Assembly: GCA_029213045.1 (NCBI GenBank)
Contig: JARGPN010000006.1
Span: 168,123-232,122, forward strand
Direction: 5' to 3'
Source of the DNA: Alcanivoracaceae bacterium
GTDB lineage: Bacteria > Pseudomonadota > Gammaproteobacteria > Pseudomonadales > Alcanivoracaceae
DNA length: 64,000 nt
The notes below the pieces were generated by a model. The model was given only the letters and a program-made list of their open reading frames with translations. It did not search any database and was not told the origin of the DNA. The translations under genes were made by a program, and so were the position numbers. This document shows, in pieces, positions 1-64,000 of this stretch. The number at the start of each line of letters is the position of its first letter. Position 1 is the first letter of the stretch.

Positions 1-43
1 GGCAGGCCTTGGGTTGTGGCTTGGTCGCCTTTTGTTTGAATAA

Positions 44-1359
<1,316 letters not shown>

Positions 1360-1360
<1 letters not shown>

Positions 1361-2760
1361 TGCAATATCTGCCAATCGCTTGGCGATTAGTTGGGCAGAC
1401 CGCGTTAGTGGTTGGTGGCGGTGACGTAGCGATTCGCAAAGCGCGCCTATTAGCGCGTGCTGGCGCACGGTTAAGAATTATCGCACCGGAAATCTCAGAT
1501 GACTTAAAGGCAATGGCGGAAAAGTCAGGCGGCGAAGTATTGGTGCAAGCGTATCAAGCCTCCGCGCTCGATGGCGTTTCGCTCGTAGTGGGTGCTACTG
1601 ATGACGGCGACGTGAATGCGCAGCTTCACAAGGATGCCGTTGAACGAAACATACCCGTCAATGTTGTCGATAATCCTCCACTGTGTACGTTTATTTTTCC
1701 GGCCATTGTAGATCGCGATCCCATATTGATCAGTATTAGCTCCGGCGGTGCATCGCCGGTTTTGGCGCGTTGGTTGCGTTCAAAAATTGAAACCATTTTG
1801 CCAAGTCGGCTAGGCGACCTCGCGCAAATCATGGGTGAATATCGTTCGCAGTTAGCGAAAAAGCTTCCGTCCATTGGCGCGCGTCGTCAGTTTTGGGAGG
1901 GAACACTCGAAGGTCCAGTCGCTGAGCAAGCGTTAGCGGGGCGGCTAGACGAAGCCCGGCAGCGGTTACAAAGTGCAATTGATAGCGCGGATGCGAAGAA
2001 GCTTTCAAAAGGCGAAGTTTATTTAGTGGGGGCGGGCCCCGGTGATCCAGACCTTCTCACATTCCGCGCCTTGCGCTTGCTGCAAAAAGCCGATGTTGTG
2101 TTGTACGACCGTTTAGTGTCCGACCAAGTGTTGGAAATGGCACGCCGTGATGCGGACTTGGTCTATGTCGGCAAAGCGCGTGATAAACATGCTTTGCCGC
2201 AAGATAATATTAACGACTTGTTGGTGCACTACGCGCAGCAGGGCAAGAAGGTTTGTCGTTTAAAAGGCGGCGATCCTTTTATCTTTGGTCGCGGCGGCGA
2301 AGAGATAGATAAAATTGCCGAGGCGGGCATCGATTTTCAAGTGGTGCCTGGTGTAACTGCGGCGGCAGGTTGTGCAGCCTATGCGGGTATTCCGCTGACA
2401 CACCGCGATTATGCGCAGTCCGTTCGGTTTGTCACTGGGCATCGTAAAGATGGTTCCGTCAGTTTGCCTTGGGATACCTTGGTGACACCCGGTGAGACAC
2501 TGGTTTTTTATATGGGGTTGGTCAGTCTCCCGGAAATCAGCAAGAACTTAATCGCACACGGCATGCGTGCAGATATGCCTGCTGCATTGATATCTCGTGG
2601 TACCACCAATGACCAAGAAGTGATTGTTGGGACGGTGGGGTCGTTGCCAAAAGATATTCAAAATCGTGAGGTGCATGCGCCGACGCTTATTATCGTCGGC
2701 GAGGTGGTTGGTGTATTTCCGCGTTACTCTTGGTTCCGTTCGCAGGCGGAGCAAAACTAA
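1360..2760 (+). CDS. cysG: siroheme synthase (precorrin-2 dehydrogenase/ferrochelatase plus uroporphyrinogen-III methyltransferase)
   Basis: 466 aa. It has an N-terminal Rossmann motif (VVGGGDVA) and a C-terminal SUMT domain ([28 protein letters not shown]). Confidence 0.9.
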
Positions 2761-3776
2761 AGCCGCGTTTTGTCTCGCGCCTGCCAGTATTTTAACGCCA
2801 TCTCTCGAGCCTGTTCTTGGCTTGCCATCTTTCCAGTAGCGAATAGAACGACAGCGGCGGTATCGATGACCGCTGCTTCGCCATACTCGTTTTCCTGTTC
2901 GCCTCGCCAAACCGAAATCAGTTCGGATGTTTTTGCCGTGCCTGGTGGTGTTTGACGTGCCATGCGGGCCGGCCACACAGCTTCAAACGGTGTGCTGTTG
3001 TTAAGGCCAAATATTTTAGTTTCCGCATCAGGGCGAATTTCTACTTCACCGCCTTCACCTTTGAAAATCGCGAGTTGCGGTTCTTTAAGCAGTTGCGCTG
3101 CACCTTGCTGCAACGCGATATAGGATGGATGAAATACGGATTGCAGTGATGTGGGCGCGGCTGTGGGGTTCATGCAGCGTGTTAGCGTGTTCACGGGTGA
3201 TCTGAGCCCTAGTTGAAAACGCATCATTAATAGTTCGTCCAATTTAGGGCACAGAACGTTAAGGCCAACATAAGTGAAATTGCTGCTATCCAGTTGTGCA
3301 TGCGCATCATCTAATGATGCGGCAAGTGGAACGCCTAATTGCGATAATACGTCGTCCGCATAAAGTCGTTGCGGCGTATGTGCTGCGCCGCCGTGCATAA
3401 AAATACGGTGCCCATTTTGTGCCAGCAGCAACGCAGAAAGAATGTACCAAGGATGATGTTTCTTTTTGCCGGCGTAACTAGGCCAGTCGATGTCTGCTTT
3501 CGGCAACGTCAACTGTTGTTCCGAAAACCAACCTCGGCAGGCGTCCACAAAGCCAGCTAACTCGTCTGGAGTTTCTTCTTTCACGCGCAGCAACATAAGC
3601 CACGCGCCAATTTGCGCTTCGGTAGCATGACCCGCCAAAATTAAACGGAAAGATGCGGCTGCTTCCTCGCGCGTAAAGTCCCTACGTGCACGCTTTCCTC
3701 TACCGATTGTTCGGACGAACTCAGCAAAAGGATGTTCAAGCATATCGGCATTTAGTGTCGGCGTTTGCTCTGCCAT
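2757..3776 (-). CDS. YbiB/TrpD2-like glycosyl transferase family 3 protein
   Basis: 339 aa with a TrpD-like N-terminal helical bundle ([22 protein letters not shown]). It lies downstream of tusDCB on the same strand. Its stop overlaps the cysG stop by 4 nt. Confidence 0.65.
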
Positions 3777-3827
3777 GTTGTGATCTCACTGGAGGTGTTG
3801 AGTTTATTCGCGCCATTAGAGTGCCCG

Positions 3828-4127
3828 CTATGGGTACCATGAAAGGCTTGCGGTATGCATTTCAGTTAAGGCGACCAACTGCAAATAATCTATTCGCTTA
3901 ATTGGTAACTGAGGTGTGATCTCGCCATCCCCCAATAGGAAAAGGTTAATCGGCGCAGAAGTATCGCTGAGCGCAATTAATTCTGAAAGCGGAGAGAATT
4001 TCTCTAATGATGTCGCGAAGCCTTGCGCTTGTTCTAGCAAGACCACGTCGTCTCCAGCGTCTATTCGTTTTAACGCTTCTGGAAGTATCTTTGTGTTGTC
4101 TGGAGGAAGGGCAACAAGATGCAGCAT
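3828..4127 (-). CDS. tusB: sulfurtransferase complex subunit TusB/DsrH
   Basis: 99 aa. It is the third gene of a DsrE/F/H-type triplet, with matching size and order. Confidence 0.7.
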   Translation of the reverse strand: MLHLVALPPDNTKILPEALKRIDAGDDVVLLEQAQGFATSLEKFSPLSELIALSDTSAPINLFLLGDGEITPQLPIKRIDYLQLVALTEMHTASLSWYP

Positions 4128-4134
4128 AAAGACC

Positions 4135-4461
4135 TCAAATATTCACAGCGTGCTTGGCTAATTTTGAGAGTGCTTTCAGAGCGTGGTCGGAAATTGCTCG
4201 GCAGGGAATGCGCGTATTCGTCATGTCGAGATTTGCGCCGTTCAGTGATGTGGTGTCGACATAGATGTCTGAAACACCAAAGCTGGGGAGCATGTCTAGT
4301 AAATCCTCGTCACCCTCTACCTTGTTTAATTGAGGAATCGCTGCGCCGCTAAATACCAATGATAGCGGCAGGCCAAACGCTGCGAGCATAGCGAGCATAT
4401 CCTGCTGCTCACGAGCGACATGTTCAATGCTTGGGTCTCGACAAAGGTTAATTAAAATCAT
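4135..4461 (-). CDS. tusC: sulfurtransferase complex subunit TusC/DsrF
   Basis: 108 aa. It is the middle gene of the tusDCB-like triplet. Confidence 0.7.
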   Translation of the reverse strand: MILINLCRDPSIEHVAREQQDMLAMLAAFGLPLSLVFSGAAIPQLNKVEGDEDLLDMLPSFGVSDIYVDTTSLNGANLDMTNTRIPCRAISDHALKALSKLAKHAVNI

Positions 4462-4472
4462 GCGATTCTCAT

Positions 4473-4847
4473 TTAGCCGAAGCTCAACAAACGCTGGCTT
4501 TGAGTGAGTGCGTCAGCGAATTGTCCTAGCCCTGAAACTTCGAAACCGGGCGCGATCTGTTCAAACGTCGCATCGCTGGCGCGGGATTCTGCGTCACTGA
4601 CAATGCCTCGGCGCACGGCGGCGGTAATGCATACCACTGCATCAAGTCGCTGCATTTCCACAAAAGACTGCCAGCGTCTGGTGAGAGAAGAGGGGTTGGA
4701 CGTTTTTTGCGCAAGAAGCACGCCCGACTGATAGAAGAAAAGCCGGAAGATGGAATGGCCGGTGGAGTGGAGCGCTTGTGCAAACTCTAGTGCCGTTTCT
4801 GCACTTTGGCTCTCGGGGCCACCATTGATGAGCAAGGTGTACTGCAT
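4473..4847 (-). CDS. tusD: sulfurtransferase TusD/DsrE
   Basis: 124 aa with a DsrE fold and the conserved Cys context (VVCITAAVRRG). Confidence 0.8.
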   Translation of the reverse strand: MQYTLLINGGPESQSAETALEFAQALHSTGHSIFRLFFYQSGVLLAQKTSNPSSLTRRWQSFVEMQRLDAVVCITAAVRRGIVSDAESRASDATFEQIAPGFEVSGLGQFADALTQSQRLLSFG

Positions 4848-4953
4848 GTTCGCGGGCTGGATCGTAACGTCCCCCTATGCGCATCGAATGTGAATAATTC
4901 AGCATAATAGGCGGCTAAAATTCAATTGCAAGCAACTGAATGCATCAACAAGG

Positions 4954-4981
4954 TTGACTGCGTAAAACACTCAGGTATTAT
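4954..4981 (+). promoter_or_regulatory. candidate sigma70 promoter for tRNA-Ser
   Basis: TTGACT, a 16-nt spacer, then TATTAT. It ends 13 nt upstream of the tRNA 5' end. Confidence 0.4.
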
Positions 4982-4994
4982 CCACGGCCTGATT

Positions 4995-5082
4995 GGAGGG
5001 GTGGCTGAGTGGCCGAAAGCACCGGTCTTGAAAACCGGCGACGGGCGACCGTCCGTGGGTTCAAATCCCACCCCCTCCGCCA
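4995..5082 (+). tRNA. tRNA-Ser (anticodon UGA)
   Basis: Acceptor stem GGAGGGG/CCCCTCC, anticodon loop cuUGAaa, long variable arm, T-loop GGTTCAAATCC and an encoded CCA. Confidence 0.9.
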
Positions 5083-5093
5083 TATTCAAAAAA

Positions 5094-5118
5094 AGCGCCT
5101 ACCAAGGCGCTTTTTTTG
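5094..5118 (+). terminator. rho-independent terminator after tRNA-Ser
   Basis: Stem AGCGCCT, loop acca, stem AGGCGCT, followed by a T7 run. Confidence 0.7.
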
Positions 5119-5416
5119 TTTCTGAACTCCTCATATGTCCTCTTATTCAGCCAATTGAATCTAAGCCCCGCCAAATTAAAGCGTCGCTTTGCGTTGCTTA
5201 GGCGCAACGGTTAAACAATGCCCCTAGTAAACAATGGCCTATGGCTTACACGATCTAATGCTGCCCGCGCACAGGGCTGCCGCGGTATCATATTAGTCTG
5301 GCACCCTTCAATTCAGGGGGGCCGGCGAGTATTCTGGCTCAATAGGTTGTGAAAGGGCCTGAGCACGCTAAACAGGTTGTGTGGGTGTTCAAGGACGAAG
5401 GTCTGGAGATAATAAA

Positions 5417-6079
5417 ATGATCAAGATAATGGTGGTGGATGATCATGATCTGGTGCGCACAGGCATCAGTCGCATGCTTGCCGACGTGAACGGCATTGAC
5501 GTCATCGGTGAGGCGTCGAGTGGTGAAGACGCGGTACAAATGGCACGTGAGCTAGAGCCTGATGTGGTGTTGATGGATGTTAAAATGCCGGGCATGGGCG
5601 GCTTGGAAGCGACCAAGAAAATGCTGCGTCATGATGATGGTGTGCGCGTTATCGCGGTGACTGTTTGTGAAGAAGAGCCATTTCCCTCGCGCTTATTAAA
5701 AGCGGGAGCGTGCGGCTATCTCACAAAAGGCGCCGATTTAGATGAAATGTTGCGCGCGATTAAGATTGTCCATGCCGGTCAGCGCTACATCAGCCCGCAA
5801 ATTGCTCAGGCTATGGCGTTAAAGCCGTTTAACACCGCTGAGTCTGCACCGATGGAGTTGCTCTCCGAGCGAGAGCTGCAAATAATGATGATGATTGTGA
5901 ACTGTCATAAGGTGCAGGACATTTCAGACAAGCTTTGCCTGTCTCCAAAAACGGTTAACACTTACCGTTATCGGATTTTCGATAAGCTCGGCATTACTAG
6001 CGACGTTGAAATGACGGTGTTAGCGATGCGTTGGGGCATGGTCGACGACACCGCCGGTGCGACGGCAAGCGTTGTGTGA
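5417..6079 (+). CDS. gacA: GacA/UvrY-type response regulator (REC plus LuxR-type HTH)
   Basis: MIKIMVVDDHDLVR..., receiver Asp (VLMDVKMPGMGG) and a C-terminal LuxR HTH (LSERELQIMMMI...LSPKTVNTYR). It sits immediately upstream of uvrC, as in Pseudomonas and E. coli. I prefer the ATG at 5417 over the ORF-track start at 5381. Confidence 0.85.
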   Translation: MIKIMVVDDHDLVRTGISRMLADVNGIDVIGEASSGEDAVQMARELEPDVVLMDVKMPGMGGLEATKKMLRHDDGVRVIAVTVCEEEPFPSRLLKAGACGYLTKGADLDEMLRAIKIVHAGQRYISPQIAQAMALKPFNTAESAPMELLSERELQIMMMIVNCHKVQDISDKLCLSPKTVNTYRYRIFDKLGITSDVEMTVLAMRWGMVDDTAGATASVV

Positions 6080-6104
6080 CCAGTTGTCTGCGTAAGCACG
6101 AAAA

Positions 6105-6147
6105 AGAGTATTTAAAAGGGGGCGATAAGCCCCTTTTTTAATACTCT
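6105..6147. terminator. long hairpin / bidirectional terminator after gacA
   Basis: Near-perfect inverted repeat AGAGTATTTAAAAGGGG...CCCCTTTTTTAATACTCT. Confidence 0.55.
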
Positions 6148-6270
6148 TTATTGGGGGAGGCGCATTGTTGTCGAGGTTTGCGTAGGCGTTGCGTGTATAT
6201 ATAAGGGTTATACATGTGAACGGATGCGGTAAACTCACAACGATTTTTTCGCCAGCGCTCGGAGATTTGT

Positions 6271-8115
6271 TTGAGTCAGCAGTCCTCTAGTTCTCAGTTT
6301 GATGCGTCCGCATTCTTAGCGCTATGCAGCACGCATCCTGGTGTTTACCGAATGTATAGCGCCGACGATGAGTTGCTCTACATCGGAAAAGCCCGTGATT
6401 TACGTGCTCGTTTGTCGAGTTATTTCACTACAACGGTAAGCAGTGCTAAAACGAGAGCGCTGGTGGCTCGAATTGCTCGTATCGAAACCACACTCACAGG
6501 CAGTGAGGCGGAAGCATTACTGCTAGAGCAGTCATTAATTAAGCAGCACCTTCCTCCCTATAATATTCTGCTGAGAGACGATAAATCCTATCCTTATATC
6601 CGCATTAGCACCGGTGATAAGTGGCCGCGTATAGCGTTTCATCGTGGTCAGCGTAAATCCGGTTCTCGCTATTTCGGTCCGTATCCGAGCGGTACTAGCG
6701 TCCGTGAAGCCTTGTCGATTTTAGAAAAAGTGTTTCTTTTACGAAATTGCCACGACAGCTACTTTCGAAATCGCACACGTCCGTGTTTGCAGTATGAAAT
6801 TCGTCGCTGCACAGCCCCCTGTGTCAATTTAGTTTCAGAAGAGGGGTATCGCGAGCAAGTCCGCATGGCTATCGATTTTCTGGAGGGGCGAGATCAGAAC
6901 GTTACCGATCTGCTCAGCGTGCAGATGGAGCAGGCCTCAAAAAATCTGGAGTTTGAGAAGGCCGCTGAGCTGCGGGATAGGCTCGGTGCAATACGACACA
7001 TTCAGCAGAAACAGTACGTCGACACAGATCAGGGTGATGTTGATGTTATTGCTGTCGGCATTCGACATGGTTTAACCCTTGTTGAGATGCTCATGATTCG
7101 TGGCGGGAAGGTACTCGGCCATCGAACGATTAAACCTGATGCGCGCGGCGAAGAAGATGAAAAAGAGGTTTTAGGCGCATTTTTATCTGCCTATTACCTC
7201 GGTGATCGTGCGGACCAACAGTGGCCGTCGGAAATTTTGATTGAACATGCGTTGCCGGAAGAAGAAGCGTTGCGCGAAGCAATCAGTCAACGCTTTGCGC
7301 GCAAAGTTAGGATCGCTAGCCGCGTTCGCGGGGAGCGCGCAGCCTGGTTAAGGTTAGCGAAGCAAAACCTCGAGCAAACGTTGCAAGTGCAGCTCATGGC
7401 GCGGGCCAGTTTGCAGAAGCGTTTTGATGATCTTGCCAAGCTGCTTAACGCCGAAAAGCCTATTTATCGTATCGAATGCTTTGATATTAGCCATACGCAG
7501 GGTGAAAAAGCAGTCGCGTCTTGTGTGGTATTCGGTCCTGAGGGCGCGTTAAAAAGCGACTACCGTCGTTTTAACGTGGAGCCAGAGGCTGCCGGCGATG
7601 ACGTCGCTGCCATTGAGGAGGCCGTGCGCCGTCGTTATCAGCGCGTGCAAAAGGAAAATGGACAGCTACCTGATTTGCTTTTGATTGATGGCGGCAAAGG
7701 GCAGGTGGGTCGCGCTAGTCAGGTGATGAAGGAGCTTGGCTTGCATCAGGATGTAGCCGTACTGGGCATAGCCAAAGGTCCAACGCGCAAACCTGGCTTA
7801 GAAATACTGATCGCTGCCGACGGAAAGCAATGGACACCTGAAGGCGATCACCACGGCTTGCACTTACTCCAGCAAATCAGGGATGAAGCCCATAGATTTG
7901 CCATTACAGGGCATAGAGCGCGCCGAGGAAAAGCCCGCAAACAGTCGGCGCTAGAAGAGATTCCCGGCGTTGGGGCTGCGCGGCGCAAGGCATTGCTCGG
8001 TTATTTTGGCGGGCTTGATCAGCTACGCAATGCCTCTTCCGAGCAGATCGCCCGTGTTGACGGAGTAAGTAAAAAGATGGCCGATCAAATCTATGCGTGG
8101 CTGCATGAAGGCTGA
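6271..8115 (+). CDS. uvrC: excinuclease ABC subunit C
   Basis: 614 aa with an N-terminal GIY-YIG domain (GVYRMY...LLYIGKA), a UVR domain and a C-terminal Endo V-like plus (HhH)2 region. TTG start as given in the ORF track. Confidence 0.95.
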   Translation: MSQQSSSSQFDASAFLALCSTHPGVYRMYSADDELLYIGKARDLRARLSSYFTTTVSSAKTRALVARIARIETTLTGSEAEALLLEQSLIKQHLPPYNILLRDDKSYPYIRISTGDKWPRIAFHRGQRKSGSRYFGPYPSGTSVREALSILEKVFLLRNCHDSYFRNRTRPCLQYEIRRCTAPCVNLVSEEGYREQVRMAIDFLEGRDQNVTDLLSVQMEQASKNLEFEKAAELRDRLGAIRHIQQKQYVDTDQGDVDVIAVGIRHGLTLVEMLMIRGGKVLGHRTIKPDARGEEDEKEVLGAFLSAYYLGDRADQQWPSEILIEHALPEEEALREAISQRFARKVRIASRVRGERAAWLRLAKQNLEQTLQVQLMARASLQKRFDDLAKLLNAEKPIYRIECFDISHTQGEKAVASCVVFGPEGALKSDYRRFNVEPEAAGDDVAAIEEAVRRRYQRVQKENGQLPDLLLIDGGKGQVGRASQVMKELGLHQDVAVLGIAKGPTRKPGLEILIAADGKQWTPEGDHHGLHLLQQIRDEAHRFAITGHRARRGKARKQSALEEIPGVGAARRKALLGYFGGLDQLRNASSEQIARVDGVSKKMADQIYAWLHEG

Positions 8116-8218
8116 AAGCGATTAAATTTGTTTTAATCCGCATCAGTTTCACGTTGAGGCGTGAGAAGCGCGCCTCATTTCGCTATACTTCCGCCTTTCG
8201 AGCCAGTAGTAGCATGCC

Positions 8219-8818
8219 ATGACAACTCAAAGCACGCGTTGGACGCTCCCAAACATTATGACATTGGCTCGGCTGTTATCCGTGCCTGTGTTCGTTGCGG
8301 TTTTTTATCTTCCCTACAAATGGGCCGGCCTTGCGGCTGCTATTATTTTCGTTATTGCGGGCATTACGGACGCTCTAGACGGTTACTTGGCTCGCCGCCT
8401 TGGACAAACGAGTCGCTTTGGCGCCTTCCTCGACCCTGTTGCAGACAAGCTTATTGTCGCCGCCGCGCTGGTTATGTTGGTGCAGCAGCACTCGAATATA
8501 TGGCTAACGCTGCCTTCAATTGTAATTATCTCCCGAGAAATTACAGTTTCTGCTCTGCGTGAGTGGATGGCAGAAATCGGCGCTCGTTCTCGTGTTGCCG
8601 TTAGCGGCATCGGCAAAATCAAAACGATCATGCAAATCGCGGCGATTACCGGGCTGCTGGCTAAAAGTCCCGTTATTACGGACACAGGTGACGTGTTGAT
8701 GACGCCATTTTTATGGCTGACCTATGGTTCCTTGTATGTGGCGACGGCGCTAACGTTGTGGTCAATGTTGGTGTATTTGCGCGCAGCGTGGCCTGAGCTG
8801 TGGTCCGTTAGGCGATAA
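8219..8818 (+). CDS. pgsA: CDP-diacylglycerol--glycerol-3-phosphate 3-phosphatidyltransferase
   Basis: 199 aa with the CDP-alcohol phosphatidyltransferase motif (DALDGYLARRLGQTSRFGAFLDPVADK). Confidence 0.9.
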   Translation: MTTQSTRWTLPNIMTLARLLSVPVFVAVFYLPYKWAGLAAAIIFVIAGITDALDGYLARRLGQTSRFGAFLDPVADKLIVAAALVMLVQQHSNIWLTLPSIVIISREITVSALREWMAEIGARSRVAVSGIGKIKTIMQIAAITGLLAKSPVITDTGDVLMTPFLWLTYGSLYVATALTLWSMLVYLRAAWPELWSVRR

Positions 8819-8853
8819 AGCGAGCAATCAGTTCGTCGTTGCTTGTTAACGGC

Positions 8854-8881
8854 TTGACACAAGGGGGGCTGGCGTTAGAAT
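8854..8881 (+). promoter_or_regulatory. candidate sigma70 promoter for the tRNA-Gly/Cys/Leu cluster
   Basis: TTGACA, a 16-nt spacer, then TAGAAT. It lies about 38 nt upstream of tRNA-Gly. Confidence 0.4.
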
Positions 8882-8919
8882 GCCTCTCCGCCGACACAGA
8901 ACACTGGTATCGGCGAATT

Positions 8920-8995
8920 GCGGGAATAGCTCAGTTGGTAGAGCGCAACCTTGCCAAGGTTGAGGTCGCGAGTTCGAACCTCGTTTCCCGCTCCA
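8920..8995 (+). tRNA. tRNA-Gly (anticodon GCC)
   Basis: Acceptor stem GCGGGAA/TTCCCGC, anticodon loop cuUGCCaa read as GCC, and an encoded CCA. Confidence 0.9.
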
Positions 8996-9002
8996 TATTT
9001 TA

Positions 9003-9028
9003 AACCTCGGTTTAACCGAGGTTTTTTA
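9003..9028 (+). terminator. hairpin plus T-run after tRNA-Gly
   Basis: AACCTCGG-ttta-ACCGAGGTT followed by a T6 run. Confidence 0.65.
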
Positions 9029-9115
9029 TTTAAACGTTACTACCAAGGCGTTTAGATAAAGGTTTCAGTATTTGCGTGATCTCACGCAAAAATGCAAACC
9101 GAAGAAAAGTGTTAA

Positions 9116-9189
9116 GGCGCGGTGGCAGAGTGGTTATGCAGCGGACTGCAACTCCGTAAACGCCGGTTCGATTCCGACCCGCGCCTCCA
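9116..9189 (+). tRNA. tRNA-Cys (anticodon GCA)
   Basis: Acceptor stem GGCGCGG/CCGCGCC, anticodon loop acTGCAac and an encoded CCA. Confidence 0.9.
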
Positions 9190-9208
9190 TCTTTAAAAGT
9201 CCTCTGAT

Positions 9209-9295
9209 GCCCGGATGGCGAAATTGGTAGACGCAAGGGACTTAAAATCCCTCGGTGGCAACACCGTGCCGGTTCGATTCCGGCTCCGGGCACCA
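9209..9295 (+). tRNA. tRNA-Leu (anticodon UAA)
   Basis: Acceptor stem GCCCGGA/TCCGGGC, anticodon loop cuTAAaa, long variable arm and an encoded CCA. Confidence 0.9.
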
Positions 9296-9470
9296 TTCCT
9301 AGACCGTTCGGTAACAAAAAAGCCCCTTAAATCCAGCTGCTTAGCATATATCTTTCAGGTAGTTTATTGTTCTAGCTGAGAGCGAATTCTGCTAGTCTCA
9401 TGCTTTAGTCGTAGCTCGTGCGGGCCCATCGACTGATAACAATAATTCTGCACAGGGGGCAGATGTCGCC

Positions 9471-12400
9471 GTGAAGCTGATGAAATGGTTCGCAGACCTG
9501 TCTGTACGCATCAAAATTCTCTGTATCGCCGGTCTCGGGATTGGCTCTTTTGTCCTGTATTTTTTATACAGCTACTCCGTAGCTGAGAGCAATATCAGAG
9601 ACTTGCAACAGATTGAGCAAAAGGACTTCGGACTGCTTGAGGCCTCCGCGCAAAATAATATCTCCTTATTTTCCGCTCGTGATGCCTTGGCTCGAGCAAT
9701 CACTTCTGGTGATACAGACGCGTTAGGCGATGCCAATCGGTTAGCCAGCCAAGCGGTGTTAAACATGGAGGCAATGACGGAGGTCGATCCGTCATTGCGT
9801 GCTGAAGTGGATGAATTAACTGAAGCATTTCGTGCCTACTTTGACGCTGGGACCACCCTTGCCAATGATCAAATCGCAGGGAAGTTGAACGATTCCAATT
9901 TTTATGATCGATTGAATGAAGTCGCGCAGCTACGTGACGAATTCGAACAGATGCAGGAAGACTTCCAAGAAGCCCGCTACCAATCTTTTTATGATCGATT
10001 AAGCACCAGCCGGAATAATACTAAAAACGCACGTTGGGTTGGCGGCGTGGTGGTGTCTTGCGCATTACTGTTGCTCTCGTTTATCACGTTGCGGGTGACG
10101 CGCAGTATCGTTAAGCCATTGGGCTATGCGGTCGAGGTCGCGGGAAATATTGCAGACGGTGACTGGGATCGCGACATCGAAGTTAAGACGCGCGATGAAA
10201 CCGGTCGTTTGCTTAATGCAATTCGTCAAATGCGCGATGCGCTTAAGTCTCAGCGTGACACAGATCAGCGTGAAGAGCGGAAAAAGAACCGTATTGCTGA
10301 TTTAAATGAGCGCATGCGTGGCGACATGAGTTTGCAGCAACTTGGCAACAACATGCTTACCTATTTGGTGCCAGCGCTAGATGCGCAAGTAGGCGCTTTT
10401 TATATTTTTGACTCGGAATCACAAAAGCTAAAACTTAGCAGCTCCTATGCCATGCAGCGTCGCCGTAATTTGGCGAATGAGTTTGCTCTGGGTGAATCAT
10501 TGGTGGGGCAGGCGGGGCTTGAGAAGAAGCAAATTATGCTACAACAAGTTCCAGAAGATTATGTTCTGATTTCCTCTGCTACGGGCTCTTCAGTCCCCAA
10601 AAGTATCGTTGTCACTCCGATTATTCACGATGATGAATTAAAAGGCATATTGGAGATAGGCGCATTTCGTGTTTTCGAGCGAGACGATATGGAGATGCTT
10701 GAAGAGGGGGTGCGCACTGTCGCAGTAGCGGTTCATACCGCCGAGAGTCGCGTGCGATTGGCGGAAATGCTGTCGCAAACACAGCAGCAGGCTGACGCAC
10801 TAGAAACGCAGAAGTCCGAGCTCAGCGCCGTCAATGATGATCTTGAAGAACAAGCGATGGAGCTGGCCGCGTCGGAATCACGCTTGCAGCAACAACAAGA
10901 AGAGCTGCGTGCGATTAACGAAGAGTTAGAAGCCCAAGCGCATGCGCTGAGAGCATCTGAGGAAGGACTTCAGGCGCAGCAAGAAGAGTTGCGTGTCACT
11001 AACGAAGAGCTTGAAGCGCAGGCTAATTTGTTGGCTGAGCAAAAGTCCGAAATGTCTCAGAAGAACAAAGAGCTGGAGCTGCTTAAGCACGAGCTGGAAG
11101 AAAAGATTAAAGAGCTGGAACTGTCGTCTAAATACAAGTCTGAATTCCTATCCACCATGTCGCATGAGCTGCGCACGCCGCTAAACAGTATTCTGATTTT
11201 GTCTAACGCGCTGGCACAAAATAAGAAGGGCAACCTTGAAGAGAAGCAGATAGAGCATGCGCAGGTTATTCACGGTGCGGGCTCTGATTTGTTATCACTG
11301 ATTAACGACATTCTCGATATTTCAAAAATTGAAGAAGGCAAAATGGATATCATCATTGATGATATTCCAGTGATTGATTTGGCGGATCATTTCCGTAAGC
11401 ACTTCGCCCACATCGCAGAGAATCGTGGCCTTTTCTTCAAAGTAGAAGTTGCCGAAGGCTTGCCTGCTAGTCTTTATACCGATCGCCAGAGAATGGAGCA
11501 GGTTCTTAAGAATCTTCTCTCGAATGCCATGAAGTTTACGGAGAATGGCGGCGTCACTCTGCGTGTGGATATGCCGTCCGCTGATGACATCCCCGGACGT
11601 ACTTTAGAGGCTGGCAAAACGATGCGCATTTCGGTAATTGATACCGGGATTGGCATCGCTAAAGACAAGCAGAAACTGGTGTTTGAAGCTTTTCAGCAGG
11701 CGGATGGTACGACTAGCCGTAAATATGGTGGCACTGGGCTCGGACTGACTATCTCTCGTGAGTTAGCGCGCTTGTTAGGCGGTGAGCTGGGGATGTCCAG
11801 TGACGGCGCCGGCTTGGGCTGTAGCTTTATGCTGTATCTGCCTATCGGCCATGTGTCGCAGGTTTATCAAGAAGAAGGCACTGATGAATCAACGCCCGCG
11901 TTAGCCTCATTTGAAGAGAGCATTGCTGCCGCCGCAAAATCGGCCGGTGTAGAGGATGGATTTGTCGTACGCGAAAAAGCCGTCCTCATTATTGAGGACG
12001 ACGGAGACTTTGCGTCGGTACTTACAGAGCTCGCGGAAGATTATGGACTCGAGGGCCATGTATGTTCAGATGGCGAAAGTGGCCTTGAGTACGCACGAAC
12101 ATATCGTCCAAGTGCAATTATTTTAGACATTGGTTTGCCTGGCATGGACGGCTGGGAGGTGATGGACAAACTGAAGGCGGATGCCCGTACGAAAGACATT
12201 CCGGTGCATTTCCTTTCTGGAAAAGATGAACGAAAGAAAGCGATGTCCTTAGGGGCAATTGATTTTCTGACTAAGCCGGTCAATACAGATCAAATGTCCA
12301 GTGCCTTCGAGAAAATCGAAAAGGCCATAGAAAAGAACGTGCGGCGCATGTTGGTCGTTGAAGACAGTGAAATTCAACACGAAAGTATTCGGGAACTGTT

Positions 12401-13145
12401 TGATCAAAAAGGTGTGCAAATCACGTCCGTGCATACCGGTGGGGAAGCACTTGTTGCACTTCGAGATCATGTCTTTGATTGCATGATCCTAGATTTAACT
12501 TTGCCAGATATGACTGGATTCGAGTTGCTTGAAAGCATTCACGGCAACGACAATTACGACTCGGTTCCGGTAATTATCTACACTGGCAAAGAACTTAGTC
12601 GTGACGAAGAAGCTAAGCTAAGAAAATACGCAGACCGTATCATCTTGAAAACAGAGCGCTCTTCCGAGCGGCTTCTGAATGAAGCATCGCTATTTTTACA
12701 CTGGTTGGAAACAACGCTGCCCAACAACAGCAAGGGCATTCAAGATGCCATCGAACATAGGGATGATGTGTTCGAAGGTAAGTCATTGTTGTTGGTTGAT
12801 GACGATATGCGAAATATTTATGCGCTGTCAGCTCAACTAGAGGAATTAGGGTTTGCCATCACCGTCGCTAACAATGGCCGCGAAGCCTTGGAAGCGCTGG
12901 ATGAAAACCCTGAGCTGGATATTGTTCTGATGGACATCATGATGCCAGAAATGGATGGCTATGAAGCGATGTCGAAAATCCGCGAACAAAGTCGTTTTCA
13001 GAAGCTTCCAATATTGGCGCTTACCGCGAAGGCGATGAAGGATGATCGCGCTAAGTGTATCGAAGCTGGCGCAAACGACTATTGCTCGAAGCCAATTGAA
13101 ATGGGCAAGCTAACATCGCTAATGCGTGTTTGGCTGCATAAATAA
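9471..13145 (+). CDS. hybrid sensor histidine kinase: TM, helical periplasmic sensor, TM, HAMP, GAF, coiled coil, HisKA, HATPase_c and three REC domains
   Basis: 1224 aa with two hydrophobic segments. Motifs seen: HAMP (IVKPLGYAVEVAGNIADGD), GAF (VGAFYIFDSESQKLKL...GILEIGAF), H-box (SHELRTPLN), G-box (GGTGLGLTISRELARLLGG) and three receivers with DD...D...K patterns. The start is GTG at 9471 or ATG at 9480. Confidence 0.9.
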   Translation: MKLMKWFADLSVRIKILCIAGLGIGSFVLYFLYSYSVAESNIRDLQQIEQKDFGLLEASAQNNISLFSARDALARAITSGDTDALGDANRLASQAVLNMEAMTEVDPSLRAEVDELTEAFRAYFDAGTTLANDQIAGKLNDSNFYDRLNEVAQLRDEFEQMQEDFQEARYQSFYDRLSTSRNNTKNARWVGGVVVSCALLLLSFITLRVTRSIVKPLGYAVEVAGNIADGDWDRDIEVKTRDETGRLLNAIRQMRDALKSQRDTDQREERKKNRIADLNERMRGDMSLQQLGNNMLTYLVPALDAQVGAFYIFDSESQKLKLSSSYAMQRRRNLANEFALGESLVGQAGLEKKQIMLQQVPEDYVLISSATGSSVPKSIVVTPIIHDDELKGILEIGAFRVFERDDMEMLEEGVRTVAVAVHTAESRVRLAEMLSQTQQQADALETQKSELSAVNDDLEEQAMELAASESRLQQQQEELRAINEELEAQAHALRASEEGLQAQQEELRVTNEELEAQANLLAEQKSEMSQKNKELELLKHELEEKIKELELSSKYKSEFLSTMSHELRTPLNSILILSNALAQNKKGNLEEKQIEHAQVIHGAGSDLLSLINDILDISKIEEGKMDIIIDDIPVIDLADHFRKHFAHIAENRGLFFKVEVAEGLPASLYTDRQRMEQVLKNLLSNAMKFTENGGVTLRVDMPSADDIPGRTLEAGKTMRISVIDTGIGIAKDKQKLVFEAFQQADGTTSRKYGGTGLGLTISRELARLLGGELGMSSDGAGLGCSFMLYLPIGHVSQVYQEEGTDESTPALASFEESIAAAAKSAGVEDGFVVREKAVLIIEDDGDFASVLTELAEDYGLEGHVCSDGESGLEYARTYRPSAIILDIGLPGMDGWEVMDKLKADARTKDIPVHFLSGKDERKKAMSLGAIDFLTKPVNTDQMSSAFEKIEKAIEKNVRRMLVVEDSEIQHESIRELFDQKGVQITSVHTGGEALVALRDHVFDCMILDLTLPDMTGFELLESIHGNDNYDSVPVIIYTGKELSRDEEAKLRKYADRIILKTERSSERLLNEASLFLHWLETTLPNNSKGIQDAIEHRDDVFEGKSLLLVDDDMRNIYALSAQLEELGFAITVANNGREALEALDENPELDIVLMDIMMPEMDGYEAMSKIREQSRFQKLPILALTAKAMKDDRAKCIEAGANDYCSKPIEMGKLTSLMRVWLHK
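10809..11144 (+). repeat. four in-register 84-nt (28-residue) coding repeats in the kinase coiled coil
   Basis: The four units are QKSELSAVNDDLEEQAMELAASESRLQQ, QQEELRAINEELEAQAHALRASEEGLQA, QQEELRVTNEELEAQANLLAEQKSEMSQ and KNKELELLKHELEEKIKELELSSKYKSE. Positions 4, 5, 11, 12, 13 and 19 are conserved. Confidence 0.7.
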
Positions 13146-13154
13146 GGTCAGCGA

Positions 13155-14012
13155 ATGCAGCAAGAGCCGGAAATTACAGACGACGACGTCAATATCGAGG
13201 AGATCGAGATCCGCCTTCTTTTAGAGGCGATTTACTCGATGTACGGATATGATTTTCGGCGCTACAGCAAAGCTTCTATTCGTCGCCGAGTGCTGCATCG
13301 TTTAGGGCTTTCTGGATTTGGCAATATTATGCAAATGACAGACAAAGTTCTGCGAGACCGGCAGTTTTTTGTCGAGCTGCTAAATGACCTTACAGTTAAT
13401 GTCACCGAAATGTTTCGTGATCCAATGTTCTATCGGCGCTTTAGGGAAGAAGTTGTACCAGTACTAAAAACGTTTCCGTTCATAAAAATTTGGCATGCGG
13501 GCTGTTCAACAGGTGAAGAGATTTACAGCATGGCCGTCTTGCTCGAAGAGGAAGGTTTATACGAGCGGACCATGATGTATGCGACAGATATTGATAAGAA
13601 TGTTCTGGCTACGGCCAAGAAGGGAATTTATTCAATTGCCGCAATTAAGCAATACAGTGATAACTATATTCAGGCCGGCGGCAAGTCCTCTCTGTCTGAT
13701 TATTACACCTGTAAGTACGAAAGCGTCATTATGGATCAGGGGTTGAAACGGAACATCGTTTTTGCAGACCACGATCTCGCAACAGATCAAGTGTTTGGTG
13801 AGATGAACGTTATCGTTTGCCGAAATGTATTGATCTATTTTGATCGTCAATTACAAGAACGTGTATTTAACCTTTTCAGAGATAGTCTTGATTTGGGCGG
13901 ATATCTTTGCCTTGGTACAAAAGAAAGCCTCAAGTTTGCTGACGCAGATCATGGCTTTGAGCCCGTAGACGCGGAAATGAAAATATTTAGACGTAAGCAG
14001 GTGTCCCTGTGA
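13155..14012 (+). CDS. CheR-type protein-glutamate O-methyltransferase
   Basis: 285 aa with a CheR N-terminal helical domain and a SAM-binding motif (IWHAGCSTGEEIYSMAVLL, VIVCRNVLIYF). It starts 9 nt after the kinase stop. Confidence 0.85.
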   Translation: MQQEPEITDDDVNIEEIEIRLLLEAIYSMYGYDFRRYSKASIRRRVLHRLGLSGFGNIMQMTDKVLRDRQFFVELLNDLTVNVTEMFRDPMFYRRFREEVVPVLKTFPFIKIWHAGCSTGEEIYSMAVLLEEEGLYERTMMYATDIDKNVLATAKKGIYSIAAIKQYSDNYIQAGGKSSLSDYYTCKYESVIMDQGLKRNIVFADHDLATDQVFGEMNVIVCRNVLIYFDRQLQERVFNLFRDSLDLGGYLCLGTKESLKFADADHGFEPVDAEMKIFRRKQVSL

Positions 14013-14485
14013 ATGATGAAGTGATTATCCAGAATGTACTTCTGGTGGATGATCAGCCCGCCAATCTAGTTTCGCTTGAGGCGATTCTAGAGGCGGACAA
14101 TCGCGTGTTGATTAAAGCGAACTCAGGGCAGGAAGGCCTAAAAGTTTTGCTTAAAGAAGATGTATCCCTTGTGCTGCTCGACGTACAGATGCCAGGCATG
14201 GATGGTTTCGAAATGGCAGAGCTAATGCGGGCGCGGAAAGACACGCAAACAATCCCGATTATCTTTGTTACCGCTATCAGCAAAGAAAAGCAGTATGTGT
14301 TTAAAGGTTATCAAGTTGGTGCAGTAGATTATTTATTTAAGCCGTTGGATCCTGTGATTCTGCAGTCAAAAGTAAATTTCTTTTTGCAGCTGGATCGCCA
14401 ACGCCGCGAGTTGCAGTTGAAATTAAAGCAAGCGCAAGCGCATCGGGCTGCATATGAAGCAGCCAAACACAAAGACAAGAAGTAA
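14009..14485 (+). CDS. stand-alone response regulator receiver with a short C-terminal helix
   Basis: 158 aa with LLVDDQPANL, LLDVQMPGMDG and YLFKP. The GTG start overlaps the CheR stop (GTGA). Confidence 0.85.
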   Translation: MNDEVIIQNVLLVDDQPANLVSLEAILEADNRVLIKANSGQEGLKVLLKEDVSLVLLDVQMPGMDGFEMAELMRARKDTQTIPIIFVTAISKEKQYVFKGYQVGAVDYLFKPLDPVILQSKVNFFLQLDRQRRELQLKLKQAQAHRAAYEAAKHKDKK

Positions 14486-14491
14486 GTTGAT

Positions 14492-15082
14492 ATGGTGACG
14501 CGCCCGCTACGCATCAAGATTGTTGTGGTTGGCGCTTCTTGGGGCGGGATAGAAGCGGCGACTCAGATTTTCTCGGCATTGCCTGAGACGTTGCCTGTTC
14601 CCGTAGTGCTGGTTCAGCACCAGCGCATTTCGGTGCACAATCGCCTCGCAAAACTGTTTGAAACGAAAGCTAAGTTAAAAGTGGTGGCGCCAGAGCAGGG
14701 CGAGCTACTTGAGTCAGGGCGCTTGTACGTAGCGCCGCCTGGCTATCACACGATGATCGATGAGGGCGGTCACATTGCACTCGGCCTACATAGGCCCGTA
14801 CTGTATTGTCGTCCCGCGATTGATGAGCTTTTTTTTTCCGCGGGCCAAATATATGGTCGCAGCACGTTGGCAGTGTTGCTGACGGGGGCAAATGAAGATG
14901 GCGCAGCAGGTATGCGCTATATAAAACAACGCGGCGGCATGACCGTCGTACAAGATCCGGCAACGGCGGAAGCGCCTGTGATGCCGGAATCTGCGATAAA
15001 AATGGGTGGGGTTCAGCACGTTGTGCCGTTGGCAAACATGGCTGATTTTATTTGTGAGCAAGTGTTCGGTCTGCAGGAATGA
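14492..15082 (+). CDS. CheB-type methylesterase catalytic domain without a receiver
   Basis: 196 aa. Candidate catalytic residues are retained (GASWGG, VLVQHQ, TGANEDGAAG). It starts 6 nt after the preceding stop and in the same frame. Confidence 0.85.
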   Translation: MVTRPLRIKIVVVGASWGGIEAATQIFSALPETLPVPVVLVQHQRISVHNRLAKLFETKAKLKVVAPEQGELLESGRLYVAPPGYHTMIDEGGHIALGLHRPVLYCRPAIDELFFSAGQIYGRSTLAVLLTGANEDGAAGMRYIKQRGGMTVVQDPATAEAPVMPESAIKMGGVQHVVPLANMADFICEQVFGLQE

Positions 15083-16224
15083 TTAAACAAAGTATTCTCA
15101 TAGTGGATGATCATCGCGAGAATCTAATAGCGCTAGAAGCGATATTGGAGGATCCGAGCCGAAATTTAATTATGGCGTCGTCAGGGAATGAGGCGTTGCA
15201 GCTAGCGCTCAAGTACGACATCTCGCTGGTCTTGCTCGACGTTCAAATGCCGGAAATGGATGGCTTTGAAGTTGCTACGCTAATGCGTAATGGCAGAAAA
15301 ACGCGAAATGTGCCTATTATTTTCGTCACCGCAATTTCAAAAGATAGCGCCTATGTTTTCAAGGGATATGAGTGTGGCGCTGTTGATTATCTCTTTAAGC
15401 CCATCGACCAACAGATTCTGACGGCGAAAGTTGAACTGTTTCTTGAAATGGATATGCAGAAACGCAAACTGCAACAAGCCGTTGTGCAGATGAAGCGCTT
15501 AAAAGATGAGAACGAGCGTTTGTTGCGCGCAATGGGTGAGTGTGTCCTCGGCACTGACGATAAAGGTATGATCACATTCTGCAACGATGCGGCGGGATAT
15601 TTGTTCGGTCAGGAGCGCGAAGCGCTGATGGGGCAGGCGGTTGATAATTTGCTGTTCCGCGATGAAGAGCAAACTCTCCGCTGGACCTTCGCCGAGTCTC
15701 CGGTGGCGGCCAATTGCAGCTCCGGTCGTTCATGGCGCAGCGCTCAGCCGATGTTTGTGCACGGTAGCGGCGATGTGAAGTCAGTATCTGTATCGGCTAA
15801 TTCCGTGAATTTGCCCGGCGAGAACTTTTCTGGCGTTGTGATGGTCGTAAGAGATATCACTGATCAGCACGAACTCTCTGCGGAGCAGTCAGCGCGAGAA
15901 GGGCGCCGGTTCTCTCGCAAGAAAATGTTCAAAGAGATGGTGTTATTTGATCGCGGTACCGGAAGCAATATTGGTCGATTACTGAACATCAGTGTCGATG
16001 GATTTAAGCTTTTTACCCGACAAGAGCTTCAAGACGGCACTAAGTTTCAGCTAAGTGTGGTATTGCCAGAGCAGATATATGGCGTCAATACTCTGAGCTT
16101 CAACGCTCGCAATGTTTGGTCTGAAGCGCAGGACGAGCCAGGCGCCTATCACGCCGGCTTCCAGTTTGTGGATCTGAGCGATACTAATAAAAATATAATT
16201 AAAGCGCTTTTGGAGAAGTACTGA
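15079..16224 (+). CDS. response regulator with REC, PAS and PilZ domains
   Basis: 381 aa. REC ([20 protein letters not shown]), PAS-like ([25 protein letters not shown]) and C-terminal PilZ motifs RRFSR (RxxxR) and NISVDG (D/NxSxxG). The ATG overlaps the CheB stop (ATGA). Confidence 0.8.
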
Positions 16225-16226
16225 TT

Positions 16227-17741
16227 ATGGAGTTGCCAGCATTAGAGCAGGACGCTGAGCTGGATCAGCATATCGTCGTAGGACCGGAGCTTTTGCCATA
16301 TGGCTTTGCTCGCAGACATGGGGTGCTGCTGCGCAAAACTGATTCAGGAAACGAGCTCTGCTTTCGCAGCCCGCTGTCTATGCAAGTCCTTGCGGAAATT
16401 CGCCGCAATTTTTCTGTATCTGGCGCGCCTAAGAATCTTAGTGACGAAGAATTTACCTCCGTGCTCGCACTGACCTATGAGCAGCAGCGCGGTGCGGCAG
16501 CAGAAGCTGCCGACAACCTTGATGGCTTAGACCTCTCATCGCTCGCTGACGCGATGCCAGAAACCTCCGACTTGCTCGAACAAGAAGATGATGCGCCGAT
16601 TATTCGTTTGATCAACGCGTTGCTGCAAGAAGCTATCCGTGAGAATGCCTCCGATATTCACATTGAAACGTTTGAGCGTCGTTTGGTCGTTCGATTGCGT
16701 GTTGATGGTGTGTTACGCGAAGTGCTAACGCCTCGTCGTGAGTTAGCGCCATTACTCGTGTCCCGCATTAAAGTGATGGCGCGTTTGGATATCGCTGAAA
16801 AACGTCTTCCGCAAGATGGTCGTATTTCTTTGCGATTAGGCGGACGTGATGTCGATGTACGTGTATCGACAATGCCATCTAGCAACGGTGAGCGAGTGGT
16901 GCTGCGTTTGCTGGATAAGCAAGCAGGGCGATTGCAGCTTTCCCATCTTGGTATGGGCGCCGATACGCACAAATTAATGTACGAACTTATTCACAAACCG
17001 CATGGCATTATTCTCGTCACTGGCCCGACCGGTTCTGGTAAAACAACCACCTTGTATGCATCGTTGGCAGATTTAAACGACGCAACGCGAAATATTCTCA
17101 CCGTCGAAGATCCTATCGAATATCAGCTAGAAGGCATTGGTCAAACGCAAGTTAGCACTAAAGTTGATATGACATTTGCCCGCGGCTTACGCGCTATTTT
17201 GCGTCAGGATCCTGACGTTGTGATGGTTGGTGAGATTCGAGATTTAGAAACCGCTGAGATTTCTGTTCAGGCCTCATTAACCGGCCACTTGGTGCTTTCA
17301 ACATTGCACACCAACAGTGCGGTTGGCGCGGTCACGCGTTTGCAAGACATGGGCATCGAGCCGTTTTTGTTATCCTCAAGTTTGCTCGGCGTATTGGCGC
17401 AGCGATTGGTGCGCGTCCTCTGCAAGGAATGTAAAGAAGCGCATCCGGCGACAGAAAGTGAGCTGGAAATGATGGGGGTGCCGAACTCAGGCAACCAAGT
17501 TTATCGTCCTGTTGGATGTAGTCACTGTAACAACTCTGGTTATCGCGGTCGTACGGGTATTTATGAATTAGTGGTAATTACCGAGACCATGCGTGAACTT
17601 ATTCATGATCGCGCTTCTGAGCAGTCACTCGATCGAGAAGCTCGTGCATTGACGCCAAATATTCGCACAGACGGTTGGCGTAAAGTCTTGGCGGGTGACA
17701 CCAGTATTGAAGAAGTGCTTCGCGTTACCCGCGAAGGCTAA
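16227..17741 (+). CDS. gspE: type II secretion ATPase GspE
   Basis: 504 aa with N1 domain [13 protein letters not shown], Walker [10 protein letters not shown], Asp box and a tetracysteine motif (CKEC...CSHC). Confidence 0.92.
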
Positions 17742-17756
17742 TCAGGTTGATAGTTC

Positions 17757-18980
17757 ATGCCCGCGTTTGAATATCGCTCGCTCGATCATCGAGGCAAAGT
17801 CCGTAAAGGTGTGCTGGAAGCTGACAGTGCGCGTTTAGTGCGCCAGCAACTGCGCGAAAAGGGCTGGGTGCCTATTGAAGTAGGCGAAGCCAGCGATAAA
17901 AAGCAAAGCACCAACTTGATGGAAGGAATGTCCTCACGAGGGCGCCTTAAATCTGCTGAGCAGGCGTTGATAACACGCCAGTTGGCAACATTAATTCGGT
18001 CTGGTTTGCCTATCGAGCATGCGTTATCCGCAGTGGCGCGCCAATCCGGAAAAGATCGTGTTGAGCGCATCATTTTGGCCGTACGAGCTAAGGTGCTTGA
18101 AGGACATAGCTTGGCAAACAGCCTCGGTGAATTCCCGAAAGCATTTCCCGAAATGTACCGAGCTACGGTGGCGGCCGGTGAATCCAGCGGTCATTTAGAG
18201 CAAGTGCTCGATCAACTCGCAGAATATTTAGAAACCCGTCATGACACCGGTCGCTCGATCACACAAGCGATGGTGTATCCCATATTTATTATTCTTTTTT
18301 CGGTGTTGGTGATTAGCTTTCTGATGACCTACGTAGTGCCGAAAATGGTTGAGGTATTTGAAGGGCGTGGCCAAACACTGCCGATGCTAACCCAAGTCAT
18401 GATCAGCGTGAGTCATTTTTTCAGAGATTGGATGTGGCTAGTGCTGCTTATCGGCGTTGTCGGAAGCGTTTTGTTTACGCGCGCATTACGCGAACCTGCC
18501 TTTAGAATGCGCGTGCACAGAAAGTTGGCGACATTCCCGATGATCGGCACGTTATTGCGAGCTGGCGAGAGTGCACGATTAGCCAGTACCTTGGGTATTC
18601 TCGGCCGCAGTGGTGTGCCCTTGGTCGAAGCGTTAGGCATTTCAGAGCAAGTGATTGGAAATCTCGCGATTCGTGATGCGCTCAAGCAAGCGGCCAATCG
18701 CGTGCGCGAAGGCGGAAGCTTGAGCAAAGCACTGGAGCGAAGTGGTTATTTCCCGCCAATGTTGGTGCAAATGATCGCAAGCGGTGAGGCGAGCGGCGAT
18801 TTAGATCAAATGTTGACGCGCGCTGCGGATTATCAAGAACGAGATTTAAATAATACGGTTACCACGATGGTCGGTTTACTCGGACCATTAATGTTATTGC
18901 TGATGGCTGGCATTGTGGTGTTAGTGGTGCTGTCGGTTGTGCTGCCGATGCTCGACATGAATGCCATCTTTAATCGATAG
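17757..18980 (+). CDS. gspF: type II secretion inner-membrane platform protein GspF
   Basis: 407 aa with duplicated T2SSF domains, three TM segments and N-terminus MPAFEYRSLD. Confidence 0.92.
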   Translation: MPAFEYRSLDHRGKVRKGVLEADSARLVRQQLREKGWVPIEVGEASDKKQSTNLMEGMSSRGRLKSAEQALITRQLATLIRSGLPIEHALSAVARQSGKDRVERIILAVRAKVLEGHSLANSLGEFPKAFPEMYRATVAAGESSGHLEQVLDQLAEYLETRHDTGRSITQAMVYPIFIILFSVLVISFLMTYVVPKMVEVFEGRGQTLPMLTQVMISVSHFFRDWMWLVLLIGVVGSVLFTRALREPAFRMRVHRKLATFPMIGTLLRAGESARLASTLGILGRSGVPLVEALGISEQVIGNLAIRDALKQAANRVREGGSLSKALERSGYFPPMLVQMIASGEASGDLDQMLTRAADYQERDLNNTVTTMVGLLGPLMLLLMAGIVVLVVLSVVLPMLDMNAIFNR

Positions 18981-18990
18981 GGAGATAGAA

Positions 18991-19422
18991 ATGAATAAGA
19001 TCAAGGCCGCAGGGCGTCAATCAGGTTTTACCCTGCTGGAAATCATGGTCGTTGTGACGATCTTGGGTTTGCTTGCAGCATTTATTGTGCCGAATGTTAT
19101 TGGGCAGGGTGATAAAGCGAAAGTTGACCTAGCGAAAGCCAATATGAGTGGCGTGGCAAATGCGCTGGATTTTTATAAGCTCGACAACAAAAAGTATCCC
19201 ACAACAGAACAAGGGCTGGACGCGTTAACGACAAAGCCAGAAGGCGCGAAAAACTGGAACCCGAATGGCTACCTACCTAAATTGCCAGAAGATCCTTGGG
19301 GTAACACGTATGTGTATATCAGCCCCGGTATCGACGGTAAACCCTATGACCTTTACTCCTTAGGTGCGGACGGCGTAGAGGGTGGCGAGGGATTTGATGC
19401 CGATCTCAATTTCCGCGACTAA
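18991..19422 (+). CDS. gspG: major pseudopilin GspG
   Basis: Prepilin leader and cleavage motif (QSGFTLLEIMVV) and a conserved GspG core (DPWGNTYVYISPG...YSLGADG). I prefer the ATG at 18991 over 18961. Confidence 0.9.
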   Translation: MNKIKAAGRQSGFTLLEIMVVVTILGLLAAFIVPNVIGQGDKAKVDLAKANMSGVANALDFYKLDNKKYPTTEQGLDALTTKPEGAKNWNPNGYLPKLPEDPWGNTYVYISPGIDGKPYDLYSLGADGVEGGEGFDADLNFRD

Positions 19423-19993
19423 TTCGCGACGCTCTTTAGGCTTTACTCTTCTGGAAGTGCTAGTGGTGGTGACACTGCTAGCACTTTTGGCGTCTATGGT
19501 TGTGCCTATGATGGGGCGTAATACGGAAACGGAAGATTTAGATTTTCAAGCGAAACACCTCAAAGACGTCATTCAGCAGCTTGCTGAGAACAGTATGTTT
19601 CGTGGCGAATTAATGGCGTTACGATTGGATGACACTCGTTATCAACCACAGCGGTACAACATCGACGACCAAGTGTTTGAGCCAATAGTAGGCAATGATC
19701 TGTTCACAGAATTCGAGCTTCCGACGAATTATCTACTCGAATGGACGCTGACCGAGCAAGATGATCCCGGCCAGTCTTCACTTAATCAAGTCGCTGCGAA
19801 TCTTGTCACCACGCAAAATAACGTCGATAAAGACGATCTCCCACAGCTTTACTTTTTCCCCAGCGGCGAAGCAACGCCTGTAACACTTATTTTGCGCGAT
19901 GGCGAGAAAGGCGATGAAGTTAAGCTCGAACTGGATGCCGTGGGCAGAGTAGACATTCCAACAGATGAAGATGAGTTGGATGAAGACGAATAA
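19397..19993 (+). CDS. gspH: minor pseudopilin GspH
   Basis: Prepilin motif SLGFTLLEVLVV. Its position follows gspG. The first ATG is at 19397, and the ORF-track start at 19382 is GTG. Confidence 0.72.
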   Translation: MPISISATNSRRSLGFTLLEVLVVVTLLALLASMVVPMMGRNTETEDLDFQAKHLKDVIQQLAENSMFRGELMALRLDDTRYQPQRYNIDDQVFEPIVGNDLFTEFELPTNYLLEWTLTEQDDPGQSSLNQVAANLVTTQNNVDKDDLPQLYFFPSGEATPVTLILRDGEKGDEVKLELDAVGRVDIPTDEDELDEDE

Positions 19994-20435
19994 TTATTCT
20001 CAGCGCGGCTTTACTCTCATCGAAGTGCTAGTAGCAGTTGTCATCCTGTCGTTAGCAGCATTGGTGTTGGCGAACGCATTTGGCGGCAGTGCGATGGGAT
20101 TTTCTCGGATGCAAGAACGCACCGCGGCATGGTTGATTGCCAGCGACAAGCTGGTCGAACTTCAGGTTTATCAACAGTGGCCCGGTATTGGCACTCAAGA
20201 TGAAAAACGCGAGCAGAATGACGTGGAATGGAAAATACGTACACGCGTTAGCAATGGACCTTATCCAGATACTCGCAGAGTGGATATTGAAGTTGGGCCA
20301 GAACCAGAACAGGGGCAAGAGTTTTATTACGTGTATTCGCAGGGCAGCTTGCTTGGCAAACCCTTTACTGCGGGCGCAACGGGAGCCGGTGGTTCAGGGC
20401 AAGGCGAAACTGGCGGGGGCGGCAATGCAAACTGA
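19980..20435 (+). CDS. gspI: minor pseudopilin GspI
   Basis: Prepilin motif QRGFTLIEVLVAV. Alternative ATGs lie at 19965 and 19971. It has an unusual Gly-rich C-terminal tail. Confidence 0.72.
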   Translation: MKTNNYSQRGFTLIEVLVAVVILSLAALVLANAFGGSAMGFSRMQERTAAWLIASDKLVELQVYQQWPGIGTQDEKREQNDVEWKIRTRVSNGPYPDTRRVDIEVGPEPEQGQEFYYVYSQGSLLGKPFTAGATGAGGSGQGETGGGGNAN

Positions 20436-21078
20436 TAGGCTCCTTATAGCGTCTCCTCAAAGGGGCTTCACGCTGTTAGAAGTGTTGATTGCCATCGCAA
20501 TATTTGCGGGTATTTTTTTGGCCGCACAACAAATGTTTAGCCAAGCGGTGCAGAATCGTGATCGCTTGGAGCTTGAAGCGGCGCGCATGGAATCACAGCA
20601 ACTGCTATTAACATGGCTCACCCTAGATTTCGAACAAATCGTGGCGCGGCCAGTGCGAGATGGACTGGGCACTGAGCTTCCTGCGGTCATGAGTCTTGAT
20701 CGTGGCGTTGCATTGACCCGCAATGGATGGGCCAATCCATTTGCATTGCGTCAGCGTAGCGAGCTTCAGCGAGTAGAGTATTTTTTAAATGATGATCAAG
20801 AATTGATTCGCCGCTACTGGCCTGCGCTAGATGTGAACCAAGGTACCGTGCCGGTTGAGCTCGTTATGATCAAAGACGTGGAAGACTTTCAGGTTCGTTA
20901 TTTGAGCGAGGCGAATAAAGGGCAGTACGAATGGATGACGCTTTGGCCTGCGCCGGCGCAATCCGGGTTAGCGCCAATCACGCAGCCGTTACCAAAAAGT
21001 ATTGAGGTAAATATATTTTTAGAATCAGGCGAAGTGGTGCATCGATTTTTTAGAACGGTGGCGAACCCATGGCATTAA
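20425..21078 (+). CDS. gspJ: minor pseudopilin GspJ
   Basis: Prepilin motif QRGFTLLEVLIAIAIF follows the internal ATG at 20425. The 96 upstream codons of the ORF overlap gspI and are probably not translated. Confidence 0.75.
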   Translation: MQTDRLLIASPQRGFTLLEVLIAIAIFAGIFLAAQQMFSQAVQNRDRLELEAARMESQQLLLTWLTLDFEQIVARPVRDGLGTELPAVMSLDRGVALTRNGWANPFALRQRSELQRVEYFLNDDQELIRRYWPALDVNQGTVPVELVMIKDVEDFQVRYLSEANKGQYEWMTLWPAPAQSGLAPITQPLPKSIEVNIFLESGEVVHRFFRTVANPWH

Positions 21079-22241
21079 GAACTCAGCCGCAGCCTGCGAT
21101 GAGAATAAAGGCGCTATCACGGAAAAAAACGCATCAACAGGGTTCCGCGTTGGTGGTTGTGCTGTTGATTTTTGCGTTGGCTTATTCGCTGGCTGTTGAA
21201 GTCATCTATCGTCAAGACCATGTGCAAACGCGCACCGCGAATTTATTAGATTGGGATTATCGTTATCAATATGCCATTGCCGCGGAAACACTCGCGATAC
21301 AGGGACTCATCGACGATTTAGAAGATGATCAACGCAATAATGAGATTATGGATGATTGCGTCACGGAAAAGTGGGCGGGTCCATTTTCTTTTCCCTATGA
21401 CGACGCCATCATTAGTGCGTCTGTCCAGGATTTGCAGGGCCGCTTCAACGTCAACGCCCTCATGGAATCTAATCAAAGTACCGGCCAGTTCAGTCGTGAT
21501 CAAAATATGATGCCGCGCTTTCAAACATTACTTTCGTCAGTATTGCCGTCAACACACACAAGTTACGCTGCAGGCTTGGCCAATCAAATGGCAGACTGGA
21601 TCGACACAGACAATTTGGTCAACGGCGCCGACGGTGCAGAAGATGCGGAATACCTTTATTCGCGAACGCCGAATCACCCCATTATGGATGAAAGCGAGAT
21701 GCGGGCGCTCTTTAGTTTTGATGAATCATTAGCGTCTGAGATCAACAAAGCGCAACGCCAAGCGCCGAATAATGCTACCGCTAGTACGACAGGGCAGCCA
21801 ATGAAGCCAGCGCCGCGGTTTATGTCTTATTTCACCGCGCTACCGCTTTTTGATTTGAGCGGAGCCGTGCCAGGGCCGCCAAAGCTAAATGTGAACACAG
21901 CGCCGCAGGCGGTATTGGAAGCGTATTTCTCGCTCTACGGCGCACAAGCAGCGGCGGCGACAATTGTGCAAGACCGTGCAAAGCAGCCCTATTTACAGGT
22001 GGCGGATGTATTGGCGTTGTCAGACTTCAGCAAATTGACGGTTGCGCAGAGGCCTGAACTCGAAAGTAGACTGAGCGTCAGCACTGAGTATTTTCAGGTA
22101 GTAATCGATGTTGGAATGGAGTCCGGAGTGAGTCGCTTGGTTACCCGTATCCAGCGACAAGCGCAGGGGGAAACACGAGTTATTTCTAGGGCCCTGATGC
22201 CAGTGCTTGAACCACTCGAACCTGCCTGCAATCCTGATTAG
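21069..22241 (+). CDS. gspK: minor pseudopilin GspK
   Basis: 390 aa with an N-terminal hydrophobic segment (QQGSALVVVLLIF) lacking Glu+5, which is typical of GspK. Its position lies between gspJ and gspL. An alternative start is at 21099. Confidence 0.72.
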   Translation: MALRTQPQPAMRIKALSRKKTHQQGSALVVVLLIFALAYSLAVEVIYRQDHVQTRTANLLDWDYRYQYAIAAETLAIQGLIDDLEDDQRNNEIMDDCVTEKWAGPFSFPYDDAIISASVQDLQGRFNVNALMESNQSTGQFSRDQNMMPRFQTLLSSVLPSTHTSYAAGLANQMADWIDTDNLVNGADGAEDAEYLYSRTPNHPIMDESEMRALFSFDESLASEINKAQRQAPNNATASTTGQPMKPAPRFMSYFTALPLFDLSGAVPGPPKLNVNTAPQAVLEAYFSLYGAQAAAATIVQDRAKQPYLQVADVLALSDFSKLTVAQRPELESRLSVSTEYFQVVIDVGMESGVSRLVTRIQRQAQGETRVISRALMPVLEPLEPACNPD

Positions 22242-22273
22242 AATGGACCGCAGCTAAAAATAAGGAAAATAAA

Positions 22274-23419
22274 GTGTCTGATCCCATTTTGCTCAAATTT
22301 TCGCCAGGGGCGTTGCGCGCCGAGCGCGGACACCTGGATGTGAGCTGGCAGCGACCAGATGGCAGTGTTGGTGCAGGGCCTCTGTCGTCCTTTGTACAGG
22401 ACAATCAACGTCAGGCGGTAGGAATCGTGCTGTCCGCTGCCGATGTGCAAATCACCTCGGTCGAGCTGAGTCGTCGACAAGCGCGGCATTTGCAGAAAGT
22501 GCTGCCATTTTTGCTCGAGGAGCAGCTTATTGGCGACCCGGAGACCCTGTGGTATGCCTCTGCGGGACTCCACGATGGCCGATACCCTGTTTTAGTCTGC
22601 GACCGGTTACAGCTGACCAGTCTCGTTGACGAGTTAGAGCAGGCGGGCGTGAATGTTGTTGGCGCTGCGGTTGATGCTCAGTTGGTAGCCTCTGCCGCGC
22701 CGATTCTTTATAGCGCTGACGGTTCAACGCTATTGGTGCAGTCTGCGGATCAGGTGCTGTGTCTGCCCACCGAGGAAGTACAGACAACGTGTGAAGCGCT
22801 GGGGTTGGATATCGCAGAGTACGAGCAACTCGATGAAAGCTCGATATGGGACGCGCTCCGGCAAGGATGGAAGCGTCGCTCAGAGTTGTTGCATTCTGAA
22901 TTGCGTCCCCAGGGAAATAACGAGAATCAGGTGTTTAGGTTGCCAGCCGCATGGCGGCAATTTGCTGGATTAGCAGCATCGTTGTTGGTGGTGATTTGGG
23001 CGTTGGCTTGGACTCAAGCATGGCAATATTCTCGTCTTGGCGAGCAAACACGAGAGCAGGCGGCGGACCTCTATAAATCGCTTTTTCCAGGTGATCGCGC
23101 CACGGCAAAACTGCAAGGACAGTTTAAAAACAGGCTTGCACAGCTCGGCGGTGGGGCCGCAGGGGGAGGATCATTTCTTTCCCTTATGACGCCCGTTGCG
23201 GATGCACTGGCGTCGATGAAATCCAGCGGCGTGGCTCCCAAGCGCTTAATGTTTGAAGAGCGTGATGGTTTGCTAATGTTAGATCTAGAAGCCAAAGACT
23301 ATGAGGGTCTTGAAGCGCTTCGTGGAAGTTTGCAATCTGCGGGTCTTAGCGCAGAGATCGCCAACTTTAGAAACCAAGGCGATCAGGTCGCCGCTCGGAT
23401 GAAGGTGGCCGCACAATGA
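22274..23419 (+). CDS. gspL: type II secretion protein GspL
   Basis: 381 aa with a cytoplasmic actin-like domain (LPFLLEEQLIGDPETL), one TM segment and a periplasmic domain. GTG start with an AAGGAA Shine-Dalgarno sequence. Confidence 0.8.
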   Translation: MSDPILLKFSPGALRAERGHLDVSWQRPDGSVGAGPLSSFVQDNQRQAVGIVLSAADVQITSVELSRRQARHLQKVLPFLLEEQLIGDPETLWYASAGLHDGRYPVLVCDRLQLTSLVDELEQAGVNVVGAAVDAQLVASAAPILYSADGSTLLVQSADQVLCLPTEEVQTTCEALGLDIAEYEQLDESSIWDALRQGWKRRSELLHSELRPQGNNENQVFRLPAAWRQFAGLAASLLVVIWALAWTQAWQYSRLGEQTREQAADLYKSLFPGDRATAKLQGQFKNRLAQLGGGAAGGGSFLSLMTPVADALASMKSSGVAPKRLMFEERDGLLMLDLEAKDYEGLEALRGSLQSAGLSAEIANFRNQGDQVAARMKVAAQ

Positions 23420-23946
23420 ACCAGAAAATACTGGAGCTTCGCGAGGAAGCCGAGAAACAGTTAAAGCCTGCGTTGGATTGGTATCAAGCGCGCGAGCCGC
23501 GCGAACAGCTAGTGCTTCGAGCGCTAGCGGGCACCATTGCGTTACTAATGGTGGTAACACTAATTTGGATGCCGGCATGGCAAGTGCGCGATAACGAAAT
23601 CTCTGAGTGGCAGGCGCAAGCAAAACTCTTAGCGTGGATGCAAAGTAACGAATCAACTATCCGTCAAAGGCAATCTTCCACGGGCCAAAAACGTGTGGGC
23701 TCTTCGGGTGATTGGATCGCTGGCTTGACTCGTTCTGCCTCGGGCGCGGCAGTGACATTAAAAAGTTACAATCCTGAAGGCGAGGACTCGGCGCGCATTC
23801 AATTAGAAAACCAAGCATTTTCCGCCACATATCTTTGGCTACAACAATTGTCAGAAGACGGCATTCAAGTTGTCAGCGCTGAGTTTATGCCCGGTAGTGA
23901 GCCGGGGCGAATTAATTTAAGGGCAACATTGAGACGCGGTCTTTGA
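23416..23946 (+). CDS. gspM: type II secretion protein GspM
   Basis: 176 aa with a single N-terminal TM segment. It overlaps the gspL stop (ATGA). Size and position are typical. Confidence 0.75.
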   Translation: MNQKILELREEAEKQLKPALDWYQAREPREQLVLRALAGTIALLMVVTLIWMPAWQVRDNEISEWQAQAKLLAWMQSNESTIRQRQSSTGQKRVGSSGDWIAGLTRSASGAAVTLKSYNPEGEDSARIQLENQAFSATYLWLQQLSEDGIQVVSAEFMPGSEPGRINLRATLRRGL

Positions 23947-25232
23947 AAAAAATTTCCAAATCAGTTGTTGCCTGCTTATTGCTAGTAATGTCCCCGTTTG
24001 CTGCTGCTCAGGCTGCGCAAACAGCGTTGACGTTTACTCCTCGTGATATACCCAGTGCAGACCAGCTTCCTATTGGGCAGCTGTCTATTATGCGCTGGAA
24101 AAATGGCATTTTTGAGCCGATTCCATTTCAAATTGACGAGTTTGATGAACTCGGTCTCGTCTGGTTTGAGACGACAAAATTTAAACGGGACGGCAAAGCG
24201 GGGATTTTCGATCAAAATGACCAGCTTTTATTGATGTATGAGGATGGCGGAACTAAACGTCCAGCCGTTAAGCAGCCAAAGGAAGGCTCGATTCTCGCCG
24301 AAGTTGAAATTGCTCCTCCTGCCGGTGACAGTCAATTTTTCTATCTTGTCCGCAATAACAGTCAACGAAGTGTCGTTCGCTATATCGAGCATGACCCCAG
24401 TACTGGCGTGACGCGCACCCCGTATTATTTTTTAACCACAGATCCCGAAAACGAATTGAACTGGGAGTATTTGGGGTACAACGGATATTCTGGCCCTGCT
24501 GATGCATCGATCATTGATACGTTAAAAATGCGTATGTCTGGTGGGATATTTTTGCGTTTCGCACGGATGACACTCGACAACGATAACCTAAAGCCTCGGC
24601 GTATTGGGTTTCGAATTGGGCCGATTAGGTCGGTGATGCACTTGGAGACGAGCGTTGTATTCGCTGGCTTGCCGGTTATGAAGCTTCATGTTCAGGCAAT
24701 GCGCTTTCCTGATCATTACGAGGCTCATAGCTACGCGAAAATTCCGACGTTATATAGAAAAACCGTAAGGCAGCCACAAGTCAGTGTGTCCGTAGATGGG
24801 AATAATTTAATTGGCGCCAAGGTGTGGACGGCGGCAGGCGGTAATTTACGTGCCCTAGTAAACGGTGAAATGGACGAACAAGAGCGCCAGCTCGTCGAGC
24901 GCCCATTAAGCACTGATGACAGTTGGATCCTATTTGATTCCGGAAAAGGTTTTGCTCTGCTTACGGAACTGTTGGTGCCAGAAGAATTAGAGGGCATTCC
25001 TCTTGAACTCGTGTATCAAGATGATGCTTCGTTAAAGGTAAAGCCCGAACACTATGACGGACAGTTGCCTAATTTAGGTTACGCACTTAACGGTTGGCCA
25101 GAAGCGGATGAACTAAACTTTGAAGTGCGCTTACTGTTTTTTGATAGCCTAGAAGATAAGCCGGTTGAAGAGGTGGCGGCCCTACGCTCTGGTAGGGCCC
25201 TGCAGAAAATTATTCGTCCGGTAACTCAATAA
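23943..25232 (+). CDS. hypothetical secreted or periplasmic protein, family not recognised
   Basis: 429 aa with a cleavable-looking signal peptide (MKKISKSVVACLLLVMSPFAAAQA). The TTG start overlaps the gspM stop (TTGA). It looks beta-rich, and I recognise no motif. Confidence 0.6.
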   Translation: MKKISKSVVACLLLVMSPFAAAQAAQTALTFTPRDIPSADQLPIGQLSIMRWKNGIFEPIPFQIDEFDELGLVWFETTKFKRDGKAGIFDQNDQLLLMYEDGGTKRPAVKQPKEGSILAEVEIAPPAGDSQFFYLVRNNSQRSVVRYIEHDPSTGVTRTPYYFLTTDPENELNWEYLGYNGYSGPADASIIDTLKMRMSGGIFLRFARMTLDNDNLKPRRIGFRIGPIRSVMHLETSVVFAGLPVMKLHVQAMRFPDHYEAHSYAKIPTLYRKTVRQPQVSVSVDGNNLIGAKVWTAAGGNLRALVNGEMDEQERQLVERPLSTDDSWILFDSGKGFALLTELLVPEELEGIPLELVYQDDASLKVKPEHYDGQLPNLGYALNGWPEADELNFEVRLLFFDSLEDKPVEEVAALRSGRALQKIIRPVTQ

Positions 25233-26850
25233 TTGGCAAACTGGCTTCGCCGCGAACCCTTGCGCGGCTGAACCAAAATGATGGGTTGGTCATGTAGTGC
25301 CAGCTGTAGCCGTACACGATCAAGCCAACTCGATCACCGTCTTTAAGCGGCGTTGATATCGCCGGTAAATCCTGCTCGTAGTTTCCTTTCTTTGGCAGCG
25401 GCGTTAGCTGTTCGCTCGCCACCCATACTCTGCGCGTGTTCGCATGCTGGATGCCGATACCGACAAATGCTCGGGTCGACATTTTGCTCGCAGATCCGTC
25501 CATGCTGATATTGATTTTCGGAATGCCAGAGAGCACTTCGTTGTCGTGCGCGATATACAGTGGAATAAACTTCGGCCGACCGAAGCCACCGTTTGGGCGT
25601 AGGAATCGTCTGTCGGCGCCAGGCCACCATATTTTCCGAGCGATATCGAAACCTTGATCCATAGGAATCATTAACCACTCAAATAAGCCAGAGAGGGGGA
25701 TCGTCAGTTTTGAATTCGGAACGGGGAACGTTTCACTGTTTTGGGGGAAGTCCTCGTTTGCGAGGCCTGTTTCGTAGTCCAGCGTAATGCAAAGCTCGGG
25801 GACAGTTGCCTCTTCGCCTTTTAGCTTTTCATCCCACCATGCCACGATGGCATTTGGAAGCGTCTCTTCATATTCGCCACAATGAATGGCGTCGTCTGTA
25901 TTAAACAGCGGCTTGCCCGACCACTTTTGCACTGGCCAAGGCAAAATATGCCCGCCTTGCATTGCAATCACACGGGTATCGTTTCCGCCTTTTTCAAAAC
26001 ATTCTTGGTTTTTTAGCGCCTCTTGAAAAGGGAAGAGGGAGTCACGAAAACCTTGTACAAAGAGTGCGTCGGATTTTGGCGTTAGCCCTTGGTCGCAATA
26101 CCAAGCGGGGCTTCGCTCATACATTAAATTCATCGCGTCACGGCTAACTGTTCCTGTGAAAGCGCTGCGCATGGGCTTCGCAAAGGTAAAGCCGGTATCA
26201 AAGCCACTGCTGATGCCGCCCATGACAACCAAGTTGGCACCCCAATTTGTTTTCATGTGCTGATGTGGCGCCATGGCATTGAGGTTATACCAAGTGGCAA
26301 TGGGCACAATGGCTTTCAAGCGTGGCTCGTTAAACGATGCGATCGTTTGAGCGCCACCGCCGTAGGATTCGCCGATCATCCCAATAGCCCACTCATTATT
26401 AATCTTAGAGATGCCTTGAATGTGTTCGAGCGTCCAATCAAGAACGGTGGAGACGTCACGAATTTCGAGTTCGGGGTCGAGCATATGCACTACGTCATCG
26501 CTATCACCCCAGCCGCGCTGTTCGTAGAATACGACCCAGTAGCCTTTTTTCCAGGCGGCAAGAGCGGCTTCGCCGGTAATCATTGTCTTGCCATATATAG
26601 AAAGAGGGCGCTTCGCTCGGAAGCCACCGAAACCATGTGTTGTAATAATCACAGGCGCGGTTTGGCCAGGCTCTAGTTTTGGCTGGTAGACTGTGGCCGC
26701 CAATTCCTTGCCATCATGGGTCGGAATTTTTACTTGGAAGTAATCTTCCTCGAGCGCATCGCTGATAGGGCCTTGCGTTACTGGTTCGAGTTTTGTGGTA
26801 GAGCAAGCGGATAGAAAAAGCGCGCATAAAAACGCCAGTACGACTCGCAT
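25210..26850 (-). CDS. CocE/NonD (X-Pro dipeptidyl-peptidase S15-like) alpha/beta hydrolase, predicted lipoprotein
   Basis: 546 aa with a lipobox (FLSAC) and a nucleophile elbow (GESYGG). The layout is an N-terminal hydrolase fold followed by a C-terminal beta-sandwich. Confidence 0.72.
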   Translation of the reverse strand: MRVVLAFLCALFLSACSTTKLEPVTQGPISDALEEDYFQVKIPTHDGKELAATVYQPKLEPGQTAPVIITTHGFGGFRAKRPLSIYGKTMITGEAALAAWKKGYWVVFYEQRGWGDSDDVVHMLDPELEIRDVSTVLDWTLEHIQGISKINNEWAIGMIGESYGGGAQTIASFNEPRLKAIVPIATWYNLNAMAPHQHMKTNWGANLVVMGGISSGFDTGFTFAKPMRSAFTGTVSRDAMNLMYERSPAWYCDQGLTPKSDALFVQGFRDSLFPFQEALKNQECFEKGGNDTRVIAMQGGHILPWPVQKWSGKPLFNTDDAIHCGEYEETLPNAIVAWWDEKLKGEEATVPELCITLDYETGLANEDFPQNSETFPVPNSKLTIPLSGLFEWLMIPMDQGFDIARKIWWPGADRRFLRPNGGFGRPKFIPLYIAHDNEVLSGIPKINISMDGSASKMSTRAFVGIGIQHANTRRVWVASEQLTPLPKKGNYEQDLPAISTPLKDGDRVGLIVYGYSWHYMTNPSFWFSRARVRGEASLPIIELPDE

Positions 26851-26924
26851 GGGCGTTAAACCTCTAGTTATTATCCCTGACGCAAATGCTTAAATGCACA
26901 GGTGTTTTTATTGAAGGCGCCATT

Positions 26925-27671
26925 ATGACTAACTGGAAAGGCTCAGTCCAAGCCAAAAATGCCATAACTTGGGTTGTGTATGTCTTAGCAGCGCTGTGGC
27001 TGGCTATTAGCCTCAGTTGTTGGGTGTACGCGCGTTTCGATTACGGCTATGGATTCTGGTACGACACGCTGGAAATTGGCACGCACATTAAGAAATACGC
27101 GCCCAAGCACCCGAACAAACGTTACTTTTCGAAACTCTCCAAGGCACAGCATACGCAAGCGTTCCATGAAATACGGGTTTCAGTGCATAACAGTGGACAA
27201 GGGCTTGCACAGATTCAGTACGCCGCTCAAGGGCGCCCGTCGGAGCGATTGTTGGATCAGGCCGAAGTTCAGCATTTAGAGGATGTCGCTCGTTTAATCA
27301 GTGCTTGTTGGTGGGTGTTTTGGGGCGCACTCGTTATATGGGGTGTGTTAGCGTGGCGTCTTGCGCGTAGGGAACTACCGCCTTGGCGATGGCGCAGCGC
27401 AGTGGTCGCGGCAGTGATAGGCATTATAGGCGGGTTCTTAATCGTCGTAGGCCCCAAAAAGCTTTTTTATATATTCCATGTTTGGATATTTCCGGCAGAG
27501 CACCAATGGTTCTTTTATTGGGAGCAATCGCTGATGAGCACGCTGATGAAGGCGCCTGATTTGTTCGGCGGTATTGCGGCGGTGCTCGTTGGAGTTGGAG
27601 TGCCGCTCGCTGTTTTGATATATCTATTTGGTTTGTATGTCATGAGAACGCTTCGCGCACGCATTGTATAA
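26925..27671 (+). CDS. DUF1461/TIGR01906-like integral membrane protein
   Basis: About 248 aa with five predicted TM segments, an external loop and the motif EVQHLEDVARLI, which I recall as characteristic of this family. The start is 26925 or 26886. Confidence 0.45.
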   Translation: MTNWKGSVQAKNAITWVVYVLAALWLAISLSCWVYARFDYGYGFWYDTLEIGTHIKKYAPKHPNKRYFSKLSKAQHTQAFHEIRVSVHNSGQGLAQIQYAAQGRPSERLLDQAEVQHLEDVARLISACWWVFWGALVIWGVLAWRLARRELPPWRWRSAVVAAVIGIIGGFLIVVGPKKLFYIFHVWIFPAEHQWFFYWEQSLMSTLMKAPDLFGGIAAVLVGVGVPLAVLIYLFGLYVMRTLRARIV

Positions 27672-27689
27672 GTCGGTAAATAACGGGAA

Positions 27690-29738
27690 GTGCAAACATC
27701 GGCTGGCTGCCCCATTCGCCAGTCGTATCGGGAGAGGTTTATTTTGTCCGGGTTTAAAGCTGTACAGCGGGATCACCAAGATGTGTTGCCCTTGGCGCCG
27801 TGTTGGAAAGTTGAGCGCGACTATGTGTTGAGTTTATCTGCATCAGCACTCACCGCAGAGCTGGCCGCGCTTGCCGGCGATGAAAAGCATTATTGGGTGC
27901 TGCAACAAGGGCCGCTTGCGCCTGGGTCAAAGCGCCAGTCGTTATTAAATTTAGACAGTGATCTCGCGCTCGCAGGGGCGCTTGGGCAAACATTTAGTCG
28001 CGAAGGCGGCCCAGACAGTCTCGTTTTTCAGTGTATGCCGCCGCAACGTGCGGCCGGTGTGTTGTTTACTCGGCACCCGATGCGCCCAGATCTAGAGCAT
28101 ATTGTTGTTGAGGGCTGTTTAAGTGGTTCTGATGCGCAGCAACGAATCATCTTGCACGCTGACGGGGCACTCGCATGGCGCAGCCCCGACTCAGAAGCAT
28201 TCACCGACGAAGTAAGTACAGCGGCATTTTATGAGCTCGCGCAAACATTGCATCAATGTTTCGGTGAGCCGCGCGCCGCTGAATGGATTTGGGATGGTGC
28301 ACAGCTATCAATGGTGCAGGCGCTGCCCATTGGCACCTTAGCGATGCCATCGGAGGTGTGGACGCGTCGTGCTGGATTGGGATTTAGCAATCAAGCGATC
28401 TCTCCGCTTTGGTACACCATGCTTGGCCGTTGGTTGAAAGAAGGTTTTTGGCGGAAAGTTGGACATAAAGCGGGGTGGAGTGAACTCGGCAATGTTGAGC
28501 CGTATCGACGGCAGCATAGTTACCTCTACGGCAATGGCCGTTTTTTTCGCGCACTACAAAATTGGCGAGGAGGCAGCTTTTTGTGGTGGGCGTTACCACC
28601 AGCGTGGCGGCATAAATCAGCGGAGAGTGCTCCGCTGTCGAACAGCAGCCATATGCTGGCTCGGGCATGGGTCAGTATCAAATTATTGTGGCTAGAGTTG
28701 CGTACAAAAAAACTCGATCAATGTGATGGGGACGCAACGGCGGATGAAGTGTGGTTGGAGCTCATCCGCTTGGATCGTTTGGGCAAGATGCTTTCTAGCA
28801 CTGAGGGAGCGCTTGGTTATATCTACGCGCCTGCAGTCGCACCACGGGGCACCCGTCCTACAATCAGTGACAGCCTGTTATCTTCGGATACGGCGCTGCT
28901 AAGCGATCTTGGCGGCGTTTCGCGCGATGAAATAACGTGGGCGGAATTTTGTGCGCGGCACGGACAGTATAGCGCCGGAGATGATCCTGTTTTTCCACGT
29001 TTGCTAGAGCAGGGCGGTGATTCCAAGTCGCTGCCTCTGTTGTTAGAAAAGCTATCGCCGCAACGGGCGGAGGCGCTTATTGCGCTGCGATCATTAAGGC
29101 TGCAGCCCCACGGTTGGCTGGGTTTGCGCCGCCGTGCGGCAGGGTTGCGACAGCATCTTGCTGGTCGCATGCGCAGATTGCTCCTCTTAATGTCGCAGCG
29201 CTTAGTCGCGTTGCGTCGTATTAAACACCCAGACGATATTTTCTTTTTATATTTCGATGAGCTTTGGCAGGCGTGGCAAGGGCAAACCCGACGTCAGCTT
29301 GATACGTTACTCGGTGAGCGCAAAGTGCGTTATTTATCTGACGCCCATGCAGGCCCGCCAGATTGGATTATTGATTCAATTGGCTACGGTACTTCTCCGC
29401 TAGGGCAGCGGACCGGCCACGATACCGTGCAAGGATATGGTTTAGTGTCTGGAAAGGCTCAGGGACGCGTACAGCGCATCGGTTCTGGTTGGCAGTTAAA
29501 CCAGGTGGAAGCGGGCGATGTATTGGTGTTGGATCAATCGGATATTGGTTGGTTGCCGTGGATCGCCTGTGCGTCGGGCTTGGTTTTAGCGCATCGTGAT
29601 CCACTCGATCCCGCGGCGGCGTTGGCGTGTGCATTGGGGATTCCAACAGTGTGGGGTGTTGATGATGCGATGCATTGTTTGCCGGACGGTGTTGAAATTA
29701 TGCTGGATGGCGATAGCGGCCATTTAGATCAACTTTAA
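27690..29738 (+). CDS. PEP-utilising-enzyme-like protein (PPDK_N-like segment plus C-terminal mobile domain), apparently lacking the catalytic His
   Basis: 682 aa. The N-terminal part weakly resembles the PpsA/PPDK ATP-binding domain (AGVLFTRHPMRPD...IVVEG). The C-terminus matches the swivel domain (GKAQGRV...GDVLVLDQSDIGWLPWIACASGLVLA...ALGIPTVWGV). The start is uncertain: GTG at 27690 or TTG at 27744. Confidence 0.55.
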   Translation: MQTSAGCPIRQSYRERFILSGFKAVQRDHQDVLPLAPCWKVERDYVLSLSASALTAELAALAGDEKHYWVLQQGPLAPGSKRQSLLNLDSDLALAGALGQTFSREGGPDSLVFQCMPPQRAAGVLFTRHPMRPDLEHIVVEGCLSGSDAQQRIILHADGALAWRSPDSEAFTDEVSTAAFYELAQTLHQCFGEPRAAEWIWDGAQLSMVQALPIGTLAMPSEVWTRRAGLGFSNQAISPLWYTMLGRWLKEGFWRKVGHKAGWSELGNVEPYRRQHSYLYGNGRFFRALQNWRGGSFLWWALPPAWRHKSAESAPLSNSSHMLARAWVSIKLLWLELRTKKLDQCDGDATADEVWLELIRLDRLGKMLSSTEGALGYIYAPAVAPRGTRPTISDSLLSSDTALLSDLGGVSRDEITWAEFCARHGQYSAGDDPVFPRLLEQGGDSKSLPLLLEKLSPQRAEALIALRSLRLQPHGWLGLRRRAAGLRQHLAGRMRRLLLLMSQRLVALRRIKHPDDIFFLYFDELWQAWQGQTRRQLDTLLGERKVRYLSDAHAGPPDWIIDSIGYGTSPLGQRTGHDTVQGYGLVSGKAQGRVQRIGSGWQLNQVEAGDVLVLDQSDIGWLPWIACASGLVLAHRDPLDPAAALACALGIPTVWGVDDAMHCLPDGVEIMLDGDSGHLDQL

Positions 29739-29771
29739 TTTCGCCGTCTATTAACCAACCAATGCTCAAAC

Positions 29772-29801
29772 AAAAAAGAGCGCCTTACGGCGCTCTTTTT
29801 A
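29772..29801. terminator. bidirectional rho-independent terminator
   Basis: AAAAAAGAGCGCC-ttac-GGCGCTCTTTTT lies between two convergent genes. Confidence 0.75.
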
Positions 29802-29829
29802 TTTCTCATCGACGGACTAGGTTACGCCG

Positions 29830-33531
<3,702 letters not shown>

Positions 33532-33904
33532 GAATCACACTCCACTGATTTTCAAGACCGAGCATTGTACCGGAACCAGCAATAGACCCCAAAGATTAAA
33601 GGGGAGTTAAGTGATATTCGACGGCCCAATCGTTGGCCCTGAGATGGTCTTTGGGCATACTTTCCCGTTAAGCCATTCTGAAGGGAGGTTTCGACGGTAA
33701 TCGACCTGTGCTCTCGATGGCACTGATTGTCGTGTTTGGATTTACGTGAACAGCAGGTGAATCTGAAGTCTGTGGAAAACTACGTTTTGTAAAACTTGTT
33801 AGGTGATTAGTAAATTTAACGGAATTTGGTACAAACATAGGCATAATCCCGCGTTATCAGAACAGCCATTCTCAAGTTAACTCATAGGAAAGAGGAAAAG
33901 TGTT

Positions 33905-34726
33905 ATGGATGAAGTAACAAGTTACATCCAGCAATTCGCTAACGAAAATCTTGCCCCTTACGCTTACAACATCCTTACCGCACTGGCTATTTTTATTGTT
34001 GGTAAATGGATTGCTCGACGCATCGCGAATATGAGCACCACCGTGATGGCGAAAAAGATAGATCAAACCGTTGCGCATTTTGTCGGCAACATCATCAATA
34101 TCACGGTTTTGGCGTTTGTCGTCATTGCCTCACTTGATCGTCTCGGTGTTGAAACAACGTCCATCGTCGCGATCATGGGTGCGGCAGGCTTAGCGGTTGG
34201 CTTGGCATTGAAAGATTCACTCGGCAACTTCGCGGCTGGTGTGATGATTATTATCTTTCGCCCTTTCAAAGCTGGGGACTACGTTGAAGCCGGTGGAGCC
34301 GCCGGCACGGTAAAAGAGATTCGTATCTTTGCCAGTATTTTAGTGACTCCTGATAACCGCATTATTACCGTTCCGAATGGCGCGATTATGAGCAGCAACA
34401 TCGTCAACTATTCGGAAATGCCAACGCGTCGTGTAGACATGGTTGTGGGCGTGGGTTATGGAAGCGATCTGGCAAAAGTAAAGCAGGTTATTGCTTCAAT
34501 TTTGGCTGCTGACGATCGTGTACTTGAAGAGCCAAAGCCAGTGATTGCGGTTTCTGAGCTGGCTGACAGCTCAATTAATCTAATTGTTCGTCCTTGGGTA
34601 AAAGGCGCGGACTATTGGGCGGTAATGTGGGGCACCACCGAGACGATCAAGAATCGTTTTGATGAGGAAGGTATCGAAATTCCTTTCCCGCAAATGGTCG
34701 TACATTCCCAGAAGTCACCCGAGTAA
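33905..34726 (+). CDS. mscS: small-conductance mechanosensitive channel
   Basis: 273 aa with three N-terminal TM segments and the MscS beta-domain (PFKAGDYVEAGGAAGTVKEI). Confidence 0.85.
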   Translation: MDEVTSYIQQFANENLAPYAYNILTALAIFIVGKWIARRIANMSTTVMAKKIDQTVAHFVGNIINITVLAFVVIASLDRLGVETTSIVAIMGAAGLAVGLALKDSLGNFAAGVMIIIFRPFKAGDYVEAGGAAGTVKEIRIFASILVTPDNRIITVPNGAIMSSNIVNYSEMPTRRVDMVVGVGYGSDLAKVKQVIASILAADDRVLEEPKPVIAVSELADSSINLIVRPWVKGADYWAVMWGTTETIKNRFDEEGIEIPFPQMVVHSQKSPE

Positions 34727-34739
34727 GAGGTATTTTGTA

Positions 34740-35528
34740 ATGCGATTGATTCAAGTAGCTGCCGTCTCAGTTGTGACGGTTGCTTCTGCAGCGTTGTTCG
34801 CTGCAGAAGAAGGCGCCGCCGACCGTAAATGGGAAGCGGATTTAAGTGCCGGCATGGTATTGGAGCGCGGCAACGCCGATACGAATGAGGTTAACGGTAA
34901 CTTAAGCGCCGCACGTGAAGGGGACCTATGGCGTAACACGATGAAGCTGGAAGGCGCCAACAAAGAAGAGGCCGTCGTTGTTGATCCTGCTTTACCAGAT
35001 AAAAAAGAATACTTAAGGACAAAGGAGCGTTATTACGGCTTATACAAGCTTGACCGTAAGCTTGGTGAGAACAGCGCCAATTATTTGTTCAACGTGTTTA
35101 CGTATGAGAAGGACGCTTTTTCTGGGTTCCAGTATCAAGCAACCTATGCTGTCGGTTTGGGTCGTCGCTGGATTGAAAATGAAAAGCACACGCTCGACGC
35201 TGAAGTTGGTCCTGGTTATCGCTGGCAGTGCTTAGAAGAAGAGTCCGGCTATTTCGGTTGTGCAAACGACGAGAATCAAGCGATATTACGTGCCGCTCTG
35301 AAATATAAATGGCTAATCAGTGAGAGCGCGGATTTCCGTCAAGAAATCAGCAGTGATATTGGCCGCGATTCCAGAAGCACACGTGCAGAATCAATTTTGA
35401 ACTCGAAAATCAATTCTCATTTCAGTCTGCGGGTGAGATACCTACTGGAACATGAGTCTACGGCGGCACCTGGCGCTAAAGAAGCAGACCATGAATTCTC
35501 TGTCGGCTTGGTGTACACCATCCTGTAA
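34740..35528 (+). CDS. DUF481 (YdiY-like) outer-membrane beta-barrel protein
   Basis: Signal peptide (MRLIQVAAVSVVTVASAALFA), alternating beta-strand pattern and a terminal aromatic-rich strand (FSVGLVYTIL). I prefer the ATG at 34740 over 34659. Confidence 0.65.
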   Translation: MRLIQVAAVSVVTVASAALFAAEEGAADRKWEADLSAGMVLERGNADTNEVNGNLSAAREGDLWRNTMKLEGANKEEAVVVDPALPDKKEYLRTKERYYGLYKLDRKLGENSANYLFNVFTYEKDAFSGFQYQATYAVGLGRRWIENEKHTLDAEVGPGYRWQCLEEESGYFGCANDENQAILRAALKYKWLISESADFRQEISSDIGRDSRSTRAESILNSKINSHFSLRVRYLLEHESTAAPGAKEADHEFSVGLVYTIL

Positions 35529-35585
35529 TCTCTGAGGCCGCCTCACTTCGTTCACCACATGGCACGAAGTGAAATGCCAACTTTA

Positions 35586-35609
35586 AGCGCCTCTTAGGAG
35601 GCGTTTTTT
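35586..35609 (+). terminator. rho-independent terminator
   Basis: GCGCCTC-ttag-GAGGCG followed by a T6 run. Confidence 0.7.
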
Positions 35610-35739
35610 ATGGGCGTGGCTTTATATTTTCGGAAGTTGCTGATAGGTTGCTTTCGAGTGCTCGTCTTATGACGGCGAGTGAAAAGGTGCTTGCCGCCGT
35701 TGGCTAAGACTTAAATGATTAAGCGCGGTTTGCAGCAAT

Positions 35740-35771
35740 AAAAAAGGCCGGGGGAGACCCGGCCTTTTTTA
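35740..35771. terminator. bidirectional rho-independent terminator downstream of pntB
   Basis: AAAAAAGGCCGGG-ggaga-CCCGGCCTTTTTT. Confidence 0.75.
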
Positions 35772-35804
35772 TTGCGTAGTAATGCTTTTAAGCATCAATA
35801 ACCA

Positions 35805-37184
35805 TTACGCATCTTTTAGTGCCTGCGTGATATCGATGATTGCTTGCTTGCCATCACCGAACAACATCAAGGTGTTGTCTTTCGCGAACAGTGGGTTAGG
35901 CAAGCCGGCAAAACCGGGGCTTAACGAACGCTTCACCACGATAACTGTTTTTGCTTTATCAACGTTCAGAATCGGCATGCCATAGATTGGGCTGCCTTTA
36001 TCTTCACGTGCCATGGGATTGGTAACGTCGTTCGCACCAATAACAATCGCAACGTCGGTTTGTTCAAACGTTGGGTTGATCGTATCCATGTCTTTCAGTT
36101 TGTCGTATGACACTTCTGCTTCAGCCAAGAGAACGTTCATGTGGCCAGGCATACGACCAGCAACTGGGTGGATTGCATATTCAACAACGCCACCGCGTGC
36201 TTCGATGACATCTGCCAAGTCGCGTACGGCATGTTGTGCTTGCGCCATGGCCATACCGAAGCCAGGCACGATAACAACGCGCTGAGCAGTTTCTAGGATC
36301 ATTGCAACTTCATCAGAAGACGATGACTTTACTTTGCCTTGGTAGACTTCATCAGCGTCAACGGTTTCTCCGCCTTCAGCCATTACACCGAACAATACGT
36401 TGGTCAGTGAACGATTCATTGCCTTACACATAATCTGAGTAAGAATGAGGCCGGATGCACCGACCAACGAACCGGTAATGATTAGTGCGCTGTTGCCCAT
36501 AACAAAGCCAGCGGCAGACGCTGCGATACCAGAGTAGGAGTTCAGCAGTGCGATAACCACAGGCATGTCTGCGCCGCCGATTGGCAACACCAACAACAGA
36601 CCAAGAACGCACGCCGCAATGGCCATGCCCCAGAAAATTGTGCTGTTTCCTGGTTCAACTACGAGCATGCCAATGGCGGAAATCGAGCCAAGGAAGAGCA
36701 GGGCATTCACGGCTTTCATGCCGGGGAAGCCAATTGATTTCCCGTCGATTAGCTCTTGTAGCTTGGCAAATGCGACCAATGAACCGGTCAGCGTTACTGC
36801 ACCGATTAATACCGCTGCGCCGGTGCTGATGATTTCTACCGGACCATTGACGCCTTTAAAGAATTCAGCAGAAGCAACAGCAAATGACGCGCCGCCACCA
36901 AAGCCGTTCAGTAGCGCAATCATTTGAGGCATGGAGGTCATTTGTACCTTGATAGCCAGCACGGCACCGATAGTGCCGCCGACTAACAAGCCACCGATGA
37001 TCCACTCGTAGCTCAATACATCTTTATGTAGCAGGGTGACAACGCAGGCGATCAGCATGCCGATGGCCGCTAACTGGTTGCCACGTACTGCTGTTTTCGG
37101 TTTGGTTAGGCCTTTAATGCCCAATACGAAGAGTGATGCCGCCAACAAATAGGCGATATCAATCCAGACTTGTGAAATATGCAT
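35805..37184 (-). CDS. pntB: NAD(P) transhydrogenase subunit beta
   Basis: 459 aa with a multi-TM N-terminal region and an NADP(H)-binding dIII domain (VPGFGMAMAQAQH...YGMPILNVD). Confidence 0.95.
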   Translation of the reverse strand: MHISQVWIDIAYLLAASLFVLGIKGLTKPKTAVRGNQLAAIGMLIACVVTLLHKDVLSYEWIIGGLLVGGTIGAVLAIKVQMTSMPQMIALLNGFGGGASFAVASAEFFKGVNGPVEIISTGAAVLIGAVTLTGSLVAFAKLQELIDGKSIGFPGMKAVNALLFLGSISAIGMLVVEPGNSTIFWGMAIAACVLGLLLVLPIGGADMPVVIALLNSYSGIAASAAGFVMGNSALIITGSLVGASGLILTQIMCKAMNRSLTNVLFGVMAEGGETVDADEVYQGKVKSSSSDEVAMILETAQRVVIVPGFGMAMAQAQHAVRDLADVIEARGGVVEYAIHPVAGRMPGHMNVLLAEAEVSYDKLKDMDTINPTFEQTDVAIVIGANDVTNPMAREDKGSPIYGMPILNVDKAKTVIVVKRSLSPGFAGLPNPLFAKDNTLMLFGDGKQAIIDITQALKDA

Positions 37185-37187
37185 CGC

Positions 37188-37469
37188 TTACTTCCTCTTA
37201 AACATCGCCAGCATGCGATTGGTGACCATAAAGCCGCCGATCACATTGATGGTCGCCAGTACAACGGCAATAAAGCCAAGTACTTGAATCAGCATACCGT
37301 CGTGGCCAGCCGCGAGAATGGCGCCGACCAAGGTAATACCTGAAATAGCGTTTGAGCCCGACATCAACGGCGTGTGCAGTGTTGGCGGTACTTTGGTGAT
37401 CAGCTCAACACCGAGAAAAATTGCCAACACAAACAGTGCAAGCAACGGTACAAATTCTGCGAAATTCAT
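37188..37469 (-). CDS. pntAB: NAD(P) transhydrogenase subunit alpha part 2
   Basis: 93-aa membrane protein lying between pntAA and pntB. Confidence 0.9.
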   Translation of the reverse strand: MNFAEFVPLLALFVLAIFLGVELITKVPPTLHTPLMSGSNAISGITLVGAILAAGHDGMLIQVLGFIAVVLATINVIGGFMVTNRMLAMFKRK

Positions 37470-37481
37470 AATGAATCTCCC

Positions 37482-38693
37482 TTATGTCGCTGGCGTTTCG
37501 TCTTGCGACGGCGCGGCCAGTTCAGGCAAGTTAAGCAATTGACGCATGCGTGTATGCGGTACGTCGCCGTCGTGAGAAACCACTGTTTCGCGAACGATCT
37601 CGTCTTCGAAATCAAGATTCAGCTTGCCTTCTTTGTCGATCAAAAGGTTAAGCAGGTTTTCCATGTTCTTGCCGAACATTTGGCTGGCATGGAAAGCAAC
37701 GCTCGAAGGCACATTGGATGGGCCAATGATGGTTACGCCATGCTCAACGACAGTTTCGCCAAGTTTGGTTAACTCGCAGTTGCCGCCACGCTCAGCAGCT
37801 AAGTCGATAATGACTGAGCCTGGCTTCATGGCTTTCACCATGTCTTCGGTGACAAGAATTGGAGATTTAGCGCCTGGCACAGCGGCGGTGGTGATAATCA
37901 CATCCATGCGAGAGACAACTTCTGTCATCAATTCACGCTGACGCTTAAGGAAGTCTTCACCTTGAGCTTGGGCGTAACCGCCTTTGCCTTCTGCTGCAGC
38001 GGTGTCCAGGTCTAACTCAACGGGCTTCGCACCGACCGACAGAATCTGCTCACGGGCCGCAGGGCGCACGTCGTACGCCTCAACGATTGCGCCTAGGCGC
38101 TTGGCAGTGGAGCAGGCGAACAGCCCAGCAACACCAACACCCATAATAAAGACGCGTGATGCTGCAAGAGTGCCTGCCGCTGTCATGTTCATTGGGAACA
38201 TGCGATTTGAGGCCGTGGATGCCATGAGCACACTTTTATAGCCTGCGATCATTGCCATTGACGATAAGACGTCCATGGCTTGCGCACGTGTAATACGTGG
38301 CACCAACTCGAGTGCAACACCAGTGACATTTTTCTCCGCTAACGTGCTAGCGAAAGAAGGATTGGCCAGCGGGTCCATCATGCCGATAACAATCTGGTTC
38401 GCGCGGAGTTTGCCAAGGTCATCAGCGCCGTTGCTGGCGTTGCTGCCTGGGGTTTGCACCTGCAGAACAATGTCTGCCTGCTCAAACGTATTGTCGCGGC
38501 TTACGATCTCAGCGCCTGCCGCCTGATATTCAGAATCAGGATAGCCGGCGGCATCTCCTGCGCCTTGTTCAATCAGGATACGCAGATCTGGTTTTTTCTT
38601 AAGTACCGTGACGTTCGCTGGCGTCAGTGCGACGCGCGTTTCGCCAGGGCATATTTCTTTAGGAACACCGATAATCACCCGTGTTACCCCCAT
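37482..38693 (-). CDS. pntAA: NAD(P) transhydrogenase subunit alpha part 1
   Basis: 403 aa with an alanine-dehydrogenase-like dI domain and a Rossmann motif (FIMGVGVAGL). Confidence 0.92.
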   Translation of the reverse strand: MGVTRVIIGVPKEICPGETRVALTPANVTVLKKKPDLRILIEQGAGDAAGYPDSEYQAAGAEIVSRDNTFEQADIVLQVQTPGSNASNGADDLGKLRANQIVIGMMDPLANPSFASTLAEKNVTGVALELVPRITRAQAMDVLSSMAMIAGYKSVLMASTASNRMFPMNMTAAGTLAASRVFIMGVGVAGLFACSTAKRLGAIVEAYDVRPAAREQILSVGAKPVELDLDTAAAEGKGGYAQAQGEDFLKRQRELMTEVVSRMDVIITTAAVPGAKSPILVTEDMVKAMKPGSVIIDLAAERGGNCELTKLGETVVEHGVTIIGPSNVPSSVAFHASQMFGKNMENLLNLLIDKEGKLNLDFEDEIVRETVVSHDGDVPHTRMRQLLNLPELAAPSQDETPAT

Positions 38694-38883
38694 ATTGGTT
38701 CGCTGGTTGAGTGCCTTGACTCAGGACTTTTCTGAGCCGCGTTAGACATAGAAAGGCCGGTTCAGCAGAACCGGCCGTTTAGCAGGGTGCTAACCATATT
38801 GTGCAGTGGGCGTTAAGGCAAATAGGAAAAGTATCTGAAGGCGATAAGTGGTTAAATATTGGCCCGCCTGTACGACAAGCCGC

Positions 38884-40344
38884 TTATTTTTTATCCAATT
38901 TGGACTGAACTAGGGTTCGGTCGCTTTTTTCACCCATGCCCAAAAAGGGTTCAAGGATCAAATTACCCCGAACCTCTGCCTCAATGACGTGCAAAAAGGT
39001 GTATGCGCCCAACAGCTTTCTGGCTAGAAAAATGAATTCCTTGGGGGGCACATCGAAGTATCGAGATAGCGCATTACGACTTGCGCGCGCCATGATGCGG
39101 TTTGGCAGATCACTTTTACCCCAAAGATATTCGCCGTTCTCGTTGATGACGTTGCTGGGCGGCGGAAATCGATCAGGATCTTGCAGGACCTCAATCGCTT
39201 CAAAACATAATTCTGTGAAGTCCGAGCGAAGCCGGTCCGGCGCGCCATTGCTCAAGAAATCAAGCGCGGTTAATGCATCAAGCACACGCTGCGCATCGTG
39301 ATGCCATGCACCCCGAATCATTTCCCTGCCAGGGCCCAAGACTTCGTCATCGAACTCACGAATCGCCCCAAAGTCGAGCAGTACTATTTGATCGTGGCCA
39401 TCATCGGGATTCACACGCAGTAGGTAATTGCCGAAATTAGGGTCAGTTTGCATGCGATGCCATTCAAAGACCTCGCGACAGCAAAGCTCCATAATTGCGT
39501 GACCAATAAAGTTGCGGCGTTGTTGCGACAGCGCCATGACCGATGGATCTGTGATGTGTACGCCTTGTTCGAAGCTTAAGCATAGAATGCGGCTGGTGCT
39601 GAAATCGTCGATAACCTCTGGCACGACAAAGCGCGGATCAGACGAAAGCTGATCGCGAAAGTAATTAGTAGTGCGGCCTTCTAGGCGGTAATCAACCTCG
39701 CGCGCCAACATGGCCTTTACTTCATCCAGCCACTGGTTAAATTGGTCTGTCAGCGGCACCAGACGGCTTAGTCTAAGTAGCTGCACTAGCGCGCGCATAT
39801 CAGAATCAATGGCATCGGCAACGCCGGGGTACTGGATTTTTAGCACCAGCTCTTTGCCATCTGATTTACGTATTGCCTTGTGCACTTGCGCCAACGAGGC
39901 GGCCCCTAAAGGCTCGGGGTCGATGTCTAGCAGCGAAAGCCGTTGTTCTCCGAACTCGCTGATTAAATGGCGCTCTATTGTTGACCAGTGCAGCGCCGTG
40001 GTGCTGTTCTCAAGCGTGTGCAACGCTTCAGTGACTTCTTCGGGCAGAAAATGCTCGCCGAATAAAGCCATCATCTGACCGATCTTAACGACCGAACCTT
40101 TTAGTTTTCCCAACTCTCGAACCAACTCTAGCGCTTGGCTGGAAAGAATTTGTTTGCGTTTTTCCGCGCGTGTTTCTTTGTCCGAGAACAGAGTGCCTGC
40201 TGATAAGGTGGCATACCGAGCGCCTGCCATGAATCCAGCGGTGGCCATTGAAAGGCGCCTTTCGAAGGCACCTGTTTTTACGCGTTTGACGGTCTTTCGC
40301 ACTTGCTTCCCCTTAAATCTGCTACCGAGCCGTATTTTGTGCAT
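38884..40344 (-). CDS. ABC1/UbiB-family atypical kinase-like protein (soluble paralogue)
   Basis: 486 aa with ABC1 motifs (AASLAQVHKA, LKIQYPG, NFGNYL, LLDFG). No C-terminal TM segments and no ubiE/ubiJ neighbours. The start is uncertain. Confidence 0.78.
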   Translation of the reverse strand: MHKIRLGSRFKGKQVRKTVKRVKTGAFERRLSMATAGFMAGARYATLSAGTLFSDKETRAEKRKQILSSQALELVRELGKLKGSVVKIGQMMALFGEHFLPEEVTEALHTLENSTTALHWSTIERHLISEFGEQRLSLLDIDPEPLGAASLAQVHKAIRKSDGKELVLKIQYPGVADAIDSDMRALVQLLRLSRLVPLTDQFNQWLDEVKAMLAREVDYRLEGRTTNYFRDQLSSDPRFVVPEVIDDFSTSRILCLSFEQGVHITDPSVMALSQQRRNFIGHAIMELCCREVFEWHRMQTDPNFGNYLLRVNPDDGHDQIVLLDFGAIREFDDEVLGPGREMIRGAWHHDAQRVLDALTALDFLSNGAPDRLRSDFTELCFEAIEVLQDPDRFPPPSNVINENGEYLWGKSDLPNRIMARASRNALSRYFDVPPKEFIFLARKLLGAYTFLHVIEAEVRGNLILEPFLGMGEKSDRTLVQSKLDKK

Positions 40345-40425
40345 TTAGCTTGAGCGCCATTCTACTTCAAAATGTATGATCAGCGTCTTGCTCTGCGGGA
40401 CAACCTATTTCAGGAGATGTTTTCG

Positions 40426-41184
40426 ATGGCCAAAACATGGGTGTTGTTAAGAGGTTTGATCCGTGAGAGTCGCCACTGGGAGGGCTTTCCCGATGCATTT
40501 AGGCAGCATTTTCCCGGCGATCAGGTTGTCACAATCGACCTGCCTGGGAATGGCGCCAAGTTCCAAGAGCGCAGTCCTCTGCATATTGACGATATGGTCG
40601 CCTGTTTGCGAGACGAGCTAAGCAAACAAGGCCTGCAGCCGCCATTTCACGTGGTGGCGCTGTCATTAGGCGCGATGACAGCGATTAGCTGGCTTAATGA
40701 TTATCCTAACGAAGTCTCTGCTGCGGTCCTGATAAATACCTCTGTTGCCCGTTTTAGTGCTTTTTGGCAGCGCTTGAGACCAGAAAATTATGGCGTCATT
40801 TTACAGACGCTGCTGACATCTGACCGATTGCGTCGCGAGAAGAATATTCTTGATATCAGTACCAATTTAATTAGTGAGCAGAAAAAAGAAGAGGTCAGTC
40901 AGCGCTGGGCTGGCTACGCTGCGTCACATGGCGTAACGCGCGCTAATTCAATTCGACAGGTCATTGCTGCGGCGCGATTCAAGGCGCCAAAGGTTTTGTC
41001 GAGCCGCGTTCCTGTGCTGGTGTTAAACGGAGGAGGGGATCGGCTCGTGCACCCCGATTGCTCCAGCATTATTGCGGAGAAATGGAACTTGCCCATACAA
41101 ATACATCCCACAGCAGGTCATGACCTGACAATGGATGATGGCCCGTGGGCCTTGGACAAAATTTTCGGGTGGGTTTCGCCTTAA
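40426..41184 (+). CDS. alpha/beta-fold hydrolase
   Basis: LLRGLIRESRHW, a nucleophile elbow-like ALSLGA and a C-terminal His (AGHDL). I prefer the ATG at 40426. Confidence 0.68.
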   Translation: MAKTWVLLRGLIRESRHWEGFPDAFRQHFPGDQVVTIDLPGNGAKFQERSPLHIDDMVACLRDELSKQGLQPPFHVVALSLGAMTAISWLNDYPNEVSAAVLINTSVARFSAFWQRLRPENYGVILQTLLTSDRLRREKNILDISTNLISEQKKEEVSQRWAGYAASHGVTRANSIRQVIAAARFKAPKVLSSRVPVLVLNGGGDRLVHPDCSSIIAEKWNLPIQIHPTAGHDLTMDDGPWALDKIFGWVSP

Positions 41185-41223
41185 AGACGTAACAAAAAGG
41201 ACCGAGCTAAGAAATGGCAAGCA

Positions 41224-41258
41224 TAAAAAACGGCAACATTTTAAGTTGCCGTTTTTGT
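41224..41258. terminator. bidirectional rho-independent terminator
   Basis: AAAAAACGGCAAC-atttta-AGTTGCCGTTTTTG lies between convergent genes. Confidence 0.7.
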
Positions 41259-41274
41259 TTTCTAGTGCGGTTGA

Positions 41275-43404
41275 TTACGGTGTTGCGGGTTCGGAGCGCA
41301 CAACCTGTTTCGCTATTAACAGCTCAATCAAATCACCCATTACTTCTCCCGACTCCTTTAAATAAGGATCAGGATCGCTAGACTCTTCGCCGCTTTGTAG
41401 CTTGGCGATACGTTCTTCTTCAATTTCCTGTAACTCGTGGTATTCCTTAATGGGCTTTTCGCCACGGGATTTGCGTAGCGCATTTTCAGTGGCTAAGCGT
41501 CGCGCCTCCCAGGCGCGCTGCTGTTTCTCCCGCTTAGCCTGATTCAAAGACAGTGTGGTTCGAGCTTGATCTTCTTCAAGCATCGTCATTTGCGCTCGGA
41601 CATAGTCGAACTCAGGATCTTTCGCTAGACGTTTAAGATGAGAGGTACGCAGAGACTCCACGTACGGAGACATATCCGCGCTCAGCGAATAACGTGCCGG
41701 TGCAATTTGATCCCAAGGGAGAGCATTTGGCAAAGCGCTCTCGCCGATTTCCTTTTTGTTGATCAGGTAGGGCATGGAGATATCAGGAATAATCCCTTTA
41801 TTTTGATTGCTACCGCCCGACACGCGATAAAATTTAGCTTGGGTGATTTTTAACTGGCCGTGATCTAGTGGGATCAATGTTTGCACGGTGCCCTTGCCAA
41901 AGGTTTCGTCACCAAGAATTAACGCGCGCCCATAATCTTGCATAGCGCCGGCAAAAATTTCGGATGCGGAGGCGCTAAGGTGATTCACCAAAACGGACAT
42001 GGGGCCGAAATATAGCATTCCAGGATATTGATCGGGCTCCATCTGTACGCGGCCTCTAGCGTCACGTACTTGAACGGTAGGACCGCGATCAATAAACAGC
42101 GATACTAATTGAGTGGCTTCCTGAAGTGAGCCGCCGCCATTGTCGCGCAAATCGATAACTAGCCCGTCAATACCTTTCTCCTGCAGCTCCATTAATAGCC
42201 GCGCAACGTCACGGGTGGTGCTGGTGTAATCTGGGTCGCCGCGATGGTACGCATCAAAATCCAAATAGAAGGCAGGAATATCGATCACGCCAATTTTTAA
42301 TTCGCGATCATTTTCCTTCACATTAATGATTTTGCTTTTTGCTGCTTGGTCTTCTAATACAACGCGATTGCGATCAATGGCGATAGTGCGAATGCGGTGC
42401 TCGTTCGCACTGCCTGCGGGAATTACCTCAAGGCGAACCCGAGTGCCTTTAGGGCCTCGAATTAAATTGACCACTTCATCGAGTCGCCAACCAATAATAT
42501 TCACCATTTCGTCGTCGCCCTGAGCGACACCGACAATGCGATCCGATGGTTTTAATTGGCCATTTTTAGCAGCGGGGCCGCCGGGAACAAGACGCACTAC
42601 CTTGGTGTACTCATCCTCAGCTTGAAGTACCGCACCAATGCCTTCCAGCGAGCGACTCATGCTGATGTTAAAGTTTTCAGAGCTGTGCGGCGTAAAATAA
42701 CTAGTGTGGGGATCGTACGTCTGCGCGAGTGCGTTCACATAGAGCTGGAACACATCTTCCGATGTGCTTTGATCTAGACGTTTAAGCTGGCTGCTATAGC
42801 GCTGGTTTAAACGCTTTTCAATTTCTTCATCCGTTTCTTTGTCGAGACGCATAGCGATAACGGCGTCTTCTAAGCGTTTGCGCCAAATGGTATTGCTGTC
42901 TTCGATGTCTTTTGCCCAAGGCGCATTACGACGATCAATCAACAAACTTTCATCATCGGATAAATTTAATTCGCCAACGCCTTTATCAAGCAGGCTGAGC
43001 ATGTATTCTACGCGCTCGCGCACACGCTGACGGTACAAGTTGAATATCGTATAGCCTGCCGTTAGATCGCCGTCATCAAGTTGATCGTCGATGGTGGTGC
43101 GGTACGGCGCAAAGGATTGAACGTCGCTCGCAAGGAAATACATGCGATTGCCGTCAAGATCTTTTAAGTACTGATCCAGTACGGACGAGGCGAGCGCATC
43201 GTTAATATCCACTTGCCGATAGTGGTTGCTAAGGCGCGCGATGATTGTCTCAATGGTTTTTTGATGTATCGCTTCGGGCGCCAATAGGCCTTCAGGGGCG
43301 GACGCCTGAGTATTAGTGCATGAAGTGCAAGCGAGTACCGTCGTGAATAAACCCGCTGAGACAATCGCCAGCACGGTGACTGGCAGTTTATATTTAAATT
43401 TCAA
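41275..43404 (-). CDS. prc: tail-specific (C-terminal processing) protease
   Basis: PDZ plus S41 peptidase core (SASASEIFAGAMQDYGRA, GKGTVQ) and a C-terminal extension. I prefer the TTG at 43404, which follows AGGAAGGAAG and directly precedes the signal peptide. The ORF-track ATG is at 43506. Confidence 0.88.
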   Translation of the reverse strand: MKFKYKLPVTVLAIVSAGLFTTVLACTSCTNTQASAPEGLLAPEAIHQKTIETIIARLSNHYRQVDINDALASSVLDQYLKDLDGNRMYFLASDVQSFAPYRTTIDDQLDDGDLTAGYTIFNLYRQRVRERVEYMLSLLDKGVGELNLSDDESLLIDRRNAPWAKDIEDSNTIWRKRLEDAVIAMRLDKETDEEIEKRLNQRYSSQLKRLDQSTSEDVFQLYVNALAQTYDPHTSYFTPHSSENFNISMSRSLEGIGAVLQAEDEYTKVVRLVPGGPAAKNGQLKPSDRIVGVAQGDDEMVNIIGWRLDEVVNLIRGPKGTRVRLEVIPAGSANEHRIRTIAIDRNRVVLEDQAAKSKIINVKENDRELKIGVIDIPAFYLDFDAYHRGDPDYTSTTRDVARLLMELQEKGIDGLVIDLRDNGGGSLQEATQLVSLFIDRGPTVQVRDARGRVQMEPDQYPGMLYFGPMSVLVNHLSASASEIFAGAMQDYGRALILGDETFGKGTVQTLIPLDHGQLKITQAKFYRVSGGSNQNKGIIPDISMPYLINKKEIGESALPNALPWDQIAPARYSLSADMSPYVESLRTSHLKRLAKDPEFDYVRAQMTMLEEDQARTTLSLNQAKREKQQRAWEARRLATENALRKSRGEKPIKEYHELQEIEEERIAKLQSGEESSDPDPYLKESGEVMGDLIELLIAKQVVRSEPATP

Positions 43405-43543
43405 GTCTGCTTCCTTCCTAAATTTTCGCAGGACAGAGCCGGAGTATATCGGAGATGACCTGAATTTAATGTATTGGTTCAGTGACTTAGTGATCAATAA
43501 TGCCACAGGCGTCTGCCCGCCGACTGAATGCTAGGAAAAATCG

Positions 43544-44767
43544 ATGAATAGCCTTTTTATTGGGTTCTTGTTGCTATCCATTTTGGTGGCATTGGGTAAA
43601 TTGCTAATTGGGGACGTTGAAGCACTGGGTACATTGGTTCAAGCCATGTTTTCGGCTGCTGATTTGGCCGTCGAGGTAAGCCTCGGTCTGATAGGCGTTC
43701 TAACCCTGTGGAGCGGTTTCTTTGCGTTGGCCCAGCGCAGCGGTATGGCTGAGCGCCTATCCCATCGCTTGACCCCAATTCTGCTGCGCTTAATGCCAGA
43801 TTTAAGCACTAATCGGGCTGCGCTAGGCCCTGTCACCTTGAACCTGTCTGCCAACATGCTCGGTTTGGACAACGCCGCCACACCACTGGGCCTGAAGGCT
43901 ATGGAGGCGATGCAGGAGAGCAATCCGGATAAAGGCACCGCGACAAACAGCCAGATCATGTTTTTGGTGCTCAATACATCGTCGGTGACGTTGCTCCCGA
44001 TCACTGTATTCATGTATCGCGCCCAGCAGGGGGCCGCTGACCCAGCATCGATCTATGCGCCGATGCTTATGGCGACGACGGCCTCTACATTTGTCGGAAT
44101 TTGGCTAACAGCTAGAATTCAGGGCATTTCGTTGCGAAATCCCGTGATTTTGACCATCGCTGGGCTTTGGTTGTGTCTTCTAGGCCTGCTTGCTTGGGCC
44201 GTTACTGCGATGCCTGCGAGCTCTGCAGCGGCGCTCTCGTCGGGGCTCGGCAACGGCCTACTGTTGATAACGGTGGCCGCGTTTTTACTCGCAGGGTGGC
44301 GCGCAAACATTGATGTTTATCAAACCTTTATTGACGGCGCCAAGGAGGGCTTTGGCACGGCGGTGAAGTTGATTCCTTACTTAGTCGCCATGCTTGTAGC
44401 CATTGCGATGCTCAGGGCCGCGGGGGCGCTGGATTTGCTGCTAGACGGCATTCGTCATGCAGTAAGGTGGCTTGGTTTGGATGGACGGTTCGTTGACGCC
44501 TTGCCGGTGGCCTTTCTTAAGCCGCTAACGGGCAGCGGTTCCCGCGCCATGATGCTCGAAGTGATGCAAACACATGGGGTTGATTCACTAGCTGGACGGA
44601 TGGCTGCCGTGATGCAAGGCAGCACAGAAACAACGTTTTATGTGTTGGCGGTATATTTTGGTAGTGTTGGGATTACCAATTTGCGCTACGCATTGTTGTG
44701 CGGGCTAGCGGCGGATGCGGCCGGTTTAATTGTCGCGGTGCTAGCAACCTACCTGTTTTTCGGTTAA
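43544..44767 (+). CDS. nucleoside-recognition (Gate) domain membrane protein, SpmA/SpmB-like fusion
   Basis: 407-aa polytopic protein. The N-terminal half is SpmA-like (NMLGLDNAATPLGLKAM) and the C-terminal half is SpmB-like. Confidence 0.6.
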   Translation: MNSLFIGFLLLSILVALGKLLIGDVEALGTLVQAMFSAADLAVEVSLGLIGVLTLWSGFFALAQRSGMAERLSHRLTPILLRLMPDLSTNRAALGPVTLNLSANMLGLDNAATPLGLKAMEAMQESNPDKGTATNSQIMFLVLNTSSVTLLPITVFMYRAQQGAADPASIYAPMLMATTASTFVGIWLTARIQGISLRNPVILTIAGLWLCLLGLLAWAVTAMPASSAAALSSGLGNGLLLITVAAFLLAGWRANIDVYQTFIDGAKEGFGTAVKLIPYLVAMLVAIAMLRAAGALDLLLDGIRHAVRWLGLDGRFVDALPVAFLKPLTGSGSRAMMLEVMQTHGVDSLAGRMAAVMQGSTETTFYVLAVYFGSVGITNLRYALLCGLAADAAGLIVAVLATYLFFG

Positions 44768-44836
44768 TTATTAAAAGCTTATAACAAGCCTGACCGCCAA
44801 CTTGGCGCTTCGGCATACTTAGGGAACTGGGGAAGC

Positions 44837-47800
44837 ATGAATCAACGTGCTCATATTCGGCATCAAATAACGATGCCTGCCGCTGTGTCGTTCACAGATT
44901 TTGCACTGAACAATTGTCAGGTTCAGGACTTTTGTCTGGGCGGTATGATGCTACTGATACCCAGCGACGACGCGCAGTTCCTTGCGGCGATATCGGCAGG
45001 TGACTTCATAAAAATTGACCTTCAGGTGCAGGGCTTGCGAGGCATGCGTGCCGTTTCGTTGAACGCCAAGGTTATGCGCAAAGAAGGGTCAAGCATTGGC
45101 GTTTCATTCGAGTCGCCAAATTCTACCGATTTGTTAGCTGTGCAAAATCATGTCCGCGCACTGCGAGATGCGGATACGACAAGCATTGCCGACAATAAAA
45201 AAAACCGTTTATCAAAACAGAAAACGCAGCAAGCTGCCGACGCATTAATGGAAGTGCTGCGGCGTTTCACAATTAAACGCTTAGAGAAATTTTTACCTTC
45301 CGCCAAAGAGGCGTTGGTGCTCGCAGCTGAGAAAGTAACAAACAACCAAGAACAGCATCCATTTTTTGAAGCCAGCAAAGTGCTTGGCCAGCAGGGTGAA
45401 ACGCTATCAAGAAACTTTGTTACTAATGCGTGTAAAAAGCTTGAGGAGCTTAGCCACGGTATCGTCAGCGGTAATGACGATAGCGCTGGGGACAGCTCAA
45501 ACAGCCGATTATCTCTTGTCGATAAAGAAATGTTTGAGGATTGGCTAACGTTAAAAGTGATGGCGACGCGGGCAGAAGGGCTATTTCACGACGAATTGTT
45601 GCATTTGCAATTACGCATGGATGAACTCTTCAATATTGCATTAAGCGCGCGTAAAAATCCGTTGCACCCCGTAGTGATATGTAATGCATTTGGGGAATCG
45701 TTACGCCTATTACCGCTAAAGCAGAAGACAGACAAAGTTATTCTGGCGACGTTTGAAAGTGAAATTATTGGTTCTCTTGGCGAACTTTATGCTGAGGCTA
45801 ATCAACGGCTTGCCCAAGCGGGCGTTCTGCCAGATTTAGATGTGGGTCGTTATCTCAGCGAGAACTACAGTCAAAAGCCAAAACAGGATGCGTCCAACGC
45901 TAATCCCGCTGAACCGCCAATGACGAATGACGCGCCAAGCGTAACGGGCGCGAACGCTTCTACGCCTCAGAGGACGAACATCGCTCACAGCGCACAGCAG
46001 ACACCGCAGGGGGCAATTCACTCTGAACCGGAAAATGATGTTGCAGGCGCTACTGGCGCGTCTTCAGGTAGTGAAGTAGCGGCAAATACTGAAGCTCGGA
46101 ATGACAGCGGGCCTGCGTCTCAAAATGATTCGATTTCACCGCGAGCACCTGAAGCCCGACCACTGCAAAGCGCAAAAAGAAACTCACCAGCGCCGACACT
46201 CGCAGCCCGACAGTTCGCGCTACAGCAACATATCGCTCGCCACGCGTACGATACGGTTAAAAAATTGCTCAGTCAGAGCTCCATGGAAGAAGCGCGCATT
46301 CGTTCAGCGCAGGGGTTGCCTGATATTCCTCTGGCAAAAGATGAGCATGTAGTCGAAGCCTTATCGTCATTACAGCGCTCCCTTGATGTGCAATCAGCGG
46401 ACTCTCCGTTGGCTGAGCGCGTTTCAGCCGCGATTAATGAAGGTGGATCGCCAGAAGATACGCTGCAGGTGAATCATGAAGTGCAAGCGGCTATTGATGT
46501 CATTCATCATTTGTTTGAAGGCATTATTGCAAATCCCGCACTAAGCGGTCGTGTGCAAGAATCCATTAAGCGGTTAGAAGTGCCATTTTTGCGTTTATTA
46601 TTAGTCGATGATTCCTTTTTAACGCAAGAAGCTCATCCAGCACGTCAAATGCTTAATCGGATGGCGCGACTAGGTGTTCGTGGCAGCGCTAATTTGGCCG
46701 CCCATGAGCAGGAAATTGATCAAGAAGTTGAAGACGTACTGCAAGGCTTCGATAACGATATCAACGTCTTCTCTAGCTCCCTCGAAAAACTCGATAAAAT
46801 GGCGAACCGTCAGCAATCGTTGTACATGCGCAATATCAAACGCGTTACGGAATCCTACGAGGGCAAACAAAAAATCGTACTGGCTAGACGGGAAGTCAAT
46901 CAGGCGCTGGAGCGTCGCATTGGCGGCAAAGAGGTGCCTAAGGCCGCTCTGAGCTTAATCGATGCCGGCTGGCGTCAATTATTAGTACAAGGCTTGTTAA
47001 GACACGGCCGCGACAGCCGTGAATGGCATAGTTATTTAGGCGTTATTGATCAAATGATCAAAGCCGTCGAGAAAGTGCCAAGTCAGGAGCAGCTTTCTGA
47101 ACTATTAGCCATGATAAAGAATGGACTGGGCCAGGTTGACCACACGCAAATGCAGAACGCGCGTTTGATTTCTGAGCTGCGTGATTTGCTTTCACAAAAA
47201 GCGCGAGCGGAAACAGCGCCTGCGATGGTCAACGTGCCTGCCGGCGTCGTTGGCGCAGAAGACGATGAGGTCGTTGCCAGCGATGAGGTCTCTGCACGCT
47301 GGATCAAGCGGGCTCAGCGTTACGAAGTGGGCGACTGGTTCAGTAACTTCGACAATGGTCAAGAAACCACGGTTCGACTCGCTTGGACAGATACAGACAA
47401 ACGTACGTACGTATTTGTGAATCACCAAGGCATGAAAATTGTCGAGCTGCGCGTCGATGACTTTGCCGAAAAATTATCGCGCGGTGAAATTAAGCCGGTC
47501 GATAATCTTGACGCACCTGCTGTTGATCGTGGCTTAGAAAACATGGTGCAGCGTGTCTACAATCAAATGGCGCACCAAGCAACACATGACGATCTTACAG
47601 GCCTGTTCAATCGTCGCGAATTTGAACGGCTGCTAAAACAGCGTTTGTCTGCGCACGAAAACTCCGCGAGCTTGCTGCACATCGATATTGACCAATTTAA
47701 AGTTGTTAATACGTACGGTGGACCAGAAGCTGGCGATGATATGATTCAAGAAATGGCCAAGTTGGTTGCTGAGTCATTTCCTGGGAACTTAATTGCCCGC

Positions 47801-48856
47801 TTAAGCGGTGATGAATTTGCCGTTTGGCTGGAAAACATTCCACCCGAGGCGGCGCAACGTATCGCTGAAACATTTGGTCGCCGTGTCGATGATGAGCGCT
47901 TTATTTGTGCGGGCAATCCGTATTCCATCACCGTAAGTATCGGTGCTGCTGCACGCCAAGGTTCTGAAAGTACCGCGCCAGAATTAATGCGTAGCGCGAG
48001 TAGCGCCTGTCAGATCGCAAAAGAATCTGGGCGAAATCGGGTGCAGCGTTATTCGCCGGACGATAAAGATCAGGTCAAACGCGACGATGTAATGGCATGG
48101 GTTGCGCGGTTAAATGATGCCATCGACAACGATCGCTTGTTGTTGCGTTGCCAGCGCATAGAATCCACCGTGGAAGGGGAACAATTACCTGCCTACGAAG
48201 TATTGATTTCCATTGCCAGCGAGGACGGAGAGATATTGGCTCCATCTGAATTTTTGCATGCGGCTGAGCGCTATAATCGCATGCACGCGCTAGATCGTTG
48301 GGTTGTATCAAATGTGTTGCGCTGGATGCACGGTAACCCGCAAGTAGTGGATCAGCTAGACCATCTTTCTATAAATTTATCTGGGCATTCGTTAAATGAT
48401 TCAAGCTTGCTTGAATTTTTATTCGAGCATTTTCAGCGCTATCCGGTGCCGCGTGAACGCATCTGTTTTGAGGTGACGGAGACAGCGGCAATTGCCAACT
48501 TGGAAGACGCGGCTGACTTTATTCGCGAGCTTCAAGGGTTGGGTTGCCGGTTCTCACTGGACGATTTTGGCTCTGGCCTTGCGTCATACGGTCACCTAAA
48601 ACACTTGCCCGTGGATTACATCAAAATTGACGGTAGTTTTATTCGAGATGTGGCAGATGACCCAGCTGATTTAGCCTTGGTGAGTTCGATCAATGAAATG
48701 GGTCACTTGATGGGCAAGCGCACCATCGCTGAATATGTTGAGAATGATCGTATTCGCGATTGCATGCGCACAATCGGCGTTGACTATGTCCAAGGATACG
48801 GGGTTGAAAAGCCTCGCCCGTTGGACAGCCTTGCCACACAAACTGAGTCGATTTAG
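44837..48856 (+). CDS. multidomain c-di-GMP protein: PilZ-like, DUF1631-like region, GGDEF (SGDEF) and EAL (EVL)
   Basis: 1339 aa. N-terminal RAHIR...DFCLGG, a central region with an HPARQMLN motif, GGDEF domain (DDLTGLFNRREF...RLSGDEFAVW) and EAL domain (YEVLISI, EVTE, DDFGSGLAS, KIDG, AEYVE, QGY). Confidence 0.85.
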   Translation: MNQRAHIRHQITMPAAVSFTDFALNNCQVQDFCLGGMMLLIPSDDAQFLAAISAGDFIKIDLQVQGLRGMRAVSLNAKVMRKEGSSIGVSFESPNSTDLLAVQNHVRALRDADTTSIADNKKNRLSKQKTQQAADALMEVLRRFTIKRLEKFLPSAKEALVLAAEKVTNNQEQHPFFEASKVLGQQGETLSRNFVTNACKKLEELSHGIVSGNDDSAGDSSNSRLSLVDKEMFEDWLTLKVMATRAEGLFHDELLHLQLRMDELFNIALSARKNPLHPVVICNAFGESLRLLPLKQKTDKVILATFESEIIGSLGELYAEANQRLAQAGVLPDLDVGRYLSENYSQKPKQDASNANPAEPPMTNDAPSVTGANASTPQRTNIAHSAQQTPQGAIHSEPENDVAGATGASSGSEVAANTEARNDSGPASQNDSISPRAPEARPLQSAKRNSPAPTLAARQFALQQHIARHAYDTVKKLLSQSSMEEARIRSAQGLPDIPLAKDEHVVEALSSLQRSLDVQSADSPLAERVSAAINEGGSPEDTLQVNHEVQAAIDVIHHLFEGIIANPALSGRVQESIKRLEVPFLRLLLVDDSFLTQEAHPARQMLNRMARLGVRGSANLAAHEQEIDQEVEDVLQGFDNDINVFSSSLEKLDKMANRQQSLYMRNIKRVTESYEGKQKIVLARREVNQALERRIGGKEVPKAALSLIDAGWRQLLVQGLLRHGRDSREWHSYLGVIDQMIKAVEKVPSQEQLSELLAMIKNGLGQVDHTQMQNARLISELRDLLSQKARAETAPAMVNVPAGVVGAEDDEVVASDEVSARWIKRAQRYEVGDWFSNFDNGQETTVRLAWTDTDKRTYVFVNHQGMKIVELRVDDFAEKLSRGEIKPVDNLDAPAVDRGLENMVQRVYNQMAHQATHDDLTGLFNRREFERLLKQRLSAHENSASLLHIDIDQFKVVNTYGGPEAGDDMIQEMAKLVAESFPGNLIARLSGDEFAVWLENIPPEAAQRIAETFGRRVDDERFICAGNPYSITVSIGAAARQGSESTAPELMRSASSACQIAKESGRNRVQRYSPDDKDQVKRDDVMAWVARLNDAIDNDRLLLRCQRIESTVEGEQLPAYEVLISIASEDGEILAPSEFLHAAERYNRMHALDRWVVSNVLRWMHGNPQVVDQLDHLSINLSGHSLNDSSLLEFLFEHFQRYPVPRERICFEVTETAAIANLEDAADFIRELQGLGCRFSLDDFGSGLASYGHLKHLPVDYIKIDGSFIRDVADDPADLALVSSINEMGHLMGKRTIAEYVENDRIRDCMRTIGVDYVQGYGVEKPRPLDSLATQTESI

Positions 48857-48889
48857 TCCAGCAACCGCGAATAAAAGATAAAGCGTGTT

Positions 48890-49507
48890 TTAAGAAAGTA
48901 TGCGCCTAAACGTCATATTTATTCGCGGTTGCGTAATACGCTTACGCTGCGGCACACAATGCTGCCAGCCCTGTTGAACTGCCGGAGACATCAGCAACAG
49001 CTGGTTGTGTTTTAGTTCTATTTGTTCTTCGGTTCTTGTCTTGCCCTGTTTGCGCAACGCAAACGTCCGCTCGGAGCCTAAATTAAATGAGGCGATCCAA
49101 GGGCTATCACCTAACTCTGCTTCATCGTCCGAATGCCATCCCATCTTGTCCGCGCCGTCTCGATAAAGGTTTATCAGGGTGGCGTTGAAAGTGCGCTGGC
49201 ATGCCGCTGAAATCTGTTCTCTTAATATTTGCACAGACGGATGCCACTCCTGAGGCATCAGCAACAAACCTGAATAGCGATACTTCGCGTCAGGGTCACC
49301 CATCCAATATTGCAAACGCGGAATAGGGTGCTCGCGGCCAAAAACATTCACACGCGGGCGCTGCCATTCAATTTGATTGAGTAGGGCGCCAAACAGTGCG
49401 TCCGCGGCTTCATCGCGCAGAAAATCATTCCATAGCGTCAGAACAGCGCCATTCCCCAAATCAATTTTACTTGTAGAACTGCGAAAGATGGTTTCCATAG
49501 GGCGCAT
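48890..49507 (-). CDS. AlkB-family Fe(II)/2-oxoglutarate dioxygenase
   Basis: 205 aa with NLYRDGADKMGWHSDDE (HxD), WQHCVP and RINMTFR. Confidence 0.8.
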   Translation of the reverse strand: MRPMETIFRSSTSKIDLGNGAVLTLWNDFLRDEAADALFGALLNQIEWQRPRVNVFGREHPIPRLQYWMGDPDAKYRYSGLLLMPQEWHPSVQILREQISAACQRTFNATLINLYRDGADKMGWHSDDEAELGDSPWIASFNLGSERTFALRKQGKTRTEEQIELKHNQLLLMSPAVQQGWQHCVPQRKRITQPRINMTFRRILS

Positions 49508-49676
49508 TCTATCAACATCTAGAGACTGTTATATTTATCTTTCATGATGGCGCATCATTGACGATTACGCAGTGAGGCAGTGCGCCTCGACACGGGTTAA
49601 CACTTGCATCGAAAGATGGCTGTCATCTATTAGCCATCTATGCGCCCATCTACGTACCGCAGGCAGGGAGAACAGA

Positions 49677-50627
49677 ATGCTTTACACCTTTGATATTCGC
49701 CGTGGTCTTCTGTGTGAACAGGATTTTGAGCCTGGCAATGCCGAAGGCCTGCCAGACTGTCGCTGGTTTGACCTCGTGGATGCCGAAGATGTAGAGCGTG
49801 AGCAAGTACAGCATATGCTGACCGGTACCTTGCCCGACAGCGACGACGTTGATGAGATCGAAGCGTCCGCGCGTTTCTTTACCGACGAGCAAGGTTTGCA
49901 TATTCACTCCCTCTTTCTGTATCAAAGTGAAGGGCGGCACCGTACGACCACCGTCGCGTTTATTCTTCAGCCAGAACGTTTAATAACGCTGCGGGATACG
50001 GAAATTCCAGATTTTCGTTTAATGCGTATGCGCATTCGTCGCGGGCGCGTCATGGCGGAAGAGCCGCAGGATATTCTGTTAAGCGTACTGGAGCAGAAAG
50101 TCGAGAATCTTGCCGACCAACTCGAAGACGTGCATCGTCAGTTAGAGGACGTCAGCTTTATGGTGCTTGAGGAGGAAAATGCAGAAATGGAATCCGGTAT
50201 TGAAAAGCTGGCCAAGCTAGAGGATTCCAGTGGAAAAATTAGGCTCTGCTTAATGGATACCCAGCGATCTATCTCGTTTATTCAGCGTCATATGCGAGCC
50301 GATACAGAACGCCGTGCGCAGTGTATGGAAATGCATCATGACATTGACACGCTAATGTCCCACACCACGTTCTTGTTTGATAAAATTAACTTCTTAATGG
50401 ATGCCGCGCAGGGGTTCATTAATATTGAACAAAACCAAATCATTAAAATATTCTCAATCGCTGCCGTCGTATTCCTGCCGCCCACATTGGTGGCGAGTTT
50501 GTACGGCATGAACTTTCGCATCATGCCTGAATTGCAGTGGCAGTATGGTTATCCGATGGCGATAGTATTGATGTTTTTAGCGGGTCTTGCGCCGTACGTT
50601 TACTTCAAACGAAAAGGGTGGCTGTAA
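49677..50627 (+). CDS. CorA/ZntB-family divalent metal ion transporter
   Basis: YGMNF signature, two C-terminal TM segments and an acidic N-terminal cytoplasmic domain. I prefer the ATG at 49677 (AGGGAG Shine-Dalgarno sequence) over 49572. Confidence 0.8.
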   Translation: MLYTFDIRRGLLCEQDFEPGNAEGLPDCRWFDLVDAEDVEREQVQHMLTGTLPDSDDVDEIEASARFFTDEQGLHIHSLFLYQSEGRHRTTTVAFILQPERLITLRDTEIPDFRLMRMRIRRGRVMAEEPQDILLSVLEQKVENLADQLEDVHRQLEDVSFMVLEEENAEMESGIEKLAKLEDSSGKIRLCLMDTQRSISFIQRHMRADTERRAQCMEMHHDIDTLMSHTTFLFDKINFLMDAAQGFINIEQNQIIKIFSIAAVVFLPPTLVASLYGMNFRIMPELQWQYGYPMAIVLMFLAGLAPYVYFKRKGWL

Positions 50628-50646
50628 ACGACCTCGGCGCAAATGC

Positions 50647-51498
50647 TTACGCGGATTCTGTAAGGGTGTATCGGCTATTCTCAACAACTGCGACGCCATC
50701 TTCACAAAGCTTGATAAGGTGCGCGAGCAAGGAGAATTCGGCGATTGGGTGCAAAAATGCCGGCGTATCGTCATAGACAACTTTCACCAGTTCACTGGCT
50801 GAGCTATTCGGCCGTTCCGATAACGCGGTACGCACTTTGTGTTCGCGCTTTAAACGATGACTGATGGTTTGTTCTACGGCTTGCTTTGGCTGGTGAATTA
50901 AATCGCCATGTCCTGGTGCGATAACATGGATATCAAACGGCAATAATTTTTCTAACGACTTCAAATAAGCACTCATCGATCCCGAAGGTGGCGCAATGAC
51001 AACGGTTGAGCCGTTGATCAAGTGATCCCCAGAAAACAACATGCCCTCAGATTCGAGCAAATAGCATAGGTGGTTGCCGACATGCCCAGGTGTGCTAATC
51101 ACCGTTAATGTCGAATGTCCTAATTCAATTTTATCGCCATCCGCTAATTGTTCATGCGGGTGCCAGCGTTCGTCCTGCAAGTTATCGTCTATGGTTCCGG
51201 GGCCGCAAAGTGGTGCGCCGGTTTGCGCATGCAACGCGTGAGCAGCAGGGGAGTGATCTCGATGCGTATGCGTGACTAAAATCTTTTTGACTGGCAGAGA
51301 AAGCTGTTGCGCTGCTACTTCAATATTAATGACATGGCGTGGATCTTCAGGGCCGGGATCAAGCACAATCAGCCCATCCAAATAACGAATTAAATACGTA
51401 TTGGTGCCTGGGCCGCTCATCATGCCGGGATTAAGCGCCAGTAGGCGCCATACGCCTTCAGCAATTTGGACCGGCTGACCGGGAGTGAGAGCGAACAT
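50647..51498 (-). CDS. MBL-fold metallo-hydrolase
   Basis: 283 aa with the HxHxDH motif (THTHRDHSP) and downstream His/Asp ligands (TPGHV, GDH, PGHG). Confidence 0.8.
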   Translation of the reverse strand: MFALTPGQPVQIAEGVWRLLALNPGMMSGPGTNTYLIRYLDGLIVLDPGPEDPRHVINIEVAAQQLSLPVKKILVTHTHRDHSPAAHALHAQTGAPLCGPGTIDDNLQDERWHPHEQLADGDKIELGHSTLTVISTPGHVGNHLCYLLESEGMLFSGDHLINGSTVVIAPPSGSMSAYLKSLEKLLPFDIHVIAPGHGDLIHQPKQAVEQTISHRLKREHKVRTALSERPNSSASELVKVVYDDTPAFLHPIAEFSLLAHLIKLCEDGVAVVENSRYTLTESA

Positions 51499-51543
51499 GC
51501 GGGCTCCTTTTTTTACTTAGGGAGGAAAACATCAAACGTCACG

Positions 51544-52041
51544 TTAACGCTGGTTTGCATAGCCAAGAACAGACTCGACCGTCAACGTCCAAACCAACTT
51601 TTCCGAATGGCTGATATCGTTGCTCGAAACCTTTACATCATGCAGTGCTTGGTGGAACGGATACGTTTGTCCTGGTGGCACATGCATTAATAAAACAAAC
51701 TCTACGCTGTCCCGCTGCTTGCATGTATCGCCATCGCAAAGCGCTACGGATGCGCTGGCGTTCACCGCAGACACCGACTTGTCACCCACATTAGTGACTG
51801 AGCCTGTCAGTCGCCAGCCCACGCCTGTCAGGTTGGCGCTCTCCATGATCAACTTCACCGACTCTGTCGGCAGGGTAGACGGCACGCGAGAGTTCATTGC
51901 ATAGAAACTGTACCCGGCACCCATGAGTGCCGCGACGCTAAAGGCCAAGACAGCGAGTGTCTTTTGCCCCGCACGCCAGCATGCTATCGCCAAGATCAAC
52001 ACGATCGCGATAACAAACATTGCCAGCGCCAATTGCGCCAT
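51544..52041 (-). CDS. hypothetical membrane-anchored protein
   Basis: Two N-terminal TM segments followed by a roughly 100-aa beta-rich domain. The ATG at 52041 has a perfect AAGGAG Shine-Dalgarno sequence 6 nt upstream. Family not recognised. Confidence 0.5.
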   Translation of the reverse strand: MAQLALAMFVIAIVLILAIACWRAGQKTLAVLAFSVAALMGAGYSFYAMNSRVPSTLPTESVKLIMESANLTGVGWRLTGSVTNVGDKSVSAVNASASVALCDGDTCKQRDSVEFVLLMHVPPGQTYPFHQALHDVKVSSNDISHSEKLVWTLTVESVLGYANQR

Positions 52042-52121
52042 GGTTTTCTCCTTGCGTATTAGTTCGCTCAATCTTACGTATAATGTGACGCAAGATCAGT
52101 CGCCGCACTCTGGGATAATTC

Positions 52122-52910
52122 ATGTTGATTGTTATTTCACCAGCCAAAACGCTGGATTACGAAACACCAATACCACCCGTCCGCAGCTCGCAGCCTCGTT
52201 TGCTGGAGCACAGTGAGCATCTTATTGCGCGTCTACGCAAGTACAGCGTCGACGATGTAACTAAGTTGATGTCTGTATCTGAAAACATTGCCGCTCTAAA
52301 CGTTGCGCGCTTTTCTAGCTGGACTCAACCTTTCAATGACTATAACGCGCGCCCAGCGATCTACGCGTTCAAAGGCGATGTATACACGGGCTTCGAAGTT
52401 GAGAGGTTTTCAAAAGGGGACATCCAGCAGGCGCAGAAGCAATTACGCATTCTGTCTGGCTTATACGGTGTTCTTCGCCCATTAGATTTGATGCAGCCGT
52501 ATCGCTTAGAGATGGGTACACGGCTAAAGACTTCGCGCGGTGTGGATCTCTATCAGTTCTGGGGTGATGAAATCACTGCCATGCTCAACGCGGACTTGGC
52601 CGTGCATAAATCCAAAGAATTGATCAATCTTGCCTCAAACGAATATTTTCGTTCTGTTGTACGCGACGAGATCGATGCGCGCATTGTCACGCCCGTTTTT
52701 CATGATGAGAAAAATGGAAAATTCAAAGTTGTTAGTTTCTACGCGAAAAAAGCACGCGGCTTGATGGCGGCTTGGATCATACAGAACAAGATAACCAGTG
52801 CGGAAAAGCTGGCAGAGTTTAATGTGGCGGGATATCGCTTTAGCGCTCGGGACTCAACGTCTGACTCGATGGTTTTTCGTCGCCTAGAGAAAAATATACC
52901 GAAGGCTTAA
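52122..52910 (+). CDS. yaaA: peroxide stress protein YaaA (UPF0246)
   Basis: 262 aa. The N-terminus MLIVISPAKTLDYE and the overall pattern are typical of YaaA. Confidence 0.88.
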   Translation: MLIVISPAKTLDYETPIPPVRSSQPRLLEHSEHLIARLRKYSVDDVTKLMSVSENIAALNVARFSSWTQPFNDYNARPAIYAFKGDVYTGFEVERFSKGDIQQAQKQLRILSGLYGVLRPLDLMQPYRLEMGTRLKTSRGVDLYQFWGDEITAMLNADLAVHKSKELINLASNEYFRSVVRDEIDARIVTPVFHDEKNGKFKVVSFYAKKARGLMAAWIIQNKITSAEKLAEFNVAGYRFSARDSTSDSMVFRRLEKNIPKA

Positions 52911-53656
52911 TGATGATGTTCTGCCGCGGCACCTGAAGAACCTGCAGATACAGGTGCCATGTGTTGATGATGTGCGTGTGGATCGCCGATCAGGGCCTGC
53001 GCGGCTAAACTGGCGGCCAAAACAAAACACAGTGCTGCGCAGACGTACTTCCACCAGCGCTGCCGCATCCAATTAATGCTACCAGCAAGCACGCCAGTAG
53101 AGGCGACTGGCACCGCAGTAATAACGCCGAAAAAAGCCATTAATAACGCGCCGCCCAAGGGCGATGTTGTGCCGGCAGCCAAGGTAAGCGCGGTATAGAT
53201 CAATCCGCAAGGCATGAACCCCCACAGCACACCTAGTGCGTAGGCCTGCCACGCATGCCGCAAAGGTAGGAGAGGGCGCGTCACCGGCGCAATACGCCGC
53301 CAGACACCTTGTCCTATCGACTCTAACCATAAAATACCGCGCGCCTGCCCTGCTAATTGCATGGAAATCATCAGCAACACCAGCGCAGACACCAATAAAA
53401 CAACCTGTCCGCCACCAGGCACAAGGCGCGCCAGTGCGTGCCCCAAATATCCGCTAATCGCGCCAAGGAGCGTATAGAAAGACACGCGACCCGCGTTGAT
53501 CCAAAGGTGCCAATATATCAATCTCGAAGGGCCTCGCTCGGACTCAGGCAAGGAAAACGTGATGCTCATGCTGATGGCGCCACACATCCCCAAACAATGG
53601 GTGCTGCCTGCGATGCCCAGAAAAATGGCCGCCATGAATGCTTCTGACAAACTCAT
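52907..53656 (-). CDS. DsbD_2/TauE-like membrane protein with an HCxGMCG motif and a His-rich tail (putative metal transporter)
   Basis: 249 aa with about six TM segments, an N-terminal STHCLGMCG motif, a second Cys site (FMPCG) and C-terminal DPHAHHQHM...AAEHHH. Confidence 0.55.
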   Translation of the reverse strand: MSLSEAFMAAIFLGIAGSTHCLGMCGAISMSITFSLPESERGPSRLIYWHLWINAGRVSFYTLLGAISGYLGHALARLVPGGGQVVLLVSALVLLMISMQLAGQARGILWLESIGQGVWRRIAPVTRPLLPLRHAWQAYALGVLWGFMPCGLIYTALTLAAGTTSPLGGALLMAFFGVITAVPVASTGVLAGSINWMRQRWWKYVCAALCFVLAASLAAQALIGDPHAHHQHMAPVSAGSSGAAAEHHH

Positions 53657-54331
53657 GAAATTGATAGATCCTATTATGAGCCTTTAATCGCGTGTAGAAC
53701 GCTCGCGTGAAACCGTTTGTGAGGCAATCTTTACGGGGCAATGTTAAACGGGATAGCGTTGCCGTGCTCGCGGCATAATGCCTCGCTGGCGTAAAACGTT
53801 TCAGCGGAATGCGGCTAGGGCTTCGGGTTATTCGTTCGTAGCGTCTCTCTGTATTGTCAGCCTTGAGTGCGCATAATGTATATTATGTTAAATCCATAAT
53901 GTCAGTCTAAATGTTGTATTCCCTAACCGCCGTTATGCCTTGTTTCCCTCCTTAGTGGTTTATACCGAAGTCTCTGCGCGATCTCGGACACCATGTCTGC
54001 TCTGCTCCTTGTTTTGGGAATGCCCCTGTTTTCCATCGTAGAAGCTTAAGCGCGTGCTACATCACATCGTGACGGGATCTTTGTGCTTGGTAGTTGCTGC
54101 GAAACAGTTTCACCGCCCAGCCTGAGAGATTTAACGCCGATTCAAAGCGCTTCAAATTGGCACGCTAGTACTTTATGGCGGCAGCAAAACAGCCTGAACG
54201 ACGGATACTGTTTGATGGCGCGCGCGCGTAAAACTGCGTTATCAGGCATGCACAGCACTCAACAAGCGTCGCAAAACGCTGCCGATAAATACTAATGACA
54301 ATAATAAAGAGACAAAAAGAGAGAGAAACGT

Positions 54332-56455
54332 ATGGAAACGCTCGGTCGATTATTCACGATTTCCCGATTCGTATTATGCCTGCTGCTGGTCCCCTCAATG
54401 CTTTGGGCAACCCCTGCCCAAGACGCGGCCTACCAGTTGGCGCAAGGCTGTTATGCCATCCAGTCGCCGGGCACGGGAAAGTATCTCAGCCGCACCAGCA
54501 TCGGCACCTATCGATTCGATAGCGCCTCGGCAGCGAACGCTCCGCATTTCTTTTTCAAGCCGTCAGATCTCGGCGAATTCCTGCTCACTGACCAAGACGG
54601 TAAGTATCTCTCCAGCAGCGTTCCGGCCACTGAGATTGTTCGGAGTGACCCAAATCTGTCGTCAGAATGGGCAATTACCGGCGAGGAAGCCGGCGCTAAT
54701 ACATTCCGCTTTCAATTAAAGAACCGCTTTACCCTGCAGCGTATTAAAAACAGCTACTGGAAAACGGTGTCCTATTTTTGGGGTTGGTACAAAACCAAGA
54801 CATTAGAAACAGAATCCACGTTCAATTTAACTGCCCAGACAGATTGCCGCGATTTTCCAGAAATGACGGTAAACGTTCAGGCTGATCGCAGTGCGTTGAA
54901 AGGCGATCCGAATGAAGCCGTTAGAGGCTTTGTTGATTCACACACGCATGTCACCTCCTACGAATTTATGGGCGGCAAGGTGATACATGGTGACCCATTC
55001 CATCGCTGGGGTGTTGAGTCAGCATTAGCCGACAGTAAAGTTATTCATGGCAAAGACGGTTCGTTCGACATTATTGGCAATCTCTATCAACACGGAGATA
55101 TTGGTTATCGTTATGACACCCGTGGTTGGCCAGACTTTCCTTGGTGGCCGAATTATTCACAACTCACCCACTCCGGCTATTATTACAAATGGATTGAAAG
55201 ATCGTACTTGGCAGGGCTACGAATCATGGTGGTCGATTTGGTCGAAAACCAAGTGCTGTGTAACGTGCAGTCGACGATTAATCCCGCTGGTTGGGTTGGC
55301 GCGAACAGCTGCGACACCATGGACAGCATTCGTTTGCAGGCCAAGCGGTTGTATGAAATGCAAGATTACGTGGATGCGCAATTCGGCGGCCCAGGTAAAG
55401 GCTTTTTTCGCATCGTAAAATCACCCGGCGAGGCACGTCAGGTAATTGCCGATGGCAAGCTAGCGGTCGTGATGGGCGTTGAAGCATCAGAGACATTTAA
55501 CTGCGGCAAATTGGATTTCTGTAGCGTTGCTAAAATTGAATCAGGGTTAACCGAGCTGTATGACCTTGGTGTCCGCAGTATTTTTCCTGCACACAAATTT
55601 GATAATCATATTGGCGGTTCACACGTCGAGGATGGATTTATTAATCTCGGCCAAGCGCTGTCTACGGGATATTTTTTCAAAACGAAAGAATGTGATGACG
55701 ACACACGTGGCCGGCAGTTTATGACGGGTGTTCCGTTGCTGCGCGACATTCCCGTCATCGCGGATATTATGCTGCAAACTGGCACGGCTCCCGAATACGA
55801 TGAAACGATTGAGCACTGCAACACCAATGGTTTAAGCGATTTGGGCGTGTACCTAGTAAACCGAATGATCGATTTAAATATGATCATTGAGCTTGATCAT
55901 TCCAGTACAGACTCTGTGACGGCGATGATGGATATCGTTGAGGCGCGTAATTATAGCGGCGTGGTATCGAGCCATAGCTGGATGCACTCTGCCAAGGACA
56001 ATGGGCTACATAAAAACGCCAAGCGTTTAATTCGTGCCGGTGGCTTTGTTGCACCGTATAACAGTGACGCGAATGACATGAATAATCGCGTTGGACGCTA
56101 CCTCGATGAATTAGCGAATACGGAGTATCTGCAAGGCGTCGGTTTTGGCACGGACATGGCGGGACTGGGCGGCCAAGCCGCGCCGCGAAATAACGTGGAT
56201 AGTGCGCCGCTCCACTACCCATTTGTTTCCGAATTCGGTTTTGTTTTTGACAAACAAGTCGCGGGCAACCGAGTGTTTGATTTAAACAAGGACGGTGTTG
56301 CGCATTACGGCATGGTGGCAGACCACATCGAAGATATGCGTGAGCAATCCAATCCTCGCGTGTATGAGGCGGTGATGCAGTCAGCAGAAGCGTATTTGCA
56401 AATGTGGGAACGGGCCAGCAGCAATGCGAATGCAGAGTTCGTTAACCCTTTGTGA
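54332..56455 (+). CDS. secreted metallohydrolase-like protein (M19 renal-dipeptidase-like TIM-barrel core with insertions; N-terminal beta-trefoil-like domain)
   Basis: 707 aa with a signal peptide (LLLVPSMLWATPA). GKYLS repeats occur in the N-terminal part. Several motifs resemble M19: VDSHTH, VMGVEASE, LGVRSIFPAHKFDN, IELDHSS, VVSSHSW, GFGTDMAG. The family assignment is tentative. Confidence 0.5.
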   Translation: METLGRLFTISRFVLCLLLVPSMLWATPAQDAAYQLAQGCYAIQSPGTGKYLSRTSIGTYRFDSASAANAPHFFFKPSDLGEFLLTDQDGKYLSSSVPATEIVRSDPNLSSEWAITGEEAGANTFRFQLKNRFTLQRIKNSYWKTVSYFWGWYKTKTLETESTFNLTAQTDCRDFPEMTVNVQADRSALKGDPNEAVRGFVDSHTHVTSYEFMGGKVIHGDPFHRWGVESALADSKVIHGKDGSFDIIGNLYQHGDIGYRYDTRGWPDFPWWPNYSQLTHSGYYYKWIERSYLAGLRIMVVDLVENQVLCNVQSTINPAGWVGANSCDTMDSIRLQAKRLYEMQDYVDAQFGGPGKGFFRIVKSPGEARQVIADGKLAVVMGVEASETFNCGKLDFCSVAKIESGLTELYDLGVRSIFPAHKFDNHIGGSHVEDGFINLGQALSTGYFFKTKECDDDTRGRQFMTGVPLLRDIPVIADIMLQTGTAPEYDETIEHCNTNGLSDLGVYLVNRMIDLNMIIELDHSSTDSVTAMMDIVEARNYSGVVSSHSWMHSAKDNGLHKNAKRLIRAGGFVAPYNSDANDMNNRVGRYLDELANTEYLQGVGFGTDMAGLGGQAAPRNNVDSAPLHYPFVSEFGFVFDKQVAGNRVFDLNKDGVAHYGMVADHIEDMREQSNPRVYEAVMQSAEAYLQMWERASSNANAEFVNPL

Positions 56456-56527
56456 TTCCTGATCATTAACCAGCGAGCGAAACCGATAAGGCGGGGTGCC
56501 CTCTTCCCCGCCTTATCTTCAAAAAAT

Positions 56528-57757
56528 CTATTTTACCTCGATTCGTTTCTCATCTGGCGCGGGATTATTTAGATCATGTGATGCGCCAGCGTACCATCGT
56601 AGCACCAGCGCCAGTGTTGCACTGACCACCATAATGCTCGCCATCGGAATGGGTGTGTGATTATGCAGCATGCTAATACCTACCCCTGAAAGCCCCGCAA
56701 CGAAATATTGACCGGCGCCATTTAAACCTGATGCCGTGCCGCTGTCCCGTGGGTAAAGCTGTAACAGGCTGGCTATGCCATTAGGCATAATTAGCGCCAC
56801 TAAACCACCTATTAACATGATGTTGGGCACCACAGTATAAAGCGTTGGCTTACCGAAAATTAAAAACTGTCCTAGCAGCACCGTAGACGCGATCAATAAC
56901 ATCACCAGTGCGCCGCTCATAATTTGATGTGATTCGCTGTTACGTAACATCAGCACGTTTATTCGATTAAAAACCAGCATGGCGACGACATTGGCGCCGA
57001 ACAGCACCGGGAACCACGTTTTGCCGACGTCATAAAACTCTAAATATAAAAATGCACTGTCAGTGATAAAGGCAAAAATTGCACTAAAGGTAAATCCATT
57101 GCAGAAAATCAGCGCTAGCCCAGGAGAAAAACTGAGCACCCTCCCCCAGCGTTGCATCATGGTTGACGTGTCTACGTGTTTTTCAACGTCGATACGCTCA
57201 GCGGGCAACGCAAAATGAACAACGCCCATTAAAAATAGCGCATAAATTGCCAATGAAATAAAGATTGCATGCCAGCCGCCGAGGTGAAGCAGAAAGGTGC
57301 CTACTGTCGGAGCCACGAGCGGCGCGATCAGCATCACCATGCCAATCGCGGTAATCATTTTTGCGGCTTCGCGCCCCTGAAAGTGGTCTCGTACCGTGGC
57401 GCTTGAAGTAATAACCGTTATGCCGCCGCCCAACGCTTGCAGCACACGTAGTACGTCTAACCAGACAACAGACGGCGCCCAGACAATCATCAGGCTTGCC
57501 GCAACGAATAACGCCAACCCAGCGATCGCGATAGGCTTGCGGCCAAACTTATCGGAAATGGGGCCGCCGAAAATCTGGCCAATCGCCGCGCCGACTAAAT
57601 ACAGGCTTACCGAACGCTCAACATTTGCCGTAGTGGTGGCTAAATCTTCTGCCATGGCAGGCAGCGCAGGGAGATAGGTATCGATTGCAAAGGGTCCGAT
57701 GGCGACTAATGCGCCCAGAGAAAGCGCTAAGTGTCGGACGGATGGGGTGTTTGTCAT
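56528..57757 (-). CDS. MFS transporter, Bcr/CflA-like drug-resistance subfamily
   Basis: 12-TM pattern with GPFAIDTYLPALPAMA and GPISDKFGRKP motifs. I prefer the ATG at 57757 (GAGGAT Shine-Dalgarno sequence) over 57811. Confidence 0.8.
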   Translation of the reverse strand: MTNTPSVRHLALSLGALVAIGPFAIDTYLPALPAMAEDLATTTANVERSVSLYLVGAAIGQIFGGPISDKFGRKPIAIAGLALFVAASLMIVWAPSVVWLDVLRVLQALGGGITVITSSATVRDHFQGREAAKMITAIGMVMLIAPLVAPTVGTFLLHLGGWHAIFISLAIYALFLMGVVHFALPAERIDVEKHVDTSTMMQRWGRVLSFSPGLALIFCNGFTFSAIFAFITDSAFLYLEFYDVGKTWFPVLFGANVVAMLVFNRINVLMLRNSESHQIMSGALVMLLIASTVLLGQFLIFGKPTLYTVVPNIMLIGGLVALIMPNGIASLLQLYPRDSGTASGLNGAGQYFVAGLSGVGISMLHNHTPIPMASIMVVSATLALVLRWYAGASHDLNNPAPDEKRIEVK

Positions 57758-57903
57758 GTATGCTGATCCTCGCAGAACATGAATGGTACGCATCAATACC
57801 AATACTCTCAACGTTAAATATCAGCTTAACGCTAATAAATGGCGCTTGCTGAAAAAACACAGGGCTGGAACTATAGGGCGCTGTTTTACGGATTGGGCAC
57901 TTT

Positions 57904-59721
57904 ATGGATATCGGTATCGCGCTGCAGCTAGCGCTGATCACCCTCGTCGCCTTTGCTTGCCAGTGGGCGGCATGGCGAATAAAACTTCCCGCGATTCTTC
58001 CGCTTCTTCTTTCCGGCATTGCTTTGGGCCCAGCCCTCGGCTGGCTAGAACCGAATGAATTGTTCGGCGATCTTTTGCTGCCCGGTGTTTCTCTTGCGGT
58101 AGCGATTATTCTGTTCGAAGGCGCAATGACGCTAAAGCTCGATGAGATCCGCGGACTAGAAGCAACCGTTCGCCGGTTAGTCACGTGGGGAGCATTAATT
58201 ACTTGGGCTGTTATCACCTACGTCACGACATTGGTCACGCCATTATCGTTTGAACTGGCATTGTTGTTCGGTGCGCTTGTAACGGTCACGGGGCCCACCG
58301 TAATTGTTCCACTCCTACGTAGCGTTCGTCCCGTTGCCAGCGTTGCACGGCTGTTGCGCTGGGAAGGCATCGTGATTGATCCCATCGGCGCCCTCCTCGC
58401 GGTATTGGCGTATGAGCTGATTATTGTCTCCGGCTCAGACAGCAACGGCTTGTCACATAGCGTGTGGCTATTTACGCAAACCATTGTGTTCGGTGCAGCA
58501 GTCGGCGCGGCGATAGCGTTTGGGTTGGCGGAGGTTTTACGGCGGCATTTGATTCCTGAGTACCTGCGCAGCTTTATGGTGCTTTCAGCGGTTGTCGGTC
58601 AGTTTGTTATTAGTAATGAATTGATGCATGAATCCGGTCTCGTTGCCGTGACGGTGTGTGGCATGGTGCTGACGAATCGTCGCGGTATTAATACGGACGA
58701 TATTCTTCACTTCAAAGAAAACCTGTCCGTTATATTGATCTCTGGGCTTTTTATTATTCTTGCTGCGCGCATCGAAATGCGCGAAATCGCATCCCTTGGT
58801 TATGCAACGATTTTGGTGGTTGGTGCAGTGCAGTTTATCGCCCGACCGTTGTCTGTCATTTTTAGTACCTTTGGCAGCAATCTGAACTGGCGAGAGCGCG
58901 CCCTACTTTCATGGATCGGCCCGCGCGGGATTGTTGCCGCCGCAGTGTCAGCGCTTTTTGCAGAACGTCTTGAGGCGCTCGGCATTGCCGGCGCGCAAAC
59001 ATTGGTGCCGTTAACGTTTTTGGTAATCATTGGCACGGTGGCATTGCAAAGCCTTACTGCACGTCCATTGGCGAAACTGCTGCGGGTTGCGGAACCTGCG
59101 CCGCGCGGTTTTCTTATTGTTGGTGCAAACCCTGTCGCGCGAGCAATCGCTGAAGCGCTGCAAAAGAACGGCTTCACCGTCATGCTGACCGATTCAAGCT
59201 GGGAAATGATTCGTACTGCCCGCATGGCCGGCCTTTCTGTTTTTTATGGCAACCCTGTTTCCCTGTATGCAGACCAAAAGCTCGACTTAGTGGGTATGGG
59301 CCGTCTCCTCGGCATTAGCCAGCGTCGCGAACTGAACGCGCTGTCGACCATGCGTTACCGTTTGGAATTCGGCGAGCAGAATGTGTATTCGTTGGCTGCC
59401 GCCGTGGACGCCGACGAGAAACATGGGGTTGCTCCAGAGCATCGTGGCGGCACCTTGTTTGATAACGAATTAACCTACGGCAAGCTGGCCAGTATTTTGT
59501 CGAAAGGCGGAGAAATACGGCAAACAAAAATGTCTGAAGAATTTAATTTTGATGCCTACATCGCCACCGAGGGCCGTCAAGTTTGGCCAATGTTTGCGAT
59601 TGATAGCAAAGACCGCATTCATGTATTTACCGCTGAAGCGAAACCTAAGCCGCAGGCGGGCTGGGTAATCATTAGTTTGATTCGCGAGCAAGACGTACAG
59701 ACGGATAATAAGGCGGCTTAG
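57904..59721 (+). CDS. CPA1-family Na+/H+ (NhaP-type) antiporter with a C-terminal RCK/TrkA-like domain
   Basis: 605 aa with about 12 TM segments, then FLIVGANPVARAIAEAL (Rossmann-like) and a soluble tail. Confidence 0.78.
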   Translation: MDIGIALQLALITLVAFACQWAAWRIKLPAILPLLLSGIALGPALGWLEPNELFGDLLLPGVSLAVAIILFEGAMTLKLDEIRGLEATVRRLVTWGALITWAVITYVTTLVTPLSFELALLFGALVTVTGPTVIVPLLRSVRPVASVARLLRWEGIVIDPIGALLAVLAYELIIVSGSDSNGLSHSVWLFTQTIVFGAAVGAAIAFGLAEVLRRHLIPEYLRSFMVLSAVVGQFVISNELMHESGLVAVTVCGMVLTNRRGINTDDILHFKENLSVILISGLFIILAARIEMREIASLGYATILVVGAVQFIARPLSVIFSTFGSNLNWRERALLSWIGPRGIVAAAVSALFAERLEALGIAGAQTLVPLTFLVIIGTVALQSLTARPLAKLLRVAEPAPRGFLIVGANPVARAIAEALQKNGFTVMLTDSSWEMIRTARMAGLSVFYGNPVSLYADQKLDLVGMGRLLGISQRRELNALSTMRYRLEFGEQNVYSLAAAVDADEKHGVAPEHRGGTLFDNELTYGKLASILSKGGEIRQTKMSEEFNFDAYIATEGRQVWPMFAIDSKDRIHVFTAEAKPKPQAGWVIISLIREQDVQTDNKAA

Positions 59722-60896
59722 CCGCCTGCCATATTTAGAATAAATCCAATGACTAGCACTTGCGGTATCGTAATAAGCGGTAGCGCGAGTGCAAGCTTCC
59801 AGGACTTCGCTGTATCTCGAATAGTCATGATCTCTGTGTAGTCGGTAGACACGCCGGCCATCAGAAAAGTAAAGGTATTGCCGGGCGCAGCGGCACGCGT
59901 CATTAAGTCCGCGGCAATCGGAACACTGCCCTCTGAGCACACTTCAATAATGGTCGCCGCGACCAGCGTTAACAGCAAGCCGAGCGTCGTTGGCCCGAAC
60001 CAGTCTGCAAAGATATCTGCTGGCACAAACGCACGAATTAATCCCGCGATGACAACACCGAATAGCGCCCAGCGAATAACCATTCTTGCGCCACGGAAGC
60101 CTTCGGTCAGAATGCGTGCAGAACCTTTGAATGAAAAACGGATAGATTTTAAAAGCGACACTACAGTCGGGGCATCGCCTTCCGGCACCTCAAACCTGTT
60201 TGGATTGTCTGGAAGCTTTCCGCTTTTCACAAGCGCATCAAAAATTCGCCCGCTTATTAAGGCGATCACAAGCGACAGAAAGATAAACAGCAATGTCCAG
60301 CTGACGCCGATCAATCCAAACAAGATCAACGTTAGCGAGAATGAATTCCACGGGCTGGCAATCAAAAAAGCCATGATCTGCCCTACGGAAGCGCCACGTT
60401 CATAGAGTTTCATGCCCACTGCCAAGATGCCGTGACTGCAAAGATCGAGCATTACTCCCGCCCCTGTCGCCCGCAACAAGCCGTTCCATGTGCCGCCTTG
60501 GCCGAGCAACTTCACTACTGTTTCGCGCGGCACTTCGCCGAGTAAGCCGACAAAAAAAATACCTATGGCAAGGCCCCACCACATGGCATTCATAAGCTCG
60601 AAACTGCCGTCAGCGTAGTGATGAAACCATTCAGGTGTAGCGGCCGTTGATGTTGTTAGGTGGCCTATGTATCCAACTGCGACGAGCAGCAATGAGCCCC
60701 ATAAAATCCAATCGAGGCGGCGTTTTTTATCGTCATCGCAGCAGCTATTTCCGTGGCTGGGGGAATGCGTAGCATTGTCCGGTGTAGGCGTTTCATGGCA
60801 GGAGCCCGCCTCGACTGTTTTGTTTACTTTCTCTTCGCCTGCACAACACGACGTCGGGGTCGATGTATCGTGAGAGTGATCATGTTGATCACGCAT
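59718..60896 (-). CDS. SO_0444-type permease (PF03773-like) with a Cys/His-rich N-terminal metal-binding region
   Basis: N-terminus DQHDHSHD...SCCAGEE...SCHE...HSPSHGNSCCDDD followed by a polytopic permease. The first ATG at 60896 overlaps the MerR-family stop (ATGCGTGA). The ORF-track TTG is at 60935. Confidence 0.68.
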   Translation of the reverse strand: MRDQHDHSHDTSTPTSCCAGEEKVNKTVEAGSCHETPTPDNATHSPSHGNSCCDDDKKRRLDWILWGSLLLVAVGYIGHLTTSTAATPEWFHHYADGSFELMNAMWWGLAIGIFFVGLLGEVPRETVVKLLGQGGTWNGLLRATGAGVMLDLCSHGILAVGMKLYERGASVGQIMAFLIASPWNSFSLTLILFGLIGVSWTLLFIFLSLVIALISGRIFDALVKSGKLPDNPNRFEVPEGDAPTVVSLLKSIRFSFKGSARILTEGFRGARMVIRWALFGVVIAGLIRAFVPADIFADWFGPTTLGLLLTLVAATIIEVCSEGSVPIAADLMTRAAAPGNTFTFLMAGVSTDYTEIMTIRDTAKSWKLALALPLITIPQVLVIGFILNMAGG

Positions 60897-61329
60897 CGGT
60901 TGCGCCACCCTTCGATTGATTCTCCGTTTCGCCAAAGGAATCGATAAGCACGCAGATCCGTTCGTCTCCGCCCGCGCAGTCTGGGTGATCGTTCCACTCT
61001 GCTAACGCGCCGCGCATTCTTTTACTGAGCCGGCGTAACTCTTTGATCCGAGTTTCAACGTCGGCTAGGCGTTGCTCAATCAACTGGCGAGTCGTTGAAC
61101 AAGGGCTTTGCCCCGATTCAGATTCGGCCACAAGTTCGCAGATATCCGCCAGGGTAAATCCGAGCGAGCGAGCCTGTAAGGCAAAATGTAGCCGACGAAG
61201 ATCGTCTCGGTTGTAGAGGCGATAGCCGTTGTTAGGATTGCGTGCAGGACGGAGCAAGCCAAGTTCGGTGTAATGACGAACCGTTTCGCTCGTGGTGTCG
61301 GCGCGTCGCGCCAGCTCTGAAACATTCAT
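60889..61329 (-). CDS. MerR-family metal-responsive transcriptional regulator (CueR/ZntR/CadR-like)
   Basis: MNVSELARRADTTSETVRHYTELGLL HTH, a dimerisation helix and C-terminal Cys residues (SPC...HPDCAGG...ICV). The ATG at 61329 has an AGGAGG Shine-Dalgarno sequence. Confidence 0.85.
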   Translation of the reverse strand: MNVSELARRADTTSETVRHYTELGLLRPARNPNNGYRLYNRDDLRRLHFALQARSLGFTLADICELVAESESGQSPCSTTRQLIEQRLADVETRIKELRRLSKRMRGALAEWNDHPDCAGGDERICVLIDSFGETENQSKGGATDA

Positions 61330-61350
61330 TAGGTCTGACCTCCTGGGTCG

Positions 61351-61381
61351 ATTAACGCTTGCCCTGTAAAGCAAGTGTCAA
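61351..61381 (-). promoter_or_regulatory. candidate MerR-type promoter and operator
   Basis: On the minus strand: TTGACA, a 19-nt spacer, then GTTAAT. The spacer contains the dyad CTTGC-N8-GCAAG. An over-long spacer with an internal dyad is the MerR-family hallmark. Confidence 0.4.
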
Positions 61382-61503
61382 ACATTAGGGTAACCCAAGG
61401 GTCAAGCGACCGCGAGATATGTATATTTGGAGCGCTTAGTCTTTTTTAACAATAGCTTAGGATAGCTTCTTGATGTAATTACTATTTGGTAGTTGGAAGT
61501 GAT

Positions 61504-62370
61504 CTATTCGTGCTTCGTTGCCTCAGTAGTCCGATTTTTGATCACCGCGCCGCTCTCTGACAGCCGCGCAAACCACGGCGCGAGGCCATCAAGTTTCTCT
61601 CCTAGCTGCCACGTTGGATTTATCACAAGCATGCCTGAACCGTGCATCCCGGGACCGTTCACCGGCACACGCAGTTCGCTGACCAGCGTTTCGGTGTCGA
61701 CTGCGCGCTGAATGCCTTCAACCATTGGGCGGTGTGCATTCGCAGGCAAGAGCGGATACCAAAGTAGGTACACACCGTGACGCCAGCGTCGAGTGGTTTT
61801 AATCACGGCTTGCTGTAATTTCTGGTAGTCGTCTTTGAGCTCATAACTGGGATCAATGAGCACCACACCGCGTTTCTCGGTAGGCGGCAGCAGAGCTGCC
61901 ATCGCTTCAATCGCATCGCGCTTATGAATACTAACGCGGCTATCACGGCCAAAAAGCGTTTCTAGCGATTCATGCTCACGTGGATGCAATTCGTTAAATA
62001 CCAAGCTATCCGTATCGCGTGCGCGTGCCAGCAGCTGCATGGGAGAGCCAGGGTAAATATTGAGTTCGTTTTGATCAGTGGCGCGGGTTTCGTTAATGCC
62101 TCGATTATTACTGGTAAGGCAGTGCGTATAAGAGGAAATAACTGGCGGCCAGCTGCTTGAGGGCCACAGACGACGCACGCCCTGCTCGGCCTCCGCCGTT
62201 TTACGCGCTTCACTACTATTGAGGCTATAGCAACCCGCTCCGGCATATAGATCGATCATCGCGAGCGGAGATTTTTTGCGGGTTAAATGGTCGAGCACCA
62301 GATGCAGCACTGCGTGTTTATGCACGTCGGCAAAGTTGCCTGCGTGAAAAGAATGTAGATAACTCAACAT
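61504..62370 (-). CDS. rlmJ: 23S rRNA (adenine2030-N6)-methyltransferase
   Basis: 288 aa. N-terminus MLSYLHSFHAGNFADVHKHAVL and an internal VLIDPSYE motif are typical of RlmJ. Confidence 0.88.
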   Translation of the reverse strand: MLSYLHSFHAGNFADVHKHAVLHLVLDHLTRKKSPLAMIDLYAGAGCYSLNSSEARKTAEAEQGVRRLWPSSSWPPVISSYTHCLTSNNRGINETRATDQNELNIYPGSPMQLLARARDTDSLVFNELHPREHESLETLFGRDSRVSIHKRDAIEAMAALLPPTEKRGVVLIDPSYELKDDYQKLQQAVIKTTRRWRHGVYLLWYPLLPANAHRPMVEGIQRAVDTETLVSELRVPVNGPGMHGSGMLVINPTWQLGEKLDGLAPWFARLSESGAVIKNRTTEATKHE

Positions 62371-62400
62371 AACTAACGCCCCGATAATTCGAGGCGAAGT

Positions 62401-63951
62401 TTACGCCATTTTCAGTTCGCTAGCCTGATCTTTTAACGGATCGGTCCGCTCTTGCTCAGTTTTTTCAGCCGCAATACCGTAATGATTTCTAATGATCTCT
62501 TGATACCGCTGCACTTCGTTTTGCCAACGTGATTCGTCCCACTTTAGGTGTGTTGTGCAGCACGCGCGCACCCGATCAAACACCTCCTTCGCGCCGTCAG
62601 GCAATAAGTTACCTAAGCGTGTGCGCCGTAATAGAAGGTCGTCTAGGTGTTCAACTTGTTCATTGCGCAGCACCCAATTGAGCGTTGACGTTAATTCATC
62701 GCCGCTTGGCATAGGCGCTAACGGATGACCCAGCGTGCCGTAGATTTCAATGCTGTGATCGAATCCTGACGCCTTACTGCTACTACCCTGTTTCAATTCC
62801 GCCTTGCTGATTAGGTTTGCTGCATACAGCGCATCGAGCGCAATCAAACGAAATGTCGTTAACTTGCCGCCACTCACGGTGATAATGCCCTTGGCTTGCC
62901 ATACTGCGTGATCGCGGCGCTCAGCAGATGGATTAACACCCTTACCAGACGCGATAATTGGGCGCACGCCCGCCATGGTAGAAATAATATCCGCGCGAGT
63001 TAACGCAGCCTGCGGAAATTGATGATTCGCTAGGCGAAGCAAATAATCGATTTCGGTGCTGGTGCAAAACGGCTCGTCGGACAACGACCCTTTATGATCT
63101 ATGTCCGTTGTGCCAATACAAGTGCGGCCCTCCCACGGGAAGACAAAAATTGGACGGTTGTCTTCAGGGTTCAGCAGAGTGAAGCATTGATCCACCGGCA
63201 ATCGATCCTGAGACACGAACAAATGACTGCCGCGCTGCGGCCGCACGCGTGACTCGGCACCCGATAACTGATCTGCCCAAGCGCCGGTAGCATTGATGAC
63301 ATGTTTCGCATTCAATGAAATACGCGCGCCATTAAGTTTATTTTCTGCGCGCAGGTGGTATGCGCCGTCGGTATTTTCTTCGACATCAGCAACGTGCACG
63401 TAGTTATAAGCAACCCCGCCCCGCTTAACCGCATCGTGAAGAACCCGCATAACCAACCGCGAGTCATCCGTGAGCGCATCGGTATAGGTCATTGCGCCGC
63501 GCAATTTTTCCGAACGTAACCCGGGCGCATCGTTTAATACACGGTCTTTAGATAACCATCGGTGGTCACGAATACCGGCTAGGAAGTCATAAAGCCACAA
63601 CGCGCCTTTGAGCGCCCAGCGCCCAGGAAACATGCCCTGACGAATAGGAAAGAGGTAGTGCTGCCGGATAACGAGTTCAGGCAATTCGCGAATGAGCCAT
63701 TCCCGTTCGAGTAACGAGTGCCGTGTAAGCTTGAAATCGCCCTGAGCGAGATAGCGCAAACCACCGTGGACCATTTTCGAGGAGCGACTAGACGTGCCCC
63801 ATGCATAGTCACGCTGCTCAAGCAGAAGGACTTTGAATCCTCGCCTAGCAGCTTCCAGAAGGATGCCGGCGCCAGTGATGCCACCACCGATGACGACTAA
63901 ATCCCAATGAGTATCAGTAATCTCGTTGAGATCTATGCGTTTTCCGAGCAT
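62401..63951 (-). CDS. glpD: FAD-dependent glycerol-3-phosphate dehydrogenase
   Basis: 516 aa with FAD motif DLVVIGGGITGAGI, SSRSSKMVHGGLRYL and the C-terminal GlpD helical domain. Confidence 0.9.
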   Translation of the reverse strand: MLGKRIDLNEITDTHWDLVVIGGGITGAGILLEAARRGFKVLLLEQRDYAWGTSSRSSKMVHGGLRYLAQGDFKLTRHSLLEREWLIRELPELVIRQHYLFPIRQGMFPGRWALKGALWLYDFLAGIRDHRWLSKDRVLNDAPGLRSEKLRGAMTYTDALTDDSRLVMRVLHDAVKRGGVAYNYVHVADVEENTDGAYHLRAENKLNGARISLNAKHVINATGAWADQLSGAESRVRPQRGSHLFVSQDRLPVDQCFTLLNPEDNRPIFVFPWEGRTCIGTTDIDHKGSLSDEPFCTSTEIDYLLRLANHQFPQAALTRADIISTMAGVRPIIASGKGVNPSAERRDHAVWQAKGIITVSGGKLTTFRLIALDALYAANLISKAELKQGSSSKASGFDHSIEIYGTLGHPLAPMPSGDELTSTLNWVLRNEQVEHLDDLLLRRTRLGNLLPDGAKEVFDRVRACCTTHLKWDESRWQNEVQRYQEIIRNHYGIAAEKTEQERTDPLKDQASELKMA

Positions 63952-64000
63952 GGATAGCGACTCCTTTCATCATTTAGAAATAGCGCGGGCGTGATGTGGC

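Follow-up and report, generated by a model that had tools for sequence, protein, structure and literature searches.

When a CheR/CheB pair of adaptation enzymes is encoded inside a two-component operon, with no MCP, CheA or CheW beside it, what do the two enzymes act on? The question arises from five genes of an Alcanivoracaceae bacterium, located in a 64,000-nucleotide stretch of contig JARGPN010000006.1 that was analysed as a whole and is called the window below. A preliminary description of this DNA proposed that the histidine kinase of the operon is itself the methylation substrate, and knew of no functional description of such an arrangement. The proposal now appears likely, given the linkage of the same genes across phyla, flanking regions in which no MCPsignal, CheW or Hpt domain recurs, and conserved glutamate pairs in the kinase. 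It is not new, as methylation of the S-helix of the RsbK kinase by RsbM has been published (PMC4574943).

Organization of the operon

The five genes (Table 1) are joined by junctions of +9, -4, +6 and -4 nt, and the dense packing noted in the preliminary description was reproduced from the ORF coordinates. Their products are, in order, a hybrid kinase, a CheR-type enzyme, a stand-alone receiver, a receiver-less CheB-type enzyme and a REC-PAS-PilZ protein; the domains previously assigned to each of these were all upheld by Pfam HMM searches. The public gene call places the kinase start at ATG 9480, yielding 1221 aa instead of the 1224 aa counted from 9471, which is of no consequence.

Table 1. 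Features of the five-gene operon and of the adjoining type II secretion genes (window coordinates)
Feature	Position	Strand	Basis
Hybrid sensor histidine kinase, 1224 aa, phospho-acceptor His565	9471..13145	+	sequence, Pfam, alignment
HAMP (aa 209-259) and GAF (aa 286-422) of the kinase	10095..10736	+	Pfam
Coiled coil / signalling helix (aa ~430-555) between GAF and H-box	10758..11135	+	sequence, register alignment
Candidate methyl-accepting sites, two QQEELxxxNEELE units	10878..11018	+	motif conservation, methylation inferred
HisKA (aa 556-623, His565) and HATPase_c (aa 671-792) of the kinase	11136..11846	+	Pfam, alignment
Three C-terminal receivers of the kinase (Asp886, Asp1008, Asp1155)	11958..13142	+	Pfam, CheY alignment
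CheR-type SAM-dependent protein-glutamate methyltransferase (CheR_N + CheR), predicted	13155..14012	+	Pfam, structure-sequence matches
Stand-alone receiver, 158 aa, Asp58, paralogue of the output REC	14009..14485	+	Pfam
Receiver-less CheB-type methylesterase/deamidase catalytic domain, predicted	14492..15082	+	Pfam, alignment
Output protein: REC (Asp54), PAS (aa 145-260), PilZ (aa 276-379)	15079..16224	+	Pfam, alignment
Type II secretion genes gspE, F, G, H, I, J, K, L, M	16227..23946	+	family matches, public gene call

The kinase begins with a transmembrane segment, a periplasmic helical sensor of ~150 aa and a second transmembrane segment (both segments assigned by eye), followed by HAMP, GAF, a long coiled coil, HisKA, HATPase and three receivers, the second of which, aligned to CheY, has Thr where Lys is conserved. 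The periplasmic sensor gave no Pfam match at E<=10 to CHASE3, the sensor of RsbK, and its only match was a sub-threshold one to TarH (E=0.023). Since homologous kinases bear CHASE3 (locus L064), dCache_1 (L052, L071) or 4HB_MCP_1 (L082), the sensor evidently varies within the family.

The stand-alone receiver shares 62% identity with the receiver of the output protein, is PleD-like and not CheB-like, and is missing from one Alcanivoracaceae locus (L050) and from distant loci; these features ruled it out as a split-off regulatory domain of CheB. The PilZ domain of the output protein was matched in Pfam with 34 bits (cut-off 22.5) and carries the motifs RRFSR (RxxxR) and NISVDG ([DN]xSxxG), the key positions of which are kept in 53 orthologues. 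It is thus predicted, from its motifs, to be a c-di-GMP receptor. No sequence similarity was detectable between this domain and MapZ or any solved PilZ protein.

The preliminary description did not mention that the operon continues into gspE-M, gspE starting 2 nt past the fifth gene. GspE was identified with 715 bits (equivalog cut-off 630) and GspF-M were recognized as well, while no GspC or GspD (secretin) was found within the window. Nothing convincing as an intrinsic terminator or a strong promoter lies between the fifth gene and gspE. An ORF of 429 aa follows gspM. A literature search for the A. borkumensis locus tags around ABO_1310 yielded a single transcriptomics mention.

Chemotaxis components in the window

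The window has 49 ORFs with a length of 100 aa or more; 36 of them were searched with Pfam, and none matched MCPsignal, CheW, CheA or Hpt. The remaining 13 were judged by eye to be housekeeping genes (serS, cysG, uvrC, pgsA, gspF, metH, pntAB, prc and others); the absence of Hpt refers to the 36 scanned ORFs. The E. coli Tar signalling domain and CheW found no phmmer match among 210 window ORFs at E<=10, and the six reading frames contain no MCP hairpin-tip motif. The earlier statements that MCP, CheA and CheW are absent from the 64 kb, and that no Hpt is visible, therefore stand within this scope. STAS, anti-sigma and PP2C domains likewise had no match among the Pfam-scanned ORFs.

The CheR- and CheB-type enzymes

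The CheR motifs AGCSTGEE and CRNVLIYF are kept in 75 homologues, and the CheB_methylest model was matched in full (1-174 of 174), without a receiver. The residues Ser16, His43 and Asp136 of CheB (in GASWGG, VQHQ and NEDG), which the preliminary description had named as catalytic candidates, align to Ser164, His190 and Asp286 of Salmonella CheB and do not vary among 69 homologues, apart from a gap in one sequence. On the strength of these conserved residues both enzymes are presumed to be active.

Neither enzyme reaches the NCBI chemotaxis cut-offs. CheR scored 91.5 bits against the NCBIfam chemotaxis equivalog (cut-off 435) and no more than 65-117 bits against chemotaxis CheRs of solved structure, whereas it is 45-59% identical to kinase-linked CheRs from other phyla. 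CheB, which lacks an N-terminal receiver, scored 142.6 bits against a cut-off of 293, with the catalytic half only. By sequence, the window CheR belongs to a distinct, cross-phylum clade of kinase-linked enzymes.

Candidate methylation sites in the kinase coil

The coil between GAF and H-box is made of ~28-residue repeats, and its register to the H-box is gapless across 16 distant kinases. In Pfam at E<=10 it showed no MCPsignal and only generic coiled-coil matches, which ruled it out as a cryptic MCP domain. The candidate pairs E477/478, E484/485, E505/506 and E512/513 lie 88, 81, 60 and 53 residues before His565, and an additional pair, E497/498, lies 68 residues before it. In the 16 distant kinases the EE positions have an information content of 3-4 bits; the pairs are solvent-exposed, 7 residues apart and at least as conserved as other coil positions.

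At least two copies of the motif QQEELxxxNEELE were present in 63 of 68 CheR-adjacent kinases, compared with none of 24 other HisKA proteins and none of 2955 other ORFs, and the motif is missing from other kinases of the same loci. The EE pairs are thus heptad-spaced, conserved, held in fixed register to His565 and, among the sequences compared, specific to CheR-linked kinases. We infer that glutamates within these pairs are putative methylation sites. The consensus of MCP methylation is EExxA[ST], and the contexts of the EE pairs fit it only partly. The 70-aa coil alone, used as a protein query for CheB-CheR fusion proteins with the motif, returned 5 matches in all and was uninformative.

Distribution of the module

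A search from the CheR side recovered ~55 Alcanivoracaceae loci with the full gene order. The order into gspE-M is maintained throughout the family, with the output gene followed by gspE in every locus that extends that far. Relatives of CheR at 45-59% identity adjoin the same kinase type in Desulfobacterales, Bacteroidales, Clostridia, Chloroflexota, Myxococcota, Legionellales, Alphaproteobacteria and others, and most of these loci also encode a receiver-less CheB. Some 25 distant loci, which represent at least 8 phyla, were recovered as well, and in most of them a HAMP-GAF-coil-HisKA-HATPase-3xREC kinase is followed directly by CheR, then by a receiver-less CheB and a REC-output gene. The adjacency of kinase and CheR, which in the window are read in the same direction across a 9-nt junction, is conserved in 80 loci. 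Because the order thus recurs in the ~55 Alcanivoracaceae loci, and its core in other phyla, the five-gene arrangement is not a product of chance; conservation across genomes had been proposed as a check in the preliminary description.

The flanking genes of homologous loci are otherwise unrelated, the module being all they have in common, and none of MCPsignal, CheW and Hpt was recurrent among 116 flanking ORFs of 19 distant loci. Separate receivers differ in number and type from locus to locus, the coil motif being constant. Homologous modules often close with REC-GGDEF or REC-GGDEF-EAL outputs, which ties the family to c-di-GMP. When kinases were instead picked by a coil-plus-DHp profile and five genomic contexts inspected, CheR was adjacent in four, three of which also had CheB; in the single context with neither, the EE pairs are degraded.

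A Paenibacillus locus (L082) encodes a kinase of this type, whose EE motif keeps its register to the His, and next to it a CheR 45% identical to that of the window, followed by STAS/RsbV-like, RsbW-like and sigma-factor genes. By this sequence evidence, the window kinase is in the same family as kinases of Bacilli linked to sigma-B-type partner switching. CheR-type proteins form a large family: the search gave at least 8000 candidates at E<=1e-20, not all kinase-linked, and the best 120 matches of a clostridial CheR query directed toward B. cereus RsbM were all at least 59% identical and included no Bacillus.

Proposed mechanism and alternative explanations

Based on these observations, we consider it likely that the operon forms a two-component module which is complete in itself and belongs to the RsbK/RsbM type, and in which the kinase is probably modified by its own CheR-like and CheB-like enzymes. 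The membrane-bound kinase would sense a periplasmic or GAF-bound signal and pass it through HAMP, GAF and the long dimeric coiled coil to His565 of the DHp domain. The CheR-like enzyme would methylate glutamates of the QQEELxxxNEELE pairs and the receiver-less CheB-like enzyme would strip the methyl groups, so that the level of methylation sets the bias of the kinase. The output would adapt if CheR and CheB favoured opposite signalling states; true adaptation is uncertain, since a receiver-less CheB has no obvious phospho-feedback. As no Hpt was found among the scanned ORFs, phosphate would most likely be passed straight from His565 to Asp58 and Asp54 of the separate receivers. The three fused receivers may inhibit the kinase intramolecularly or drain off phosphate, a role that has been reported for the receiver of RsbK.

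The REC-PAS-PilZ protein would combine phosphorylation with c-di-GMP binding and probably act on the downstream type II secretion system, or feed back on CheR; the conserved gene order and the 2-nt junction are hints of the former link. A fuller version, in which CheR and a constitutively active, receiver-less CheB form a complete, reversible adaptation circuit on the kinase helix, and the output protein gates GspE through phosphorylation and c-di-GMP, we regard as doubtful. Were it true, protein secretion would be under chemotaxis-style adaptive control.

The strong chemotaxis Pfam matches of CheR and CheB, and the fact that the solved proteins closest to them are genuine chemotaxis enzymes, might suggest that they serve MCPs from elsewhere in the genome (flagellar or Pil-Chp) as orphan adaptation enzymes and are merely co-transcribed with the two-component system; chemoreceptor methylation would then be coupled to kinase signalling. 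Chemotaxis-related che, pil and ompS genes have indeed been reported for some Alcanivorax relatives (PMC5174103). This explanation is quite unlikely. Linkage of the enzymes to the same kinase type extends across phyla, neither MCP nor CheW recurs in the vicinity, the enzymes form a cross-phylum clade well below the chemotaxis equivalog cut-offs, CheB lacks the receiver that couples to CheA, the kinase has its own family-specific EE motif, and RsbM targets RsbK, not MCPs (PMC4574943). Methylation might also fall on the receivers (the three fused ones, the stand-alone REC or the output REC) instead of the coil, as all five have acidic pockets and CheR methylates Salmonella PhoP at E8/D9 and E107/E108 (PMC8546571). 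We consider this very unlikely: in the only experimentally studied system of the family methylation is on the S-helix (PMC4574943), and it is the coil motif, and not the changing set of separate receivers, that tracks the presence of CheR and CheB.

A further alternative concerns the output and is compatible with the kinase as substrate. The PilZ protein may act on the CheR-like enzyme and not on the secretion system, its c-di-GMP-bound form inhibiting kinase methylation and so closing a second-messenger feedback loop. There is a precedent in P. aeruginosa, where the PilZ protein MapZ, with c-di-GMP, binds and inhibits CheR1 (PMC7288161); PDB entries 5xly and 5y4r are among the matches of the window CheR, and the frequent GGDEF-containing outputs of homologous modules point the same way. 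However, with no sequence similarity detectable between the PilZ domain and MapZ, and with the conserved junction to gspE pointing to the secretion ATPase as another candidate partner, this is unlikely.

If the EE pairs are true methylation sites, the family would allow ordinary two-component systems to adapt like chemoreceptors, and the four defined pairs make kinase methylation directly testable. Alcanivoracaceae are major marine oil degraders, and the joining of the module to a PilZ protein and a gspE-M operon hints at post-translational control of secretion, which would be relevant to growth at oil-water interfaces.

Comparison with known systems

The window enzymes belong to the families used in canonical chemosensory adaptation (CheR_N + CheR; the CheB triad), and the chemistry is presumably the same, i.e. 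reversible methyl-esterification of glutamates in heptad-spaced acidic pairs of a dimeric coiled coil, with the expected role of resetting kinase output. In contrast to the canonical pathway, CheA, CheW and an MCP signalling domain are all missing from the locus, the DHp/CA kinase is fused straight to the putative substrate helix, CheB has no receiver, and both enzymes fall far below the chemotaxis cut-offs. Chemosensory systems with alternative cellular functions and a c-di-GMP output, such as Wsp, join methylation-tuned signalling to a receiver-coupled c-di-GMP component, and homologues of the window module, in which signalling would be tuned in a similar way, end in REC-GGDEF. Wsp systems employ the MCP WspA, CheW proteins, the CheA WspE and the receiver-containing CheB WspF (PMC5812489), and no such component is present in the window.

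The window PilZ domain bears canonical c-di-GMP motifs, and its gene has both known types of PilZ-adaptor partner as neighbours, a CheR and an ATPase of the PilB/GspE family. One such adaptor system is PilZ-FimX-PilB of Xanthomonas; unlike this and MapZ-CheR1, the window PilZ is fused to REC and PAS. CheB-CheR-PAS-histidine-kinase fusions, whose linkers contain EELQxxNEEL-like repeats, also combine adaptation enzymes with a histidine kinase in the absence of an MCP, whereas the window enzymes are encoded separately from the kinase.

To our knowledge, RsbK of B. cereus, which has no paired esterase, is the sole histidine kinase for which CheR-type methylation of the signalling helix has been demonstrated. 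A 2011 review by de Been reportedly proposed that the helix preceding the H-box is methylated and demethylated. Modules with both CheR and CheB occur in many phyla. RsbK is a CHASE3-HAMP-GAF-S-helix-HK-REC hybrid kinase whose S-helix is methylated by the CheR-type RsbM, as demonstrated in vitro with 14C-SAM and genetically; 127 RsbK-like kinases in 10 phyla are cited in the same work (PMC4574943). De Been and colleagues reported the genomic association of RsbK with CheR (cited in PMC12848376).

Compared through its published architecture and the Paenibacillus homologue, RsbK shares with the window kinase HAMP-GAF, a helical linker or S-helix, HisKA/HATPase, a C-terminal REC and an adjacent CheR-type gene; neither module has an Hpt, and the RsbV/RsbW/sigma genes at the Paenibacillus locus tie the family to RsbK-type modules. 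RsbK is a demonstrated substrate and the window kinase a candidate one. The window kinase has three receivers instead of one, no detectable CHASE3 and a much longer coil with repeated EE units, and it comes from a Gram-negative gammaproteobacterium. No esterase accompanies RsbM, which has been described as an orphan, whereas the window CheR has a cognate CheB, and REC-PAS-PilZ followed by type II secretion genes takes the place of the REC-PP2C output (RsbY) with partner switching. The principle of a kinase as methylation substrate is therefore already known from RsbK/RsbM; the window operon is probably a further case of it, in which a receiver-less CheB, a predicted c-di-GMP-binding output protein and a type II secretion operon are joined to the kinase and CheR.

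Gene organization and surroundings

Re-annotation returned the five ORFs of the operon at the coordinates of the preliminary description and with the same junctions (+9, -4, +6 and -4 nt), and each of its domain calls was backed by Pfam HMM searches. The window is from an Alcanivoracaceae bacterium; the best match of its CheR (91% identity) was found in an Alcanivoracaceae MAG, and the SRA run SRR23604820 contains an identical locus.

Features of the operon and of the surrounding window (minus strand marked; domain ranges in residues)
Feature	Position	Content	Basis
Hybrid kinase gene	9471-13145	HAMP 209-259, GAF 286-422, HisKA 556-623, HATPase_c 671-792, three Response_reg stretches	Pfam
Second kinase receiver	12357-12720	aa ~963-1083	
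CheR gene	13155-14012	CheR_N and CheR	Pfam
Stand-alone REC gene	14009-14485	Lone receiver	Pfam
CheB gene	14492-15082	Entire CheB_methylest model matched, without receiver	Pfam
Output protein gene	15079-16224	REC-PAS-PilZ	Pfam
Region 5' of the kinase gene	5381-9295	GacA-like REC-GerE regulator, uvrC, pgsA, tRNA-Gly, tRNA-Cys, tRNA-Leu	
Type II secretion operon	16227-23946	gspE, F, G, H, I, J, K, L, M	
ORF after gspM	23943-25232	429 aa, signal-peptide-like N-terminus	Zero Pfam matches
Small neighbouring ORFs	3828-4847 (-)	Three ORFs, 99, 108 and 124 aa	DsrE/DsrF match only in the last
682-aa protein	27690-29738	C-terminal PEP-utilising mobile domain	Sole Pfam match; large N-terminal part unassigned
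Second c-di-GMP component	44837-48856	1339-aa PilZ-DUF1631-GGDEF-EAL protein, ~28 kb from the operon	

The Ser, His and Asp residues proposed earlier as the active site of the CheB-type enzyme (Ser16, His43 and Asp136) align with the Salmonella CheB triad (Ser164, His190 and Asp286) and show no variation, or a gap in one sequence, among 69 homologues. The acceptor Asp is kept in all five receivers (kinase residues 886, 1008 and 1155, residue 58 of the stand-alone REC and residue 54 of the output protein). In the second kinase receiver Thr replaces the conserved Lys (CheY K109), and this domain may be degenerate or purely regulatory.

The lack of CheA, CheW, MCP and Hpt noted in the preliminary description held in a Pfam scan that covered 36 of the window's 49 ORFs with 100 aa or more, the other 13 being called housekeeping by eye only. 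MCP and CheW, sought by phmmer with E. coli seed sequences and by motif scans, were likewise not found in any window ORF or in any of the six frames. The absence of Hpt from the window is well supported, though not exhaustively.

The gene order directly upstream of the kinase, from the gacA-like gene to the tRNA genes, is the classical arrangement. Downstream, gspE starts 2 nt past the end of the REC-PAS-PilZ gene, and nothing convincing as a terminator was found between them. Its product reaches 715 bits, where the NCBIfam GspE equivalog has a cut-off of 630; no gspC or gspD (secretin) was found in the 64-kb window. The order from the REC-PAS-PilZ gene into gsp is kept in every Alcanivoracaceae locus that extends that far. 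The ORF after gspM, which overlaps its stop by 4 nt, could encode a T2SS accessory protein or substrate, and the minus-strand trio is probably a tusBCD/dsrEFH-like sulfur relay.

Conservation of the module

The search from CheR yielded 80 fetched loci, among which the order kinase, CheR, REC, CheB, REC-PAS-PilZ, GspE is kept in about 55 from Alcanivoracaceae; the five-gene order on which the preliminary description had asked for a conservation check is a recurrent one. The stand-alone REC is missing between CheR and CheB in one of these loci, L050 of an Alcanivoracaceae MAG (about 9968-12581), and shares 62% identity with the output REC; we therefore regard it as a clade-specific duplicate that arose within the family. 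It is also PleD-like, not CheB-like, which together with this identity ruled out that it is the regulatory domain of CheB encoded separately.

CheR relatives sharing 45-59% identity were found in Desulfobacterales, Bacteroidales, Clostridia, Chloroflexota, Myxococcota, Legionellales, Alphaproteobacteria, Rickettsiales, Ignavibacteria and an Endozoicomonas-like genome. These distant CheRs mostly lie directly 3' of a kinase whose sensor varies (dCache_1, CHASE3 or undetected) and is followed by HAMP, GAF, coil, HisKA, HATPase and three receivers. In most cases a CheB without receiver comes next, together with a receiver-coupled output, which may be REC-GGDEF, REC-PAS-GGDEF-EAL or REC-(PAS)-HK. 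The flanking genes of 19 distant loci are unrelated from locus to locus, and the module is the sole conserved unit across them. When all families matched by at least two of their 116 otherwise unclassified flanking ORFs were tabulated, MCPsignal, CheW and Hpt were not among them.

A search in the opposite direction, used a coil and DHp profile built from 15 kinases, and the context of five of its matches, all on long contigs, was inspected. CheR adjoins the kinase in four, and three of these also have CheB (L083, L084 and L086). In the fourth, L082 of Paenibacillus (GCA_042685925.1, 6936-14941), a kinase that combines a 4HB_MCP_1 sensor with HisKA and HATPase domains and three receivers is followed by a CheR 45% identical to that of the window, by REC-HK-REC and then by STAS (RsbV-like), HATPase_c_2 (RsbW-like) and sigma-factor genes. 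This assembly is frameshift-ridden, and the splitting of the kinase, CheR and the next genes looks like an assembly error.

Candidate methylation sites in the kinase coiled coil

The coiled coil that links GAF to the H-box in the window kinase is about 125 residues long and consists of repeats of ~28 residues. When the kinases of 16 distant loci are anchored on the phospho-acceptor His, their final ~95 residues can be aligned gap-free and have in common two copies of Lq.QqEEL.v.NEELEe. The corresponding Glu pairs of the window kinase are E477/478, E484/485, E505/506 and E512/513, with a further pair at E497/498. Their seven-residue spacing within each unit places them on one face of the helix, at exposed f and g positions in our own heptad assignment (Leu = a), and in the 16 distant kinases the information content there (3-4 bits) equals or exceeds that of the other coil positions.

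By regular expression, at least two copies of the unit are present in 63 of the 68 CheR-adjacent kinases, with no match among 24 other HisKA proteins from these loci or among 2955 other ORFs. In the Paenibacillus kinase the unit occurs in an identical register, its start lying 65 residues ahead of His. In L085 (7001-7684), the one sampled kinase with neither CheR nor CheB inside 7 kb, the Glu pairs are degraded (QDEL, NDRL, QEQL); a single case can do no more than suggest that the enzymes maintain the motif. Pfam detected no MCPsignal similarity in the coil, and the Glu-Glu contexts match the MCP methylation consensus only partially.

Substrate of CheR and CheB

The closest characterised system is that of Bacillus cereus, where the hybrid kinase RsbK (CHASE3-HAMP-GAF-S-helix-HK-CA-REC) is methylated in its S-helix by RsbM, a CheR-type enzyme of the same operon, as followed by labelling with 14C-SAM in vitro; loss of RsbM renders sigma-B activity constitutive (PMC4574943). 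The remark in the preliminary description that its author knew of no functional description is not supported. RsbM was termed an orphan without cognate esterase, a phosphorelay was argued against since RsbK has no Hpt, the fused receiver was assigned an inhibitory role, and 127 RsbK-like kinases in 10 phyla are cited (PMC4574943). PMC12848376 credits the RsbK-CheR genomic association to de Been and colleagues.

Because of this experimental precedent, the two-way synteny across phyla, the family-specific Glu-Glu motif and the intact active sites, we consider it likely that CheR and CheB both act on the kinase coil. The earlier proposal of the kinase as methylation substrate is thus plausible, but its principle is not new. 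That the two are orphan adaptation enzymes serving distant MCPs is unlikely, as they are linked to kinases across phyla and form a distinct clade, and the CheB has no receiver. Methylation of the receiver domains has a precedent in PhoP (PMC8546571) and seems very improbable here. A MapZ-like PilZ-CheR loop, to which we give a small chance, would involve just the output and does not conflict with methylation of the coil.

Signal flow and output

Phosphate would probably pass directly from His565 to both separate receivers, and the three fused receivers would, by analogy with RsbK, be inhibitors or sinks. As the CheB has no receiver, any adaptation would depend on the preference of the enzymes for particular coil conformations. 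The RxxxR and [DN]xSxxG motifs are conserved in the PilZ domain of the output protein, which thus probably binds c-di-GMP. PilZ-PilB-type partnerships are known, and with the conserved 2-nt junction they make the adjacent GspE one candidate target of this protein. The other candidate is CheR, by analogy with MapZ-CheR1 (PMC7288161).

Relation to known systems

The module plausibly belongs to the RsbK/RsbM kind, in which the principle of methylation is already established. In a 2011 review, de Been et al. reportedly proposed both methylation and demethylation in the helix before the H-box of RsbK homologues. Our literature search turned up nothing on members that carry a paired CheB or come from proteobacteria, nor on any connection with PilZ or type II secretion. 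The module is of value for its precisely defined candidate methylation sites and because it may link adaptive kinase signalling and c-di-GMP to secretion. In contrast to RsbK/RsbM, it has a cognate CheB, a kinase with three receivers and a long coil with repeated Glu-Glu units, a REC-PAS-PilZ output, and physical coupling to gspE-M.

Follow-up and report, generated by a model that had tools for sequence, protein, structure and literature searches.

Reversible glutamate methylation is the textbook mechanism of chemoreceptor adaptation, in which neutralization of charge on MCPs is thought to alter helix packing. For ordinary two-component kinases, glutamate methylation has to our knowledge one documented system, RsbK/RsbM, which operates without an esterase. 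The methylated residues of RsbK, as Chen and colleagues are said to have reported in 2012, are E439 and E446. Experiments in Bacillus cereus showed that RsbM, a CheR-type enzyme, methylates the signaling helix (S-helix) of RsbK, a kinase of the CHASE3-HAMP-GAF-HK-REC type, and no methylesterase is paired with RsbM in this organism (PMC4574943). The receiver domain of RsbK interacts partly with the S-helix, and this interaction becomes stronger when RsbM is co-expressed (PMC4574943).

A related gene arrangement is found in Pseudomonas, where genes for CheR, CheB and a hybrid HK accompany that of the CHASE3/GAF hybrid kinase BmsA in the bmsABCD cluster, according to the part of PMC8175716 that cites Lee et al. 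(2016). Our literature search found no report of BmsA methylation, and a search for further BmsA papers gave nothing relevant. Deletion of cheR/cheB in the bms cluster reportedly gave no biofilm phenotype in the 2016 work of Lee and colleagues.

The window, i.e., the whole stretch of 64,000 nucleotides (64 kb) that was analyzed, contains a hybrid sensor histidine kinase at 9471..13145 (ORF list, Pfam), on the + strand like all features described here. Counted from GTG the protein has 1224 aa, while the ATG start at 9480 used by gene callers, taken from gene calls on 23 metagenome contigs, gives 1221 aa. The domain order is TM/helical sensor, HAMP, GAF, coiled-coil linker, HisKA, HATPase and three REC domains, with Pfam matches to HAMP (aa 209-259), GAF (286-422), HisKA (556-623), HATPase (671-792) and three REC stretches. 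This matches the order of RsbK (sensor-TM-HAMP-GAF-S-helix-HisKA-HATPase-REC), except that the N-terminal 217 aa of the window kinase have only a weak, TarH-like match (E 0.023). Neither CHASE3 nor 4HB_MCP was detected in this sensor by profile search, which separates it from the Bms kinase with its CHASE3 domain; named sensors do occur in homologues, with CHASE3 in L026 and 4HB_MCP in L001. The GAF domain (10326..10736, aa 286-422; Pfam GAF_2, E 1.2e-13) forms the input end of the linker helix and consists of strands followed by a C-terminal helix in the AF2 model. The phospho-accepting residue is His565 of the H-box (11163..11165), assigned from the HisKA match and an H-box-anchored alignment of 118 homologues. 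The three tandem receiver domains occupy 11973..13133 (~aa 836-1221; Pfam Response_reg, three stretches), and the DD...D...T/S...K signature can be read in each of them. RsbK, by comparison, has a single receiver, and its linker is short (115 residues in L076, its Metabacillus homologue); the window kinase has three receivers and a linker of 171 residues.

The kinase gene heads a tightly packed string encoding kinase, CheR, REC, CheB and REC-PAS-PilZ. The cheR gene begins 9 nt past the kinase stop codon and encodes a CheR-type protein-glutamate O-methyltransferase (13155..14012; Pfam CheR_N and CheR). Among solved structures its closest relative is CheR of B. subtilis (5FTW, E 8e-33), to which the conserved SAM-binding motifs align. 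Between cheR and cheB lies the gene of a stand-alone receiver protein of 158 aa (14009..14485; Pfam), which overlaps the CheR stop by 4 nt and whose receiver domain is most similar to that of the REC-HK protein EpsF (NF041880, E 3e-41). The CheB methylesterase (14492..15082; Pfam CheB_methylest, E 3.8e-53) has 196 aa and comprises the catalytic domain only, without a receiver. Alignment to 1CHD shows conservation of the Ser, His and Asp residues in its motifs GASWGG, VQHQ and NEDGAAG, respectively; we take these three to be the catalytic triad. The REC-PAS-PilZ protein (15079..16224; Pfam) overlaps the CheB stop by 4 nt and is presumed to be the output or partner response regulator, and gspE begins 2 nt past its stop codon.

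As in RsbK/RsbM, the methyltransferase gene lies directly downstream of the kinase in the same operon. The CheRs that accompany Bacillota RsbK-type kinases (L001, L035, L074-L076) share 47-50% identity with the window CheR, those of 26 other loci share 33-53%, and over all 31 loci with a CheR after a homologous kinase the identity spans 33-53%, mostly 43-53%. Unlike RsbK/RsbM, the operon also encodes a CheB; the Bacillota RsbK-type loci carry CheR only, without CheB. The output also differs, as RsbK acts through RsbY (REC-PP2C) and sigma-B, whereas the neighbors here are REC and REC-PAS-PilZ. No PP2C, RsbV/W or sigma factor genes were found in the cluster, where the kinase and cheR are followed by REC, CheB, REC-PAS-PilZ and gspE. 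The succession of a GAF-containing hybrid kinase with three receivers, CheR and a catalytic-only CheB is that of the Bms cluster. This layout is seen in the P. viridiflava (L026) and Alteromonadales (L064) clusters, which read HK-CheR-CheB-REC/HK and whose kinase linkers are homologous to that of the window. Two features set the window apart from them, namely the REC gene (158 aa) between cheR and cheB, and the fourth gene, which is REC-PAS-PilZ here and REC-HisKA-HATPase in L026 and L064. Despite this differing fourth gene, both REC domains resemble the REC of the REC-HisKA-HATPase protein type.

The linker between GAF and the H-box is predicted by AF2 and by heptad reading to form a single continuous alpha-helix from the GAF exit to DHp helix 1 (10680..11219, aa 404-583). 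In the AF2 monomer model, which was run on alignment A1, the helix spans segment residues 125-304 with block-mean pLDDT of at least 88 up to ~aa 520. The heptad-register check suggested by the sequence-only reading gave uninterrupted heptads, with EE at b,c and Leu/Met at d. Counted upstream from His, position d is Leu or Met from heptad 2 to 19 with the exception of Thr at heptad 18, the a positions cycle through N/A/E/Q, and EE occupies b,c in heptads 7, 8, 11 and 12, each with Leu at d. Among 62 homologues the linker length changes in whole-heptad steps from 115 to 171 residues (one outlier, 116), and homologues step by whole 28-residue modules (115, 143, 171). The window linker, at 171 residues, is the longest sampled and has two modules more than the shortest members. 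As modeled, the linker is an S-helix, i.e., a continuous heptad coiled coil from sensory domain to DHp with lengths in heptad steps. There is no model for it in Pfam/NCBIfam, where the matches were spurious eukaryotic coiled-coil families (E > 0.01).

Within this uninterrupted heptad coiled coil, translation gives exactly the four in-register 28-residue units at 10809-11144 that had been described beforehand (aa 447-558 of ORF 9471-13145). Unit 1, QKSELSAVNDDLEEQAMELAASESRLQQ (10809..10892, aa 447-474), is a degenerate copy with DD in place of EE. Unit 2, QQEELRAINEELEAQAHALRASEEGLQA (10893..10976, aa 475-502), carries the EE pairs E477/E478 (nt 10899-10904) and E484/E485 (nt 10920-10925) at heptad b,c, and unit 3, QQEELRVTNEELEAQANLLAEQKSEMSQ (10977..11060, aa 503-530), carries E505/E506 (nt 10983-10988) and E512/E513 (nt 11004-11009). 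Unit 4 (11061..11144, aa 531-558) has KE/HE and is without an EE pair at b,c; it corresponds to the DHp-proximal segment that all family members share, with or without an adjacent CheR. Units 1 and 2 share 15/28 residues, as do units 2 and 3, and units 1 and 3 share 12/28, while unit 4 is a weak copy with 7-8/28 residues identical to the others. The repeats had been thought to end 5 residues before the H-box, but E558 directly abuts F559 of the H-box, and His565 lies 7 residues past the last unit.

A periodicity of this kind could arise by accident from the composition of a low-complexity helix rich in Glu and Leu, without specific meaning, and the linker self-similarity is indeed raised at all multiples of 7, with lag 14 (0.34) close to lag 28 (0.36); TRF found no DNA-level tandem repeat in the linker either. 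However, the lag-28 value was equalled in 0/20000 residue shuffles and in only 12/20000 shuffles that keep heptad position, homologues differ by whole 28-residue modules, and the motifs are kept across phyla. The 28-residue period of the linker thus exceeds chance, and we regard an accident of composition as barely credible. At the DNA level, the near-identity claimed for units 2 and 3 holds for the first 48 nt (38/48 identical) and breaks down in the last 36 nt, where 12/36 is the level of chance. The two units use the same codon in 8/15 identical residues. These few shared codons, together with the negative TRF result, indicate that the duplication is old and kept at the protein level. A DNA-level tandem repeat was therefore rejected, the repeat being confined to the protein.

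Conservation of the HK-CheR(-CheB) synteny extends across many phyla. CheR directly follows the kinase in 31/80 homologous genome loci, and CheB is present too in 20 of those 31. Runs of at least two consecutive x-E-E-L heptads occur in 25/30 loci with an adjacent CheR versus 6/44 without (Fisher p = 1.6e-9 over 74 loci, a statistic affected by phylogenetic non-independence), where without CheR means none within 10 kb of the kinase, so that a CheR elsewhere in the genome is still possible. The mean number of EE-L heptads per kinase is 2.7-3.6 with an adjacent CheR and 0.89 without. Redundancy clustering at 50-70% identity leaves this difference in place (p ~0.01-0.02), and it is also seen within the class with a short N-terminus (3.7 vs. 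1.4, p = 3e-4) and the class with a long N-terminus (p = 0.03). Near-identical cyanobacterial linkers illustrate it, with QQEEL/NEEL where CheR and CheB are present and QQDEL/NAEL where they are not. In CheR-linked kinases the surroundings of the EE pairs are Gln-rich. EE runs do occur in 6 CheR-less loci, so EE heptads are not restricted to kinases with a CheR partner. The sequence-only reading had held that equal conservation in kinases lacking CheR/CheB would count against it; every family member has the coiled coil, CheR-less homologues included, but the EE pairs are not kept in the latter, and the outcome thus speaks for that reading. Across many phyla, runs of x-E-E-L on the predicted b/c face of the GAF-to-DHp helix, arranged in 28-residue modules, go along with a neighboring CheR and often also with CheB.

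We consider it probable that the linker is the signaling helix of an RsbK/BmsA-type hybrid kinase whose Glu pairs are methylated by CheR and demethylated by CheB. The reading of the Glu pairs as substrates is supported by the RsbK precedent, the conserved HK-CheR synteny and the association of EE with CheR. The segment might instead be a plain structural, signal-transmitting S-helix in which E/Q/L heptads tune stability, with CheR and CheB acting on a distant MCP or on another protein of the cluster. The same linker, with its heptad-quantized length and conserved end, is found in thousands of GAF-kinases, including the 44 assessable CheR-less loci, and many CheR-less homologues keep the QQ-x-E-L/N-x-E-L core and with it the c-position Glu (QQKEL, NAEL); the absence of the MCP consensus also fits this explanation. 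Nevertheless, the leading Glu of each pair and the EE-heptad runs track CheR presence, and the HK-CheR pair is kept across phyla. Moreover, Pfam finds no MCP, CheA or CheW in the gene cluster, a scan of all six frames of the 64 kb window found no MCP hairpin motif, and the homologous RsbK is methylated on its S-helix (PMC4574943). A purely structural role is therefore rather unlikely in our view.

The methylation sites reported for RsbK can be compared in register by way of its relatives. RsbK positions were read from P0296, which shares the RsbK numbering (H505, N625, D827), and from Bacillaceae homologues, the best 120 matches, which are filled by Metabacillus/Neobacillus relatives. In P0296 the second Glu is E439 in TEEL and E446 in SEEL. 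In RsbK numbering, His-67/-66 and His-60/-59 correspond to E438/E439 and E445/E446. Among these best 120 matches, EE stands at both His-67/-66 and His-60/-59 in 119 of the Bacillaceae RsbK-type kinases, and the last one has EA/EE, so that EE at His-60/-59 is found in 120/120. The window kinase likewise has (S/Q/N)-E-E-L heptads upstream of His in the same register: E505-E506 at His-60/-59 is the equivalent of the invariant pair, while E498-G499 stands at His-67/-66, with Gly499 in the place of RsbK E439 (His-66). Its other EE pairs lie at heptads 7, 11 and 12.

The interaction between receiver and S-helix in RsbK, strengthened by RsbM co-expression (PMC4574943), also raises the possibility that the units mainly dock the kinase's own receivers or stand-alone RECs, with methylation secondary or absent. 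The repeat number would match, as three receivers are combined with three units of the EE/DD type in the window kinase. However, three-REC homologues differ in their linkers, L064 having 136 residues against 171 in the window and L026 two 28-residue units only, and docking leaves unexplained why EE pairs follow CheR adjacency. Docking is also compatible with a methylatable helix and not an alternative to it, and as the main function of the units we find it improbable.

Compared with MCPs such as Tar/Tsr, the window kinase shares EE pairs 7 residues apart on a predicted exposed face of a long coiled coil, and CheR and CheB encoded alongside. In contrast to MCPs, it lacks the MCP signaling domain (no Pfam match to MCPsignal in the kinase) and the hairpin, its output runs through its own HisKA/HATPase and not CheA, and it probably forms a parallel two-helix zipper instead of an antiparallel four-helix bundle. 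The proposed likeness to the MCP methylation consensus was not borne out, since EExxA-S/T and [ASTG]2xx[EQ]2xx[ASTG]2 are absent from the kinase. The strict and semi-strict forms of [ASTG][ASTG]xx[EQ][EQ]xx[ASTG][ASTG] had no match in the whole protein, and the relaxed form matched EELEAQ only, at aa 484 and 512. The notion of Glu/Gln pairs in the repeats likewise has to be narrowed. EE pairs are present in units 2 and 3, unit 1 having DD and unit 4 KE/HE, and no Gln-Glu pairs occur at b/c, the Gln residues of QQEEL occupying g and a. The proposal that the Glu pairs are CheR/CheB substrates stands on the precedent, the synteny and the EE/CheR association, without the MCP consensus and with candidate sites in 2/4 units only.

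The sequence-only reading had also pointed, correctly, to similar repeats in fused CheB-CheR-PAS kinases. In such CheB/CheR fusion proteins (CheB-CheR-coiled coil-PAS_10), tandem N-E-E-L-Q-S-T heptads lie after CheR and before PAS_10, and their a-d positions (N/Q, E, E, L) follow the pattern seen in units 2 and 3. The best alignment of these heptads with the window linker gives 41% identity over 44 ungapped residues. Unlike in the window, they have a period of 7 and directly follow the CheR domain of the same polypeptide. A special CheR clade common to the fusions and the window was dropped as an idea because the CheR domain of a fusion protein shares only 29% identity with the window CheR. 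The literature search found no experimental work on the fusion proteins.

The linker is a plausible candidate methyl-accepting segment, and in the methylation reading it would work as follows. It would be a parallel, dimeric and marginally stable leucine zipper (Leu at d; Asn/Ala/Glu/Gln at a), built of 28-residue, four-heptad modules, that relays the GAF/HAMP signal to the DHp His. The (Q/N)-E-E-L heptads of units 2 and 3 would place Glu-Glu pairs on a solvent-exposed b/c face, 7 residues apart, and the methyl-accepting site may be the second Glu of each pair, i.e., E478, E485, E506 and E513. The co-transcribed CheR would methylate this second Glu and the catalytic-only CheB would demethylate it. 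Charge neutralization might then alter how the helices pack or rotate and how the inhibitory receivers dock, which could reset the kinase/phosphotransfer output toward REC and REC-PAS-PilZ. Methylation of the window kinase, the residues modified and the effect on output are what we infer.

Taken further, the locus may represent an MCP-like adaptation module without MCP, CheA or CheW. The modules, 1 to 3 in the family and 3 here, would be methylation-memory units setting the number of sites, and CheR, REC and the REC-less CheB would provide integral feedback, with the kinase phosphorylating a REC that controls CheB. The (Q/N)-E-E-L heptad would be a general non-MCP substrate motif shared with the CheB/CheR fusions, and output would in this organism pass via REC-PAS-PilZ to the type II secretion ATPase, whose gene begins 2 nt downstream. 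This wider picture is speculative, and we think it doubtful as a whole. The idea of a methyl-regulated kinase linker is itself already known (RsbK/RsbM, 2012-2015), and the window locus adds a variant example and no new principle. What the EE-L signature does provide is a set of concrete residues to mutate and a sequence-based prediction of methyl-regulated kinases.

The repeats lie in the hybrid histidine kinase encoded at 9471-13145 on the plus strand, whose domain order is a TM/helical sensor, HAMP, GAF, linker, HisKA, HATPase and three receivers. In-frame translation of nt 10809-11144 gives aa 447-558, and the four 28-residue units quoted in the sequence-only reading are reproduced exactly. 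Units 1 to 3 share 12-15 of 28 residues pairwise, while unit 4, the DHp-proximal segment common to the whole family, is only 7-8/28 identical to the others. The gap reported between the last unit and the H-box does not exist, as unit 4 directly adjoins [12 protein letters not shown]. Glu-Glu (EE) pairs are confined to units 2 and 3, and unit 1 has DD. Across the linker (aa 433-565) self-similarity peaks at a lag of 28 residues (0.36 identity), a value reached in 0/20000 plain shuffles and in 12/20000 shuffles preserving the heptad position of each residue. Self-similarity is also raised at every multiple of 7, and lag 14 almost equals lag 28; the linker is thus a coiled coil of heptads on which a longer period of four heptads is superimposed. 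Counted back from His565, the d positions of heptads 2-19 are all Leu or Met save one Thr, and the a positions cycle N/A/E/Q. From an alignment of 33 homologues, AlphaFold2 predicts a single unbroken helix over aa 404-583, which begins at the end of the GAF domain and takes in DHp helix 1; block-mean pLDDT is at least 88 as far as approximately aa 520. The near-identity claimed for units 2 and 3 at the DNA level applies to the first 48 nt (38/48), the remainder being at chance. The same codon is used in only 8 of 15 identical residues, and TRF detected no DNA-level repeat, so the duplication is old.

More than 5700 homologues match the GAF-linker-DHp region at E <= 1e-10; stacked on their H-boxes, 118 of these yield the consensus ...QQEELxxxNEELEEKAxLLxEQN...[28 protein letters not shown]. 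Scanning GTDB representative genomes yielded 80 kinase loci, which span Bacillota, Cyanobacteria, Actinomycetota, Bacteroidota, Gemmatimonadota, Proteobacteria and other phyla. Measured in 62 homologous kinases, the spacing between the last GAF strand and the phospho-His is 115, 122, 129, 136, 143, 150 or 157, with 116 in one locus and 171 in the window, the longest linker sampled. Linker lengths thus vary in heptad steps; a length of 115 corresponds to a single 28-residue module ahead of the invariant DHp-proximal segment, 143 to two and 171 to three. Judged from these sequences, heptad quantisation is strict and 28-residue modules are gained or lost.

The sequence-only reading took the repeats to be a methyl-accepting segment for the adjacent CheR and CheB. 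The rival expectation is that the repeats are equally conserved without these neighbours; the coiled coil is indeed kept in both groups, whereas the Glu pairs are not. Neighbours were sought by tblastn with the window's CheR and CheB as queries. CheR lies immediately 3' of the kinase in 31 loci (33-53% identical to the window's CheR, mostly 43-53%), with CheB directly next in 20 of them, and the Bacillota loci have CheR only. The comparison group comprised 44 loci with sufficient downstream sequence and neither gene within 10 kb, a scope that leaves room for a CheR gene at a more distant genomic site. Kinases of loci with CheR and CheB have on average 3.6 strict E-E-(L/M/I/V) heptads (positions b, c and d), against 2.7 where CheR stands alone and 0.89 where both are missing. 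Runs of at least two consecutive EE heptads occur in 25/30 CheR-linked vs 6/44 unlinked loci (Fisher p = 1.6e-9, the loci being phylogenetically non-independent), and the difference persists once sequences sharing 70, 60 or 50% identity are collapsed (p ~0.007-0.02). EE heptads number 3.7 with and 1.4 without CheR in the short-N-terminus class (p = 3e-4), and the difference is retained in the long multi-HAMP class (p = 0.03). Two near-identical cyanobacterial linkers differ exactly at the EE positions, with QQEEL...NEEL in Microcoleus (CheR and CheB) and QQDEL...NAEL in Nostoc (neither). In homologues without an adjacent CheR, heptads 7 and 8 counted back from the His mostly keep the second (c) Glu (QQKEL, NAEL, QQDEL; L003-L080 of the scanned loci) while the first (b) Glu is replaced, and the CheR-specific feature is therefore the first Glu of the pair. 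Gln-containing b/c pairs (QE/EQ) average 0.09 per kinase with CheR but not CheB and 0.64 with both (L001-L080), a skew of small numbers suggestive of a need for the CheB deamidase at Gln-encoded sites. Together with the linker anatomy, this comparative association of EE pairs with an adjacent CheR is what our analysis shows.

The pairs had also been likened to MCP methylation helices. Since the whole kinase contains neither the strict MCP consensus nor E-E-x-x-A-S/T, and the pairs in CheR-linked kinases have the context (g)Q-(a)Q/N/S-E-E-L-(e)Q/R/E, the likeness is functional and geometric only (pairs spaced by 7 residues along an exposed face) and not one of family membership. No MCP hairpin motif was found within the 64 kb window, and no MCP, CheA or CheW among the genes of the kinase cluster. 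The EEL repeats ascribed to CheB/CheR fusions do exist: a peptide search recovered tandem NEELQST heptads ahead of PAS_10 in many proteins (the name 'CheB/CheR fusion protein' is JGI's). Two contigs show the order CheB, CheR, NEELQST peptide, PAS_10. The fusion genes at L085:969-3142 and L086:3225-6273, frameshift-fragmented in these assemblies, carry the tandem heptads directly after the CheR domain. Their a-d pattern is identical to that of the kinase EE heptads; the fusion CheR shares just 29% identity with that of the window. The NEELQST stretch, on which a literature search found nothing, may be a self-substrate or a docking helix.

Bacillus cereus RsbK is laid out as CHASE3-HAMP-GAF-S-helix-HK-REC, and its S-helix is methylated by RsbM, a CheR-type enzyme of the same operon; methylation holds RsbK off jointly with its inhibitory receiver domain. 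The authors of that work found 127 RsbK-like kinases across 10 phyla and report that a paired esterase is absent in B. cereus (PMC4574943; PMC9912610; PMC10950880). Homologues are listed for Paenibacillus, Priestia, Lysinibacillus and other genera, among which our Bacillota loci fall. Glu-Glu occupies both His-67/-66 and His-60/-59 in 119/120 Bacillaceae RsbK-type kinases, while the window has E498/G499 and E505/E506, respectively. One RsbK-type kinase (P0296) has the published RsbK numbering (H505, N625, D827); in it, the second Glu of TEEL is E439 and that of SEEL is E446. Work by Chen and colleagues from 2012 reportedly places RsbK methylation at E439 (preferred) and E446 (minor). If so, methylation falls precisely on the Glu at position c in successive x-E-E-L heptads. 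In Pseudomonas, the genes after that of the CHASE3/GAF hybrid kinase BmsA encode CheR, CheB and a hybrid kinase, according to a secondary account (Lee et al., 2016, cited in PMC8175716), and our P. viridiflava and Alteromonadales loci (L026 and L064) have exactly this layout.

In the window, CheR follows the kinase after 9 nt and is overlapped by 4 nt by a stand-alone receiver (14009-14485). CheB, consisting of the catalytic domain only, follows after 6 nt and is overlapped by 4 nt by a REC-PAS-PilZ gene (from 15079), and gspE starts 2 nt beyond the end of the latter. Compared with solved structures, CheB keeps its Ser, His and Asp motif residues and CheR its SAM-binding motifs. The locus was also found on 23 metagenome contigs. 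The genes gspE-F-G-H-I-J-K-L-M continue on the REC-PAS-PilZ strand (15079-19422, and to ~23900 by analogy with locus L081), and gspC and gspD are absent ahead of gspE; the signalling cluster thus seems to have merged with a type II secretion operon. The PilZ protein may regulate the secretion ATPase, possibly through c-di-GMP. The receivers at 14009-14485 and 15079-15500 are nearest to that of the REC-HisKA-HATPase 'EpsF' (NF041880; E 3e-41 and 1e-40), a protein type encoded in fourth place in the Pseudomonas and Alteromonadales clusters. In the window, one copy seems to have lost the kinase half of this type without replacement, and the other to carry PAS-PilZ in its place. Directly upstream of the kinase (5381-9295) lies a conserved gammaproteobacterial block of a gacA/uvrY-like response regulator, uvrC, pgsA, tRNA-Gly(GCC), tRNA-Cys(GCA) and tRNA-Leu(TAA), with a strong sigma-70-like promoter match (11/12) at 8854-8881 ahead of the tRNAs. 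Three consecutive small ORFs at 3828-4847 on the minus strand (124, 108 and 99 aa) are probably an ordinary-looking tusDCB-like sulfur-relay operon, as the first has a DsrE/TusD-type domain.

We infer methylation of the kinase, the identity of the sites and an effect on output. A parallel dimeric zipper, marginally stable with its polar a positions, would carry the signals of the sensor, HAMP and GAF domains. In each of the four EE pairs of units 2 and 3, CheR would methylate the Glu at position c, and CheB would undo this. The neutralised charge would shift helix packing or rotation, and also receiver docking as proposed for RsbK, thereby resetting kinase output toward the REC and REC-PAS-PilZ proteins. 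The repeat feature is real and its original interpretation was largely on target, and the cluster rediscovers a known kind of system, that of RsbK/RsbM and the Bms cluster. Three modules, a CheB with inserted REC, PilZ output and adjoining type II secretion genes are the window's own traits, which make it a variant member.
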